Positions 1 to 64,000 of a stretch of 64,000 nt of DNA are shown here, in pieces. Each line of letters begins with the position of its first letter. The stretch's first letter is position 1. This DNA comes from Mobula hypostoma (lineage: Eukaryota): the NCBI RefSeq assembly GCF_963921235.1, contig NC_086097.1, positions 99,450,001-99,514,000 on the forward strand, written 5' to 3'. The notes beneath the pieces were generated by a model. That model was given only the letters and a program-made list of their open reading frames with translations. It was not told the DNA's origin and ran no database searches. Made by a program: the position numbers and the translations under genes.

Positions 1-2623
1 AAAGGAGCTTCTTACCTTCAGGCCCAATGGGTATGTCTTCGAGGTGGAGTCCTGAGACTGCAGTTTAGTACGCCAGCATCTCTCCGTCCAGCTGTTGCGC
101 CTCAGCTAACGCCGCATAATCCACCCCCGGAGACAGAGAGTACACTGATTGGACGGAGGTTCGTGACAGCGCGTCTGCCACATTGTTCTTCCCGGAGATG
201 TGCTTGATCGTGGTGGTAAACTCCAAAATGTACGACAGATGGCGTTGCTGGCGGCCCGACCACGGGTCCAACACCTTGGCAAACACGAAAGTGAGGGGCT
301 TGGGGTCTGTGAAGGCCGTGAATTCCCTCCCTTCCAGGAAATACCTGAAGTGCCAGATGGCAAGGTACAGGGCCAGCAGTTCCCTGTCGAAAGTGCTGTA
401 CTTAAGTTCCAGGGGTCGTAGATGCTGGCTGAAAAAAGCGAGCGGCTTCCACTGGCCTTCAATGAACTGCTCGAGCACGCCGCCAACTGCCGCATTGGAG
501 GCATCCACAGTGAGGGCAGTGGGGACGTCGACCCGGGGGTGGACTAGGAGCATGGCGTTTGCTAGCGCGTTCTTGGCTTGTCCGAAAGCCGCCTTCGCCT
601 CCTCTGTCCAGGTGACCTCTTTGACCTTGCCAGACATCAAGCTAAAAAGGAGCAGCATGATCCGGGCCGCTGAGGGCAGGAAACGGTGATAAAAGTTAAC
701 CATCCCAACAAATTCCTGCAGGCCTTTAACAGTGCTGGGCCTGGCAAATTGGCGGATGGCTTCAACTTTCGCCGGTAGAGGAACAGCTCCATGGCGGTCG
801 ATCTGGTGTCCCAAGAAGTCGATGGCGGATAGGCCGAACTGGCACTTGGCGGGGTTGATAGCCAGGCCGTGGTCGCTTAGGCAGCAGCAGAGCAGGTGTA
901 GATGTGCTAGATGTTCCTGGTGGGAGCGGCTGGGGATAAGTATGTCATCCAGGTAGATGAACAGAAAGCCCAGACCTCGCCTTACTGCATCCATCAGGCG
1001 CTGGAACACCTGCACCGTGTTTTTGAGCCCGAGCGGCATCCTGAGGAACTTGAACAGGCCAATGGAGTAATGAGGGCCGTCTTGGGTACATCATCTGGGT
1101 GGACTGGGATCTGATGATACCCTCGGACCAGGTCAATCTTCAAAAAGATGCGCGCCCCGTGCAGGTTGGCCGTAAAGTCCTGGATGTGTGGTACCGGATA
1201 GCGATCGGACGTGGCGGCATCATTCAGCCTCCGACAGTCGCCGCACGGTCTCCACCCTCCCGTGGACTTGGACACCATATGGAGTAGGGAGGCCCACGGG
1301 CTGTCAGAACACTGCACAATCCCCATCTCCTCCATCTTCTTGAATTCCTCCTTCGCGAGGTGGAGCTTGTCGGGCGGCAGCCTGCGGGCCCGGGCATGAA
1401 GGGAAGGTCCCTGTGTGGGGATGTGGTGCATCACGCCGTGCTTGGGGTTTGTTGAGGAAAACTGCGGCGTGATGATAGCTGGGAACTCCGATAACACTCT
1501 GGCGAACTCGTTGTCGGAATAAGTGACGGAGTCCAGGTGCGGGGCCGGTAACCTGGCCTCACCGAGGGAGAAAGACTGGAACGTCTTCGCATCGACCACT
1601 CATCGTCCCTTCAAATCCACGGGCAGGCAGTGCGCGCGGAGGAAGTCCGCACCCGGCAATGGCTGTGACACTGCAGACAGCGTAAGTGTCCATGTAAAGC
1701 GACTGGAACCGAACTGCAAGGGGATGGTTCTTGTGCCGTAGGTGCGGATGGTGCTGCTGTTGGCTGCCGTAAGTTCCGGTCCTGTTCTTCTAGTTCGGGT
1801 ATCGTGGCTTGAGGGGGGTAGGACACTGATTTCCGCCCCAATGTCCACCAGGAATCTTCGCCCAGAGAGCTTGTTCCAAACGTAGAGGAGGCTATCACGG
1901 TGACCAGCCGCCATAGCCATCAGCGACGGCTGGTCCTGGTGTTTCCCTGGAATGAACATGGCAATCGGCAGCGGCGGGCCCCAGAACCCCACCTTTGATG
2001 ATAAAAACACCAAGACTCAGAAGTGGTGCTGTCCCTTGGTGTGGGTGTTACGTGCTCCGCTGCTGGGGTGTGGGAGGGCTGGGCCTTCGGCCGTGCCGCA
2101 GCACTAATTTTGATGGTGGTTCCACCATTTTGTTTGGCACGCCAAAGCACGTCCGCGTGGGCAGCCACTCCGTGCCGGTCTCTGAAGTCTTCATCTGCTA
2201 GCAGGAGGCGGATGTCTTCTGGCATTTGCTCCAAAAAGATCTGTTCAAACAGCAGGCAAGGCTTACGGACGTCTGCCAGTGCTGGCATGTCGCTCATCAG
2301 GGCTGATGGCGCGCGGTCGCCCAGGCCGTCCATATGCAGTAACCGCGCAGCCCGTTCACAGCGGGAGAGGCCAGATGTACGGATTAACAGGGCCTTGAGT
2401 GCCTCGTACCTGTGTGTTGCTGGGGCTAAGGCAGAAAGTCGATAACGCGGCCCGCTGTCTCTTGGTCGAGGGCACCCACCACGTAGTAATACCTGGTGGC
2501 GTCTGAGACAATTTGCCTGATCTGGAACTGGGCCTCCACTTGCTCAAACCAGACCAGGGGTTGAGTGGTCCAGAAGGTTGGCAGTTTAAGGGAAACTGCA
2601 TTCTGCAGAGCCAAGTCACTCAT
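1..2623 (-). pseudogene. Ty3/Gypsy gag-pol (gag, protease, RT, RNase H), disrupted; continues beyond the window start
   Basis: ORF pieces include gag 'AVSLKLPTFW..WF' and 'CFYHQRWG..ARRC..PC', protease 'FLVDIGAEISV', RT 'YLDD' and RNase H 'LTVDASN...YSTFDRELLA'. Multiple frameshifts and stops. Confidence 0.93.
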
Positions 2624-2661
2624 GCTGGGTCCAAATGCCGTTGGACTGCCAGGGTCACCAA

Positions 2662-2914
2662 TGTGGTCGCGCTGATACGCAATGAGTGAAAGCAACACAC
2701 TGAGTCGAGCAGGGTCTTTGTTGAACTATTTACTGTTTCAATCCTGCGATTAAGTGCCCGTTCCCAGCATCCCCCGCTCTTTGCGGGGCGGAAGTGACGT
2801 CGGCTTCCGGGCCGAGGTCTGCCCCGCACTCAGAGCCCCCTCGGTTGCCGCTGGCTGTGGGTTCGCCCGCGGCTGCTGGAGCCGATTCGCTTGCCGCGTG
2901 GGCAAGCCGCCACA
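2662..2914 (-). mobile_element. 5' LTR of the Gypsy element (253 bp)
   Basis: On the minus strand it begins TGTGG and ends CCACA. It is followed after 1 nt by TGGTGACCC (2652-2660), which matches the 3' end of tRNA-Trp (PBS), and then by the gag ATG. Confidence 0.85.
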
Positions 2915-3715
2915 TCCTTTCATTTTGGAAAGCAGTTAATTGCTTGAATTTAAATTTCCAATTGCCATGTCATCATTCTGTCACGGGCCTCTGGGTCAAA
3001 TTGGCACTCAACCTGAGTTGGATTGTGTGATCATTCAAAGCAATGGTTCCCCATCTTGTAGCAACGCTGGGCCAATGGGAAGAGATGCACAGCCTGTGAG
3101 TGTCCAACAGATGGAGTGTTGTACCTGCCCTGGTCCAGGCTCGGAGGTGATGGTTGCAGACATGCCCCATGGTCTAATCCCACCACTAACCCTCCTTACT
3201 TTGATATGCCAATAAAGTTTAAATTTTAAAAAGTAGCCATCAGTGAATCAGTTCCTTATCAAAGATCTAAAAATGCACTTCCCACGTACATGCCACTGCA
3301 CCACTCCACACACTGCCTGAGATTCCAGTTCCCACACTCCCCGTTCACTCAACACTCGGTTTGAATTCACACTGTTCCCTTGAAACATATCGGGGTCATT
3401 GAAAAATGTATTATTCTATCCTGAAATAATATACTGAATGAAAAGAGTGTTGGAATATCACCAACATCCTACAGTTCAGAAATTCCACCCCTGAGGCACT
3501 GCGACAGTCCCGGGGCTGTCAGATTATGGAAGTGTTACCTTCAAAACACTCCCAAAGAATTCAACGCCATCACTCTTCCACAGGTAGCACTTACAAATCA
3601 ATTTCTGTACACGATTAGGAATCGATACCGTACCAGTTGAGGAACACATCGAACGTGAATGACCAGTGGGGTCAGAGCTCCACTATATCTGCCGTCCCAC
3701 CCTAAGACAGGTTTA

Positions 3716-5503
3716 GGCCGTCCAGCCCATCGAGGGTGAGGAGCCAGAGGTCGTGGTACATATAGGTACCAATGACATAGATAGGAAAAGGGAAGAGGTC
3801 CTGAAAGGAGAATATAGGGAGTTAGGAAAGGAGTTGAGAAAAAGGACTGCAAAGGTAATAATCTCGGGATTACTGCCTGTGCTACACGACAGTGAGAGTA
3901 GGAATGCGATGAGGTGGAGGATAAATGCGTGGCTGAGGGATTGGAGCAGGGTGCAGGGATTCAAGTTTTTGGATCATTGGGACCTCTTTTGGCGCAGGTG
4001 TGACATGTACAAAAAGGATGGGTTACACTTGAATCCTAGGGGGACCAATATCCTGGCAGGGAGAATTGCGAGGGCTACTGAGGTGACTTTAAACTAGAAT
4101 GGTTGGGGGTGGGAATCAAATTAAAGAGACTAGGAGAGAGGAGGTTAGTTCACAACAGAGGGATGGGAACAAGTGCAGAGAGACAGAGGGGTGTAAAGTG
4201 AGGGTAAAAGCAAAAAGTAGTAAGGTGAAAAGTAAAAGTGGCAGGCCGGCAAATCCGGGGCAAAAATCAAAAAGGGCCACTTTTCAACATAGTTGTATAA
4301 GGGCTAAGAGTGTTGTAAAAGCAAGCCTGAAGGCTTTGTGTGTCAATGCCAGGAGTATTCGTAACAAGGTGGATGAATTGAAAGTGCAGATAGTTATTAA
4401 TGAATATGATATAGTTGGGATCACAGAGACATGGCTCCAGGGTGACCAAGGATGGGAGCTCAACATTCAGGGATATTCAATATTCAGGAGGGATAGACAT
4501 GAAAGAAAAGGAGGTGGGGTGGCGTTGCTGGTTAAAGAGGAGATTAACACAATAGAAAGGAAGGACATAAGCCGGGAAGATGTGGAATCGATATGGGTAG
4601 AGCTGCATAACACTAAGGGGCAGAAAACACTGGTGGGAGTTGTGTACAGGCCACCTAACAGTAGTAGTGAGGTTGGAGATGGCATTAGACAGGAAATTAG
4701 AAATGCGTGCAATAAAGGAACAGCAGTTATAATGGGTGACTTCAATCTACATATAGATTGGGTGAACCAAATTGGTAAAGGTGCTGAGGAAGAGGATTTC
4801 TTGGAATGTATGCGGGATGGTTTTTTGAACCAACATGTCGAGGAACCAACTAGAGAGCAGGCTATTCTAGACTGGGTATTGAGCAATGAGGAAGGGTTAA
4901 TTAGCAATCTTGTCATGAGAGGCCCCTTGGGTAAGAGTGACCATAATATGGTGGAATTCTTCGTTAAGATGGAGAGTGACATAGTTAATTCAGAAACAAA
5001 GGTTCTGAACTTAAAGAAGGGTAACTTTGAAGCTATGAGAAGTGAATTAGCTAAGATAGACTGGCAAATGATACTGAAAGGGTTGACAGTGGATATGCAA
5101 TGGCAAGCATTTAAAGATCGCATGGATGAACTACAACAATTGTTCGTCCCAGTTTGGCAAAAGAATAAATCAGGGAAGGTAGTGCACCCGTGGCTGACAA
5201 GGGAAATTAGGGATAGTATCAATTCCAAAAAAGAAGCATACAAATTAGCCAGAGAAAGTGGCTCACCTGAGGACTGGGAGAAATTCAGAGTTCATCAGAG
5301 GAGGACAAAGTGCTTAATTAGGAAGGGGAAAAAAGATTATGAGAGAAAACTGGCGGGGAACATAAAAACTGACTGTAAAAGCTTTTACAGATATGTGAAA
5401 AGAAGAAGATTGGTTAAGACAAATGTAGGTCCCCTACAGGCAGAAACAGATGAATTGATTATGGGGAACAAGGATACGGCAGACCAATTGAATAACTACT
5501 TTG
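3716..5503 (+). mobile_element. CR1 LINE, 5' part: ORF1 esterase-like end plus ORF2 APE endonuclease
   Basis: 'VHIGTNDI...DGLHLN' (SGNH esterase-like ORF1) and 'NARS..GITETW..GDFN..SDH' (APE). Breaks at 'QLNNYF'. Confidence 0.93.
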
Positions 5504-7526
5504 AACATAGAAGATAGAACATAGAATAGTACAGCACAGTACAGGCCCTTCGGCCCACAATGTTGTGCCGACCCTCAAACCCTGCCTCCCATATAAGCCC
5601 CCACCTTAGATTCCTCCATATACCTGTCTAGTAGTCTCTTAAACTTCACTAGTGTATCTGCCTCCACCACTGACTCAGGCAGTGTATTCCACGCACCAAC
5701 CACTCTCTGAGTAAAAAACTATCCTCTAATATCCCCCTTGAACTTCCCACCCCTTACCTTAAAGCCATGTCCTCTTGTATTGAGCAGTGGTGCCCTGGGG
5801 AAGAGGCGCTGGCTATCCACTATCTATTCTTCTTATTATCTTGTACACCTCTATCATGTCTCCTCTCATCCTCCTTCTCTCCAAAGAGTAAAGCCCTAGC
5901 TCCCTTAATCTCTGATCATAATGCATGCTTTCTGAACCAGGCAGCATCCTGGTAAATCTCCTCTGTACCCTTTCCAATGCTTCCACATCCTTCCGATAGT
6001 GATGTGACCAGAACTGGACACAATACTCCAAGTGTGGCCTAACCAGAGTTTTATAGAGCTGCATCATTACATCGCGACTCTTAAACTCTGTCCCTCGACT
6101 TATGAAAGCTTACACCCCATAAGCTTTCTTAACTACCCTATCCACCTGTGAGGCAACTTTCAGGGATCTGTGGACACGTACCCCGAGATCCCTCTGTTCC
6201 TCCACACTACCAAGTATCCTGCCATTTACTTTGTACTCTGCCTTGGAGTTTGTCCTTCCAAAGTGTACCACCTCACACTTCTCCGGGTTGAACTTCATCT
6301 GCCACTTCTCAGCCCACTTCTGCATCCTATCAATGTCTCTCTGCAATCTTTGACAACCCTCTACACTATCTACAACACCACCAACCTTTGTGTCGTCTGC
6401 AAACTTGCCAACCCACCCTTCTACCCCCACATCCAGGTCGTTAATAAAAATCATGAAAAGTAGAGGTCCCAGAACCAATCCTTGTGGGACACCACTAGTC
6501 ACAATGCTCCAATCTGAATGTACTCCCTCCACTAGCACCCTCTGCCTTCTGCAGGCAAGCCAATTCTGAATCCACCTGGCCAAACATCCCTGGATCCCAT
6601 GCCTTCTAACTTTCTGAATAAGCCTACCGTGTGGAACCTTGTCAAATGCCTTACTGAAATCCATATAAATCACATCCACTGCACTACCCTCATCTATATG
6701 CCTGGTCACCTCCTCAAAGAACTCTATCAGGCTTGTTAGACACGATCTGCCCTTCACAAAGCCATGCTGACTGTCCCTGATCAGACCATGATTCTCTAAA
6801 TGCCTATAGGTCCTATCTCTAAGAATCTTTTCCAACAGCTTTCCCACCACAGACGTAAGGCTCACTGGTCTATAATTACCGGGACTATCCCTATTACCTT
6901 TTTTGAACAAGGGAACAACATTCGGCTCCCTCCAATCCTCCGGTACCATTCCCGTGGACAACAAGGACATAAAGATCCTAGCCAGAGGCTCAGCAATCTC
7001 TTCTCTCGCCTCGTGGAGAAGCCTGGGGAATATTCCGTCAGGCCCCGGGGACTTATCCGTCCTAATGTATTTTAACAACTCCAATACCTCCTCTCCCTTA
7101 ATATCTACATGCTCCAGAACATCAACCTCACTCATATTGTCCTCACCATCATCAAGTTCCCTCTCATTGGTGAATACCGAAGAGAAGTATTCATTGAGGA
7201 CCTCGCTCACTTCCACAGCCTCCAGGCACATCTTCCCACCTTTATCTATAATCGGTCCTACCTTCACTCCTGTCATCCTTTTTTTCTTCACATAATTGAA
7301 GAATGCCTTGGGGTTTTCCTTTACCCTACTCGCCAAGGCCTTCTCATGCCCCCTTTTGCTCTTCTCAGCCCCTTCTTAAGCTCCTTTCTTGCTTCCCTAT
7401 ATTCCTCAATAGACCCATCTGATCCTTGCTTCCTAAACCTCATGTATGCTGCCCTCTTCCACCTGACTAGATTTTCCACCTCACTTGTCACCCATGGTTC
7501 CTTCACCCTACCATTCTTTATCTTCC
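5504..7526 (-). mobile_element. 5'-truncated CR1 LINE nested antisense inside another CR1
   Basis: 408-aa RT ORF (QHGF, DFSKAFD, FADD). Its 3' tail of (ttctatg)-like repeats abuts 5504. Confidence 0.93.
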
Positions 7527-9243
7527 TTCTGTCTTCACTAAGGAGGACATAAATAATCTTCCGGAAATAGTAGGGGACAGAGGGTCTAGTGAGATGGAGG
7601 AACTGAGGGAAATACATGTTAGTAGGGAAGTGGTGTTCGGTAAATTGAAGGGATTAAAGGCAGATAAATCCCCGGGGCCAGATGGTCTGCATCCCAGAGT
7701 GCTTAAGGAGGTAGCCCAAGAAATAGCGGATGCATTAGTGATAATTTTTCAAAACTCTTTAGATTCTGGACTAGTTCCTGAGGATTGGAGGGTTGCTAAT
7801 GTAACCCCGCTTTTTTAAAAAGGAGGGAGAGAGAAACCGGGGAATTATAGACCGGTTAGCCTAACTTCGGTGGTGGGGAAAATAGTAGAGTCAGTTATCA
7901 AAGATGTGATAACAGCACATTTGGAAAGCGGTGAAATCATCGGACAAAGTCAGCATGGATTTGTGAAAGGAAAATCATGTCTGACGAATCTCATAGAATT
8001 TTTTGTGGATGTAACTAATAGAGTTGATAGGGGAGAACCAGTGGGTGTGATATATTTGGATTTTCAAAAGGCTTTTGACAAGGTCCCACACAGGAGATTA
8101 GCGTGCAAACTTAAAGCACATGGTATTGGGGGTAAGGTATTGATGTGGATAGAGAATTGATTGGCAGACAGGAAGCAAAGAGTGGGAATAAACGGGACCT
8201 TTTCAGAATTGCAGGCAGTGACTAGTGGGGTACTGCAAGGCTCAGTGCTGGGACCCCAGTTGTTTATAATATATATTAATGACTTAGATGAGGGAATTAA
8301 ATGCAGCATCTCCAAGTTTGCAGATGACACGAATCTGGGCGGCAGTGTTAGCTGTGAGGAGGATGCTAAGAGGATGCAGGGTGACTTGGATAGGTTGGGT
8401 GAGTGGGCAAATTCATGGCAGATGCAATTTAATGTGGATAGATGTGAAGTTATCCACTTTGGTGGCAAGAACAGGAAAACAGATTACTATCTGCCGATTA
8501 GGAAAAGGGGAGGTGCAACGAGACCTGGGTGTCATTATACACCGGTCATTGAAAGTGGGCATGCAGGTACAGCAGGTAGTGAAAAAGGCGAATGGTATGC
8601 TGGCATTCATAGCAAGAGGATTCGAGTACAGGAGCAGGGAGGTACTACTGCAGTTGTACAAGGCCTTGGTGAGACCACACCTGGAGTATTGTGTGCAGTT
8701 TTGGTCCCCTAATCTGAGGAAAGACATCCTTGCCATAGAGGGAGTACAAAGAATGTTCACCAGATTGATTCCTGGGATGGCAGGACTTTCATATGATGAA
8801 AGACTGGATCAACTAGGCTTATACTCATTGGAATTTAGAAGATTGAGGGGGGGATCTTATTGAAACGTATAAAATCCTAAAGGAATTGGACAGGCTAGAT
8901 GCAGGAAGATTGTTCCCAATGTTGGGGAAGTCCAGAACAAGGGGTCACAGTTTGAGGATAAAGGGGAAGCCTTTTAGGACCGAGATTAGGAAAAGCTTCT
9001 TCACATAGAGAGTGGTGAATCTGTGGAATTCTCTGCCACAGGAAACAGTTGAGGCCAGTTCATTGGCTATATTTAAGAGGGAGTTAGATATGGCCCTTGA
9101 TGCTAAAGGGATCAGGGGGTATGGAGGGAAGGCTGGTACAGGGTTCTGAGTTGGATGATCGGCCATGATCATACTGAATGGCGGTGCAGGCTCGAAGGGC
9201 CGAATGGCCTACTCCTGCACCTATTTTCTATGTTTCTATGTTT
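7527..9243 (+). mobile_element. CR1 LINE, 3' part (RT and 3' UTR) of the element starting at 3716
   Basis: Resumes with 'SVFTKEDINNL', then RT motifs (FADD) with frameshifts. Ends ttctatgtttctatgttt. Confidence 0.92.
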
Positions 9244-9244
9244 G

Positions 9245-9720
9245 ACCCTGCTCTGCCACTGTGTCATGGCTGATGTATTATCCCTCTCAACCCCATTCTC
9301 CTGCCTTCCCCCTGTAACATCCGATGCCCTTACTAATCAACCTCTGATCTAAATATACCGAATGGCTTGACCTCCACAGCCTTCTTTGGCAATGAACTTT
9401 ATAGATTCACCAGCCTCTGGGTAAAGAAACTCATCCTCATCTCCATTGTGAAGAGACATCCTTCTATTTTGAGCCTGTGCCCTCTGGTCCTGCACTCACT
9501 CACTATGGGATACACCACCTGTACGTCCACACTGTCAGAGTTTTCCAATATTCGATAGGTTTCAATTGGATCCCCCCTCATTCTTTTAGTCTCCGGTGAG
9601 TACAGGCCCAGAGCCGTGAAAGGCTCCTCATACAGTAACCCTTTCCTTCCCGGGATCATTCTCGTGATCCTCTACTAGATCAGTGCACCTGCCCCAATTC
9701 CTGAAATATATGCTGAACTT
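9245..9720 (-). mobile_element. Degraded CR1 3' fragment
   Basis: 'LGLYS...MRGD.IETYRI...RTRGH.LK...FFTQR.VNL' CR1 C-terminal peptide. Confidence 0.75.
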
Positions 9721-10152
9721 TCTAGATTTTACAAGTGTCCAGCAGCCTTCAGGGTATAACTTCAGCAGCCCAGTGGAAACACCGATCGAAGAGCACAGAG
9801 GGAAAAGTTCCCTACTAAAGCTTACCACCACCGCCCAAGGTTCAATTTCCACCACTGTCTGAAAGGAGTCTGTATGTTCTCCCCGTGACTGCATGTGTTT
9901 CTTAATGTTGCTCCCGTTTCATCCCATTGTCCAAAGTACCGGGTAACCGGTCATTGTAAATTGTCCTGCGATTAGCCAGGAAAACATGGGGGGATTCCTG
10001 GGCGGCACAACTTGAACAGCTGGAAAGGCAGACTCTACACTGTATCTTCATCAGTCAGTCGATGGGTAAGTAAATAAATAGATGAATAATTTATTCATTC
10101 ATTAGTAGATAGATAGATCAATAGATAAATTGTGAGACTTAAGTACTCATGC

Positions 10153-10247
10153 CTCATCAGATTCCTGCTTCTTCTGTTCTTCATCATCCTCCTGGTCAAT
10201 GTTGTCCTGCTCCTCCTCATTTTCACACTGCTCTTCGTCAGCTTCCC
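10153..10247 (-). CDS. PLCB2: PLCB2-like exon, acidic X-Y linker (GEADEEQCENEEEQDNIDQEDDEEQKKQESDE)
   Basis: Acceptor cctccag, phase 1. The acidic run ending 'KK..SDE' resembles the PLCB2 linker. The donor at the expected position is non-canonical GAG|gcatga. Confidence 0.8.
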
Positions 10248-10344
10248 CTGGAGGAATCCAAGGACAAAAACGATCACAATGAAGGGCTGGGAGCAGCAGT
10301 GAAGGCTGCTGTAGTGCATTATAGTTCACTATAGTGTATCAGGG

Positions 10345-13300
10345 TTACAGTGAGGGGTGTGGGGTTTACCAGTTTATTACAGTGAGGGGTCTGGGCTACT
10401 CCAGAGTGTTACAGTGAGGGGTGTGGGCTACTCCAGTTTATTACAGTGAGGGGTGTGGGGTACCCCAGTTTATTTCAGTGAGGGGTGTGGGGTTCACCAG
10501 TTTATTTCAGTGAGGGGTGTGGGGTTCACCAGTTTATTACACTGAGAGGTGTGGGGTTTACCAGTTTATTACAGTGAGGGGTCTGGGCTACTCCAGAGTG
10601 TTACAGTGAGGGGTGTGGGGTACTCCAGTTTATTACAGTGAGGGGTGTGGGGTACCCCAGTTTATTACAGTGAAGGATGTGAGGTACACCAGTTTATTAC
10701 AGTGAGGGGAGTGGGGTACACCAGTTTATTACAGTGAGGGGAGTGGGGTACACCAGAGAGTTACAGTGACGGGTATGGGGTACCCCAGTTTATTTCAGTG
10801 AGGGGTGTGGGGTACACCAGAGTGTTACAGTGAGTGGTGTGGGGTACACCAGTTTATTTCAGTGAGGGTTGTGGGGTTCACCAGTTTATTACACTGAGGG
10901 GTGTGGGGTTCACCAGTTTATTACACTGTGAGGTGTGGGGTTCACCAGTTTATTACAGTGAGGGGTCTGGGCTACTCCAGAGTGTTACAGTGAGGGGTGT
11001 AGGGTACTCCATTATATTACACTGAGTGGTGTGAGATACCCCAGTTTATTTCAGTGAGTGGTGTGGGGTACACCAGTTTATTACAGTGAGGGGAGTGGGG
11101 TACACCAGAGAGTTACAGTGACGGGTATGGGGTACCCCAGTTTATTTCAGTGAGGGGTGTGGGGTTCACCAGTTTATTACAGTGAGTGGTGTGGGGTACC
11201 CCAGTTTATTTCAGTGAGGGGTGTGGGGTTCACCAGTTTATTACACTGAGGGGTCTGGGCTAATCCAGAGTGTTATAGTGAGGGGTGTGGGGTACTCCAT
11301 TATATTACAGTGACGGGTATGGGGTACCCCAGTTTATTTCAGTGAGGGGTGTGGGGTTCACCAGTTTATTACACTGAGGGGTCTGGGCTAATCCAGAGTG
11401 TTATAGTGAGGGGTGTGGGGTACTCCATTATATTACAGTGACGGGTATGGGGTACCCCAGTTTATTTCAGTGAGGGGTGTGGGGTACACCAACGTGTTAC
11501 AGTGAGGGGTGTGGGGTACCCCAGTTTATTTCAGTGAGGGGTGTGGGGTTCACCAGTTTATTACACTGAGGGGTCTGGGGTTCACCAGTTTATTACAGTG
11601 AGGGGTCTGGGCTACTCCAGAGTGTTACAGTGACGGGTGTGGGGTACCCCAGTTTATATCAGTGAGGGGTGTGGGGTTCACCAGTTTATTACAGTGAGGG
11701 ATCTGGGCTACTCCAGAGTGTTACAGTGAGGGGTGAGGGGTACTCCAGTTTATTACAGTGAGGGGTGTGGGGCACTCCAGTTTATTACAGTGAGGGGTGA
11801 GGGGTACTCCAATGGTTTACAGTGATGGGTGTGGGGTACTCCTTTTATTACAGTAATGCGTGTGGGGTACTCCAATTTATTGCAGTGTAGATTATAACAG
11901 TGGTTTACAGTGAGGGGTGTGGGGTACTCCAGTGCGTTACAGTGTGGATTATATCAGTGGTTTACGGTGAGGGCTGTGGGATACCCAAATGGATTACAGT
12001 GTGGATTATATCAGTGGATTACAGTGAGTGGTGTGGGGTTCACCAGTTTATTTCAGTGAGGGGTCTGGGCTAATCCAGAGTGTTACAGTGAGGGGTGTGG
12101 GGTACCCCAGTTTATTTCAGTGAGGCGTGTGGGGTTCACCAGTTTATTACACTGAGGGGTGAGGGGTTCACCAGTTTATTACACTGAGGGGTGAGGGGTT
12201 CACCAGTTTATTACAGTGAGGGGTCTGGGCTACTCCAGAGTGTTACAGTGAGGGGTGTGGGGTACTCCAGTTTATTACAGTGAGGGATGTGGGGTTCACC
12301 AGTTTATTACAGTGAGGGGAGTGGGGTACACCAGAGAGTTACAGTGATGGGTATGGGGTACCCCAGTTTATTTCAGAGAGGGGTGTGGGGTACACCAGAG
12401 TGTTACAGTGAGGGGTGTGGGGTACTCCATTATATTACACTGAGTGGTGTGGGATACCCCAGTTTATTTCAGTGAGGGGTGTGGGGTTCACCAGTTTATT
12501 ACACTGAGGGGTGTGGGGTTCACCAGTTTATTACAGTGAGTGGTGTGGGCTACTCCAGAGTGTTACAGTGAGGGGTGTGGGGTACTCCATTATATTACAG
12601 TGAGGGGTGTGGGGCAATCCAGTTTATTACAGTGAGGAGTGTGGGGTACCCCAGTTTATTACAGTGAGGGCAGTGGGGTACACCAGTTTATTACAGTGAG
12701 GGCAGTGGGGTACACCAGAGAGTTACAGTGACGGGTATGGGGTACCCCAGTTTATTTCAGTGAGGGGTGTGGGGTACCCCAGTTTATTTCAGTGAGGGGT
12801 GTGGGGTTCACCAGTTTATTTCAGTGAGGGGTGTGGAGTTCACCAGTTTATTACACTGAGGGGTCTGGGGTTCACCAGTTTATTACAGTGAGGGGTCTGG
12901 GCTACTCCAGAGTGTTACAGTGAGGGGTGTGGGGTACACCAGCTTATTACAGTGAGGGGTGTGGGGTACTCCATTATATTACAGTGAGGGGTGTGGGGTT
13001 CACCAGTTTATTACAGTGAGGGGTCTGGGCTACTCCAGAGTGTTACAGTGACGGGTGTGGGGTACCCCAGTTTATATCAGTGAGGGGTGTGGGGTTCACC
13101 AGTTTATTACAGTGAGGGATCTGGGCTACTCCAGAGTGTTACAGTGAGGGGTGAGGGGTACTCCAGTTTATTACAGTGAGGGGTGTGGAGCACTCCAGTT
13201 TATTACAGTGAGGGGTGAGGGGTACTCCAATGGTTTACAGTGATGGGTGTGGGGTACTCCTTTTATTACAGTAATGCGTGTGGGGTACTCCAATTTATTG

Positions 13301-16300
13301 CAGTGTAGATTATATCAGTGGATTACAGTGAGTGGTGTTGGGTTCACCAGTTTATTTCAGTGAAGGGTGTGGGGTTCACCAGTTTATTACACTGAGGGGT
13401 CTGGGCTAATCCAGAGTGTTATAGTGAGGGGTGTGGGGTACTCCATTATATTACAGTGAGGGGTGTGGGGTACTCCATTATATTACAGTGAGGGGTGTGG
13501 GGTACACCAGTTTATTACACTGAGGGGTGAGGGGTTCACCAGTTTATTACAGTGAGGGGTCTGGGCTACTCCAGAGTGTTACAGTGAGGGGTGTGGGGCA
13601 CTCCAGTTTATTACAGTGAGGAGTGAGGGGTACTCCAATGGTTTACAGTGATGGGCACGGGGTACTCCAGTTTATTACAGTGAGAGATGTGGGGTACACC
13701 AGAGAGTTACAGTGACGGGTATGGGGTACCCCAGTTTATTTCAGAGAGGGGTGTGGGGTACACCAGAGTGTTACAGTGAGGGGTGTGGGGTTCACCAGTT
13801 TATTACAGTGAGGGGTCTGGGCTACTCCAGAGTGTTACAGTGAGGGGTGCAGGGTACTCCAGTTTATTACAGTGAGGGCTGTGGGGTACTCCAGTTTATT
13901 ACAGTGATGGGCGTGGGGTACTCCAGTTTATTACAGTGAGGGGTGTGAGGTACTCCAGTTTATTACAGTGAGGGGTGTGGGATACTCCAGTGGATTACAG
14001 TGTGGATTATATCAGTGGTTTACAGTGAGGGGTGTGGGATACTCCAGTGTATTGCAGTGTGGATTATATCAGTGGTTTACAGTGAGGGGTGTTGGATACT
14101 CCAGTTTATTACAGTGAGGGGTGTGGGATACTCCAGTGGATTACAGTGTGGATTATATCAGTGGTTTACAGTGAGGCGTGTTGGATACTCCAGTGGATTA
14201 CTGTGTGGATTATATCAGTGGATTACAGTGAGGGGTGTGGGGTACACCTGAGTGTTACAGAGAGGGGTGTGGGGTACCCCAGTTTATTACAGTGAGGGGT
14301 GTGGGATACACCAGTGGATTACAGTGTGGATTATATCAGTGGTTTACAGTGAGAGGCGTGGGGTACTCCAGTTTATTACAGTGAGGGCTGTGGGGTACTC
14401 CAGTTTATTACAGTGATGGGCGTGAGGTACTCCAGTTTATTACAGTGAGGGATGTGGGGTACTCCTTTGGATTACAGTGAGGGGTGTGGGGAACTCCAGT
14501 TTATTACAGTGAGGGCTGTGGGGTACACCAGAGTGTTACAGTCAGGGCTGTGGGGTACTCCAGTTTATTACAATGATGGGTGTGAGGTACTCCAGTTTAT
14601 TACAGTGAGGGGTGTGAGGTACTCCAGTTTATTACAGTGAGGGGTGTGGGGAACTCCAGTTTATTACGCTGAGGGCTGTGGGGTACGCTAGAGTGTTACA
14701 GTGAGGGGTGTGGGATACTACAGTGGATTATAGTGTGGATTATATCAGTGGTTTACAGTGAGGGGTGTGGGATACTCCAGTTTATTACGCTGAGGGCTGT
14801 GGGGTACGCTAGAGTGTTACAGTGAGGGGTGTGGGATACTCCAGTGTATTACAGTGTGGATTATATCAGTGGTTTACAGTGAGGGGGGTGGGATACTCCA
14901 GTTTATTACAGTGAGGGGTGTGGGGTACTCCAATTTATTACAGTGAGGGGTGTGGGGTACTCGAGTGGATTACAGTGAGGGGTGTGGGGTACTCCAGTTT
15001 ATTACAGTGATGGGCATGAGGTACTCCAGTTTATTACAGTGATGGGCATGGGGTACTCCAGTTTATTACAGTGAGGAGTGTGGGGTACTCCAGTTTATTA
15101 CAGTGATGGGTGTGGGTTACTCCAGTTTATTACAGTGAGGAGTGTGGGGTACCCCAGAGTGTTACAGTGAGAGGCGTGGGGTACTCCAGTTTATTACAAT
15201 GAGGGTTGTGGGCTACACAAGAGTGTTACAGTGAGGGCTGTGGGGTACTCCAGTTTATTACAGTGATGGGCATGAGGTACTCCAGTTTATTACAGTGAAG
15301 GGTGTGGGGTACTCCAGTTTATTACAGTGAAGGGTGTGGGGTACTCCAGTTTATTACAGTGAAGGGTGTGGGGTACTCCAGTTTATTACAGTGATGGGCG
15401 TGAGGTACTCCCGTTTATTACAATGAAGGGTGTGGGGTACTCTAGTTTATTACAGTGAGGGATGTGGGGTACTCCATTGGATTACAGTGAGGGGTGTGGG
15501 GAACTCCAGTTTATTACAGTGATGGCTGTGGGGTACTCCAGTTTATTACAGTGAGGAGTGTGGGGTACTCCAGTTTATTACAGTGATGGACGTGGGTTAC
15601 TCCAGTTTATTACAGTGAGGAGTGTGGGGTACTCCAGTTTATTACAGTGAGGAGTGTGTTACAGAGTGTTACAGTGAGAGGCGTGGGGTACTCCAGTTTA
15701 TTACAGTGAGGGGTGTGGGGTACACAAGAGTGTTACAGTGAGGGCTGTGGGGTACTCCAGTTTATTACAGTGAGGGATGTGGGGTACTCCTTTGGATTAC
15801 AGTGAGGGGTGTGGGTTACTCCAGTTTATTACAGTGAGGAGTGTGGGGTACTCCAGTTTATTACAGTGATGGACGTGGGTTACTCCAGTTTATTACAGTG
15901 AGGAGTGTGTTACAGAGTGTTACAGTGAGAGGCGTGGGGTACTCCAGTTTATTACAATGAGGGTTGTGGGCTACACAAGAGTGTTACAGTGAGGGCTGTG
16001 GGGTACTCCAGTTTATTACAGTGACGGGCGTGAGGTACTCCAGTTTATTACAGTGAAGGGTGTGGGGTACTCCAGTTTATTACAGTGATGGGCATGAGGT
16101 ACTCCAGTTTATTACAGTGAAGGGTGTGGGGTACTCCAGTTTATTACAGTGAAGGGTGTGGGGTACTCCAGTTTATTACAGTGATGGGCATGAGGTACTC
16201 CCGTTTATTACAGTGAAGGGTGTGGGGTACTCTAGTTTATTACAGTGAGGGATGTGGGGTACTCCTTTGGATTACAGTGAGGGGTGTGGGGAACTCCAGT

Positions 16301-19300
16301 TTATTACAGTGATGGCTGTGGGGTACACCAGAGTGTTGCAGTCAGGGCTGTGGGGTACTCCAGTTTATTACAGTGACAGGCGTGAGGTACTCCAGTTTAT
16401 TACAGTGAAGGGTGTGGGGTACTCCAGTTTATTACAGTGAAGGGTGTGGGGTACTCCAGTTTATTACAGTGATGGGCGTGAGGTACTCCAGTTTATTACA
16501 GTGAAGGGTGTGGGGTACTCTAGTTTATTACAGTGAGGGATGTGGGGTACTCCTTTGGATTACAGTGAGGGGTGTGGGGAACTCCAGTTTATTACAGTGA
16601 TGGCTGTAGGGTACACCAGAGTGTTACAGTCAGGGCTGTGGGGTACTCCAGTTTATTACAGTGATGGGCGTGAGGTACTCCAGTTTATTACAGTGATGGG
16701 CGTGAGGTACTGCAGTTTATTACAGTGAGGGGTGTGAGGTACTCCAGTTTATTACAGTGAGGGATGTGGGGTACTCCAGAGTGTTACAGTGAGGGGTGTG
16801 GGGAACTCCAGTTTATTACGCTGAGGGCTGTGGAGTACGCTAGAGTGTTACAGTGAGAGGTGTGGGATACTCCAGTGTATTACAGTGTGGATTATATCAG
16901 TGGTTTACAGTGAGGGGAGTGGGATACTCCAGTTTATTACAGTGAGAGGTGTGGGGTACTCCAGTTTATTACAGTGAGGGGTGTGGGGTACTCGATTGGA
17001 TTACAGTGAGGGGTGTGGGGTACTCCAGTTTATTACAGTGATGGGCGTGGGGTACTCCAGTTTATTACAGTGAGGAGTGTGGGGTACTCCAGTTTATTAC
17101 AGTGATGGACGTGGGTTACTCCAGTTTATTACAGTGAGGAGTGTGGGGTAGTCCAGTTTATTACAGTGATGGACGTGGGTTACTCCAGTTTATTACAGTG
17201 AGGAGTGTGTTACAGAGTGTTACAGTGAGAGGCGTGGGGTACTCCAGTTTATTACAATGAGGGGTGTGGGGTACACAAGAGTGTTACAGTGAGGGCTGTG
17301 GGGTACTCCAGTTTATTACAGTGAGGGATGTGGGGTACTCCTTTGGATTACAGTGAGGGGTGTGGGGAACTCCAGTTTATTACAGTGAGGGCTGTGGGGT
17401 ACACCAGAGTGTTACAGTCAGGGCTGTGGGGTACTCCAGTTTATTACAGTGATGGGCGTGAGGTACTCCAGTTTATTACAGTGAAGGGTGTGGGATACAC
17501 CTGTGTATTACAGTGTGAATGATATCAGTGGTTTACAGTGAGGGGTGTGGGATACTCCAGTGTATTACAGTGTGGATTATATCAGTGGTTTACAGTGAGG
17601 GGAGTGGGATACTCCAGTTTATTACAGTGAGAGGTGTGGGGTACTCCAGTTTATTACAGTGAGGGGTGTGGGGTACTCGATTGGATTACAGTGAGGGGTG
17701 TGGGGTACTCCAGTTTATTACAGTGATGGGCGTGGGGTACTCCAGTTTATTACAGTGAGGAGTGTGGGGTACTCCAGTTTATTACAGTGATGGACGTGGG
17801 TTACTCCAGTTTATTACAGTGAGGAGTGTGGGGTAGTCCAGTTTATTACAGTGATGGACGTGGGTTACTCCAGTTTATTACAGTGAGGAGTGTGTTACAG
17901 AGTGTTACAGTGAGAGGCGTGGGGTACTCCAGTTTATTACAATGAGGGGTGTGGGGTACACAAGAGTGTTACAGTGATGGGCGTGAGGTACTCCAGTTTA
18001 TTACAGTGAGGGATGTGGGGTACTCCTTTGGATTACAGTGAGGGGTGTGGGGAACTCCAGTTTATTACAGTGAGGGCTGTGGGGTACACCAGAGTGTTAC
18101 AGTCAGGGCTGTGGGGTACTCCAGTTTATTACAGTGATGGGCGTGAGGTACTCCAGTTTATTACAGTGAGGGGTGTGGGATACACCTGTGTATTACAGTG
18201 TGAATGATATCAGTGGTTTACAGTGAGGGGTGTGGGATACTCCAGTGTGGATTATATCAGTGGTTTACAGTGAGGAGTGTGGGGTACGTCAGTTTATTAC
18301 GGTGTGGATTATATCAGTGGTTTACAGTGAGGGATGTGGGGTACTCCAGAGTGTTACAGTGAGGGGTGTGGGGAACTCCAGTTTATTACGCTGAGGGCTG
18401 TGGAGTACGCTAGAGTGTTACAGTGAGAGGTGTGGGATACTCCAGTGTATTACAGTGTGGATTATATCAGTGGTTTACAGTGAGGGGAGTGGGATACTCC
18501 AGTTTATTACAGTGAGAGGTGTGGGGTACTCCAGTTTATTACAGTGAGGGGTGTGGGGTACTCGATTGGATTACAGTGAGGGGTGTGGGGTACTCCAGTT
18601 TATTACAGTGATGGGCGTGGGGTACTCCAGTTTATTACAGTGAGGAGTGTGGGGTACTCCAGTTTATTACAGTGATGGACGTGGGTTACTCCAGTTTATT
18701 ACAGTGAGGAGTGTGGGGTAGTCCAGTTTATTACAGTGATGGACGTGGGTTACTCCAGTTTATTACAGTGAGGAGTGTGTTACAGAGTGTTACAGTGAGA
18801 GGCGTGGGGTACTCCAGTTTATTACAATGAGGGGTGTGGGGTACACAAGAGTGTTACAGTGAGGGCTGTGGGGTACTCCAGTTTATTACAGTGAGGGATG
18901 TGGGGTACTCCTTTGGATTACAGTGAGGGGTGTGGGGAACTCCAGTTTATTACAGTGAGGGCTGTGGGGTACACCAGAGTGTTACAGTCAGGGCTGTGGG
19001 GTACTCCAGTTTATTACAGTGATGGGCGTGAGGTACTCCAGTTTATTACAGTGAAGGGTGTGGGATACACCTGTGTATTACAGTGTGAATGATATCAGTG
19101 GTTTACAGTGAGGGGTGTGGGATACTCCAGTGTATTACAGTGTGGATTATATCAGTGGTTTACAGTGAGGGGAGTGGGATACTCCAGTTTATTACAGTGA
19201 GAGGTGTGGGGTACTCCAGTTTATTACAGTGAGGGGTGTGGGGTACTCGATTGGATTACAGTGAGGGGTGTGGGGTACTCCAGTTTATTACAGTGATGGG

Positions 19301-20140
19301 CGTGGGGTACTCCAGTTTATTACAGTGAGGAGTGTGGGGTACTCCAGTTTATTACAGTGATGGACGTGGGTTACTCCAGTTTATTACAGTGAGGAGTGTG
19401 GGGTAGTCCAGTTTATTACAGTGATGGACGTGGGTTACTCCAGTTTATTACAGTGAGGAGTGTGTTACAGAGTGTTACAGTGAGAGGCGTGGGGTACTCC
19501 AGTTTATTACAATGAGGGGTGTGGGGTACACAAGAGTGTTACAGTGATGGGCGTGAGGTACTCCAGTTTATTACAGTGAGGGATGTGGGGTACTCCTTTG
19601 GATTACAGTGAGGGGTGTGGGGAACTCCAGTTTATTACAGTGAGGGCTGTGGGGTACACCAGAGTGTTACAGTCAGGGCTGTGGGGTACTCCAGTTTATT
19701 ACAGTGATGGGCGTGAGGTACTCCAGTTTATTACAGTGAGGGGTGTGGGATACACCTGTGTATTACAGTGTGAATGATATCAGTGGTTTACAGTGAGGGG
19801 TGTGGGATACTCCAGTGTGGATTATATCAGTGGTTTACAGTGAGGAGTGTGGGGTACGTCAGTTTATTACGGTGTGGATTATATCAGTGGTTTACAGTGA
19901 GGGGTGTGGGGTACCCCAGTGGATTACAGTGTGGATTATATCAGTGGTTTACAGTGAGGGATGTGGGGTACTCCTTTGGATTACAGTGGGGGGTGTGGGG
20001 TACTCCAGTTTATTACAGTGACGGGTGTGGGATACACCAGTGTATTACAGTGTGAATGATATCAGTGGTTTACAGTGAGGGGTGTGGGATACACCAGTGG
20101 ATTACAGTGTGGGGTGTATCAGCATGATAGAGTGAGAAGT
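10345..20140 (+). repeat. ~9.8-kb minisatellite, ~32-bp unit (cagtgaggggtgtggggtactccagtttatta) with higher-order repeats
   Basis: Visible tandem array. Matching ORF translations recur at 17328/18898 and 18013/19583, giving a 1570-bp period. Confidence 0.97.
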
Positions 20141-20439
20141 GTGGGATATATCACTGAAGGGTGTGGTGTTTCAGTGAGGAGTTGGGTATACCAGTGTGTT
20201 GGTGTGTTTATCAGTATGTCAGTGAGGGCAGTACTATACCACCTTGTTTGCTCTACCCGTGTTACTGATTCTCTCATGCATCTCAGCAACTGGGTCCTTA
20301 CTGTCTAGCTATGAGTAGCTGTTCTTAATCCTGGTACCTGTCAGCCAACACAGCCGTCACAACTCACACCTCAGGTTGGAGTGAACACTATCTGGGAGCT
20401 GCTGGAAAACCTTGTGCTATTTTTAAACTTTTAAATATA

Positions 20440-20700
20440 GGCCGGCTGGTGGAGCAATGGCTTCAGCGCCAGTTTCAGAGCAAAGGGCCCCGAGTTTGAA
20501 TCCAAGTCAGGCCACCCCCCGAGCACGCTTTCCATCCATGCCGGGTTGAGCGTCAAGCTAGCCACTCAGCCTCGTCAAAAAAAAAACAAGGGTCGAGTCT
20601 GGATCGTTCATATCGTGACCCGGTTAATCCAAAAGGAGACCAAACCTGACACCACGAGCCAGACAAGAATGGCTGACTGTCTGGTGCGACACACTAGAAT
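20440..20700 (+). mobile_element. tRNA-derived SINE
   Basis: A-box-like tggagcaatgg and B-box-like gtttgaatcc. Homologous to the copy at 32242. Confidence 0.75.
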
Positions 20701-20707
20701 GGACCAC

Positions 20708-21125
20708 TGTTAAAGAATATTCTGGAGTCAGATATTAATCCATGCAAGAAGCAGTTTTCAGTTGTTATTGTAAACTGAAGTTAAAAGCCCACAGACTACG
20801 AGATATTGTTTGCAATATGCGTGTGTCGAACGTGAAGACAATGGGGTTGTTTTGCATCAAAGCAGGCAACATGGGCGAAGTTATTTGCACCACCGTGACT
20901 TGGGTTCAGGCTGGCAAACCAGATGGAAATTGTCACTGTTGTTCAAACATAGTCACAGATATAGATAATCAATATTGAATTACCTACTGTTGACCACAAC
21001 CTTAGGGTATAAAAATGTGATGCATGGGTAGAGTCTCAAGAGAATGCCTGCTTGCTGTGATGAATGAAGACCTCTAGATCACCAGCTTCAATGTCTCGCC
21101 CGTGGCCTCAGTCACAGTCACAACA
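20708..21125 (+). mobile_element. 5' LTR of an old LTR retroelement (ERV-like)
   Basis: TG...CA termini, TATAAAA, homology to 27523-28326. Followed by ttTGGGAGCTCGTC, similar to the tRNA-Pro PBS TGGGGGCTCGTC. Confidence 0.8.
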
Positions 21126-22744
21126 TTTGGGAGCTCGTCAAGCATACGTTTGTAACCTATTGTGTGGCCAGTGACTTAACCAGTCTGAGGAGGTGAGTAT
21201 TTTTAAGAGTAGTTCTCACACTTAGATCTGTTTGGTCAATGAACATGGGATCACAGAGTGTGGAGAGCTGAGCTGTTGGACATAAAAGTATTGTGGTTCC
21301 TTAAGGTTGTTATAGCTGGCCTGATGGTGGGGACAAGCTCCCACGACCTATTAAATGCCCCCAATGGCATGCGTCTCATACGGCCTCCTGACCTTCACGT
21401 GTGGTTCAGCTACTAAGCACAGCAGAACCGTTTCTACTGACAAGAGAAGGGGCAAAGAGAGGTTATTGGCTCCTTGAAACCAGTTGCTTCAGGCAGATGG
21501 GGCTCGTCAGCCGTGGTTGGCAGCTCATCTAGGAGAAGGAGAATTCTGAAATCAAACCTCCGCTGCCTTGCGGCTATACCCACGCATGGGGAAGGTTCGG
21601 GAGTAAACCCCGAGGAGAAAATTCCAGAGCTGGAGGCCACAGGACAGTCAGACATTGTGCTCAATGCTGACTGGCTACTCCTAAGATGCTGCTGGTACCA
21701 AACTGTATCAGTCTCTGCCATCCCTTTGGGTGCATCAGCTGCGTGGAAAGGGGGAGCCCGTTACATGGCAACAGCCTGCTCTCTATATCGTACTGCCCTG
21801 GCTTGCGTATCACGTAGACAGCTAGAACACAACATCCATGGTTGACCCTACCAACGGAGAGCCTCAAAGAAGGAACCAGACATTTTGAACATTTTGGAGA
21901 GACAGGGCCACCAGTTGTGAAAGGTGACTGTTTAGGACACCAGAGGGGTGTGTGTTTGAGAAACTGTACAGTGGTACAGTGCACTTGTTTGTGAGCATGC
22001 TTGTGTGTTTTAAGAATAAGTTTGAAATCTTGTAACGGACCTTTTCTATGAATGGGAATACAATGGACATCGTGAGTTCAGCGACACAGAAGTGGAAGAT
22101 TGCAGAGTGATTTCAAGTATGTACAGTTTAGTTTTTACCTATGGGAATCAGTGTGGAGATATTTGAGAGAGACGTTATATCCAGGTATATCTGTTACGAT
22201 GGCACCTGTTAAAGTCAGACAATGACCAGGCTCGACAGGCCTTGGCCCTGATTACAACCACTCACAAGCTCTTCACCCCCAGGGGGAAGCAGAGCGTTTT
22301 GTCTGGGCTGCCTCACTTAGTGTGGCTTGTGGGAATCGAGAATTCTGACGCAAGCCAGAAGAAGTGATTGAAATTCGCTAAATGTACCCAAAAGATATAC
22401 ACGTGGTGGTAGAAGTGAAATGCCTGAAGAGGTTATGGGATGGTGTGGCCCAGGGAGTATGGGATGGTACATGGACAAAGACATCACTGCTTAAAGGGGG
22501 AAGTGAGGCAGCGGCTTGGGGACATGAAAGTAACTGGGGAATGATCATGTCAGTAGTTCAGAGATCCGATGAGCCTGCCAAGGATTATGTCGTGTGTAAG
22601 TATTGAGAATATGGGCAATACTCAAGGCTGGACAATCGAGTGAGCGATGATCCAGTACTCCTGAAAATGCTGAAGGAAGACCTGAGCTCAGCCCACTAGG
22701 AAGTTTTAGGTTTGAGGATAGCAGTAGGATATTGATAGCATCAA

Positions 22745-25260
22745 GAAACAGAAACATAGAAAATATACAGCGCAATACAGGCCCTTCGGCCCACAAAGCT
22801 GTGCCGAACATTTCCTTACCTTAGAACTACCTAGCCTTACCTATAACCCTCTGTTTTTCTAAGCTCCATGTACCCATCCAGGAGTCTCTTAAAAGCCCTT
22901 ATTGTTTCTGCCTCCACCACCGCCGTCAGCAGCCCATTCCATGCACTCACTGCATAGAAAACTTACCCCTGACGTCTCCTCTGTACCTACTTCCAAGCAC
23001 CTTAAAACTGTGCCCTCTCGTGCTAGTCATTTCAGCCCTGGGAAAAAGCCTCTGACTATCCACACAATCAATGCCTCTCATCATCTTATAGACCTCTATC
23101 AGGTCACCTCTCATCCTCCGTCGCTCCAAGGAGAAAAGGCCGAGTTCACTCAACCTACTCTCATAAGACATGCTCCCCAATCCAGGCAACATCCTCGTAA
23201 ATCTTCTCGGCACCCTTTCTATGGTTTCCACATCCTTCCTGTAGTGAGGCAACCAGAACTGAGCACAGTACTCCAAGTGGGGTCTGACCAGGGTCCTATA
23301 TAAGCTGTAACATTACCTCTTGGCTCTTAAACTCAATCCCATGGTTGATGAAGGCCAATGCACCGTATGCCGCCTTAACCACAGAGTCAACCTGCGCAGC
23401 AGCTTTGAGTGTCCTATGGACTCGGACCCCAAGATCCCTCTGATCCTCAATACTGCCAAGAGTCTTACCATTAATGCTATGTTCTGCCATCATATTTGAC
23501 CTACCAAAATGAACCACTTCACACTTATCTGGGTTGAACTCCATCTGCCATTTCTCAGCCCAGTTTTGCATCCTATCAATGTCCCGCTGTAACCTCTGAC
23601 AGCCCTCCACACTATCCACAACACCCCCGACCTTTGTGTCATCAGCAAATTTACTAACCCATCCCTCCACTTCCTCATCCAGGTCATTTATAAAAATCTC
23701 GAAGAGTAGGGGTCCCAGAACAGATCCCTGAGGCACACCACTGGTCGCCAACCTCCATGAAGAATATGACCCATTTATAACCACTCTTTGCCTTCTGTGG
23801 GCAAGCCATTTCTGGATCCATAAAGCAATGTCCCCTTGGATCCCATGTCTCCTTACTTTCTCAATAAGCTTTGCACGGCGTACCTTATCAAATGCCTTGC
23901 TGAAATCCATACACACTGCATCTACGGCTCTACTTGTGTCTAGATAAGGAACTGTCTATCGTTGTTTGCAACTGTGTCCATGCCTTCGCTACGTAGGTCC
24001 GGCCATTTGCCGCTACCTTGTGTTGAGAACCGTCTCTGTGTCCACGCCTTCGCTAGGTAAGTCAGGCCATTTGCTGCTACCTTGTGCTGAGAACTGTCTC
24101 TCTGTGTTCTGTGTATGAGTCCCGGCCCTACGTCCTGTTCCCGAGGAGGGGTCCCGGCTCTGTGTTCCATGTTCCTGTCTCTCAAGACCAAGGTTCTGTG
24201 TTCTGTGTTCCTGTCTCCCAAGACCGAGGCTCTGTGTTCTGGGGTCCGAGCCCGAGTCAAGACCCAGGTTCCGGGTCCCTGTCCAGTCTCTGGCTCGGAG
24301 TCCTTGTCCAGGTTCCAAGTTCCTTGTTCCTCATCCAGGTCCCACTTTCCTAGTCTAGTCCTAACCCAGGTCCTGTATCCTAGTCTTGTCCAAGGCCTGT
24401 GTCTTGTCCAGCATCATTTCTTCCCCACTTCCCTTGCTGTCTTTTCACACCTAGTCCTGTTCCTAGTACTTCAGTGTCTGTGTCTTGCATCTGGGTCCGC
24501 CACCAGCGACCTCGTATGACACCCTCGCTTCCCACAGTAGCCTGAGGTACATCCCATCCGGTCCTGGTGACTTATCCAACTTGATGCTTCCTAAAAGCTC
24601 CTCTTCCTTAATATCTACATGCTCAAGCTTTTCACTCCGCTGCAAGTTATCCCTACAATCGCCAGGATCCTTTTCCATAGTGAATATTAAGCAAAGTACC
24701 TCTGCTATCTCCTCCGGTTCCGTACACACTTTTCCACTGTCACACTTGATCGATCCTATTCTCTCACATCTTATCCTCTTGCTCTTCACAGACTTGTAGA
24801 ATGCCTTGGGGTTTTCCTTAATCCTGTCCGCTAAGGCCTTCTCATGGCCCCTTCTGGCTCTCCTAATTTCATTCTTAGTCTCCTTCCTGCAAGCCTTATA
24901 ACCTTCTAGATCTCTATCATTACCTAGTTTTTTCAAACCTTTCGTAAGCTCTTCTTTTCTTTTTGACTAGATTTACAACAGTCTTAGTACACCACAGTTC
25001 TTGTACCCTACCACCTTTTCCCTGTCTCATTGGAACGTACCCATGCAGAATCCATACATTTCCCTGAGAACATCTGTTTCCAGGTTATGCTTCCAAGTTC
25101 CTGCCTGATAGCCTCATATTTCCCCTTACTCCAATTAAACGCTTTCCTAACGTGTCTGTTCCTATCCCTCTCCAATGCTATGGTAAAGGAGATAGCATTG
25201 TGATCACTATCTTCAGAACGATCTCCCACTGAGAGAGCTGACACCAGAGCAGGTTCATTC
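22745..25260 (-). mobile_element. CR1 LINE inserted in the LTR element, itself interrupted at 23935-24521
   Basis: RT peptides (DFSKAFDKV, FADD, KSPGPDG). The CR1 3' tail is at 22745. Confidence 0.9.
23935..24521 (+). mobile_element. Probable partial Gypsy-type solo LTR with internal tandem repeats
   Basis: Non-CR1 insert with internal direct repeats, ending gcatctgggtcc...tgaca. The adjacent CR1 RT sequence is deleted. Confidence 0.5.
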
Positions 25261-27522
25261 CCCTGCCCATCATGGGCTGGGGAAATATATCAGAGGAGGA
25301 AGAGAAGTCATAAAGTGACTGTGGTGAATGTAGCCTCTGTCATATCACAGAGCACTTGCTTTGTGTCCCAGTAACCATGGCATCAAGAAACAGAGCGCCA
25401 GAACAAACACAGTGAGATGAATGAGATGATTCGTTGCAGCTATGGCCTCCCAGAGAAAGGTGCAAAAGTCACCCACCAAATGACAGCAACACCTTCTCTG
25501 TTCAATTTGATTGCCGACCAGATTATAGAGCTGGTGAGGACAGCAACTGGTCAGAGAAATGACTGACAGCAACCTTCACTGCAGTCGGGGTCAGCCATGA
25601 GTGTACTAAAAGTTTATTAGGGGGCCGACAATGTGACGCGTTAGTGGGCACAGGGCCAGCAGTATCGATAACTGATCTACCCTTATCCACAGCTGGAGAG
25701 TTACCAGTGCAGGAGGCGAAACAATGAGGAGTGAACCTCAGGTACTTGAGATTGAGGGAGAGCCGCTTCCTGTGGATTTTTGGGAGTGCCCAAACAATGA
25801 GGGAACTGTCCTGGGGAAAGACGCACTGCGTAAGGAGGTGTGATCGTGGATTCAGGGACAGAAGGAGTCACGTGGACTCGTCAGGAACGGCGAACACGTA
25901 TGATCTCCAGAGCAGACAACGTGGCCCATGGAGGGACAGTAGCCCCAAGCAGGGGCAGGACACAGGGCAATGTTGGAAATCATGTCAGGAGGCCCCAAAG
26001 CTCAAATTCAGTCAGGAACTGTTGGAAGTGGTGCAGCTGACTGCAGAGGTAACAGCAATTAAAATAAAGATACACCAGAAAGGGGAGGGAAAGGAGCAGA
26101 AAGGAATGAATGCACAGAGCATGGGGCAGAGAGAAAAAAGGAACACAGGTCGAGGGAGGAAGAAGAAACTACTGGAACCAATCTAGTAAGATCATACGGA
26201 GATGTGAAGGACCATTGTAACAGGTTAACACAGAGCAAAGCAGCAGCAACATGGTGCTGATCAGAGAGAGCCTGAGGGAAAGAAGGTAGTTTTCCCACAG
26301 CCGCTGGCCAACTCATGCAATGAAGGGAACTGTGTGACTAGGCAGAGTTTGCTCCAAGGTAGATGGGACCACAGGTGATGCTTCTGACACAAATGACACT
26401 TTTGTTCGTGTGCAGACTCTACAGGGCAGCCAGTGCAAACACTGGACTTGGGTTAACAGTATGTCTCATCTTCTTGTCGTCCTCACAGACAGAAGAAGGG
26501 ATCAAGTCCACCCATTAACAGTGTCATTACAGAGAATCTAAGTGATGAACACCAGCCTTCTGAGCTACCTCTGACCACACGTGATGGAGGTAGACCCACA
26601 GATGAAAGAGAGGAGAAACATGAATGAAGAAGACACAGAGAGTGAGGCAGCAACCCGTGGATAAAGCGTTAATTATAACTATATTCTGTCATGGATGCTG
26701 GACCTTGAAAGTAGACGATGAGATATCGATCAGAACAGAAATATATTGGGAAACTAGATGGAAAAGATCCAAGTTATGGCAGAGGCATCAGTTTCCGCCC
26801 CTCATTCATTCCCCACCCTCAATGGCAAGACAAACTGAGAAAAAGAAGAAATGGCGCACAGTGTCTGAAGGCAGTCAGCCCAGCCTGAATGTGGAGCGCA
26901 CACAAAAGGCCTGAGCTCTTTCAGTGGTTGGGCCAGCCATCCGGGAGTGGGTGACACCAGGGCAAGGTCCTTGCATCTGTTTGAATAGAGACCACCCCAA
27001 ACCCTCCTGTAGATCGATCAAAAAGACCGGTTGAGAAGATCATTCGATAATCTTGTGTCATGGCATGGAATGTGAACTGCTGCCTATGAATCTGAAACAA
27101 AGTTACTTTGCTGGGACCCTGCCCATTGAGTAAATACTGATAGCCACTACTGATAGACTTGTCTCTCAGATATTGAAGGGGTGAAGATAAAGATATGTAA
27201 ACCGCAATGGGCCAGCAGGGAAGAAGCAACGAGCACATGATTGACAAAGTTGCATTTTAAAGACTGGGTGATATTGAGAGGACAAAAGTTTCCAAGGAGA
27301 GGATGTGATCGAATTTCCGGAACTTCTTATTGCCATCTTTGCTTAGGCTTGTGGATAGCCAGTTAGGGATGACAGTATAGGTGTAGATACACATAGTGAC
27401 ATGACTGGTTAGTAATTGGAGAAGGGAACCAAAGTGAAGGTCATTTTTTGCTGCCTTACTTTATTCGATCAAGTTTGCACTTCCTGGGAGCAATTTCTGT
27501 CTGGGGTCACGTCAGGAGGGTA

Positions 27523-28326
27523 TGTTAGGGAGTATTCTCAATATAGCAGCTATTAATTCAAGCAAGAAGTAGTCTTCTATTTTTATTGTAAACTAGACAA
27601 CGGGTTGAGTAAATTGAAGTTAAAAGCCCATAGACTAAGAGGTATGGTTTGCAAAATGGTGACCATGAGGTGTTTGCGTATGCACATACCAAACATTCAG
27701 ACAATGGGTTGTGCTAATGGGCCTGCATCAAACCAGGCAACATGGGCTAAGTTATTTGCACCATTGTGACTTGAGTTCAAAGTTCAAAGTAAATTTATTA
27801 GCAAAGAACATTTATATCACCATATACAACCCTGAGATTCTGGTAGGCCAGACTGATGCTGTCACTTAGCATACCAAACATGGTCACAGGTATAGGCAAT
27901 CTATAGTTTTTGTGCACTCAGTATATTTGTGTACTCAGAGGCACAACATTAATTTTGGGCGTCCGGCTCTCTATTGTCAGAAGTTTTTAGAATGTCCATA
28001 CTAATTATTTTCTCCCAAGAAAGTTGATTAAACCTTCAGAGGTGTCTTGTCAGCTACAATGTGCTTCCACTGTAAATATATGTACCTCAAAGGAACCAGT
28101 TGTCAACCCAAAGTATTGAAGTAACAATGGTATCAAGAACTATTGAATCAGTATTGAATCACCTGCTGAAACCATTGATCTTAAAGGTATAAAAATGTGA
28201 TGTACTTTTAGGTTTGAGAGCCTCTACTGAGAGTATCTCCATGAGAATACCTGTTTATTGTGATGAATAGACTTCTATATCACCAGCTTCTGTGTCTCTT
28301 TGGTGACTTCGATTACTGTCACAACA
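27523..28326 (+). mobile_element. 3' LTR of the same retroelement, expanded by secondary insertions
   Basis: Shares blocks with 20708-21125 (gaagttaaaagccca, caggcaacatgggc, ggtataaaaatgtgatg, tcaccagcttc, gtcacaaca). Preceded by the purine tract aggaggg. Confidence 0.8.
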
Positions 28327-28970
28327 CTTAGAACTGAAGACTGGTTCTTGTGTGAATTAATATCTGCTATAGTCACGTAACTACCTAACAGCCCCATATG
28401 CAGTGACAGAACAGAAAACAGTATCTGTCCTCCTAATTACTGACACCTATCGCTTGAATGACCTGTGTATATGGTGCGATGGTCAACTTTCTCATCCCCT
28501 GCACTCTGTTCTCATTCACCCAGGCTGCAAGTTACAAACCACTGGACAAAGGTAGAGGCTGAGGCTTCTCTACTCCATCCTCTGAGTCCCCATGCCCACC
28601 TCACTTGCAGTCACGATCTCCTGTTCCTCTTGACTGATCAAGTATCTTAGTTAATCAAAGGGATGTGACTGATTCCTGGAACAAAGAATGGAAGGCACCT
28701 GCCCCTCCCTGTTGTATCACATTTTCCAAATCTCAGCCTTCAGCTCATCTGAGCTAAAACCTCTTGAGATGCAGACACTTACGGCAGCTGAAGTTGTCAT
28801 GAATTGCAATGCTTTTCATCAGCTCCCACACACCACACTTCCAAAACATTCTGCTATATAAATAGTATAATCTGTTTAAGTATAAAGCTTTACCACTAAT
28901 GTTGCAACCCCCAAGGTCACTTTACAATGAACACTTCATCAATGGGCAGTGTTGGAAGGGAAAACTGTAC

Positions 28971-29136
28971 CTATATTCACTGTTTCACCAGATGCTGCCT
29001 GATCAGGTGCTGGATACGAGTTCTTCCTTCTCTTTGTTTCTTGGCTTCTGTTACCGAAAACCTGATTCTTCCTGTTCTTAATGAGGATTTTGCCCAACAG
29101 TTCCTGCGGACTGGGGGTAGGAACTCTAGGCTTCAG
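28971..29136 (-). CDS. PLCB2: PLCB2-like exon, end of X domain and start of X-Y linker (LKPRVPTPSPQELLGKILIKNRKNQ...ETVNI)
   Basis: Acceptor gtggcag. PSP..L.GKILIKN.K motif. The donor is taken as AG|gtacag (phase 1), which fits the next exon. The 3' boundary is less certain. Confidence 0.85.
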
Positions 29137-29269
29137 CTGCCACAGACAAGACATGCACATTTAATATGATTTTGCTTCGTTTTTGTATTCTAACAGTATA
29201 AGTCAGCCCTGCTGGGCACGTCCTGCAGCTTGAACATTTACCATACATTACACGTGCCAAGAAGCTTAA

Positions 29270-29780
29270 TCTAGACACAAGAGAACGCAGGTACTGGAAT
29301 CCGGAGCAACAAACAATCTACAAGTAACTCAGGGGGTTGAGTAGCAACTGTGGGGTGCGTTGTGTGGGGGGTGGAGGGAGGAAGTAATTGCCGATGTTTT
29401 TGATCCAGACCCCGCATCAGGACTGGGGGTAGTGAGTGAAGATAGCCAGTATAAACCAGAGAGGGGAAGTGGTGAGACAAGGGGCCAGTAGGTGATTGGT
29501 GGACTGAGGATGGGTGAAGGAAGAATGGAGACAGGGTGAGGTTGGCAGACAGGGACATGTAGATGATATGTGCTGGTAATGCCACCTATTGTTACACCCT
29601 ACAGAGACACTTCTTGGTTTAATACACTTCTCTCCCCCCTTCTCTCCTACTGAAAATTAACCTCTCTCTTTCCCAGTTCTGATAAAGAATCCCAGACCCA
29701 AAATATTGACCATTTCTATTTCCACCAAAACTGCCTGACCTGCTGAGTTTTCTCAACATTTTGTGTTTTTCAGCACCTAC
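29270..29780. mobile_element. Degenerate Penelope-derived element with inverted ends
   Basis: Both ends resemble the 'ctgcctgacctgctgagtt' family and carry decayed CTGATGA..GAAA motifs in opposite orientations. Confidence 0.55.
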
Positions 29781-30680
29781 AGTTTGTCACTTAAATGTTG
29801 AAAGGCAAGCTCCTTCAAATGATACCAACCTAACAGCTTTGCGCAATGTGTAAACAGACTTGGCAGATGACGCGCTTCAAATGTGGGTTCAAAGTCACAG
29901 CTTCCACCACTCGACCTCAGTCATTCCCCACCCCTGGGCACCAGTTTGCCTCCACGCCTCCTGGTGGGGTATAGGTGCAGGGAGTAGGGCATTTCCTGTT
30001 GTCAAGGGGTCTCTGCATTATGTGTAGCCAGTACTGTTGAAACTATAAAGTTCACATTTCACATTACAATAATATTTGTCTTTGTTGGGTGAATTTTAAT
30101 ATTTAGTCTAATCAATTAGCATATGTGTAATCAGAGTCAGTCTCAAAAGGTCAGGCGTGTATGACGTGCATTGGATAATGGAGAAATATGGAAATTATCG
30201 TACAGCATGGTTTTAAAGGTAATATGAAAATGATGTTAGGAGAGCTATTGAAATTCATAACCCTGTTAAATGATGGGCCTCACAAGTTTGACAACTGGTT
30301 TATATTTTCCAGTGAGTGCAAAGTTCTGTCGAAAGTGAAAGCTGTGACTTTGAGCTCCCCCAGTAAATGGCACCAATACTGCAAATGCCAGTGAAGTCAA
30401 TTATTTGGAGAGCAGTCTCCCTTACAGAGAGGCTTTTTGTGAATGGGAGAAGCTGCAGAAAGCCAAACCGCCTGCTTTCTTTAACCAGCGTGTGCATAAT
30501 TAAAAGTTTCGGATACAGAACACCAGGACTTGATCAGAAGCTGAAGTTCTAGTGCAGGCCTTGCATAGCATTCTGTGTCCATCAAGTGAAAAGCCACCAT
30601 AATGCAGAGAGCCCCGCACCATAACATCACCAGCATTGCACACCCTCCGTATAAGCCCACACCCTCCAGACCATACTTAC

Positions 30681-30765
30681 TGGATATTTTTCCAAAGGCT
30701 CTGTTAGTAGCATATCTCCAAATATGGTTCGGCAGTAGTCTGCCATCTTGGCTTGCTGCTTAGGG
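30681..30765 (-). CDS. PLCB2: PLCB2-like exon, X domain ([28 protein letters not shown])
   Basis: 85-bp exon flanked by ctgacag and gtaagt. Nearly identical to recalled PLCB2 '[26 protein letters not shown]'. Confidence 0.95.
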
Positions 30766-30804
30766 CTGTCAGAAAGTGAAGAAAACCGATCAGATACGTA
30801 TTGA

Positions 30805-31290
30805 GGAAAGAGAGGAAGAAGGAGGCAATTGAGAGAAAGGGAAAGAGAGATAGAGAAAGAGGGCAAGAGAGAGAGTGAGAAAAGAGAGCAAGAATGAGAA
30901 AGAGAAAGGGAGAGAGAAAAAGAGAGGGAGAGAGGAAGGAGGGAGATAGAAGAAAGGGGAGACAGAGAAAAAGTGATTGAAAGAGAGAAAAAGGAAAAAG
31001 GAAGAGTGGGTACTCAGTTTAGGGTACTGAAGAGGTAGTGGGGTAGGAATAAGAGAGGGGAGGGGCCAAAGGGGAGCGTGTGGGAGGTGGCACAGTGGGA
31101 TGTGATAGAGAGGTGAACAGGTGTTGGACGAGGAGAGAGGGTAGGGGAGAGCGGTGGGGAGAGGAAACTGAAGGGTGAGGAGAGATACAGAATTTCAGAG
31201 GGAAGGGAGTAGGAAAGAGGGGTTGATATGGAGGGTAGGACAAGCACACTGAGGTACTGGAGAGGGAGGAAGTGGTAGGCATTCCTGGAG
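30805..31290 (+). repeat. GA-rich low-complexity tract
   Basis: Almost pure purines on the + strand, so polypyrimidine on the transcript just upstream of the 30765 acceptor. Confidence 0.8.
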
Positions 31291-32086
31291 AGAAAATGGG
31301 CACAAAGAATTATATCCTGTAGTAGTAAGAGATCACCATGAAGGACAATAAGGAAGACATTGGCAAAGGGCGCTAACCACTTTACTTCCATATAACTTTG
31401 TCCATATTGTTTCTGCACTGGAGAACAACTGATTTAGTGAGCATCAGAATCATTTGTTGAGTCATTATTATCCCATAACCCAGTGAAAGGTGGATTTCGG
31501 TATCACACTGGTGGAAACATCTTGTTCTTGGAATATATTCCCAAGGCAACTCTGCCTGTTTTTTCTGGGGTCTACAGAAGATACAGAGTAAAGCAGAATT
31601 CACAGTCAAATTTTGGCCATCACTGGGAGGACAGAGGAAATTGAGCAAAAAGACTTGTACTAATATGGGTCTTTTCACACTTCTGTCCAAAGGACTTTGC
31701 CACCAGTGGAATGGAGTCCTCAAAACGCTTTGGACATCCGGTTCTTTTTATGATGCAGGGCGTGAGACGAGCTGCTAATGCACAGCAAACTGCCACACAC
31801 AAATAGTATGTTTCACTGTTGGCTGAGGAAGGACAACTTCCCCAAGGTATTAGAATGAGATCTTCAGTGTCCATAGGGCCTCAGATTCAAGTTGGCCTTA
31901 ATTACCACAGCACCACTCTAGAAAGCTGATAGGGTGCCAATGGATTTCTAATACTGTACCAGTGATCTTCTTACTGTCTCTTATGGTACAGCACAGGGAC
32001 AAGACCCTTGGCCCACTATGCTATACCTAACTATCTAAACTAGTTCTCAAATGCCTAACTAAACTAATCCCTTTGACCTACCCAAG

Positions 32087-34780
32087 AATAGAAAGGTGCC
32101 ATCACACTAACAGGATTGTACTACAGGCTCCCCAGTAGCCACCAAAATATTGAGGGGCAGATATATAAACAGGTTAAGAAAATGTGTAAAAATGATAGGG
32201 TTGTTGACGTGGGGGATTTCAACTTCACTAATATATAAACTAGGCCGGTTGGTGGCGTAGTGGCATCAGCGCCGGACTTCAGAGCGAAGGCTCCCAAGTT
32301 TGAATCCAGCCGGCTCGCTTGCACGCTTTCCATCCAGGCTGGGTTGAGCGTCAAGCTAGCAACTCGGTCTCATAAAAATAAGAAAGCCTGCTTAAAAAAA
32401 CACCGTCATGATGGCGTCCCAATGACTCCACTCGGAGTTAAGGGCTTTCTTCTTCAATATATATAAACTGGGACCTTCTTAATGCAAGATGTTTAGAATG
32501 GGCAGAATTTGTTAAGTATATCCAAAAGAGTTTCTTAAATCAATATGTAGACGGTCCAATGAGTGGAGGGGCTGTACTGGACCTTGTGTTGTGCAATAAG
32601 TCTGGCTAAGTGACTGATTTTTCAGTGGGTGAACAGTGACCACAAATCCTTAACATTCAGAATAGCTACAGATAAGGATAGGTACGGTCCTTGTGGGAGA
32701 GTTTTAAACTGGAGTAGGGGAAATTATTAGGCAGGAACTAAGAAGAGTTCATTGGGAACATCTTTTCTCTGGCAAGTCCACATCAGACATCTGGAGGGTG
32801 TTTAAAGATCAATTGCACAGAGTACAGGAAAGGTGTGCTCCTGTTCGAAGGAAGGACGGGGATGGAAAGATGAGAGAACCTTGGATGTCCAGAGAGGTCA
32901 TGAATCTAGTCAAGAGGAGAAGGGGAAAGTATGTGAAGCTTCGGAACTTAGGATCAAACAGAAAACATGAGGATTATAAAGAAGCCAGAAAAGAACTAAA
33001 TAAGGGAATTAGGAAATCCAGGAGGGGCCATGAGAAGTCCTTGCAAGTAGGATTAGGGTGAATCCAAAGGCATTCTATATATACATCAAGAGTAAGAGGA
33101 TAACTAGGGAGAGGGTGGGACCATTCAAGGATAAAGCGGGGGGGAACATTTGCTTGGATGTGGAGAATACAATTGAGGTACTTAATGAGTATTTTGCTTC
33201 AGTATTTATTAAAGAAAAGGTCATGGAGACGTGGAGATCAGTGCTGAGTGTATAAATACATTAGGGTGTTTAGAGATCAAGGAGAAGGAAGTGTTGGGTC
33301 TCCTAATGACTATTAAGGTGGATAAGTCCCCAGGGCCTAATGGGATTTACCCCAGGTTATTGAAGGAGGCAAGAGACAAGATTGCTGGTCCCTTGACCAG
33401 TATCTGTGTGTCCTCTCTAGCCATAGTCGAGGTCCCGGAGGACTAGTGAGTGGCTAATGCTGTACCTCTATTTAAGAAGGGAAGAAGGGAAAATTCCGGG
33501 AACTATAGACCAGTGAATGTCATGTCAGACATAGGGAAATTGCTGGAGAAAATTTTTAGGGGTAGGATATAGGATATATTTGGAATCCCATGGCTTATTA
33601 AGGAAGAGTCAGCATGGCTTTGTGTGATGCAGGTTGTGTCTTACCAACTTGATTGAATATTTTGACAAAGTGGCAAGAGGGACTGATAAAGGTAGGGCAG
33701 TGGATGCTGTCTGTATGGATTTTAGTAAAGCACTTGACAAGGTCCCTCAAGCCAAAAGATTAAGATGCACGGGGTCCGTGGTGAATTGGCTGTTTGAATT
33801 CAGAACCAGCTTGTGCGTAGAAGATAGAGGGTAGTGGTTGAAGGGACCTATTCAAGATGGAGGTCTGTAATTAGTGGTGTTCTGCAGGGATCTGTGCTGG
33901 GATCGCTGCTATTTGTGATGTACAGTATATAAATGACCTGGATGAAAATGTAGATGTGTGGATCAGTAAGTTTGCGGGTGAAACCAAGATTGGTGGAGTT
34001 GTAGATAGTGTACAAGACTGGCAGAGAATGTAACATGATATAGATCAGTTGACGATATGGGCAGAGATATGGCAGATGCAGTTTAATCCAGATAAATGTG
34101 AGGTAGGGCAAATACAAGGAGACAGTACGGTGTTCAGGGCAAGACCCTTCACAGTGTTGCTGAGCAGAAAGATCTTGAGGTTCGTGTAGGTGGCTACACA
34201 GGGCGATAGGGTGGTTAAGGAGGATAATGGTTTTATCAGTCGAGACATTGAGTTCAAAAGAAAAAGCCCTTATGTTGCAACTTTATAAACTCTGTTTAGG
34301 CCACATCTGAAGTATTGTGTACAGTTCTGCTCACCCAACTATAGGAAGGATGTTGAGGCTTTGGAGATGGTGCAGAAGAGGCTTACCAGGATGCTGTCTG
34401 GTCTAGAGGACATGTTCTGTCATGAGAAGCTGGACAAACTTGGGCTGTTTTCTCTGGAGCCATGGAGGCTGAGGAGAAACCAGAGGGTATGCATAGAAGG
34501 TGAGAGAGGGTAAGTTCAAAGAGGATGTGAGGGGTAAGTTTTTTACTCGGAGAGTGGTGGATGCCTGGAATACATTGCCTGTATATGATAGAGGCAAAAT
34601 TAGAGGCTCTCAAGGGACATTTAGATAGGTACATGAATATGAGGAAGATGGAGGGATATAGACATTGTAGGGAGAAGGAATTAGTTTTTTGGGGGGGCGT
34701 TGATTTACTTTTTAGCTGGTTCAGCACAACATGATGGGCTGAAGGGCCTGTTCCTGTGCTGTACTCCTCTAAGTTCTATG
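32087..34780 (+). mobile_element. Degraded CR1 LINE
   Basis: Fragmented ORF2 peptides (NPKAFY, KSPGPNG, DFSKALDKVP) and a CR1 3' tail. Confidence 0.88.
32242..32455 (+). mobile_element. tRNA-derived SINE inserted in CR1, with target-site duplication
   Basis: A/B boxes (tggcgtagtgg, gtttgaatcc), a (ttc)n tail, and the flanking direct repeat atatataaact. Confidence 0.85.
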
Positions 34781-34947
34781 AGCTCTGTGATTTGGGGTGG
34801 TAAGGCCAGGTTTATCAAAAGCTCAGCTATACAGTGAATGGGTTGTTGTTCACAGTTTCAACACCCAACTTTTAAACCCCACTGCTCTCTTTCTGAATCC
34901 ATTATCTTCCCGTTAAAAACTCAAATCAAAGAGTCAAATTTACTTAC

Positions 34948-35030
34948 GAGTCAATGTGATTCTCAAAGGACAGGATGACTGGGTACTGGGAGGTTTTGAA
35001 AGCGCTCTCTGCTATGGCCTCGATCACATC
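34948..35030 (-). CDS. PLCB2: PLCB2-like exon, X domain (DVIEAIAESAFKTSQYPVILSFENHID)
   Basis: 83-bp exon read manually, flanked by gtgacag and gtaagt. ILSFENH motif. Confidence 0.95.
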
Positions 35031-36324
35031 CTGTCACAAGAAATATTCATAACAATTTCATTTCCAATAAATGTTGACTGTTATATTCAGTTGGTTACAC
35101 TCAGGCATTGAACTACAGGCCTTCATGAGAAGACCATTCTGCCCGTCGTGCTGGCACTACTATTTATCAAGATCACGGATACTCTGCTGAATTTCATTTA
35201 CCTGCCTAAGCTTGATTTTCCTCTAGAACCTCGCTTAATTGTTTATCTAATGCTATTTACCTGTGACACTGCTGCAAGTAAGTTTTTCAGACATACACTT
35301 GTGCAGATGGCAATGAACCCGACTTTGATTCTGACATCTTGAAACTCTTGAATGTTGTGCTTCATGATCATCACCACACCATCATCGTCGTTATGTGCTG
35401 TGTCATATGACGTGAGCCATCATGCTCTTCTATTCATGACCATGATTATTCTGGGTAAATTTTTCTACAGAACTGGTTTGCCATTGCTTTCTTCTGGGCA
35501 GTGTCTTTACAAGTCGGGTGACCCCATCAATTACCAGTACTCTTCAGAGATTGTCTGCCTGGCATCAGTGGTCAAATAACCAGGACTTGTGATTTGTGAT
35601 ATACCCCATCTATCGCCTGCTTCCAGCGCTTCACGTGACCCTGATCGGGCTGATAAGCAGGTGCTACAACTTGCCTAAGGGTGACCTGCAGGCTAGCGGA
35701 GGAAGGAGAGCCTTACACCTCCTTTGGTAGCGACGTATCCCCACCCTGCCACCCTGTATTCAGCCTAGCCCTAATTTTGTCCTGCTCCCTTGTGGATTTC
35801 CTCACCAGTGTGATAGCGTCTCTGAATGACGATATGGGAATTAGAAGCAGGCGTAGGCCATTTAGTCTCTTCTGACTCAATGTTTTACCACAGCACCACC
35901 TAGCTGCGTTAGCCCCACACCCCTCAATTCCTCTACCATACTCAGTCTTAAGCACACACGGCAACCAATCCTCCACACTTCCCTCGGTAGAGAACTCCTG
36001 AGAGCTACCACTCTCTGCTGAAGGATCTTTTTTCATCTCTGTCCTGAATGGTAGACTTTTTAATTTTGAGATAGTGACCTTGACCCAGACTTTTCACTCA
36101 GAGAGACTAATCCATGTTTATTCTGTCAAAACCTGTAAGAATCTTGTACATTATCTCTCATTCTTTGAAACTCAATCTACCCAATGTCTCCTCTTATGAA
36201 AACATTTGATCCAAGGAACCTATCTGGTGAACTATCACAAGTATATTCTTCCCTTGGTGGGGAAATTGACCCCACACATAGTATATTCCATATACAGTGT
36301 CACTGAGCTCCCATTTAATTGTAG

Positions 36325-36420
36325 CAACACACATCAAAGTTGCTGGTGAACGCAGCAGGCCAGGCAGCATCTCTAGGAAGAGGTACAGTCGACGTTTCAG
36401 GCCGAAACCCTTCGTCAGGA
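36325..36420 (-). mobile_element. Short Penelope-derived element with hammerhead core
   Basis: Near-identical to the 46044 arm. The minus strand reads CTGACGA-AGGGTTTCGGCCT-GAAACGTC-GACTG. Confidence 0.75.
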
Positions 36421-36770
36421 AGGTCCTTTGAAGGTCCAGGAAGGGTCAGACAAGCCTCCATACCATTTCTTATCCACTTATATCATTCAGTTTCTCGTTA
36501 CTCTCCAACATCACAGATCTTCCTCTGTTCTGTCTACAGCCTCCCCTTTCTCTGCAACTGAAAATGTTTGATTTCTATCTTTTCTATATTGCAATGAAAG
36601 TTCAACAACTGAAACATTATCTCTGTTTATCTCTCCACAGATGCTGCCTGACCTCTTGAATATTACCAGCATTCTCTATTTTATTTCAAAAATCAAAGGT
36701 TTGAGCCATCACTTAAATAAGACTGTCTCCTAGACCGTGTGATATTCTTAGGGAGAATTTGTGAAGTTAC

Positions 36771-36928
36771 CTTGAACAGGATTTCTGTTGTCATGGTGTA
36801 ACCGTGTGTGATGATGGGCTCCTCCTCGGGTGGCTTGCCTTTCCAACAGTCAAGCTCCAGACAGCGACACCCAGCAAGGAGGACCTGCCGATACATCTCC
36901 GGGGATGAAAGCCCAGAGAACTGCCCGG
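36771..36928 (-). CDS. PLCB2: PLCB2-like exon, X domain ([53 protein letters not shown])
   Basis: 158-bp exon flanked by cacacag and gtaact. GCRC.ELDCW and THG motifs. AGQFSGLSS and KGKPP are PLCB2-like. Confidence 0.95.
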
Positions 36929-39900
36929 CTGTGTGGACAGCAGAGAAGATCAACATTAAAGGGAGGAACACTCACGGACTCTTTGGCTGAACAGAGAATA
37001 CTCAAGAAGAACGTGATTCATCACTGAGTGTTTGTTCAGCAGTTCTACACAAGATCTGCACACACCATGGAATACAGGACCAGAATTCGGCCATTCAGCC
37101 CAGCAAGTCTGCTCTCCTACTCAATCACTGCTGATTTTGTTTTCAACTCCAACTCTTTCTCTGTCAAGAACTTATCAATCTCTGCTTTAATCATACCAAA
37201 TGACTTGACCTACACAACCTTCTGTGGCAACAGATTGCACTCTGGCTGGGAGAAATTCCTCCCCATTTCAGTTTGAAAGGAACATGCCTTTATGCCCTCA
37301 GATCCTAGACTCTCCGACTACTGGAAATATCCTAACCATGGCCATACTATCCACCAGGCCTTTCGGTATCCACTAGGAGATTCCCCCCCCCCCCCCACTT
37401 CATCTTCTGAAGTCTGTCAAGGAGAGAACCATCAAGAACTCCTCATATATTAAGTTTTTCATTCCAGGTGAAACTCCTCCAGAGGTGGCACATTTTTCCA
37501 TAGATACAGGGCCTCAAATTGCACACCATATTCCAAATACGGTCTGAACACCTTATAAACCCTCAGCAGTGCATTTTGTTTTTATATTCTAGTCCTCTCG
37601 AAGTCAATACTACTGCTGCATTTGTCTTCCCTACTACTACACATCTACTCAGTACAAGTTTCCATTAATGAATACATGTTCAGATGTGCCACACGTGTTC
37701 TGCACACACACGATCAATATGGACACAAGGCCTTCTTTGCTTTGCATTGGGGGAGCTAAAACAGTGTTTTGCAGGATGCTAAAGCTGTTTTTTAACATGC
37801 CAGTTTGGTGTGCATCTTCAAACGTGACTGCATTTGACCATGCAACTGCAACCTCAAGAATCAACGAGACAGTCCAACCACACAAGCAGCACTTCTGATG
37901 CAGTAGACCGGAGGGATATAGATTGCTGAGACACTAGAACCAGTTCTGGAGAAGGTGGGACCTGGACAAGCAAGGGGTGTTTGTTAGTACTTTTGGAGAA
38001 GGTTTCTAAAATGGGATAAAGTGCATAGTGACTAGGGAGAGAGAAGTAAGGATGAGTGAAAGGAAAGAAACAGCAGGATATGAAGATAGGGAAATGAAGG
38101 TCGAGGCAAATAGAGGCACAGCACAAAAAATGTCGGATGATTGGGAGAAAAAACCTGGGCTAGAGATGTTTTATCCATTTGGGTAGATGTTAAAAACAGC
38201 AAGGGAAAGAAGGCACTGGTAGGAGTAGTGCATGGGTCTGTAACCAGAGGCTGCACTGGGAAAAATCAATAATTAATGACAACATGTAAAAAGAGCAGTG
38301 CACTGATTATGACAGAATTCAATACTTATGTAGATTGAGTTGATCAAGTTGGAAATGGTAGCTCTGAGAACTAATTCCAGAGTGCATTGAAGATACATCC
38401 AAACACCAATATACTATGGAGTCAGCATGGGAGGTGGCTGTCATCAACAACTGACATGACCTCATGGGAAAACTAGCAAGGGATAGATAAATGGAAATGA
38501 TTTTCTTTAAATGTGTAAAAAGGAGAACGTGGTCCATGTGAACATAGCCCCTTAGAGAAAAATGTCGGGGAAATAGTTGTTGGGAACAAGAAAATGGCAG
38601 AGCAGTTAAACAGGTTTTTATGGTAGACAATATTACGAACATCCCATTAATAATGAATAATGCTAGGGAAGAATTAAAAGCAATTTCCGAGAGTAGAGAA
38701 CCAGTACTTGGGAAAATAATGGCTAAAGCCTAATATTCTCTATACTGATCAGCAGGACTTTCCTGCTTTCATACTCCAACCCCCATGAAATAAGGAACAG
38801 CGTTCTATTAGTGTTTTTGTGTGGTTATGTTCGTGTTTCAAGCACCTGGGCTCCCACATTTCTTCCATATGCAGCTTTTTGCAGTTTTTTGCCTCTTAAA
38901 TAGCTCTCCTTCCGTGTTTCTTCCCAAAGTGAACGACTCACATTTTCCCACCTTATGCTTGACCTATTTGATTTTTGCTCAGCTACCTACCTAACCTATT
39001 ATTATCTCTCTGTGAATTATTTATATCTTCTTCAGAACTTGCCTTTACACATATTTTTGTCTGCAAATCTGAAAATGCATGTTCATAACCTTCCTAGGAA
39101 TCTAGTAAATGGTTGCAACACCAGAACTGTTTGCAGTGGTATCCCAACAGATTAGCAACCTGTGAAACGGAGACACCTCTTTTTCCCTTATTAACAGGAG
39201 AGTGAGCCTGTGGTATGTCGAGCACCGGGTGAATGAGTAGTCTTTGGAGTACTGCAGGTCTGTGTCTTTGCTGTTGCTTTGCTGCACGCTTGAGTGCTCG
39301 GTGGTGAGTGCCAATGCTTTTTTTTGCCGGTGGCGGTGGGGGGAATTGTTGCTTGCTGCCGCTTACGCGCAGGAGAGAGGGTTGCTGGGGGAACTTTGAC
39401 ATTCTAACATTTACCTGTCATTCATTCTTTGGGGCACACCTCTGTTTTCATGGATGGTTGCGAACAAAAAGCATTTCAGGAAGTATATTGTATACATTTC
39501 CCTGATAATAATTTCCTTTGATAATAATCTCCTTTTCCCCTACTATCTGCTTCCTATCTGTTGGTGAATCCTTTATCCATGCCAACATGTCAGACCCAAC
39601 ACCACAGGTGCTTGTGACTCCACCTCAAGTGAGGAATCCAGTTAATTGTTGTCTGGAAATCCAAACTCAGTACATCTCCTGGTTCACTCCATCCACAATA
39701 GTGAAACTTCCTCCAAAAAACTTAATAAATCGGTCAGGGACCATTTCCCTTTGTGTAGCTATTCACGGCATTCAGGAAGACCACATCTGGAGTAATGTAA
39801 ATGGTTTTGATTCCTCTCTTTAAGATACGGTTCAGACTTCACCAGGATTGTCCTGCTAGAAGAGTTAAACAGATTGGGATTCCAGTCAGCACAGTGATTC

Positions 39901-41049
39901 AGGGTAAACACAACCAAGCATTTCTGTCAACCTGAAGATCTAGCTCTTTGTATTATGCTCTCAACAGCGTTTGGCTGATTTTCGAAACAAGTTGCACAAA
40001 GCAATCACTAGACCATTAAGCCAGTTAACCAAAAGTTTGGCTAAAACAGTTGGCCAAAAACAGCAGCGTAAAGGAGAGGAGCGAGGTGGGAATTGAGTGG
40101 TTTGAGAGTGGAATTCCTGAGCTTGTTGCAGCAGGAGCTACAGGTACTGTCTACCGTTAGGCGTACGGTTAGTTCCTATATCAACAAGAGACCATACAAT
40201 GCATATTATTGATTCTCTTATGTAAGAAAGTGTGCTAAAACTCTGATAGCCTTTCAGAGAAAGTTGACGACAAATAGCTGGAATGGACTGGTTGTTTTCA
40301 AGAGGACAGGATAGAACTAGAGTTTAGGAGAGAGTGAGAGGATTCAACTGATATAGGAACCTGGGGGTCTTAATAAAGTGGATGTGAAAGAATCTAGAAT
40401 GAGAGGCCACTATTTAAAGATAAAATGATGTTCATTTAAAACTGAGATGAGGTGATTTTTTTATATCTCTCTCAGAGGGGTGTGAAACTTTGACATTCTC
40501 TTCCATAAAGCAATATATATTTGGGAGGTAAATTGATTCTTGAAGCAAGAGTATAGCTGGTGACAGGATTTCAAAGCTGAGGTTACAGCCATATTGTCCT
40601 GGATCTTCCTAAATGGTGGAATTGGCCTGAAGGGTGGAGTAACCTGCTCATACTTCTGATTCATATATTATGGGAGGACGGAGATGACACAGGGGTTGTA
40701 GGCTGGAGGAGATTGCATGAAAAGGAAAGGGCTATTTAAGTATTGAGCTATTTAAGATCAAAATTTGTTTTTAACCAGGAGCTAAAGTAGGCCAGCAAAC
40801 AAGGGGATAGGAGCAAGTCAGGACAAGGACAGCACAGGCTTGAAGGATTTCAGAGGAGGCCATTGGAATAGTCAAGTTTAGTGGTAATAAAGGCATAGAT
40901 GATCACAAACAAGAGGAAATCTGCAGGTGCTGGAAATCCGAGCAACATGCACAAAGTGTTGGAGGAACTCAGCAGGCCAGGCAGCATCTACAGAAAAGAG
41001 TACAGTTGACCTTTTGGGCTGAGACCCTTCATCAGAACTCACAAAGTGT

Positions 41050-42800
41050 CCTCACATCCTGCCTATAATGGGGTGATTAGAACTGCACACAGTACTCCAA
41101 GTTGAGTTTCACTGAAGTTTTATACAACTGCAGCATGACTTCCTTAATCTTATACTCAACCAATGAAGGCAAGCATTCCATACACATTTCTCACCACATT
41201 ATACACTTGCATAGATACTTTCAGCAAACAATGGACCTGGACCCCAAGATCTCTCTGTACTTCAATGCTATTAAGTGGCCTAACTACTAACTGTATGCAT
41301 TCTCCTTTCACTTGACCTCCCAACATCTCACACATGCCTGGACTAAACTTCATCTGCTACTTCTCTGTCCATATCTGTAACTGATCTAAATCCTGATGTG
41401 TCTTTTTGATAGTCCTTTATGTTGTCCTTAACTCCACCAATCTTGATGTCATTTGCAAATCAGCCCACCTACACTTTCATCTGAACCATTGATAAATTGT
41501 TTATAAACAAGAGATCTCAGCACGGACCCTAATCCTTGTGGGACACTGCTGGTCACAGAGCTCTGACCAGAACCACATCCCTCCATCCCTGCCTTCTGCC
41601 TCCTAAGTCAGTTCTGTGTCCAAACCTGAAATTCAATCTGGATCTCGTGCATCCTTATCTTCTGAATCATCTAGATCAGGGGCTCCCAACCTTTTTATGC
41701 CATGGACCCCTGCCATTAACTGAGGGGTCTGTGGACCTCAGTTTGGAAACTCCTGGTCTAGATAAAGTCCACTGCCTTACCCACTTTGTCACCTCTTTAA
41801 AAAAACGAATCAAATTTATAAGGCATTATCTACCCCACAGAAAGATACGCTGACTGCCCTATGGAGGCCATGCCCTCCAAATGCATATCTCTCCATATCC
41901 CTCCATAATCTCCTCAATGACTTCCCTCCCGTGGCCATGAGGCTCACTGGCCTACAATTATTTGAATTATCCCTTTATCCATTCTTGAGCTAAGGCACAA
42001 TATTAGTTCCTCTCCAGTCCTCTGGAGAGCCTGTTGCTAGTGAGGACACAAAGATCTGAGACACACCCAACCATCTCCTCACCTGCTTCTTTCAATATTC
42101 AGGAATGTGTGTGCCATCAGACTCTGGGGACTTATCCACCTTAATGCTTTTCAGAAGATCCAGCACTACCTCTTAATCTCAAATTGTCCCAGCACATTAA
42201 CATGCCCCATTCTGCCTACACAGTCCTCCAAATCCTTCTCCGTGGTAAAATACCAACACCAGTTACTCATCTAGTACCTCCGCCATTGCCCTGACTCCAA
42301 GCACAAACTCCTTCCTTTATCCTTCAGTCGACCTACCTCTCCTTAGTTACTCTCTTTTTCTTGGTGCAAGTATAAAATGCTTTGGGATTCTCTTTGGTCC
42401 TGCTCACCAAGGACATTTCATAGGCCCTTCTGGCCTTCCTAATCGTCTGCTCAAACACTTTCCTGCTATCTCTGTAGTCCCCAAGGACCTACTCTGATTT
42501 TAGCTTCCTAACCCTTACCCATGCTTCCTTTTCCATCCTGACTAAATTCAGGACTTCTCTGGTCATCTAAGGTTCCCTTTCTTTACCATCCTTGTCCTTA
42601 CTCCTTACCGGAACATGTTAATCCTGTACTCTGATCAGCTGGTCTTTAAACAACTCCCACAAGTCAGACATAGACATGTCTGATAGCAGCAGCTCCCAGT
42701 GAACATCACTCGCCTCTGGCTTATCCTGTCATTATCCACCCTCCCCAATCTAGCAACTTGTTGCAAGATCCAGTCATGACCTTACTCATAACTGTCTTAA
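41050..42800 (-). mobile_element. Highly degraded CR1 LINE
   Basis: Remnant peptides ('QRDLGVQVH') and nucleotide similarity to the other CR1 copies. Confidence 0.75.
41677..41755. mobile_element. 79-bp hAT (Charlie-type) MITE
   Basis: TIRs caggggctcccaac / gtttggaaactcctg, with an 8-bp TSD atctagat/gtctagat (NTCTAGAN). Confidence 0.85.
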
Positions 42801-42891
42801 AACATAATGAGCTCTGGATGAATTTTGTCAAAGACCTGTCCCCTAGCCTCCCACCCCTTTATTTGAGTGATTCAAAAGCCAGTGCTTTTAC

Positions 42892-43038
42892 CAGTGAGGT
42901 AGGTGTTATGGGATGAATTGATGGAGTAACTTGACAGAGGCTGCGTCATGTCCTGATAAACGGTCAGCCTTTCGGGGAATATAAGGCTGTTTTCTGGGCC
43001 AGACAGATACCAGCATAACCCCTCCAGTGACAAGTGAC
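42892..43038 (-). CDS. PLCB2: PLCB2-like exon, start of catalytic X domain (GHLSLEG...[20 protein letters not shown])
   Basis: 147-bp exon flanked by ctcacag and gtaaaa. Contains SSHNTYL with the first catalytic His. Confidence 0.95.
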
Positions 43039-43239
43039 CTGTGAGGGAAATAAAAGAAGACAAGGTCAGCATCTGACCTCAACGTGCTGATGTGGATCGC
43101 AAGCTGCCCAGTGCTGTTTACTGAAATATTTATCCCCCGTTCCAATTCCCATCAATGGGCACTAAGCAGGAGCTTACAGATCTCAGAACCACAGAACTGT
43201 GTAACCTCTACAGGGAATCATTGTATTCCACTTAACCAT

Positions 43240-43570
43240 TCTCAGTTCTCAGTCTACCCCTCACACCTTCTCGTTCACTACACTTCTCTCATACCCATCC
43301 CTCCATCCCTCACTCCTTCTCACTCCCACTCCATCCTCTACATTTACTCTCTAACCCTCTCTCTCACCCTGCACTCTGTTCCTCTCATCTCCACTCACAC
43401 CCCACACTGCCTCACCTCTCTAACCCTCTCTCTCACCCTGCACTCTACCTCTCACTCCTTCACCCCCAACACTCTCCCTCATCCACATGCACTCTCTCCT
43501 CCTCACTACCCCTACTCTCTCTCTCGCCGCCCCACTCCTTCCCTCTCCTCCACTCGGTTCCTCACTCTCT
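43240..43570 (+). repeat. CT-rich low-complexity tract
   Basis: Pyrimidine/C-rich run with short internal repeats. Confidence 0.7.
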
Positions 43571-43919
43571 GGCAGTCCTGTAATCTCATACTCAGTACAA
43601 GTAACTGTGGGGAGAGGAACAGAGTTTACATTTCAGCTTGGTCAAAGACATTGAGCACTAGAGTCATGTAGCACGGAGCTGGCTCACTTGGCCGGTCACA
43701 ACGTAATTATCAACACTAACCCCATTTCCCCGGGCTCAGCCTGCAGCTTCCGGTGCCTCAGCAGTTCAGATACTCATCTAAATACTTCCTGAGTTTTGTG
43801 ACAGTCTCTGTCTCCACCACCCCCTCAGGCAGTGCTTTCTTGAAGCTTGACACCCTCTGGCTGAAAAGAAACTCCCCCGCAATCCCCTCTAAATGTCTAC
43901 CTTTTACCTGACCTGTTTG

Positions 43920-45014
43920 CCCTCTGGTCATAGAAACCTCTGGTCGTAGACGCCTCTGGTCATAGAAACCTCTGGTCATAGAAACCTCTGGTCATAGAGG
44001 CCTCTGGCCATTGACACCTCTGGCCATTGACGCCTCTGGTCATAGAGGCCTCTGGTCATAGAGACCTCTGGTCATAGAGGCCTCTGGTCATAGACCCCTC
44101 TGGTCATAGACACCTCTGGTCATAGAAACCTCTGGTCACAGACACCTCTGGCCATAGACACCTCTGGCCATTGACGCCTCTGGTCATAGACCCCTCTGGT
44201 CATAGAGGCCTCTGGTCATAGAGGCTTCTGGTCATAGACGCCTCTGGTCATAGATGCCTCTGGCCACAAACGACTCTGGCAACAGACACCTCTGGCCACA
44301 GACGCCTCTGGCCATAGACGCCTCTGGCCATAGAAGCCTCTGGCCATAGAAACCTCTGGCCATAGACGCCTCTGGTCATAGAAACCTCTAGTCATAGAAA
44401 CATCTGGCCATAGACACTTCTGGCCATAGATGCCTCTGGTCATAGACGCCTCTGGCCATAGACACCTCTGGTCATAGACACCTCTGGTCATAGAGGCCTC
44501 TGGTCATAGAGGCCTCTGGTCATAGAAACCTCTGGTCATAGAGGCCTCTAGTCATAGAAACCTCTGGCCATAGACACCTCTGGCCGTAGACGCCTCTGGC
44601 CATAGACACCTCTGGCCATAGACGCCTCTGGCCATTGACGCCTCTGGTCATAGACCCCTCTGGTCATAGAGGCCTCTGGTCATAGACGCCTCTGGTCATA
44701 GATGCCTCTGGCCACAAACGACTCTGGCAACAGACACCTCTGACCACAGACGCCTCTGGCCATAGACGCCTCTGGCCATAGAAACCTCTGGCCATAGACG
44801 CCTCTGGTCATAGACGCCTCTGGCCATAGACACCTCTGGTCATAGACACCTCTGGTCATAGAGGCCTCTGGTCATAGAGGCCTCTGGTCATAGAAACCTC
44901 TGGTCATAGAGGCCTCTAGTCATAGAAACCTCTGGCCATAGACACCTCTGGCCGTAGACGCCTCTGGCCATAGACACCTCTGGCCATAGACGCCTCTGGT
45001 CATAGAGGCCTCTG
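43920..45014 (+). repeat. 16-bp minisatellite (cctctggYcatagaNN), about 68 units
   Basis: Direct tandem array. The variant block gccacaaacgactctggcaac recurs about 448 bp apart. Confidence 0.96.
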
Positions 45015-45595
45015 CTATGTGGTCAAAGACTCTCACTGTTCACTGTACCCTTGCACTTCAGGACACTCCCTCAGCCCTCTCCTCGATGTTCTTCACTGGC
45101 CCAGGCAAGTTGAGTGTATTCCATCAGGGACCTAACCTGCCCTTTAATCAGTGCGGAAACTTTGAAGTGAGGGGACAGATCAGTTGGTGTAGGGCATGCA
45201 GCCTTTCAGGGGCGGGCATTGCCATCTCAGATGCAGACCTCGGTGTGTCATCGTACTTCATGTGAGTCACACTGGCAGCCAGGCTGAGACCACCGAGTCC
45301 GTTGCCAGGCTAATGAAGTTTGTGGCTCGATGGCGATGGTGGAAATACCTCTTCCATCATCTAAGAAATCCCCTGAGTACTCAAGCACAGCCTGGATAGA
45401 TATCGCAACACACTTAGTGTTGCATCACTTCAAGTGGACTGCCAGGAGGGGGAATTGGACATATTATGAAGTATCTAACCCTCTGATTCACTAAATTGTC
45501 GAATAGAACTGACCTTTGACCTTGGATCTCTATGGATACATAAACAGGAGTGTTTTTTTTCACCTGAGAACATTGGGAAATACAAGAACACTGAC

Positions 45596-45762
45596 CCTTA
45601 TTTGCATTTGATTTGTTCAGCTCATACTTCTCTATCAGCTTCTGGGTTTGTTCCGGTTGTATTAATGGAAAAAGAAAATTATTCAGACGGGCATCTCTCT
45701 GTATCTGGTTTATAAACGTAGACACCTGCTGCCGAGTCAAGTACGGCTTTACCATTACGTCC
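45596..45762 (-). CDS. PLCB2: PLCB2-like exon, EF-hand ([32 protein letters not shown]...NANK)
   Basis: 167-bp exon flanked by ttttacag and gtcagt. KPY..FIN..QRD.RLN motif of PLC-beta. Phases fit both neighbours. Confidence 0.92.
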
Positions 45763-46043
45763 CTGTAAAAAAGAAAACAGTGAACTCAACACCTGGTCTG
45801 TAAACTCAGTTCTTCCCAGCATGTATACATTTCATTTTATCGCGTGTACACAAGGCCCAGGTAGACAACCTTATCATGGAATTGAATCACCACACAGCCC
45901 ACAAGCACACACTCTGTCTTATCTTCTTACACTCCGCATACACAAACAATGTTTCTTCTAACTCTTTTTACAGTTGTACAGACCAAGCATTGCTCTGAGC
46001 AGGAAATGTTTATACGGCCTGAAAACTCCACGGTGTGTTAAAT

Positions 46044-46273
46044 CAACAAACATCAAAGTTGCTGGTGAACGCAGCAGGCCAGGCAGCATCTCTAGGAAGA
46101 GGTACAGTCGACGTTTCAGGCCGAGACCCTTCGTCAGGACTAACTGAAGGAAGGCCGTCGGCCTGAAACGTCGACTGTACCTCTTCCTAGAGATGCTGCC
46201 TGGCCTGCTGCGTTCACCAGCAACTTTGATGTGTGTTGCTTGAATTTCCACCATCTGCAGAATTCCTGTTGTT
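46044..46273. mobile_element. Penelope-derived fold-back non-autonomous element
   Basis: 81-bp inverted arms at 46044-46124 and 46158-46238. 12-bp TSD ggtgtgttaaat. Confidence 0.88.
46106..46141 (-). ncRNA. Minimal type-I hammerhead ribozyme motif (Penelope-type)
   Basis: The minus strand reads AGTC-CTGACGA-AGG(GTCTCGG)CCT-GAAAC-GTC-GACT: stem I, conserved core, stem II, palindromic stem III and a GUC cleavage triplet. Confidence 0.75.
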
Positions 46274-46699
46274 GGTGTGTTAAATGTTCTTTTTTGTAAT
46301 GTGCATACTATGAATATTTAGATTGAAAATTTAAAAACCACATACTTTTGATTTTATTTAATTGAAGGGTGCAATGAATTATAATACAAAAAATAAAATC
46401 TTTCATGTTTCATAAACTTGTTGTAGCTGCTTCCAATACCAGCTGCATGGCAATGAAGGCTATGTGCACGGGAGCATTTCAGTTACTGCACGGCTGTGCA
46501 ACTGCATAGCTTAGAGGGAACAGTGTACACAAGCACATCCCTTAGCAGGTATATAATGTGCTCTCACAGTTGACAGACACGTCATCTTACGTCGACCAAG
46601 CCCCAGTATTCAATCCCCTTCCACAGTCCACTAAAAGAGAACGCACAGGAGAAAGTAGCCACCAGCTCAACTTTCAAAGCTATCCGGCTACGCTTCCGA

Positions 46700-48075
46700 T
46701 CACAAACTAGAGAAAATCTGCAGATGCTGGAAACCCATGCAACAGACACAAAATGCTGAAGGAACTCAGCAGGCCAGGCAGCATCTATGGAAAATAGTAC
46801 AGTCGATGTTTTGGGCCAAAACCCTTCGGCAGGACTGGAGGTTTCAGCCCCAAGTGTCAACTGTACTTTTTTCTATAAATGCTGCCTGGCCTGCTGCATT
46901 CCTCCAGCATTTTGCATGTGTTGCTTCCATTTCCAATACCAACAGTGACCCAGCCTCCAAAGCCTTCAGAGATAGTACTTTGCTGAGGTTCAGCACCCTC
47001 TGTAGGAAATTCCTGTGAACTGCCATTTTAAATGACTGCCCCTCATCTTGTAACTCTGTCCCTCATTCAGGGCTCTCCCACTTGTCATACTCCCTCAGAT
47101 GATTCAACAAGGTCAATCCATCATTGGAGTGTAAAAGTCACACAACACAGAAATGGCCCCTTTTGTCAAAGAATACAGATAACACCTTTTCTTTTGGATA
47201 ACCTCTTACCCCAGGAACCAAATCCTTTGGGCTGTTTCCAGTGCTACAGCGTCTTTTCTTAAATAAGGGAAACAAGACTGTTCTGAGAACTCCAACAGTG
47301 ACCTCAATAGACAGCACAACTGTGCTAACACTTAATTCCTTTTTAAAAACAAGAGAAAATCTGCAGATGCTGGAAATCCAAGTAACACACACAAAATGCA
47401 GGAGGAACTCAGCAGATGAAGGGTCTCGGCCCAAAACGTCGACTGTTTACTCTTTTCCATAGATGCTGCCTGGCCTGCTGAGTTTCTCCAGTATTTTGTG
47501 TGTGTTGCTAACTACTTTTAAAATTCTGACCCCTGAACAAAAAAGCTAACGTGCCATTTGCCTTCTTAGTTACTCAGTGTACCTATCTGCGAACTTCTTG
47601 TGATTCACACAGCAGAACACCTTCATCCCTCTGAATGCCACTCACCTAGTCTGCCTGCACTTTGATAATGAGCTGCCTTTTGATTGCTCTTACCAGAGAG
47701 TGCGACCTCACCCTTCCCCACACTGCACTCCCTTTGCCAAGATTTTGTCCAATCACTCAGTCTATCTACATACAGTCCAAGTATCGTCTTGTTCACACTG
47801 CCTTCCACCTATCATTGGCAAATCCAGAAACCTGATGCTCTGCCCCTCTACCAGGGCACTGAATACCTGAAGACCAAGAAACACACAGCAAATGCTGGAG
47901 GAACTCAGCAGGCCAGGCAGCATCTATGGAAAAAAGTACAGTCGACGTTTCCGTCCGAAACCTTTCAGCAGGTCCCGAAACGTCGACTGTACTTTTTTCC
48001 ATGGATGCTGAGCTCCTCCAGCACTTTGTGTGTGTTGCTTGGATTTGCAGCATCTGCAGATTTTCTGGTTTGTGA
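46700..48075. mobile_element. Three further fold-back Penelope-derived elements (~46700-46930, 47345-47510, 47880-48075) among CR1 remnants
   Basis: Repeated 'gctggaggaactcagcaggccaggcagcatc...cagtcgacg' in inverted pairs. Confidence 0.78.
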
Positions 48076-49094
48076 TCCGAGGACCAACCACTGATCCTTG
48101 GGGCACTCCACTATCTACACCATTAAAGCCTGAAAAAGACCAGTGTCTCCCAGCTATCTTGCTCAATAATGTTAGCACACTTCCCTCAATAGGCTTCACA
48201 CTTTGCCCTGTGTGAATGAACCCAGGATTCAATTCCCTTTAATATGCACATGCACATTATCCTACAAGGACCGACCCCCTGTATTCAGTGAACTCCCAGA
48301 GTCTATGCACACGCTGCCCTGTATGGACTAACCCCCACATTCATCTCCCCCCACCCACACAAAGTGCATGTATACACCAGATTACATCCTCCCCGTCTTC
48401 CTTTCCTCCACTCCCAACTCCCAATGACACAGTGACTAAAGCCCCCGTGCCTGCCGTGCAGTCCACAGGGTGTGCCGTACAAGAAACCTCACCTGGGGCA
48501 TTTACTGATGTGGATCACAGACTTTAACAAACAAACTGGATTCTCTCCGGCTATACCCCAACAAACAATTTATTGATGGTGCCTCCAAGAAGCACTGGAG
48601 TGGAATTCCTGCCTCTGAGGCCCAGCTTTCCCACACTGAACATGTTAGTGGTATATTAACGCCAGCCCTGGCAAGACCAACGGGGTCACAGCACGATAGG
48701 TGCCATCCACACCCCCCTCACCCATCCGGTTTGCCAACACAACGTACACTCACCCAGCTTGTATGGGCCACACGGGGCAACAACTTTCACTCAAAGTTGG
48801 AAGCAAATCAGCACAGCTAGCACCTGAACTTTCTAATTTAACCCTCCCGCTAAACTTTCTGAAAAGGAATACTCAGCTCCAAACCTCATGGATGCAAGGG
48901 CTGTCTGAATACCAGGCTAGTCACTTTTACTGAGAGCATGTACTTCTGGGCAAGAACCTCGGGAACACAACACATCCCTGGGTCAGCATTCATCAAACTG
49001 TGCGGGCCCCGGAGCCCACAATGTTGTGTCAAAATAAATAAATGAATTAATGCCTAACTAAACTCCTCTCTTCTAGCTACACAATGTTTATATG

Positions 49095-50345
49095 CAACAC
49101 TCACAACACGCTGGAGGAACTCAGCAGGTTGGGCAGCATCCGTGGAAACCATCAGTCAACATTTCGGGCCGGAATCCTTCGTCAGGACTGAGGACATCTG
49201 CTCCCAGGATGAGGCTTTCCATTCCAGGACATCTCAAATGTCCTCTTTCTTTAAAGATCGTAGTTTCCCTTCTGCCGTCATCAATTATGCCCTCACCCGC
49301 ATCTCCTCTATTTCCCGCACTTCGGCCCTCACCCCATCCTCCCGTCACCACAACAGGGACAGAGTTCCCCTTGTCCTCACCCATCACCCCACCAGCCTCT
49401 GGATCCAGCACATTATCCTCCGCAACTTCCACCACCTTCAACAGGACCCCACCACTAAGCACATCTTTCCCTCTCTACCCCTCTCCGCTTTCCGCAGGGA
49501 TCGGTCCCTCCATGACTCCCTGGTCCACACGTCCCTCCCCATGGATCTCTCACCTGGCACTTATCCCTGTAAGCGTAAGTACTACACCTGACCCTACACC
49601 TCCTCTCTTGCCACCATTCAGGGCCCCAAACAGTCCTTCCAGGTGAGGCAACACTTCACTTGTGAGTCCGTTGGGGTCATCTATTGCATCCGGTGCTCCC
49701 GGTGCAGCCTCCTCTACATCGGTGAGACCCGACGCAGATTGGGGGACCGCTTTGTCGAGCACCTCCACTCAATCCACCAGAACAGACAGGATCTCCCAGT
49801 AGCCACCCACTTCAACTCTGCTTCTCATTCCCATTCGGATATGTCCATACATGGCCTCCTCTACTGCCATGATGAGGCTAAACTCAGGTTGGAGGAGCAA
49901 CACCTCATATACCATCTAAGTAGTCTCCAGCCCCTTGGTATGAATATAGAATTCTCCAGCTTCCAGTAATTCCTTCCCCCTCCCTTCCCCTATCCCAATT
50001 TCACTCTGCCCCCTCCCCCAGCTGCCTATCACCTCCCTCACGGTTCCGCCTCCTTCTACTACCCATTGTGTTTTCCCCTATTCCTTCTTCACCTTTCCTG
50101 CCTATCACCACCCCCACCCCTTTATCTTTCCCCTTACTGGTTTTTCACCTGGAACCTACCAGCCTTCTCCTTCCCACCCTCCCCCCACCTTCTTTATAGG
50201 GCCTCTGCCCCTTCCCTCTTCAGTCCTGATGAAGGGTTCCGGCCTGAAACATTGACTGATCGTTTCCACGGATGCTGCCTGACCTGCTGAGTTTCTCCAG
50301 TGTGTTGTGAGTGTTGCTTTGACCCCAGCATCAGCAGAGTATGTT
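49095..50345 (+). mobile_element. 5'-truncated Penelope-like element with GIY-YIG endonuclease and inverted pseudo-LTR
   Basis: 'GVIYCIRCSRCSLLYIGETRRRLGDRFVEH...P.GMN' (GIY-YIG). 49095-49190 is an inverted copy of 50221-50318. Confidence 0.9.
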
Positions 50346-50791
50346 GTGTTTACAATGTCTATATCCCTCCATTCCGGGCACATTCATGTGCCTACTTAAC
50401 AGCCTGTTAAATGCCTCTATTGTATTTGCCCCCACCACCACCCCTGTGAGCTCATCCCAGGCACCCACCGCTCTCTGTGTAAAGAAACTTGCTCCACACA
50501 CCTCCATTGCACCTACCCCCTTCTCAACAAATGCATGCCCTCTAGTTGTAGACATTTCCACCCTGCCTACCCTATCAGTGCCTCTCACAATCTTATAAAC
50601 CTCTATCAAGTCAATCCTCAGCCTCCACTACCCAGAGAAAACAACCCTACTCTGTTCAGCCTGTCCTTATAGAGCCAGTGTAATAGTGGGAGGTCTGTAA
50701 GCAACCCTTATCACAGATAGACACACCAGTACATGTACTGCTTCTTCGTTCATGCAGAATCAGAAGGGGACAGTTTACTAAAGTGTCTCAC

Positions 50792-50892
50792 ATTAATTCA
50801 AAGATCTGGTCAATCTCGGGCCGAGGACACAGCTGTGTTATAAATTGCTTGAAGACCGATTCTGTGAAATCTTCAGGATTGATTGTGTCATT
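50792..50892 (-). CDS. PLCB2: PLCB2-like exon ([33 protein letters not shown])
   Basis: 101-bp exon read manually (not in the ORF track), flanked by cttgcag and gtgaga. Contains the conserved PLC-beta LCPRPEID motif. Confidence 0.92.
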
Positions 50893-52432
50893 CTGCAAGG
50901 GAGCAGGTGGGGGGAAAAAGCACATCTTTCAGTAATGATCCATTCATTCATAGCTATGCACAGCCTCCTCTTTCTAAAAAAACTTGCAGAAAGCACAGGA
51001 GGCTGGAAAGGGTCTGCAACTCAGTGTCATAATTTCAGAGTGAGGCCTCCTCTTTGGTGTCATCCCATCCTGTCCCCAGCAGCCTTGCCTGAGCTGGAAG
51101 TCTGCTTGCCCACTCATCAAGCCCGATCTTTGTTCTGACTATCTACACTTCACCCAGTCAGGAGTCTTTCCTGCCCAGGATATCTCCTGATGAAAGGTTT
51201 GTGAAATGTGCTAAGTCATACCTGGGCTGGGGTACAGTGCACAGTATCAGGGCATGAGAGAAAGTAAAGCTGGCTACAGGCACAAAGGCAAACTTGGTGA
51301 TGGAACATTGCAGTCACAGAGCACAGCGGAAGCACTAGTTTCGGCTTTTAGGTAACATCTGCTACTAAAGGAATCTGCTGCGTTCAACTGTCAGGAGTCA
51401 GTAAATTCTCCTGCTGTAATTTTGATCATGTCTGGACATAGAAGAGAACTTTCCCAAATTATCCTTGGTTTTCATCGGGTCACTTTTCTCCTCCAGGGCA
51501 GAGAGAGTAATAGTCCGCGGGGCATAAGGTGATCAGTAGTTTTTGTACATTTGGAAGTGTATAAAATTATTAAATGCTAATGAAACAGAAAATGAACAAA
51601 GAATGAAATGCTGATGATAAAAGAATAGATCTAAAACATTTAATACAAAACCTAGCTGTCAAGGTGTAATAAAAAGTCTGAAACAGGACCTTTTCCCCAG
51701 TCTTAATTGAGACACACAGAGAGGTGTGAGCCAATCTAACAGTTAAAGCAGAAAATAAGCCAAACATTAAGAATTAAACTGGAAATTGAAGAAGTGTGCG
51801 TGATGGTAAAGAGGAGATGTCAAACTTGAACCAGAACAGTAAAGCACAGAAACAGGTCCTGTGACCTGCAATGCCTGTGTCAACCATGACACCAGTTTAA
51901 CCCTAATTCCATCTACCTGCTCCTGATCCACAATCTGTCATCCCCTGACTATTCATAAAGCTGTATATATACTTAAACGTCCATGTTCGTATCTGCTTCC
52001 ATTGCCTCGCCTGGCAGGATTTTCCAGGAACTTACCCCTGTGTAAAATAAAACTTACCTTGCAAATCCCTTGTTAACATTCCCCCTCTCACCTTAAAAAT
52101 ATGCATTCTAGGAGTTGGTATTTCTGCCTACTTATGTGATCTGTACTGCTCATAATGTTATAAATATCTAAAAGGTCTCCCCTCGCCTCTGAAACTCTAG
52201 AGAAAACAATCTAAGTTTGTCCAGCCTCGAAGGTAATTAATATATTTATTTTTAAATTTTATTTATTTAGAGATACAGAACAGAGCAGCCGCACCACCCA
52301 GCAACCCACCTATTTAACCCCAGCCTAACCAGGGGACAACTTACAAAGACCAATTAGCCTACTAACTGGCAGTCACGGGGAGAAGGAACAAACTCCTTAC
52401 AGAGGACACTGGATTTCAACTCCGAACTCTGA

Positions 52433-52722
52433 CACCCTGACCTGTAATAGCATGGCATTAGCTGCTCGCCCTGACCTGTAATAGCATCTCACTAGCTGCT
52501 CACCCTGGCCTGTAATAGCACCTCACTAGCCGCACACTCGACCTGTAATAGCATCTTACTAGCCGCTCACCCGACCTGTAATAGCATCTCACCAGCCGCT
52601 CACCCTGACCTGTAATAACATCTCACCAGCCGCTCACCCTGGCCTGTAATAGCATCTCACTAGCTGCACACCCTGGCCTGTAATAGCATCTTACTAGCCG
52701 CTCACCCTGACCTGTAATAGCA
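52433..52722 (+). repeat. ~32-33-bp tandem repeat (ctgacctgtaatagcatctcactagccgctcacc)
   Basis: About 9 degenerate units visible. Confidence 0.85.
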
Positions 52723-53444
52723 TTACTTGGAAAATGTAAGCCGTCTGTTCCTGTAACTTTTAATCAGGACCAGGAACAAAACCACACCCACTCCTCATCC
52801 TCATCGAAGCTCGTTCAATCCAGATGTCCTCCTGACATCAGCAGTTCTACCCCTCATCTCCGTCCTGTGTGTCTGTACTCATCATCCCCCTCATCTCAGT
52901 CCGGTGTCTGTGTCTCCCCCTGTGCTGACTGTAGTCAGAGGACACCTATCCTCAGACATAGGAGTGGGTGTGATGTTATCTTTCTCACTCTCACGTAGAT
53001 TGCTGAATCTTTCCTCTTCTCCCTCCTCCAATCAGGTGCCCTTCCAAACCACATCAAGGGGGTTTATTAATACTTTTGAGTACTTGAACCGTCTGACATC
53101 AACACCATCTCTTCCAAAGTCTGCCTAGGAATTGACCAGAGGCCACTCACATGCACCGCCCAGCCACCTGTCGGGCCTTTGGAAGTCCAGCTGGCCCAGT
53201 TACACATCATGGATGTTGCTGTCAATGGCTCTGCGGCAGCAAACATCATCCCAACTGGTTCCCACTCATGTGCAGTGACTTGGCAAATTTTCTGTTTTTG
53301 TTAATGAACGTGTTACTTCCTTCCCAACAGATAAGATGACAACAGAAGATCTTGATTAAGCACAGTGCTGGGATCGCTGGCAAACACCCATTTGTATATC
53401 TGACATTTTTTCTATCACTATCAGAGTCATTCTCCTCAGAACTG

Positions 53445-54400
53445 AACATCTACCTGCTGAACAAAGTCTACTCACGTTTGGATAAGCAGGGCAGCACTGT
53501 GAGGGTCATGTTTTTCGATTTCTCGAGTATCTTCAATACCACACACCCCTCATTGCTGGGGGAAAAGCTTTGTTCAATGGAGGTTGACACTTCCATTGTA
53601 TCCTGGAAGGACTACCTGATGACGGACCACAGTTTGTGCAGCCTCAGAGGTGTGTGTCAAACATGGCTATAAGCAGCACTGCGGCCCCACAGGGAACTGT
53701 ATTGGTTCCCTTCTTGTTTACCCTGTATACGTTGGACTTTAGATATAACACTGAGTCATGTCATCTGCAGAAATCTGATGACTCAGCAACAGTTGGGTGT
53801 GCAAAGGGAGGACAGGGGGATGAATACAGGACCCTGGCCAGAGACCCCTCTAATTCCTGAGGAGACCAAGGTCCTTTGGAGGATGCAGGCCTCTCCTTGA
53901 CATGTTCTACCAGTCTGTTGTCACCAGTACAATTTCTATGTTGTGGTGTGCTGGGGCAATGGCATCAACATGGGTAATACCAACAGGCTCAATAAACTGA
54001 TTAGAAAGGCTGGCTCTGTTATAGGAGTAAAATTGGACACAGTGGAGGCTGTGGCAGAACAAAGGACCCTCCGGAAAATCCTGGCAATTCCAAACAATGT
54101 TTCTCACCCTCTGCATGCCACCTTGGCTGAACAGAAAAGCACTTTTAGTAACAGACTAAGACATCTGTGCTGCTAAGAGCTCTAAATGAGGTTATTCTTG
54201 CCCTCGGCCATTAGACTCCATAACGAGTAAACCTATAACTGGAGAAGTGATGACCCTCTCCTGTAAGACTATTTGTGGCAACTTATTTTTAATTCCTTCT
54301 ACTCTTCTAATATTTGTATATTTGTGTATCTGTCCACTTGTAGCACTACTGTGAGACTGCAATTTCCTTTGGGATCAATGAAGTATTTATTTATCTATCT
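53445..54400 (+). mobile_element. Rex1/Babar-like LINE 3' fragment
   Basis: 'VRVMFFDFSS.FNT', 'APQGTVL.PFLFTLYT', 'VCWG...RLNKLIRKA', and a (tatc)n-like tail. Confidence 0.75.
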
Positions 54401-54530
54401 ATCATTCTGAGTCTTTGCTCCAAGGGAGATTTCTATCAGTCTGATCACACCACTTTGCACTCAAATGTCGGTCCCCATCAGACCCAGAAACAGACCCATA
54501 TCAGGAGTAGACGACAAGTCAATTGCTCAC

Positions 54531-54606
54531 CTTCTGAGTTGGAAGATTACAGGCACTCAATGCAGCCTCTACCCGCTTCCTGTCAGCTGCGAACATCTGG
54601 TAAATA
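54531..54606 (-). CDS. PLCB2: Phospholipase C beta (PLCB2-like) internal exon, EF-hand region ([25 protein letters not shown])
   Basis: 76-bp exon flanked by tctgcag and gtgagc. The peptide matches my recollection of PLCB2 '[25 protein letters not shown]'. Ends in phase 0, matching the next exon. Confidence 0.9.
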
Positions 54607-54738
54607 CTGCAGATATAGAAGGGAATTCGTGAAAAAAGGAGGCCCTGATGAAAGGCTTTAACCTGAAATATTGACTCTGACCCTCTTCCCATAGATATGT
54701 TCAAGTTCAACTTGAAGTCTAATTGTCATTCAACAATT

Positions 54739-55408
54739 GGGGGAGAAGATGGCGGCGCGACGGCAGCGCGCGCGGCCTCTCCGGTGATGAATATCTGTTA
54801 TCTGTCAAGTACGGGACTGTGCACAATTCCTGATTTGATGGAGACAGACGTGAGTGCATAGTGGAACATCTGGAAAACTTCTGAAACGTCTGCTTTGCTA
54901 CCACTGCTACTGTGTGGTAACCAGAATCTCTGGTGCTGTAGGCCTCAAAATCCTCGGCCTTGCGTGTTTCAGCGGACGGGAAGAGGTCAAAGGCGCTCGG
55001 GTGGCTGTATCGGAGGGCTGGTCGGAAGCTCGAAGTTTTCAGACGGATGGACTCAGTGTCGGCTGTGGTCGGCTGCTTCCAAGGCATCGGCAAGTTGACG
55101 GTGCCTGGAGGTATATGGCAGGGAGTTTCTCCCTTTTGCCGCCTGCTATCGGGGACTCGGAGTTGATCAACTCGGGGACTTTGAGACTATTTTTTTTTAC
55201 TGTGCCCATGGTCTGTTCTTCTTCAAATTCTGGTATTGCTTTGCACTGCTGTAACTATATGGTATAATTATGTGGTTTTGTCAGTGTTAGTCTTTGGTCT
55301 GTCTTGTTTTCTGCGGATATCACACCGGAGAAACATTGTATCATTTCCTAATGCATGTCTGCATTTCTAAATGACAATAAAAGAGGACTGAGTGTTCTCA
55401 TAATCTAA
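54739..55408 (+). mobile_element. CpG-rich non-autonomous retroposon-like element
   Basis: Starts ggggagaagatggcggcg, has AATAAA and a short taatctaa tail, and interrupts an older repeat. No coding remnant recognised. Confidence 0.5.
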
Positions 55409-55729
55409 ACCCTAACTGTGAATAAAGCCAAACATTCCTCCAGGGCCAAACTGCACACAGCACACAGCACACAGTACACAGCACACAGCACACAGTACAC
55501 AGCACACAGCACACAGTACACAGCACACAGTACACATTACACAGCACACCGCACACCACACACCGTACACAGCACACAGCACACAGAGCAACGCACACAG
55601 TACACAGTACACAGCACACAGCACACAGCACACAGCACACCACACACGACACACCGTACACAGCACACAGCACACAGCACACAGTACACAACACACAGCA
55701 CACCGTACACAGCACACAGTACACAGCAC

Positions 55730-57911
55730 AAGACCTACAAGATCAACAAGGACTACAAGATCTTCGCCCGGGCAATGGCCAACCGTCTGGGTTCGGTAAT
55801 TGGACAGGTGGTCCATCCTGACCAATCTTACACAGTCCCGGGCCGCTCCATCCAGGACAATGTCCACCTAGTACGGGACCTGATCCACTTACTCCAGGAG
55901 ACTGGGACCCCGGCAGCGTTTCTTTCTCTTGACCAGGAGAAGGCGTTTGACCGGGTGGACCACAGTTTCCTGCTGGGCACCCTGCAGGCTTTTGGGCTCG
56001 GACCACACTTTGTGGCCCGAGTTCGGCTCCTGTACTCTGCTGCAGAGTGCCTAGTTAAGATTAACGGATCATTGACAGGACCTATCCACTTCCGAAGAGG
56101 AGTGCGTCAAGGGTGCCCCATGTCCAGTCAACTGTATGCGATCTGTGTCGAGCCATTCCTCAGCCTTCTTCGGCGAAGGCTGACAGGTCTGGTTCTGCGC
56201 GAACCGGACATGGGGGTCGTCCTCTCGGCCTACGCCGATGATGTACTCCTCATGATGACAGACCCCTGTGACCTGTGGAGGATGCGCGAGTGCCAAGATG
56301 TTTTCTCGGCGGCATCCTCCGCCAGGATCAACTGGGCGAAATGTTCCGGACTCTTAGTAGGCCAGTGGCAGGTAGACTCCCTGCCGGAGGAGATGAGAGC
56401 TTTTGAGTGGAGCACCAGACGTCTTCTCTATCTGGGAGTCTGCCTGAATCCTTCTGGGGAGACCTGGCTGGCGAACTGGCAGAACCTGGAGACAAAGGTC
56501 ATGGCCCGGCTAGGGCGCTGGTCAGGCCTTCTCAGGGTGCTTTCCTATCGAGGCAGGGTGGTGGTCATAAACCAGCTGGTGGCCTCCATGTTGTGGTACC
56601 GGATGGTCACCTTGGCACCCCCCCCCCGCCCCTTTTGTTGCGAGAATGCAGAGGAAGCTAGTGGACTTCTTCTGGGGAAACAGGAAACACTGGGTCTCTG
56701 CAGCGGTTCTGAGTCTCCCAGTAGGAGAGGGCGGACAGTCGCTGGTGTGTGTACGCACACGACTGGCGGCTCTCCGCCTCAGGACTCTGCAGAGATTCCT
56801 GTATGCCGAGCACCCTCCCAGGTGGCACGTGTTGGCGACTTTCTTCCTCCGGAGGGGCTGCTGTCTTGCCGAAGATATTCAGCTACCGCCGGCGGGTGTC
56901 AGCCGTGCTGCTTTGCAGAGGCTGCCAGGCTTCTATCAGGACCTACTGAGAGTCTGGAACATGGTTGCCTCAGGCCGGGAATCCCCTCCTCTGGCAGAGG
57001 GCGGGGTCCTGGCCGACCCTTGCCCTGCCTCAGCGGATGTCGGTGCGGCTCAGGTGTGTGGATCGACTCAAGCTGAACTGCTCGTCGGGCCCAGGCCCCG
57101 CAGCCTTACCCGAGAGACGAATCCACACAACTTGAGCCGTCTCTCATTCAGGGATGCAGGCAGGAGGTACCTTTATGGGCTATTGCTCCACACCCTCCAC
57201 TTCCTAGCCCTTGTCCACCGTCCCGACACGCCATGGCGGTCGGTCTTCCCACCTGGAGGTGAGGGGGGTCCCCAATGGAAGTCCCTTTACAAGGGAGTCC
57301 TTCCCATGCACCTCGGGGATCTCGGCTGGAGGGTGCTGCATAAAGTGGTGCCCTGCAATAAGTTCTTTAGTCTGTACACGGATCTCCCAGCCGCGTGTCA
57401 CTTCTGCGGGTTGGAGGAGACTGTGTACCATATGTACGTGGAGTGTGTGAGGTTGCAGCCTCTTTTCGCGTATTTGCGTGGGCTGCTTCTCGCCTTCTGG
57501 TTGCATTTCAGTCCCACCCTATTCATATATGGTCATCCAGTAAGGAGGGGGGCACAGAGGGATGAGGATGTCCTTGTCAACTTGCTCCTGGGGCTGGCGA
57601 AAATTGCCATCCGTGGCTCCTGGAAAAGGGTGGCAGGAGGTTCTCTCAGGGCGGACTGCCTGGCTATGTTTAGGGGGTATGTTCGTGCCCGGGTGAACAT
57701 TGAAAAGGAATACGCACAGTCCACGGCGACCGTAGAGGTGTTCCCGGACCGTTGGGCTCCGCGGGGTGTAAATGCCATCATTGATGAGGATGGCAATATA
57801 TTGGTTTAAGATGTATTGTCTGTTTGTAGTGTAGTAAATATGTTAGTCACTGGTTTTGTAAATATTGTATAGCACCGACATTTGTAATAAAGAATTTTGT
57901 TTAAAAAAAAA
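55730..57911 (+). mobile_element. Tx1-like (L1 clade) non-LTR retrotransposon, 5'-truncated copy 1
   Basis: RT motifs 'DYKIFA..LDQEKAFD..GVRQGCP..AYADD', a C-terminal 'CHFCG..ETVYH...C' zinc motif, AATAAA and poly(A). One frameshift in a C-run near 56620. Confidence 0.92.
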
Positions 57912-58789
57912 GTACACAGCACACAGCACACAGTACACAGTACACAGTACACAGTACACAGTACTCAGTACACAGCACACCGCACACCACACCACACAGT
58001 ACACAGCACACAGCACACAGTACACAGCACACAGTACACAGTACACAGCACAGAGCGCAACGCACACAGTACACAGTACACAGCACACCGCACACCACAC
58101 CACACAGTACACAGCACACAGCACACAGTACACAGCACACAGCACACAGTACACAGTACACAGCACACAGTACACAGCACACAGCACACAGTACACAGCA
58201 CACAGTACACAGCACACAGCACACAGCACACAGTACACAGCACACAGTACACAGTACACAGCACACAGCACAAAGTACACACCACACAGTACACAGTACA
58301 CAGCACACTGTACACATCACACAACACACAGTACACAGCACACAGTACACAGTACACAGCACACAGCACACAGTACACAGTACACAGTACACGGCACACA
58401 GCACAACGCACACATTACACAGTACACAGCACACAATACACAGCACACAGCACACAGTACACACCACACCACACAGCACACAGTACACAGTACACAGTAC
58501 ACAGCACGCAGCACACCACACAGCACACAGCACACCGCACACCGCACACAGTACACAGCGCAATGCACACAGTACACAGTACACAGCACACAGTACACAG
58601 TACACAGTACACAGTACACAGCGCGCAGCACACCACACAGCACACAGCACACCGCACAACGCACACAGTACACAGCGCAACGCACACAGTACACAGTACA
58701 CACCACACAGCGCAACACACACAGCACACAGTACACAGTACACAGCACACAGCACACAGTACACAATACAAAGCACTCAGCACACAGTA

Positions 58790-59778
58790 TGTCCAGACAC
58801 ATGTCTGGAACATGGTTGCCTCAGGCCGGGAATCCCCTCCTCTGACAGAGGGCGGGGTCCTGGCCGACCCTTGCCCTGCCTCAACGGATGTCGGTGCGGC
58901 TCAGGTGTGTGGATCGACTCAAGCTAAGCTGCTCGTCGGGCCCAGGCCCTGCAGCCTTACCCGAGAGACGAATCCACACAACTTGAGCCGTCTTTCATCG
59001 ACACCCACAATCCCATTCAGGGATGCAGGCAGGAGGTACCTTTATGGGCTGCTGCTCCACACCCTCCACTTCCTAGCCCTTGTCCACCGTCCCGACACGC
59101 CATGGCGGTCGGTCTTTCCACCTGGAGGTGAGGGGGGTCCCCAGTGGAAGTCCCTTTACAAGGGAGTCCTCCCCATGCACCTCGGGGATCTCGGCTGGAG
59201 GGTGCTGCATAAAGCGGTGCCCTGCAATAAGTTCTTTAGTCTGTACACGGATCTCCCAGCCGCGTGTCACTTCTGCGGGTTGGAGGAGACTGTGTACCAT
59301 ATGTACGTGGAGTGTGTGAGGTTGCAGCCTCTTTTCGCGTATTTGCGTGGGCTGCTTCTCGCCTTCTGGTTGCATTTCAGTCCCACCCTATTCATATATG
59401 GTCATCCAGTAAGGAGGGGGGCACAGAGGGATGAGGATGTCCTTGTCAACTTGCTCCTGGGGCTGGCGAAAATTGCCATCCGTGGCTCCTGGAAAAGGGT
59501 GGCAGGAGGTTCTCCCCGGGCGGACTGCCTGGCTATGTTTAGGGGGTATGTTCGTGCCCGGGTGAACATTGAAAAGGAATACGCACAGTCCACGGCGACC
59601 GTAGAGGTGTTCCGGGACCGTTGGGCTCCGCGGGGTGTAAATGCCATCATTGATGAGGATGGCAATATATTGGTTTAAGATGTATTGTCTGTTTGTAGTG
59701 TAGTAAATATGTTAGTCACTGGGTTTGTAAATATTGTATAGCACCGACATTTGTAATAAAGAATTTTGTAAAAAAAAA
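58790..59778 (+). mobile_element. Tx1-like copy 2 (shorter 5' truncation)
   Basis: Nearly identical to the 3' part of copy 1 but retains 18 nt that copy 1 lacks. Has poly(A) and a 31-bp TSD-like flank. Confidence 0.92.
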
Positions 59779-61938
59779 GTACACAGTACAAAGCACTCAG
59801 CACACAGTACACAGCACACCGCACACAGTACACCGCACACAGCACACAGTACACAGTATACAGTACACAGCACACAGTACGCAGTACACCGCACACAGCA
59901 CACAGTACACAGTACACAGCACACAGCACACAGCACACAGCACACAGTACACAGCACACAGTACACAGCACACAGCACACAGTACACAGCACACAGTACA
60001 CAGTACACAGTACACCGCACACAGCACACAGTACACAGTACACAGTACACAGCACACAGTACACCGCACACAGCACACAGTACACAGTACACAGCACACA
60101 GTACACAGCACACAGTACACAGCACACAGCACACAGTACGCAGTACACAGCACACAGCACAAAGTACACACCACACAGTACACAGTACACAGCACACAGT
60201 ACGCAGTACACTGTACACAGCACACAGTACGCAGTACACTGTACACAGCACACTGTACACATCACACAGCACACAGTACACAGCACACAGTACACAGTAC
60301 ACAGCACACAGCACACAGTACACAGTACACAGTACACGGCACACAGCACAACGCACACATTACACAGTACACAGTACACAGCACACAATACACAGCACAC
60401 AGTACACACCACACCACACAGCACACAGTACACAGTACACAGCACGCAGCACACCACACAGCACACAGCACACCGCACACCGCACACAGTACACAGCGCA
60501 ATGCACACAGTACCCAGTACACAGCACACAGTACACAGTACACACCACACAGCACACAGTACACAGTGCACATTACACAGTACACAGCACACAGTACACA
60601 GTACACAGTACACAGCGCGCAGCACACCACACAGCACACAGCACACCGCACACCGCACACAGTACACAGTACACAGCGCAACGCACACAGTACACAGTAC
60701 ACACCACACAGCGCAACACACACAGCACACAGTACACAGTACACAGCACACAGCACACAGCACACAGTACACAGTACACACCACACAGCGCAACACACAC
60801 AGCACACAGTACACAGCACACAGTACACACCACACCACACAGCACACAGTGCAACACACACAGCACACAGTACACAGTGCACATTACACAGTACACAGCA
60901 CACAGTACACAGTACACAGCACACAGCACACAGTACACAGTACACAGCACACAGCACACAGTACAAAGCACTCAGCACACAGTACACAGCACACGGTACA
61001 CAGCACACCGCGCACAGTACACCGCACACAGCACACAGTACACAGTATACAGTACACAGCACACAGTACACAGCACACAGTACGCAGTACACCGCACACA
61101 GCACACAGTACACAGCACACAGCACACAGCACACAGTACACAGCACACAGTACACAGCACACAGCACACAGTACACAGCACACAGTACACAGTACACAGC
61201 ATACAGCACACAGTACACAGTACACAGCACACATTACACAGCACACCGCACACCACAGCACACAGTACACAGCACACCACACACCACACAGCACACAGCA
61301 CACCACACATAGTACACAGTACACAGCACACCACACACAGTACACAGTACACACCACACCACACAGCACACAGCGCAACACACACAGCACACAGTACACA
61401 GTGCACATTACACAGTACACAGCACACAGTACACAGTACACAGCACACAGTACACAGTACAAAGCACTCAGCACACAGTACACAGCACACGGTACACAGC
61501 ACACCGCACACAGTACACCGCACACAGCACACAGTACACAGTATACAGTAAACAGCACACAGTACACAGCACACAGTGCGCAGTACACCGCACACAGCAC
61601 ACAGTACACAGTACACAGCACACAGCACACAGCACACAGCACACAGTACACAGCACACAGTACACAGCACACAGCACACAGTACACAGCACACAGTACAC
61701 AGCACACAGCACACAGTACACAGTACACAGCACACATTACACAGCACACCGCACACCACACCACACAGTACACAGCACACAGTACACAGCACACCACACA
61801 CCACACAGCACACAGCACACCACACATAGTACACAGTACACAGCACACAACACACCACACAGCGCAACGCACACAGTACACAGCACACAGTACACAGCTC
61901 ACAGCATAATGCACACAGTACACCGTACAGAGTAATAC

Positions 61939-61978
61939 ATAGCACCGACATTTGTAATAAAGAATTTTGTTACAAAAA
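61939..61978 (+). mobile_element. Tx1-like copy 4, 3' terminus only (~40 bp)
   Basis: atagcaccgacatttgtaataaagaattttgt is identical to the 3' UTR end of copies 1 and 2, followed by A's. Confidence 0.85.
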
Positions 61979-62605
61979 GTACACAGCACACAGCACACAG
62001 TACACAGCACACAGTACACAGTACACAGTACACAGCACACAGTACACAGCACACAGTACACAGTACACAGCACACAGCACACAGTACACCGCACACAGCA
62101 CACAGTACACAGTACACAGCACAAAGTACACAGCACACAGTTCACAGTACACAGTACACCGCGCACAGCACACAGTACACAGTACACAGTACACAGCACA
62201 CAGTACACCGCACACAGCACACAGTACACAGTACACAGCACACAGTACACAGCACACAGTACACAGTACACAGCACACAGTACACAGCACACAGCACACA
62301 GCACACAGTACACAGCACACAGTACACAGTACACAGCACACAGCACAAAGTACACACCACACAGTACACAGTACACAGCACACTGTACACATCACACAAC
62401 ACACAGTACACAGCACACAGTACACAGTACACAGCACACAGCACACAGTACACAGTACACAGTACACGGCACACAGCACAACGCACACATTACACAGTAC
62501 ACAGTACACAGCACACTGTACACATCACACAACACACAGTACACAGCACACAGTACACAGTACACAACACACAGCACACCGTACACAGCACACAGTACAC
62601 AGCAC

Positions 62606-64000
62606 AAGACCTACAAGATCAACAAGGACTACAAGATCTTCGCCCGGGCAATGGCCAACCGTCTGGGTTCGGTAATTGGACAGGTGGTCCATCCTGACCA
62701 ATCTTACACAGTCCCGGGCCGCTCCATCCAGGACAATGTCCACCTAGTACGGGACCTGATCCACTTACTCCAGGAGACTGGGACCCCGGCAGCGTTTCTT
62801 TCTCTTGACCAGGAGAAGGCGTTTGACCGGGTGGACCACAGTTTCCTGCTGGGCACCCTGCAGGCTTTTGGGCTCGGACCACACTTTGTGGCCCGAGTTC
62901 GGCTCCTCTGTACTCTGCTGCAGAGTGCCTAGTTAAGATTAACGGATCATTGACAGGACCTATCCACTTCCGAAGAGGAGTGCGTCAAGGGTGCCCCATG
63001 TCCAGTCAACTGTATGCGATCTGTGTCGAGCCATTCCTCAGCCTTCTTCGGTGAAGGCTGACAGGTCTGGTTCTGCGCGAACCGGACATGGGGGTCGTCC
63101 TCTCGGCCTACGCCGATGATGTACTCCTCATGATGACAGACCCCTGTGACCTGTGGAGGATGCGCGAGTGCCAAGATGTTTTCTCGGCGGCATCCTCCGC
63201 CAGGATCAACTGGGCGAAATGTTCCGGACTCTTAGTAGGCCAGTGGCAGGTAGACTCCCTGCCGGAGGAGATGAGAGCTTTTGAGTGGAGCACCAGACGT
63301 CTTCTCTATCTGGGAGTCTGCCTGAATCCTTCTGGGGAGACCTGGCTGGCGAACTGGCAGAACCTGGAGACAAAGGTCATGGCCCGGCTAGGGCGCTGGT
63401 CAGGCCTTCTCAGGGTGCTTTCCTATCGAGGCAGGGTGGTGGTCATAAACCAGCTGGTGGCCTCCATGTTGTGGTACCGGATGGTCACCTTGGCACCCCC
63501 CCCCCCGCCCCTTTTGTTGCGAGAATGCAGAGGAAGCTAGTGGACTTCTTCTGGGGAAACAGGAAACACTGGGTCTCTGCAGCGGTTCTGAGTCTCCCAG
63601 TAGGAGAGGGCGGACAGTCGCTGGTGTGTGTACGCACACGACTGGCGGCTCTCCGCCTCAGGACTCTGCAGAGATTCCTGTATGCCGAGCACCCTCCCAG
63701 GTGGCACGTGTTGGCGACTTTCTTCCTCCGGAGGGGCTGCTGTCTTGCCGAAGATATTCAGCTACCGCCGGCGGGTGTCAGCCGTGCTGCTTTGCAGAGG
63801 CTGCCAGGCTTCTATCAGGACCTACTGAGAGTCTGGAACATGGTTGCCTCAGGCCGGGAATCCCCTCCTCTGGCAGAGGGCGGGGTCCTGGCCGACCCTT
63901 GCCCTGCCTCAGCGGATGTCGGTGCGGCTCAGGTGTGTGGATCGACTCAAGCTGAACTGCTCGTCGGGCCCAGGCCCCGCAGCCTTACCCGAGAGACGAA
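62606..64000 (+). mobile_element. Tx1-like copy 3, duplicate of copy 1, runs off the window
   Basis: Same 5' junction and upstream flank as copy 1 at an offset of 6876 bp. Carries an extra 2-nt insertion and a TGA stop. Confidence 0.92.

Follow-up and report, generated by a model that had tools for sequence, protein, structure and literature searches.

A hammerhead motif in a PLC-beta intron of Mobula hypostoma lies in a truncated fold-back Penelope-like insertion and is likely paired off by its own mirror arm

The intact-looking hammerhead motif in an intron of a PLC-beta gene of Mobula hypostoma is best read, at a probability of about 90%, as part of a truncated, fold-back pseudo-LTR (pLTR) insertion of a Penelope-like element (PLE), in which the hammerhead is predicted to be paired by its own mirror arm and likely never folds or cuts. 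The window, by which we mean the whole 64,000-nt stretch of DNA that was analysed, contains the insert as a 230-bp, 5'-truncated fold-back (46044-46273) flanked by a 12-bp target duplication.

The motif is a minimal hammerhead of the PLE type. Read directly from the window, the minus strand from 46141 to 46106 is AGTC CTGACGA AGGGTCTCGGCCT GAAAC GTC GACT, letter for letter as an earlier, sequence-only reading had given it, and comprises stem I (AGUC/GACU), the core CUGACGA, an extra A, stem II (GGGU/GCCU) with a CUCG loop, and GAAAC-GUC, with the predicted cleavage position at 46110/46109. There is no stem III loop; C15.2 directly adjoins G16.2, so helix III is possible only between two motifs. 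The core (CUGANGA, GAAA and an NUH triplet), a helix I of 4-5 bp, the palindromic 15.2-16.2 with its dimer-only helix III, the extra nucleotide between 9 and 10.1 and the location within the pLTR of a PLE all agree with PLE minimal hammerheads, and the earlier assignment to a dimer-only type I motif of Penelope-like pLTRs holds.

We rejected chance as the origin of the motif. A full minimal-hammerhead descriptor (stems plus palindrome) matched the window at 46106-46141 only and had no match in any of 200 first-order Markov simulations; the bare core pattern matched eight times in the window (3.07 expected). The covariance-model search suggested with the sequence-only reading gave no Rfam hammerhead match at E<=10 in the window or in a 71-nt stretch, and the scans of both returned unrelated chance matches only. 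Because minimal motifs lack helix III, this miss lowers the case for Rfam membership only.

Stem II pairs in a register different from the one first proposed (AGG/CCT). In 72 of the 79 sampled cores the stem II region is 13 nt long, and among these the first pair is formed in 70 when stem II is read as an extra A plus GGGU/GCCU, versus 44 in the earlier A-U register. Because this is the family register, the copy at 46106-46141 has G10.1-U11.1 and not the G10.1-C11.1 pair, a usual but not obligatory trait of PLE minimal hammerheads that is called highly conserved in a passage of PMC4209133. The G-U wobble is present in 43 of the 72 cores, and the 11.1 site is T in 40 and C in 9 of 49 young copies covering it. 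The wobble of this subfamily probably goes back to a source copy in which a CpG changed and which kept transposing.

The insertion has the architecture of an EN+ PLE insertion, with an inverted pLTR, a one-sided tail within the 30-40 bp range and a short target duplication (Table 1). A 95-nt inverted repeat, overlooked in the sequence-only reading, encloses the motif, and 46158-46238 pairs with 46044-46124 at 80 of 81 positions, 75 of them in one perfect run. The sense arm is identical at 105 of 109 positions to the pLTR of a copy with RT and EN (L201) and its first letters (46153-46144) belong to the pyrimidine tract and CAG of the element itself. On the minus strand, the 12-mer of the duplication is present at two places in the window, the two ends of the element. 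Joints that appear to skip the element (46034-46283) were rejected as evidence of an empty allele; the intervening letters differ, and the joints come from repeats on both flanks.

The 10 nt at 46144-46153 (minus strand) are the last of a branch-point-like sequence, pyrimidine tract and CAG that stand in full in L023-L050, with the CAG two bases before stem I. Here the remnant is inside the hairpin and was unused by the single spliced contig described below. The full arrangement resembles the intron end beside helix I in the D. virilis Penelope, as described in part of PMC4209133.

Table 1. Features of the window and of a parent copy, with the basis of each assignment
Feature	Position	Strand	Basis
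Minimal type I hammerhead motif	46106..46141	-	sequence read and descriptor match
Sense pLTR arm of the 5'-truncated Penelope-like insertion	46044..46153	-	sequence comparison with sister copies
Inverted pLTR arm, made first in host pre-mRNA	46158..46238	+	inverted repeat, pairs with 46044-46124
35-nt one-sided PLE tail on inverted arm	46239..46273	+	such tails described in parts of PMC8557442 and PMC11167929
Target-site duplication copy 1, 12 bp	46274..46285	.	12-mer found twice, at both element ends
Target-site duplication copy 2, 12 bp	46032..46043	.	12-mer found twice, at both element ends
PLC-beta EF-hand exon, 3' end approximate	45594..45762	-	best PDB match human PLCB2 232-284
Host intron, 5,029 nt, GT..AG	45763..50791	-	exon boundaries and spliced contig
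Upstream PLC-beta exon	50792..50894	-	Pfam PF22631, E 5.6e-5, below curated cut-off
Solo pLTR stub, same subfamily, truncated inside stem I	36325..36422	-	98% over 96 nt
Older related fold-back Penelope fragment, same intron as motif	49094..50317	+	inverted repeat and frames
RT-like then C-terminal GIY-YIG frames in parent copy	L201:5285-6696		atlas, RT motifs, Pfam

Folding predictions place the hammerhead at 46106-46141 inside a closed 81-bp hairpin. Nearest-neighbour prediction, which takes no account of helicases, editing or proteins, gives the insert a folding energy of -191 kcal/mol (z -23.7) and stem I a probability of ~1e-27 in context, and puts the cost of freeing the hammerhead at 44.5-47.4 kcal/mol; three solo copies become hammerhead-ready for 12.9-13.0 kcal/mol. 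Predicted folds of the growing transcript are already zipped once stem II and GAAA appear. With the mirror arm predicted to pair with it, the motif would likely neither fold nor cut the host RNA, and the fold-back stub at 46044-46273 is likely a young, ordinary and inert Penelope insertion. We rejected a domesticated intronic ribozyme; there is no stable helix III in the monomer, and the hairpin dominates the predicted fold.

The element endonuclease would have nicked an AT-rich site, with reverse transcription starting at one of two points 35 nt apart. Copying may then have halted just past the hammerhead and folded back, the second arm being made from the same template. In the pre-mRNA, the antisense arm is predicted to emerge first and to capture stem II, GAAAC, GUC and the 3' strand of stem I as each emerges, and the insertion would leave with the intron as neutral cargo.

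By sequence comparison, the motif is no stand-alone ribozyme: it belongs to the pLTR of a Penelope-like element with a very high copy number. A 46-nt pattern containing the whole motif has 24,117 exact matches in the 3.48-Gb genome (11,971 forward and 12,146 reverse), and the reversed pattern, used as a control, has none. The 20 closest genomic copies share the build of this insertion, with the tail on either arm, and all 20 are flanked by direct repeats of 8-16 nt (repeats of at least 7 nt were sought in 75-nt flanks, and the shortest may be chance). In 19 copies compared by eye, the two arms of a copy mostly share diagnostic letters that differ between copies. Most of 30 examined 46-mer loci run upstream into a common pyrimidine-rich 3'UTR, and upstream of the pLTR in sister copies this 3'UTR is followed by a GIY-YIG frame with a CX4CxxC linker (Pfam E 3e-4, just under the cut-off). 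L039/L040 is a 2.1-kb fold-back with GIY-YIG frames.

The parent copies combine an RT-like frame with a C-terminal GIY-YIG endonuclease, as EN+ PLEs do. In L201, the same pLTR stands behind an RT-like frame and a GIY-YIG frame with the CX4CxxC linker; the RT-like frame has an atlas score of 0.96 (RVT_1/HTH_animal clusters) and visible RT motifs, with no Pfam or PDB match. L201 is the longest copy retrieved and is itself 5'-truncated and frameshifted, and no complete element was among the copies retrieved. The linker precedes the endonuclease and falls within the Neptune pattern CX2-5CxxC, which is also found in Nematis according to a section of PMC8557442. Our literature search found no study of this Penelope-like family or of strand bias, and supplements, which lay outside its scope, may list the family.

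The fold-backs of this family often turn within ~30 nt of the front edge of the hammerhead, with 17 of 31 sense-side pairs turning at -20 to 33 nt.

The pLTR copies in genes have no strand bias. We sampled 160 stretches of 10 kb (46 segments, 1.6 Mb) in kinesin, myosin and PLC genes and searched them with a profile of natural pLTR copies. Gene strand was set by Pfam exon hits; some stretches reach up to ~40 kb beyond a listed hit, the order of hits is ambiguous in one segment, and genes nested within others were left in. There were 309 hits, about one per 5 kb, with 154 sense and 155 antisense. The sense share was similarly even among copies with a core (41/79), intact copies (20/39), strictly solo copies with no opposite copy within 2.5 kb (48/94) and unpaired copies with a core (17/33), and was 7/17 among unpaired intact copies, with a 95% interval (0.18-0.67) that excludes strong depletion only. 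In sense copies, nine non-CpG core positions were mismatched at 8.3% (73/876) versus 8.0% (95/1182) for twelve control positions; the corresponding values in antisense copies were 10.2% (85/835) and 9.8% (112/1139). There was no sign in the 1.6 Mb of selection for or against sense cores, at a power sufficient for a strong effect only. Neutral core decay and the lack of sense depletion fit ribozymes with no activity beyond the RNA-protein complex of the element itself. Cleavage inside an intron may be harmless if splicing proceeds co-transcriptionally.

If the sampled stretches (L051-L210) are typical, the pLTR density corresponds to several hundred thousand copies genome-wide. The same 1.6 Mb contains 18 head-to-head pairs with at least 90% identity over at least 60 columns, a possible source of long dsRNA.

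We think it very unlikely that this copy is active under special conditions, with the element protein, a helicase or A-to-I editing opening the hairpin and a cut being made together with any sister copy in the nucleus. The core is intact, partners are plentiful given the thousands of exact 46-mers, and protein-assisted cleavage by a PLE hammerhead in vitro is described in PMC11167929; in the sections concerned, the Anolis PLE hammerhead required the protein of its element for cleavage and was dispensable for insertion in vitro. However, solo copies face a much lower barrier than that of the predicted 81-bp duplex, sense cores are neither depleted nor differently decayed, and the same sections of PMC11167929 report no RNA-seq reads ending at the Anolis cut site. 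Passages of PMC4209133 report that monomeric minimal hammerheads did not cleave and that dimers cleaved weakly, part of a review (PMC6765202) agrees on the dimers, and PLE hammerhead cleavage in vivo is treated as an open question in sections of PMC8557442 and PMC11167929.

There is a similarly slim chance that the pre-mRNAs of this genome are seeded with silent Penelope hammerheads that the element protein could turn to dimer cuts, with the fold-backs self-silenced as an Alu-like, editable load of dsRNA. Free, intact, sense hammerheads number 7 in 1.6 Mb.

It is also very unlikely that the palindrome propagates itself as a MITE-like or retrozyme unit instead of arising anew as a side effect of each insertion. 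In favour of such a unit, full-length, near-identical palindromes of ~180 bp number at least 40, and many turn at the same place. However, the turning points seen in the gene sample span -20 to ~2,080 nt, the tail may be on either arm, the direct repeats measure 8-16 nt instead of being TA, and the arms vary together with the long-element subfamily. Non-LTR retrozymes consist of tandem units that each have a hammerhead, and here there are no tandem arrays, only a single fold-back between target duplications. Based on the variable turning points, the either-arm tail, the length of the repeats and the arms that track the long element, we rejected both a MITE and a retrozyme.

The hammerhead motif is in the sense orientation relative to a PLC-beta transcript. 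The sequence-only reading had named the gene PLCB2; the orientation stands, and PLCB2 remains a candidate identity as the best match of the EF-hand exon among solved structures (E 9.6e-13 versus 5e-11 for PLCB3). There are 343 nt between the motif and the start of the host exon (45762), in agreement with the ~345 nt first estimated, and PLC-beta X-domain exons follow at 36.8 and 35.0 kb. A single 264-nt contig from run X1 (depth 9) joins 50894-50791 to 45762-45656 with no differences, a spliced junction without any insertion sequence, although the RNA status of the run is a guess and the contig does not establish that the source animal carried the insertion. None of the sequencing runs listed with matching sequence is catalogued as RNA, and runs X7, X8 and X9 had no match to the upstream exon, which speaks neither for nor against splicing. 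Contigs over the element pool thousands of sister copies and are silent on cut ends or A-to-I editing at 46106-46141.

That the motif and the copy at 36.4 kb cleave the PLCB2 pre-mRNA as a double hammerhead is the least likely reading and, in our view, barely credible. The sequence-only reading placed a second, near-intact core at 36386-36420 and suggested it as the dimer partner. This core (36387-36422, minus strand) is complete and on the same strand, but its stem I is half lost, with CUUC as the 5' strand and two of four pairs gone. In favour of the dimer, both copies keep a complete core and the ACGU palindrome and share the transcribed strand, and the half built on the core at 46106-46141 would keep all four stem I pairs. 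However, 9,684 nt and three exons, of which the middle one (near 42.9-43.0 kb) was identified by eye, separate the motif from its downstream partner. The double hammerhead (A+B) has a predicted energy of -5.9 kcal/mol, whereas the free dimer fold reaches -25.1 kcal/mol, and opening the hairpin would add a cost of ~47 kcal/mol. The absence of strand bias in genes also argues against it. We dropped the copy at 36.4 kb as a partner on account of its distance, the intervening exons and its broken stem I. The implied cleavage of host RNA fared no better, given the predicted hairpin, the lack of sense depletion in the family and the clean removal of the intron in one contig.

Pairs of free, intact, sense hammerheads occur elsewhere within one gene segment: L103-L109 at gene-oriented positions 59070 and 68271 (9.2 kb apart), and L071-L078 at gene-oriented positions 8167 and 71651 (63 kb apart). 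These are better candidates for a dimer test than the motif at 46106-46141.

Other repeats are common in the window. The intron that contains the solo stub follows the X-domain exon near 36771-36932, and the older fragment in the host intron has a GIY-YIG remnant (49592-49969, E 5e-5) and 101-nt inverted pLTR arms. Relics of pLTRs, differing in age, number at least 10 between 36325 and 50317; among them are the 1.2-kb fold-back at 49094-50317 and three palindromes (46728-46935, 47354-47509 and 47877-48066), and the relics of the host intron could form several competing duplexes. A probable PLC-beta exon that opens the X domain lies at 42875-43078 (minus strand) and differs where PLC enzymes typically have HYF. 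By eye, 55409-64000 contains non-LTR element fragments (RT and zinc-binding frames) amid long ACAGT/GCAC-type tandem arrays, which look like a satellite-targeting LINE, and 65-2543 (minus strand) contains a broken Gypsy-like LTR retrotransposon with gag, protease, RT and RNase H frames. Two tandem arrays are inside the gene (44219-45039 and about 11700-19500), one with a ~48-nt unit and internal palindromes and the other with a longer period.

The single copy at 46106-46141 is of little consequence. Were the PLCB2 pre-mRNA really cut here, a signalling gene would have acquired a switch derived from a transposon, but the evidence is against it. Intronic PLE hammerheads are so numerous in this genome that selection on them can be tested, and the family-level result is of modest value.

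The truncated fold-back insertion resembles several known systems. Like other PLE minimal hammerheads, the motif is type I with a short helix I, an extra nucleotide between 9 and 10.1, a palindromic 15.2-16.2 and no loop 3, and exists mostly as dispersed truncated copies, some in opposite-strand pairs; in contrast, its subfamily has a 4-bp stem II that opens with G-U, not G10.1-C11.1, and at least 24,117 exact copies, versus 4,000-9,000 minimal hammerheads reported for coelacanth and Xenopus. With the inverted, 5'-truncated EN+ PLE insertions described in parts of PMC8557442, PMC3846280 and PMC11167929, it shares head-to-head pLTRs, a tail on one arm (35 nt here, 30-40 bp known) and a target site in AT-rich DNA with a short duplication, and it differs in its extreme truncation to ~110 nt of pLTR and its turn just upstream of the hammerhead. 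The C-terminal GIY-YIG after a CX2-5CxxC linker and the hammerhead near the 3' end are like those of the Neptune/Nematis-type PLEs in a section of PMC8557442, a likeness of linker and layout. The amniote intronic hammerheads of RECK, CTCL and DTNB, as presented in part of PMC6155905, are also type I and sense in an intron, but are canonical and conserved across species, whereas this one is a young repeat copy (1/81 arm mismatch) without stem III, buried in a hairpin. Finally, the animal non-LTR retrozymes, in the portion of bioRxiv 10.64898/2026.07.22.740005 that covers them, have a type I hammerhead related to PLE pLTRs and a mild intronic deficit in Xenopus, given there without strand; they are tandem repeats with at least two hammerheads, in contrast to the single inverted insertion here.

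Follow-up and report, generated by a model that had tools for sequence, protein, structure and literature searches.

The window, a 64-kb stretch of DNA, contains four copies of a Tx1-clade LINE that very probably has its main target elsewhere: the explanation that we favor is that the family inserts chiefly at one position of a 52-bp minisatellite, that the 7-bp satellite array holding the window copies is a secondary site, and that complete copies carry a target-derived 5' head. The 52-bp minisatellite itself is absent from the window.

Judged by its sequence, the family is a young, ORF-intact LINE of the Tx1 clade. A full-length copy of 6341 nt (L106) was recovered, whose ORF2 matches Exo_endo_phos (4e-19), RVT_1 (3e-38) and zf-RVT (2e-4, below the curated cut-off), with an endonuclease that matches L1-EN structures; a separate ORF1 encodes 684 aa with a zf-CCHC motif. 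Both ORFs are open in 18 of 47 complete copies, and the marks of TPRT are present (poly(A) tails, 5' truncations and TSDs). In a midpoint-rooted RT tree of 33 rows chosen from 120 listed, with two short rows omitted and no human L1 outgroup, L106 falls into a clade of nine rows together with Xenopus Tx1, sturgeon and turtle elements (support 100/99), confirming the Tx1 membership that an earlier note on this DNA had proposed.

A blastn search of the window with the full-length copy returns four copies, all on the plus strand and all within the 7-bp (GTACACA/GCACACA)n array, and no further family piece anywhere in the 64 kb, just as the earlier note had described. Satellite block 1 (55453..55730, plus strand, (GCACACA/GTACACA)n) ends in GTACACAGCACA, which is also the start of the 3' flank of copy 1; the 12-nt match has the form of a TSD, of which it is not diagnostic within a repeat. 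Copy 1 (55731..57911, plus strand) is 5'-truncated, beginning at nt 4178 of L106 behind an extra, partly repeated 19-nt piece (55731-55749), and contains an RT fragment, a frameshift at a poly-C run near 56618, the C-terminal zinc-binding region, AATAAA at 57886 and the tail TTTA9. It is separated by block 2 (57912..58789, plus strand) from copy 2 (58790..59778, plus strand), also 5'-truncated, which begins at nt 5376 of L106 behind 13 additional nt (58790-58802) that repeat the opening bases of the copy imperfectly and in inverted orientation. The last 31 nt of block 2 equal, with one mismatch, the first 31 nt 3' of copy 2, rare GTACAAA-GCACTCA units included, and they are probably a TSD. Block 3 (59779..61934, plus strand), which recurs past the window after copy 4, leads to copy 3 (61935..61978, plus strand), a piece of about 45 nt made up of the last 31 nt of the 3' UTR, as matched to L106, and the tail TTACA5; no clear TSD was found in its flanks, and it is probably, not certainly, a separate insertion. 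Block 4 (61979..62606, plus strand) is a mosaic in which 244 nt are those of block 2, without a difference, and the end is the same as that of block 1; it is followed by copy 4 (62607..64000, plus strand), which reaches 64790 in window coordinates. The 7-bp array runs on to window coordinate 69833.

As the earlier note had stated, poly(A) joins GTACACAG exactly at 57912, 59779 and 61979. All three joins are at GTACACA units and none at GCACACA, about half of the units being GTACACA; three joins do not separate a strict preference for GTACACA from chance, which would give this result about once in ten times. The differences in 5' ends and tails that had also been noticed hold for the three copies with visible tails, but copy 4 has the 5' break of copy 1. 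Its extra 19-nt piece and upstream satellite are likewise those of copy 1 (1389 of 1393 letters), whereas its 3' part, tail and flank are those of copy 2, with the 3' end 790 nt past the window. As its junctions read, copy 4 is thus the 5' junction of copy 1 joined to the 3' junction of copy 2, and no new insertion, so that the four copies do not represent four events. Just past the window, a fifth 3' end repeats copy 3, flanks included. Because copy 4 and the fifth end are duplicates, the five ends of the array stand for at most three insertions, and it is likely, from these comparisons, that two or three insertions were followed by partial duplication through recombination.

It is quite unlikely that a single insertion gave rise to all array copies, with unequal crossing-over in the satellite amplifying and trimming it, even though duplication is demonstrable for copy 4 and the fifth end, copy 3 lacks a clear TSD and copies 1 and 3 have the same first 29 nt on their 3' side. 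The tree also pairs copies 1 and 2 as sisters (support 0.97), and they have in common five private or near-private changes in a central tract of about 340 nt, which we read as local gene conversion and which still weakens their independence. Their subfamily states differ: at columns 251, 320, 375 and 967 copy 2 has the majority state and copy 1 has states common to 10-22 other copies, while at columns 83 and 348 copy 2 has minority states common to 12-15 others. Moreover, copy 2 has its own inverted 5' junction and its 31-nt duplication with rare units, and the tails differ between copies. A somewhat more probable, though still doubtful, alternative concerns the duplicated segment (copy 4, the repeat of block 3 and the fifth end), which could be an assembly artefact with two haplotypes placed in tandem. 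The two copies of block 3 differ by two substitutions and a few unit indels of 7-14 nt over about 2.1 kb, and a second haplotype that had lost the stretch from copy 1 to copy 2 by deletion would be expected to carry a product like copy 4; block 4, however, combines pieces of blocks 2 and 1, in keeping with genuine unequal exchange. With two or three insertions and later recombination, the window exemplifies how several same-orientation copies can arise in one repeat from few insertions.

The main target emerges from the 193 exact 3' ends of the family in the genome, of which the first 100 in contig order, not a random draw, were used for target counts; 117 were read in all, comprising these 100 and 17 others, and a further 5'-end sample was excluded from the counts. 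The first 100 comprise 56 ends in the 52-bp minisatellite, 1 in its reverse orientation, 16 in other tandem repeats, 5 in the 7-bp array and 22 in non-repeat sequence, or 52, 1, 15, 3 and 22 of 93, respectively, once seven duplicates are removed. The minisatellite amounts to about 62,000 units, or 3.2 Mb (about 0.09% of the genome), and 55 of its 56 ends sit at CACTCCC|RGGGTCAG; among the 117 ends read, 64 of 65 forward minisatellite ends start at one unit position. Flanks of the (TC)n, (TTC)n or U2 snRNA class were absent from these 117 ends, by eye and with TRF. Two flanks start with GA-rich units of 47-48-bp repeats.

These counts decide the earlier proposal of target specificity for CA|GTACACAG in a (CACAG/YACACAG)n satellite, which is now extremely improbable. 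The three poly(A)-GTACACAG joins in a single orientation speak for it, as does a per-base density higher in the 7-bp array (2-3 insertions in about 6 kb) than in the 52-bp minisatellite (about 33 per Mb). Yet only 5 of the 193 ends have this flank, all at one locus and two of them duplicates; none of the other 112 ends read begins with the 7-bp repeat, 71 of 73 genome-wide matches of the 7-bp satellite lie at the window locus, and complete copies bear the 52-bp minisatellite as their head. The threshold by which a family counts as specific at 20% of flanks (PMC4494074), taken here as more than 20%, is exceeded by the minisatellite (56/100, or 52/93 without duplicates) and not by the GTACACAG satellite (5/193, one locus). 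The flank counts therefore refute the 7-bp satellite as exclusive target. What remains of the proposed preference is that the array was hit more than once and in one orientation; the genome-wide check of flanks that had been suggested identifies the minisatellite as the main target, with 56 of the first 100 ends.

Sites outside the minisatellite, where TSDs are mostly 5-17 nt long, have a loose C-rich|G motif in common. A nine-position matrix built on 34 non-minisatellite sites, with 11 others omitted for want of a usable TSD, places 23 of the 34 sites, when held out, in the local top 10%. In two of four minisatellite arrays scanned, its top site is CTCCCA|GGG; in the other two, the used site is not a frequent top scorer. 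On the 7-bp array, the matrix load is 7841 for the used strand versus 62 for the opposite one, and the orientation of the window copies can be explained by the recurrence of the motif every 7 bases on one strand (CACA|G). The load of the array is only about six times that of random sequence, and its insertion density is far higher, while a 32-bp minisatellite that spans 9.7 kb of the window is free of copies at a comparable load; sequence is therefore not a sufficient explanation of the hot spot. The nine-position motif as its sole cause was rejected, given an excess of only about six-fold.

It could be argued that targeting depends mainly on chromatin or on a tethering factor present at repeats rich in GC (minisatellites and young Gypsy elements) and that the endonuclease only picks the register, a reading that is possible but to which we give less than an even chance, and which is compatible with the favored explanation. 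In that sense, of the 41 sites among the first 93 that fall outside the 52-bp minisatellite, 18 are in other tandem repeats, compared with a background of 3.5% tandem repeat taken from 400 kb at 40 arbitrary places, an estimate that rests on few arrays, one 10-kb stretch giving most of it. LTR-retrotransposon-type domains were found in 10 of 19 non-repeat flanks scanned, and the motif leaves all but about six-fold of the density in the 7-bp array to another cause. Against this reading, 64 of 65 minisatellite ends keep a register exact to one base and one strand, and a motif learned off target recovers the same minisatellite site.

The apparent 16-bp TSD of complete copies is, as far as the junctions tell, a minisatellite head borne by the element. 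Where the 3' flank carries variant units, the 12-mer on the 5' side is canonical in 17 of 17 cases and in 10 of 12 further ones (27 of 29 in total), one of the 12 heads in the second set matching the flank variant, and 18-37 nt of the minisatellite persist in 8 of 11 complete copies that lie elsewhere. Truncated copies, in contrast, have true TSDs that bear the variant of the flank (sites 19, 51 and 101). Position -16 of the head (A/G) agrees with the flank in 20 of 27 cases, which means that the part taken from RNA often falls short of 16 nt. About 104 of the 193 ends belong to 5'-complete copies, and these are far more frequent in the minisatellite (33/52) than elsewhere (5/41; Fisher p 5e-7), an excess that could alternatively reflect selection against complete copies elsewhere. 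Tandem copies that flank a short piece of target account for 5 of 107 5' ends. Contigs from four runs, whose kind is guessed, cover the 5' end and its flank, one of them extending 24 nt into the minisatellite; no evidential weight is given to them.

The first 27 nt of the element are antisense to the head, and both together are predicted to fold into an 18-bp hairpin (-27 kcal/mol, z -4.9). This pairing is the best duplex in the whole element and was equalled by none of 5000 shuffles. The hairpin is present in most older copies, whose 5' UTRs are 81-94% identical, with pairs broken in some. No changes on both sides of a pair were seen in these copies by eye, and an ORF1 search for a distinct sister family, in which covariation could be read, gave only this family and older copies down to 64% identity. 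A comparison with Rfam gives no ribozyme at the 5' end up to E = 5, neither strand has a hammerhead core (CUGAnGA..GAAA), and inspection by eye gave neither HDV topology nor the TS-like GCUCAA/GCUAG loop described in PMC11620745. Head and antisense arm might instead be a fixed captured 5' end, the fossil of an old snap-back junction; transcription would then start from a CpG-rich promoter inside the element, read-through from the array would not be required and the hairpin would be idle. This is somewhat unlikely, although the 5' UTR is indeed CpG-rich (o/e 0.96), snap-back junctions do occur in the family (copy 2) and the hairpin lacks visible compensatory change. The minisatellite-derived loop bases have also drifted within the lineage, from TGAAG through TGGAG to AGGAG, and therefore at least the loop part is inherited as element sequence. 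Off-target heads, on the other hand, range from 4 to 37 nt and carry differing unit variants (A/G at -16, GAC for GTC), a variety that copying from the flank of each donor would produce.

The current model starts from a bottom-strand nick, which an AP-type endonuclease would place at a loose C-rich|purine step (CCC-A/T|GG on the top strand). This step would be best matched by CACTCCC|RGGGTCAG and would be matched every 7 bases, on one strand, in the window array, so that orientation would be fixed there. Reverse transcription would then initiate at the nick. Source copies would reside within the minisatellite and their RNA would likely start in it; DNA junctions imply such RNAs beginning in the upstream target, by putative co-transcription of the R2 type. 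A complete cDNA would thus end in some 20 or more minisatellite bases able to anneal to the target, giving precise full-length joins as in R2, and the hairpin formed by the 27-nt antisense arm may fix or shield the RNA's 5' end.

A bolder reading, which we regard as unlikely, is that the strategy of R2 has arisen anew in an APE-type LINE, with a non-coding minisatellite as target: transcription from the array and a selected antisense 5' hairpin would yield a head of about 20 nt and, with it, full-length and precise joining of over half of the insertions, and a short endonuclease loop, common to this family and a shark relative, would be the mark of an ancient elasmobranch lineage whose specificity is relaxed and directed to tandem repeats. 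Roles named for the hairpin in this scheme are processing, self-cleavage, exonuclease blocking and guide pairing with the target strand. If head and hairpin do cause 5' completeness, this would amount to convergence with R2 and would provide a design rule for retrotransposon-based insertion tools. With its intact copies, precise main target and readable near-misses, this young vertebrate LINE offers a clean system for studying APE site choice, and is equally suited to asking how LINE 5' ends are joined, a poorly understood step. In the titles and opening lines of abstracts, the scope of the literature search, which excluded subscription papers, Repbase and Dfam, nothing was found on the family, its target or such a hairpin, nor on shark, minisatellite, Tx1 and retrotransposon together.

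Among known systems, Tx1L of Xenopus laevis (YTX2_XENLA) is similar in having two ORFs, an ORF2 with APE, RT and zinc-binding regions, and a target preference, with 53% identity over 78% of ORF2 and 62% in the RT region. According to PMC1950540, Tx1L inserts into the Tx1D DNA transposon and its endonuclease nicks nearly that site alone, whereas the Mobula family has about 56% of its ends in the 52-bp minisatellite and the rest scattered. Its betaB6-betaB5 loop is four residues shorter than that of Tx1L (8 versus 12 between anchors); 12 residues are found in 50 of 58 homologues, and a Heterodontus relative also has 8. Other Tx1 families with preferred targets are Kibi in (TC)n, Koshi in (TTC)n, Keno in U2, and the crocodilian Tx1-Mar, Tx1-8_Crp and Tx1-4_AMi in LTR retrotransposons, besides unnamed 'Sat' targets in Fig. 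3 of PMC4494074. They resemble the Mobula family in their repeat targets, partial specificity and tandem copies around a short target piece, and differ in the target itself. R2 elements that retain 13-36 nt of upstream 28S sequence in their RNA (PMC3774820) share with it a target-derived 5' head, uniform full-length junctions and base pairing between target and element in a 5' RNA stem, here predicted. R2 combines a restriction-like endonuclease with an rDNA target that is transcribed and with an HDV-like ribozyme, whereas the Mobula family has an APE-type enzyme, a non-coding minisatellite target and a predicted simple hairpin without a known ribozyme core.

The earlier note held that the LINE lodged in the 7-bp satellite is specific for a CA|GTACACAG site. 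When the 3.48-Gb genome is searched with the element's last 28 nt, 193 3' ends match exactly; only five of them, all in one array, carry that junction, so that the family's target is another repeat. The pattern of end, tail and GTACACAG, which misses tails over 12 letters, matches five times genome-wide, every time in the window's 7-bp array, and the 7-bp repeat begins the 3' flank in none of the other 112 ends read. The satellite itself is nearly private to this locus, with 71 of the 73 genome-wide matches of a 22-mer. Target classes were counted on the 100 ends that come first in contig order: a 52-bp minisatellite holds 56 and, in reversed orientation, 1 more; other tandem repeats hold 16, the window array 5 and non-tandem DNA 22. 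With seven duplicates taken out, the respective counts become 52, 1, 15, 3 and 22 of 93.

The minisatellite family, which includes unit variants of 58–67 bp, comprises about 62,000 units (3.2 Mb, 0.09% of the genome), as estimated by counting two exact words and scaling each count by the share of units in which the word occurs, and is enriched roughly 600-fold among the LINE ends. The insertion step CACTCCC|RGGGTCAG is common to 64 of 65 forward minisatellite ends (117 ends read in all). Under the threshold of 20% of flanks that PMC4494074 gives for calling a family target-specific, the LINE is target-specific for the 52-bp minisatellite. Tx1 families that target repeats are already known; the minisatellite target of this family was not found in literature searches, whose scope excluded Repbase and Dfam, and the interest rests mainly on the element-borne minisatellite head and antisense hairpin. 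Copies are concentrated in a small number of chromosome regions, some of them interstitial (C12:105–119 Mb, C22:120–124 Mb, C2:235–245 Mb, C18:4–8 and 107–113 Mb, C80:20–35 Mb), which are presumably dense in minisatellite.

In the window, the 7-bp array, made up of GCACACA and GTACACA units and ending at window coordinate 69833, holds four plus-strand pieces of the LINE (copy 1, 55731–57911; copy 2, 58790–59778; copy 3, 61935–61978; and a copy from 62607 to beyond 64000), and comparison with a full-length copy finds no further piece of the family in the window. The three poly(A)-GTACACAG joins lie at 57912, 59779 and 61979, as had been claimed. The cluster and its single orientation are real; four separate events are not, as the 62607 copy is a duplicate and the total is two to three insertions plus recombination. 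This copy shares with copy 1 the 5' break, an extra 19 nt and the upstream satellite (1389 of 1393 letters), and its 3' end, 790 nt past the window, has the variants, tail and flank of copy 2; it is not a new insertion. Outside the window, a fifth end duplicates the 45-nt copy 3 together with satellite block 3 (59779–61934), with 2 substitutions over some 2.1 kb. Over their last 950 nt, copies 1 and 2 are mismatched at 16 of 932 aligned letters, and an 18-nt deletion also separates them; a tree makes them sisters (support 0.97), and five private or near-private changes are common to both within a central tract of some 340 nt. Since their subfamily-diagnostic states are unlike at both ends of the 950-nt stretch, and copy 2 has its own inverted 5' junction and a 31-nt duplication, we read them as two insertions with local conversion, to which copy 3 probably adds a third. 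By a rough Poisson estimate, the whole genome would be expected to have 0.006–0.03 arrays of this size that were hit twice and fewer than 1e-4 that were hit three times, so that the insertions constitute a real local excess, in a window that was itself chosen for the cluster.

The assignment of the element to the Tx1 clade was correct, as in the RT tree the element shares a clade with those of Xenopus (Tx1), sturgeon and turtle (support 100/99). Xenopus Tx1 ORF2 is the best named full-length relative (53%), and a Hemitrygon protein contains a piece 88% identical to the LINE, which makes a ray the likely host. L106, a natural full-length copy, measures 6341 nt from the first unique base, with a CpG-rich 5' UTR, an ORF1 of 684 aa with a zinc knuckle and an ORF2 of 1220 aa with APE, RT and zf-RVT domains. 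Both ORFs are open in 18 of 47 complete copies and four copies are identical to the column majority over 950 nt: this is a young family. In three complete copies (L111, L112 and L113, on C33), ORF1 and ORF2 read through as a single open frame of about 1920 codons. The betaB6-betaB5 loop, which PMC1950540 ties to target selectivity, lacks four residues relative to Tx1L and to 50 of 58 parsed homologues, and is likewise short in a Heterodontus relative; a link to the looser specificity of the LINE is a guess.

Outside the minisatellite, site choice was described by a motif matrix from 34 sites with readable pre-insertion context, 11 others having been dropped. In these sites, positions -5 to -2 are rich in C and almost devoid of G, position -1 is A, in part because the sites were anchored after the tail, and position +1 is G in 21 of 34; 23 of the 34, when held out, rank in the local top 10%. 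CTCCCA|GGG is the top frequent site of the matrix in two of four minisatellite arrays. For the 7-bp satellite, the summed odds per kb come to 7841 on the used strand and 62 on the opposite one (random DNA, about 1370); the motif explains the shared orientation in the array, yet only some 6-fold of the excess. A 32-bp tandem array of 9.7 kb (10345–20052) has a high motif score and a load similar to that of the 7-bp satellite, and holds no LINE copy; nor do the 16-bp (43921–45014) and 34-bp (52433–52723) arrays. Tandem repeats, the 7-bp array included, occupy over 20% of the window, against 3.5% of a 400-kb sample. Because other tandem repeats are over-represented (18 of 41 off-target sites, against the same 3.5%), as are the interiors of LTR retrotransposons (10 of the 19 flanks that were scanned), some regional or chromatin factor is likely to act as well.

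Two independent insertions (sites 27 and 32: L061, C9:97307505; L066, C12:80559317) hit an identical base in a single LTR-retrotransposon family, where the surrounding sequence is similar to the minisatellite site, and seven more (L034, L089, L063, L150 and L058, L096, L155) fall in two short LTR-retrotransposon regions, in both orientations. The window has minus-strand LTR-retrotransposon RT and RNase H frames at 65–1599, GC-rich like elements often flanking off-target copies. Other LINEs are represented by an endonuclease frame (4093–5517, plus), two RT frames (6110–7375 and 23296–23955, minus) and a decayed RT-like stretch (53340–54176, plus) that has no Pfam match. Directly before the satellite lies a GC-rich SINE-like or short repeat element (54740–55410) that ends in a short A/T-rich repeat.

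At the other end of the element, 104 exact 5' ends were found, and a second pattern places CAGACACAGAG directly upstream in 99. Its interpretation as a 16-bp target-site duplication was rejected, as the 5' 12-mer is mostly canonical where the 3' flank is variant: in 17 of 17 cases of a variant flank unit (two copies without an anchor left out) and in 10 of 12 further cases, one of the remainder following the flank and one neither, even in arrays with no canonical unit nearby. Truncated copies, unlike complete ones, duplicate the flank's own variant. Among 107 distinct 5' ends, 87 lie in arrays, 5 after another copy's tail and 15 outside; four of these 15 are in short remnants of minisatellite, and the other 11 bear minisatellite heads of 4, 6, 7, 18, 19, 21, 22, 22, 25, 26 and 37 nt. 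Complete copies make up 33 of 52 in the minisatellite versus 5 of 41 elsewhere (p 5e-7). The base at -16 agrees with that of the flank in 20 of 27 cases, so that the point where target sequence gives way to RNA-derived sequence is often close to the junction. In L101 (C22:124465792), a complete copy, the nick precedes a lone minisatellite unit by about 60 nt, and a duplication of over 100 nt extends to this unit, as though homology with the head, and not a second nick nearby, had set the 5' join.

Element bases 6–27 match, imperfectly, the reverse complement of the 21 nt of minisatellite that surround the nick, and head and arm are predicted to fold into an 18-bp hairpin (-27 kcal/mol, z -4.9, for a segment picked after the fold was seen). 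Among all 30-nt windows of the element, the arm forms the best duplex with the head, equalled in 0 of 5000 shuffles, and 7 of the 11 off-target heads end at 18–26 nt, near the stem base. Older copies (81–94% identical in the 5' UTR) are located at this site too, and in most of them the stem is preserved, whereas the loop has drifted away from minisatellite TGAAG to AGGAG. As these older copies show no two-sided compensatory change and no known ribozyme fits the 5' end, the hairpin may possibly be a functionless fossil of a snap-back junction. As for the head, PMC3774820 describes R2 cDNA that keeps upstream target bases, whose annealing gives uniform junctions; section 20 of PMC4494074 raises this logic for SINEU, and that of R2 is the same as proposed here for the head of the LINE.
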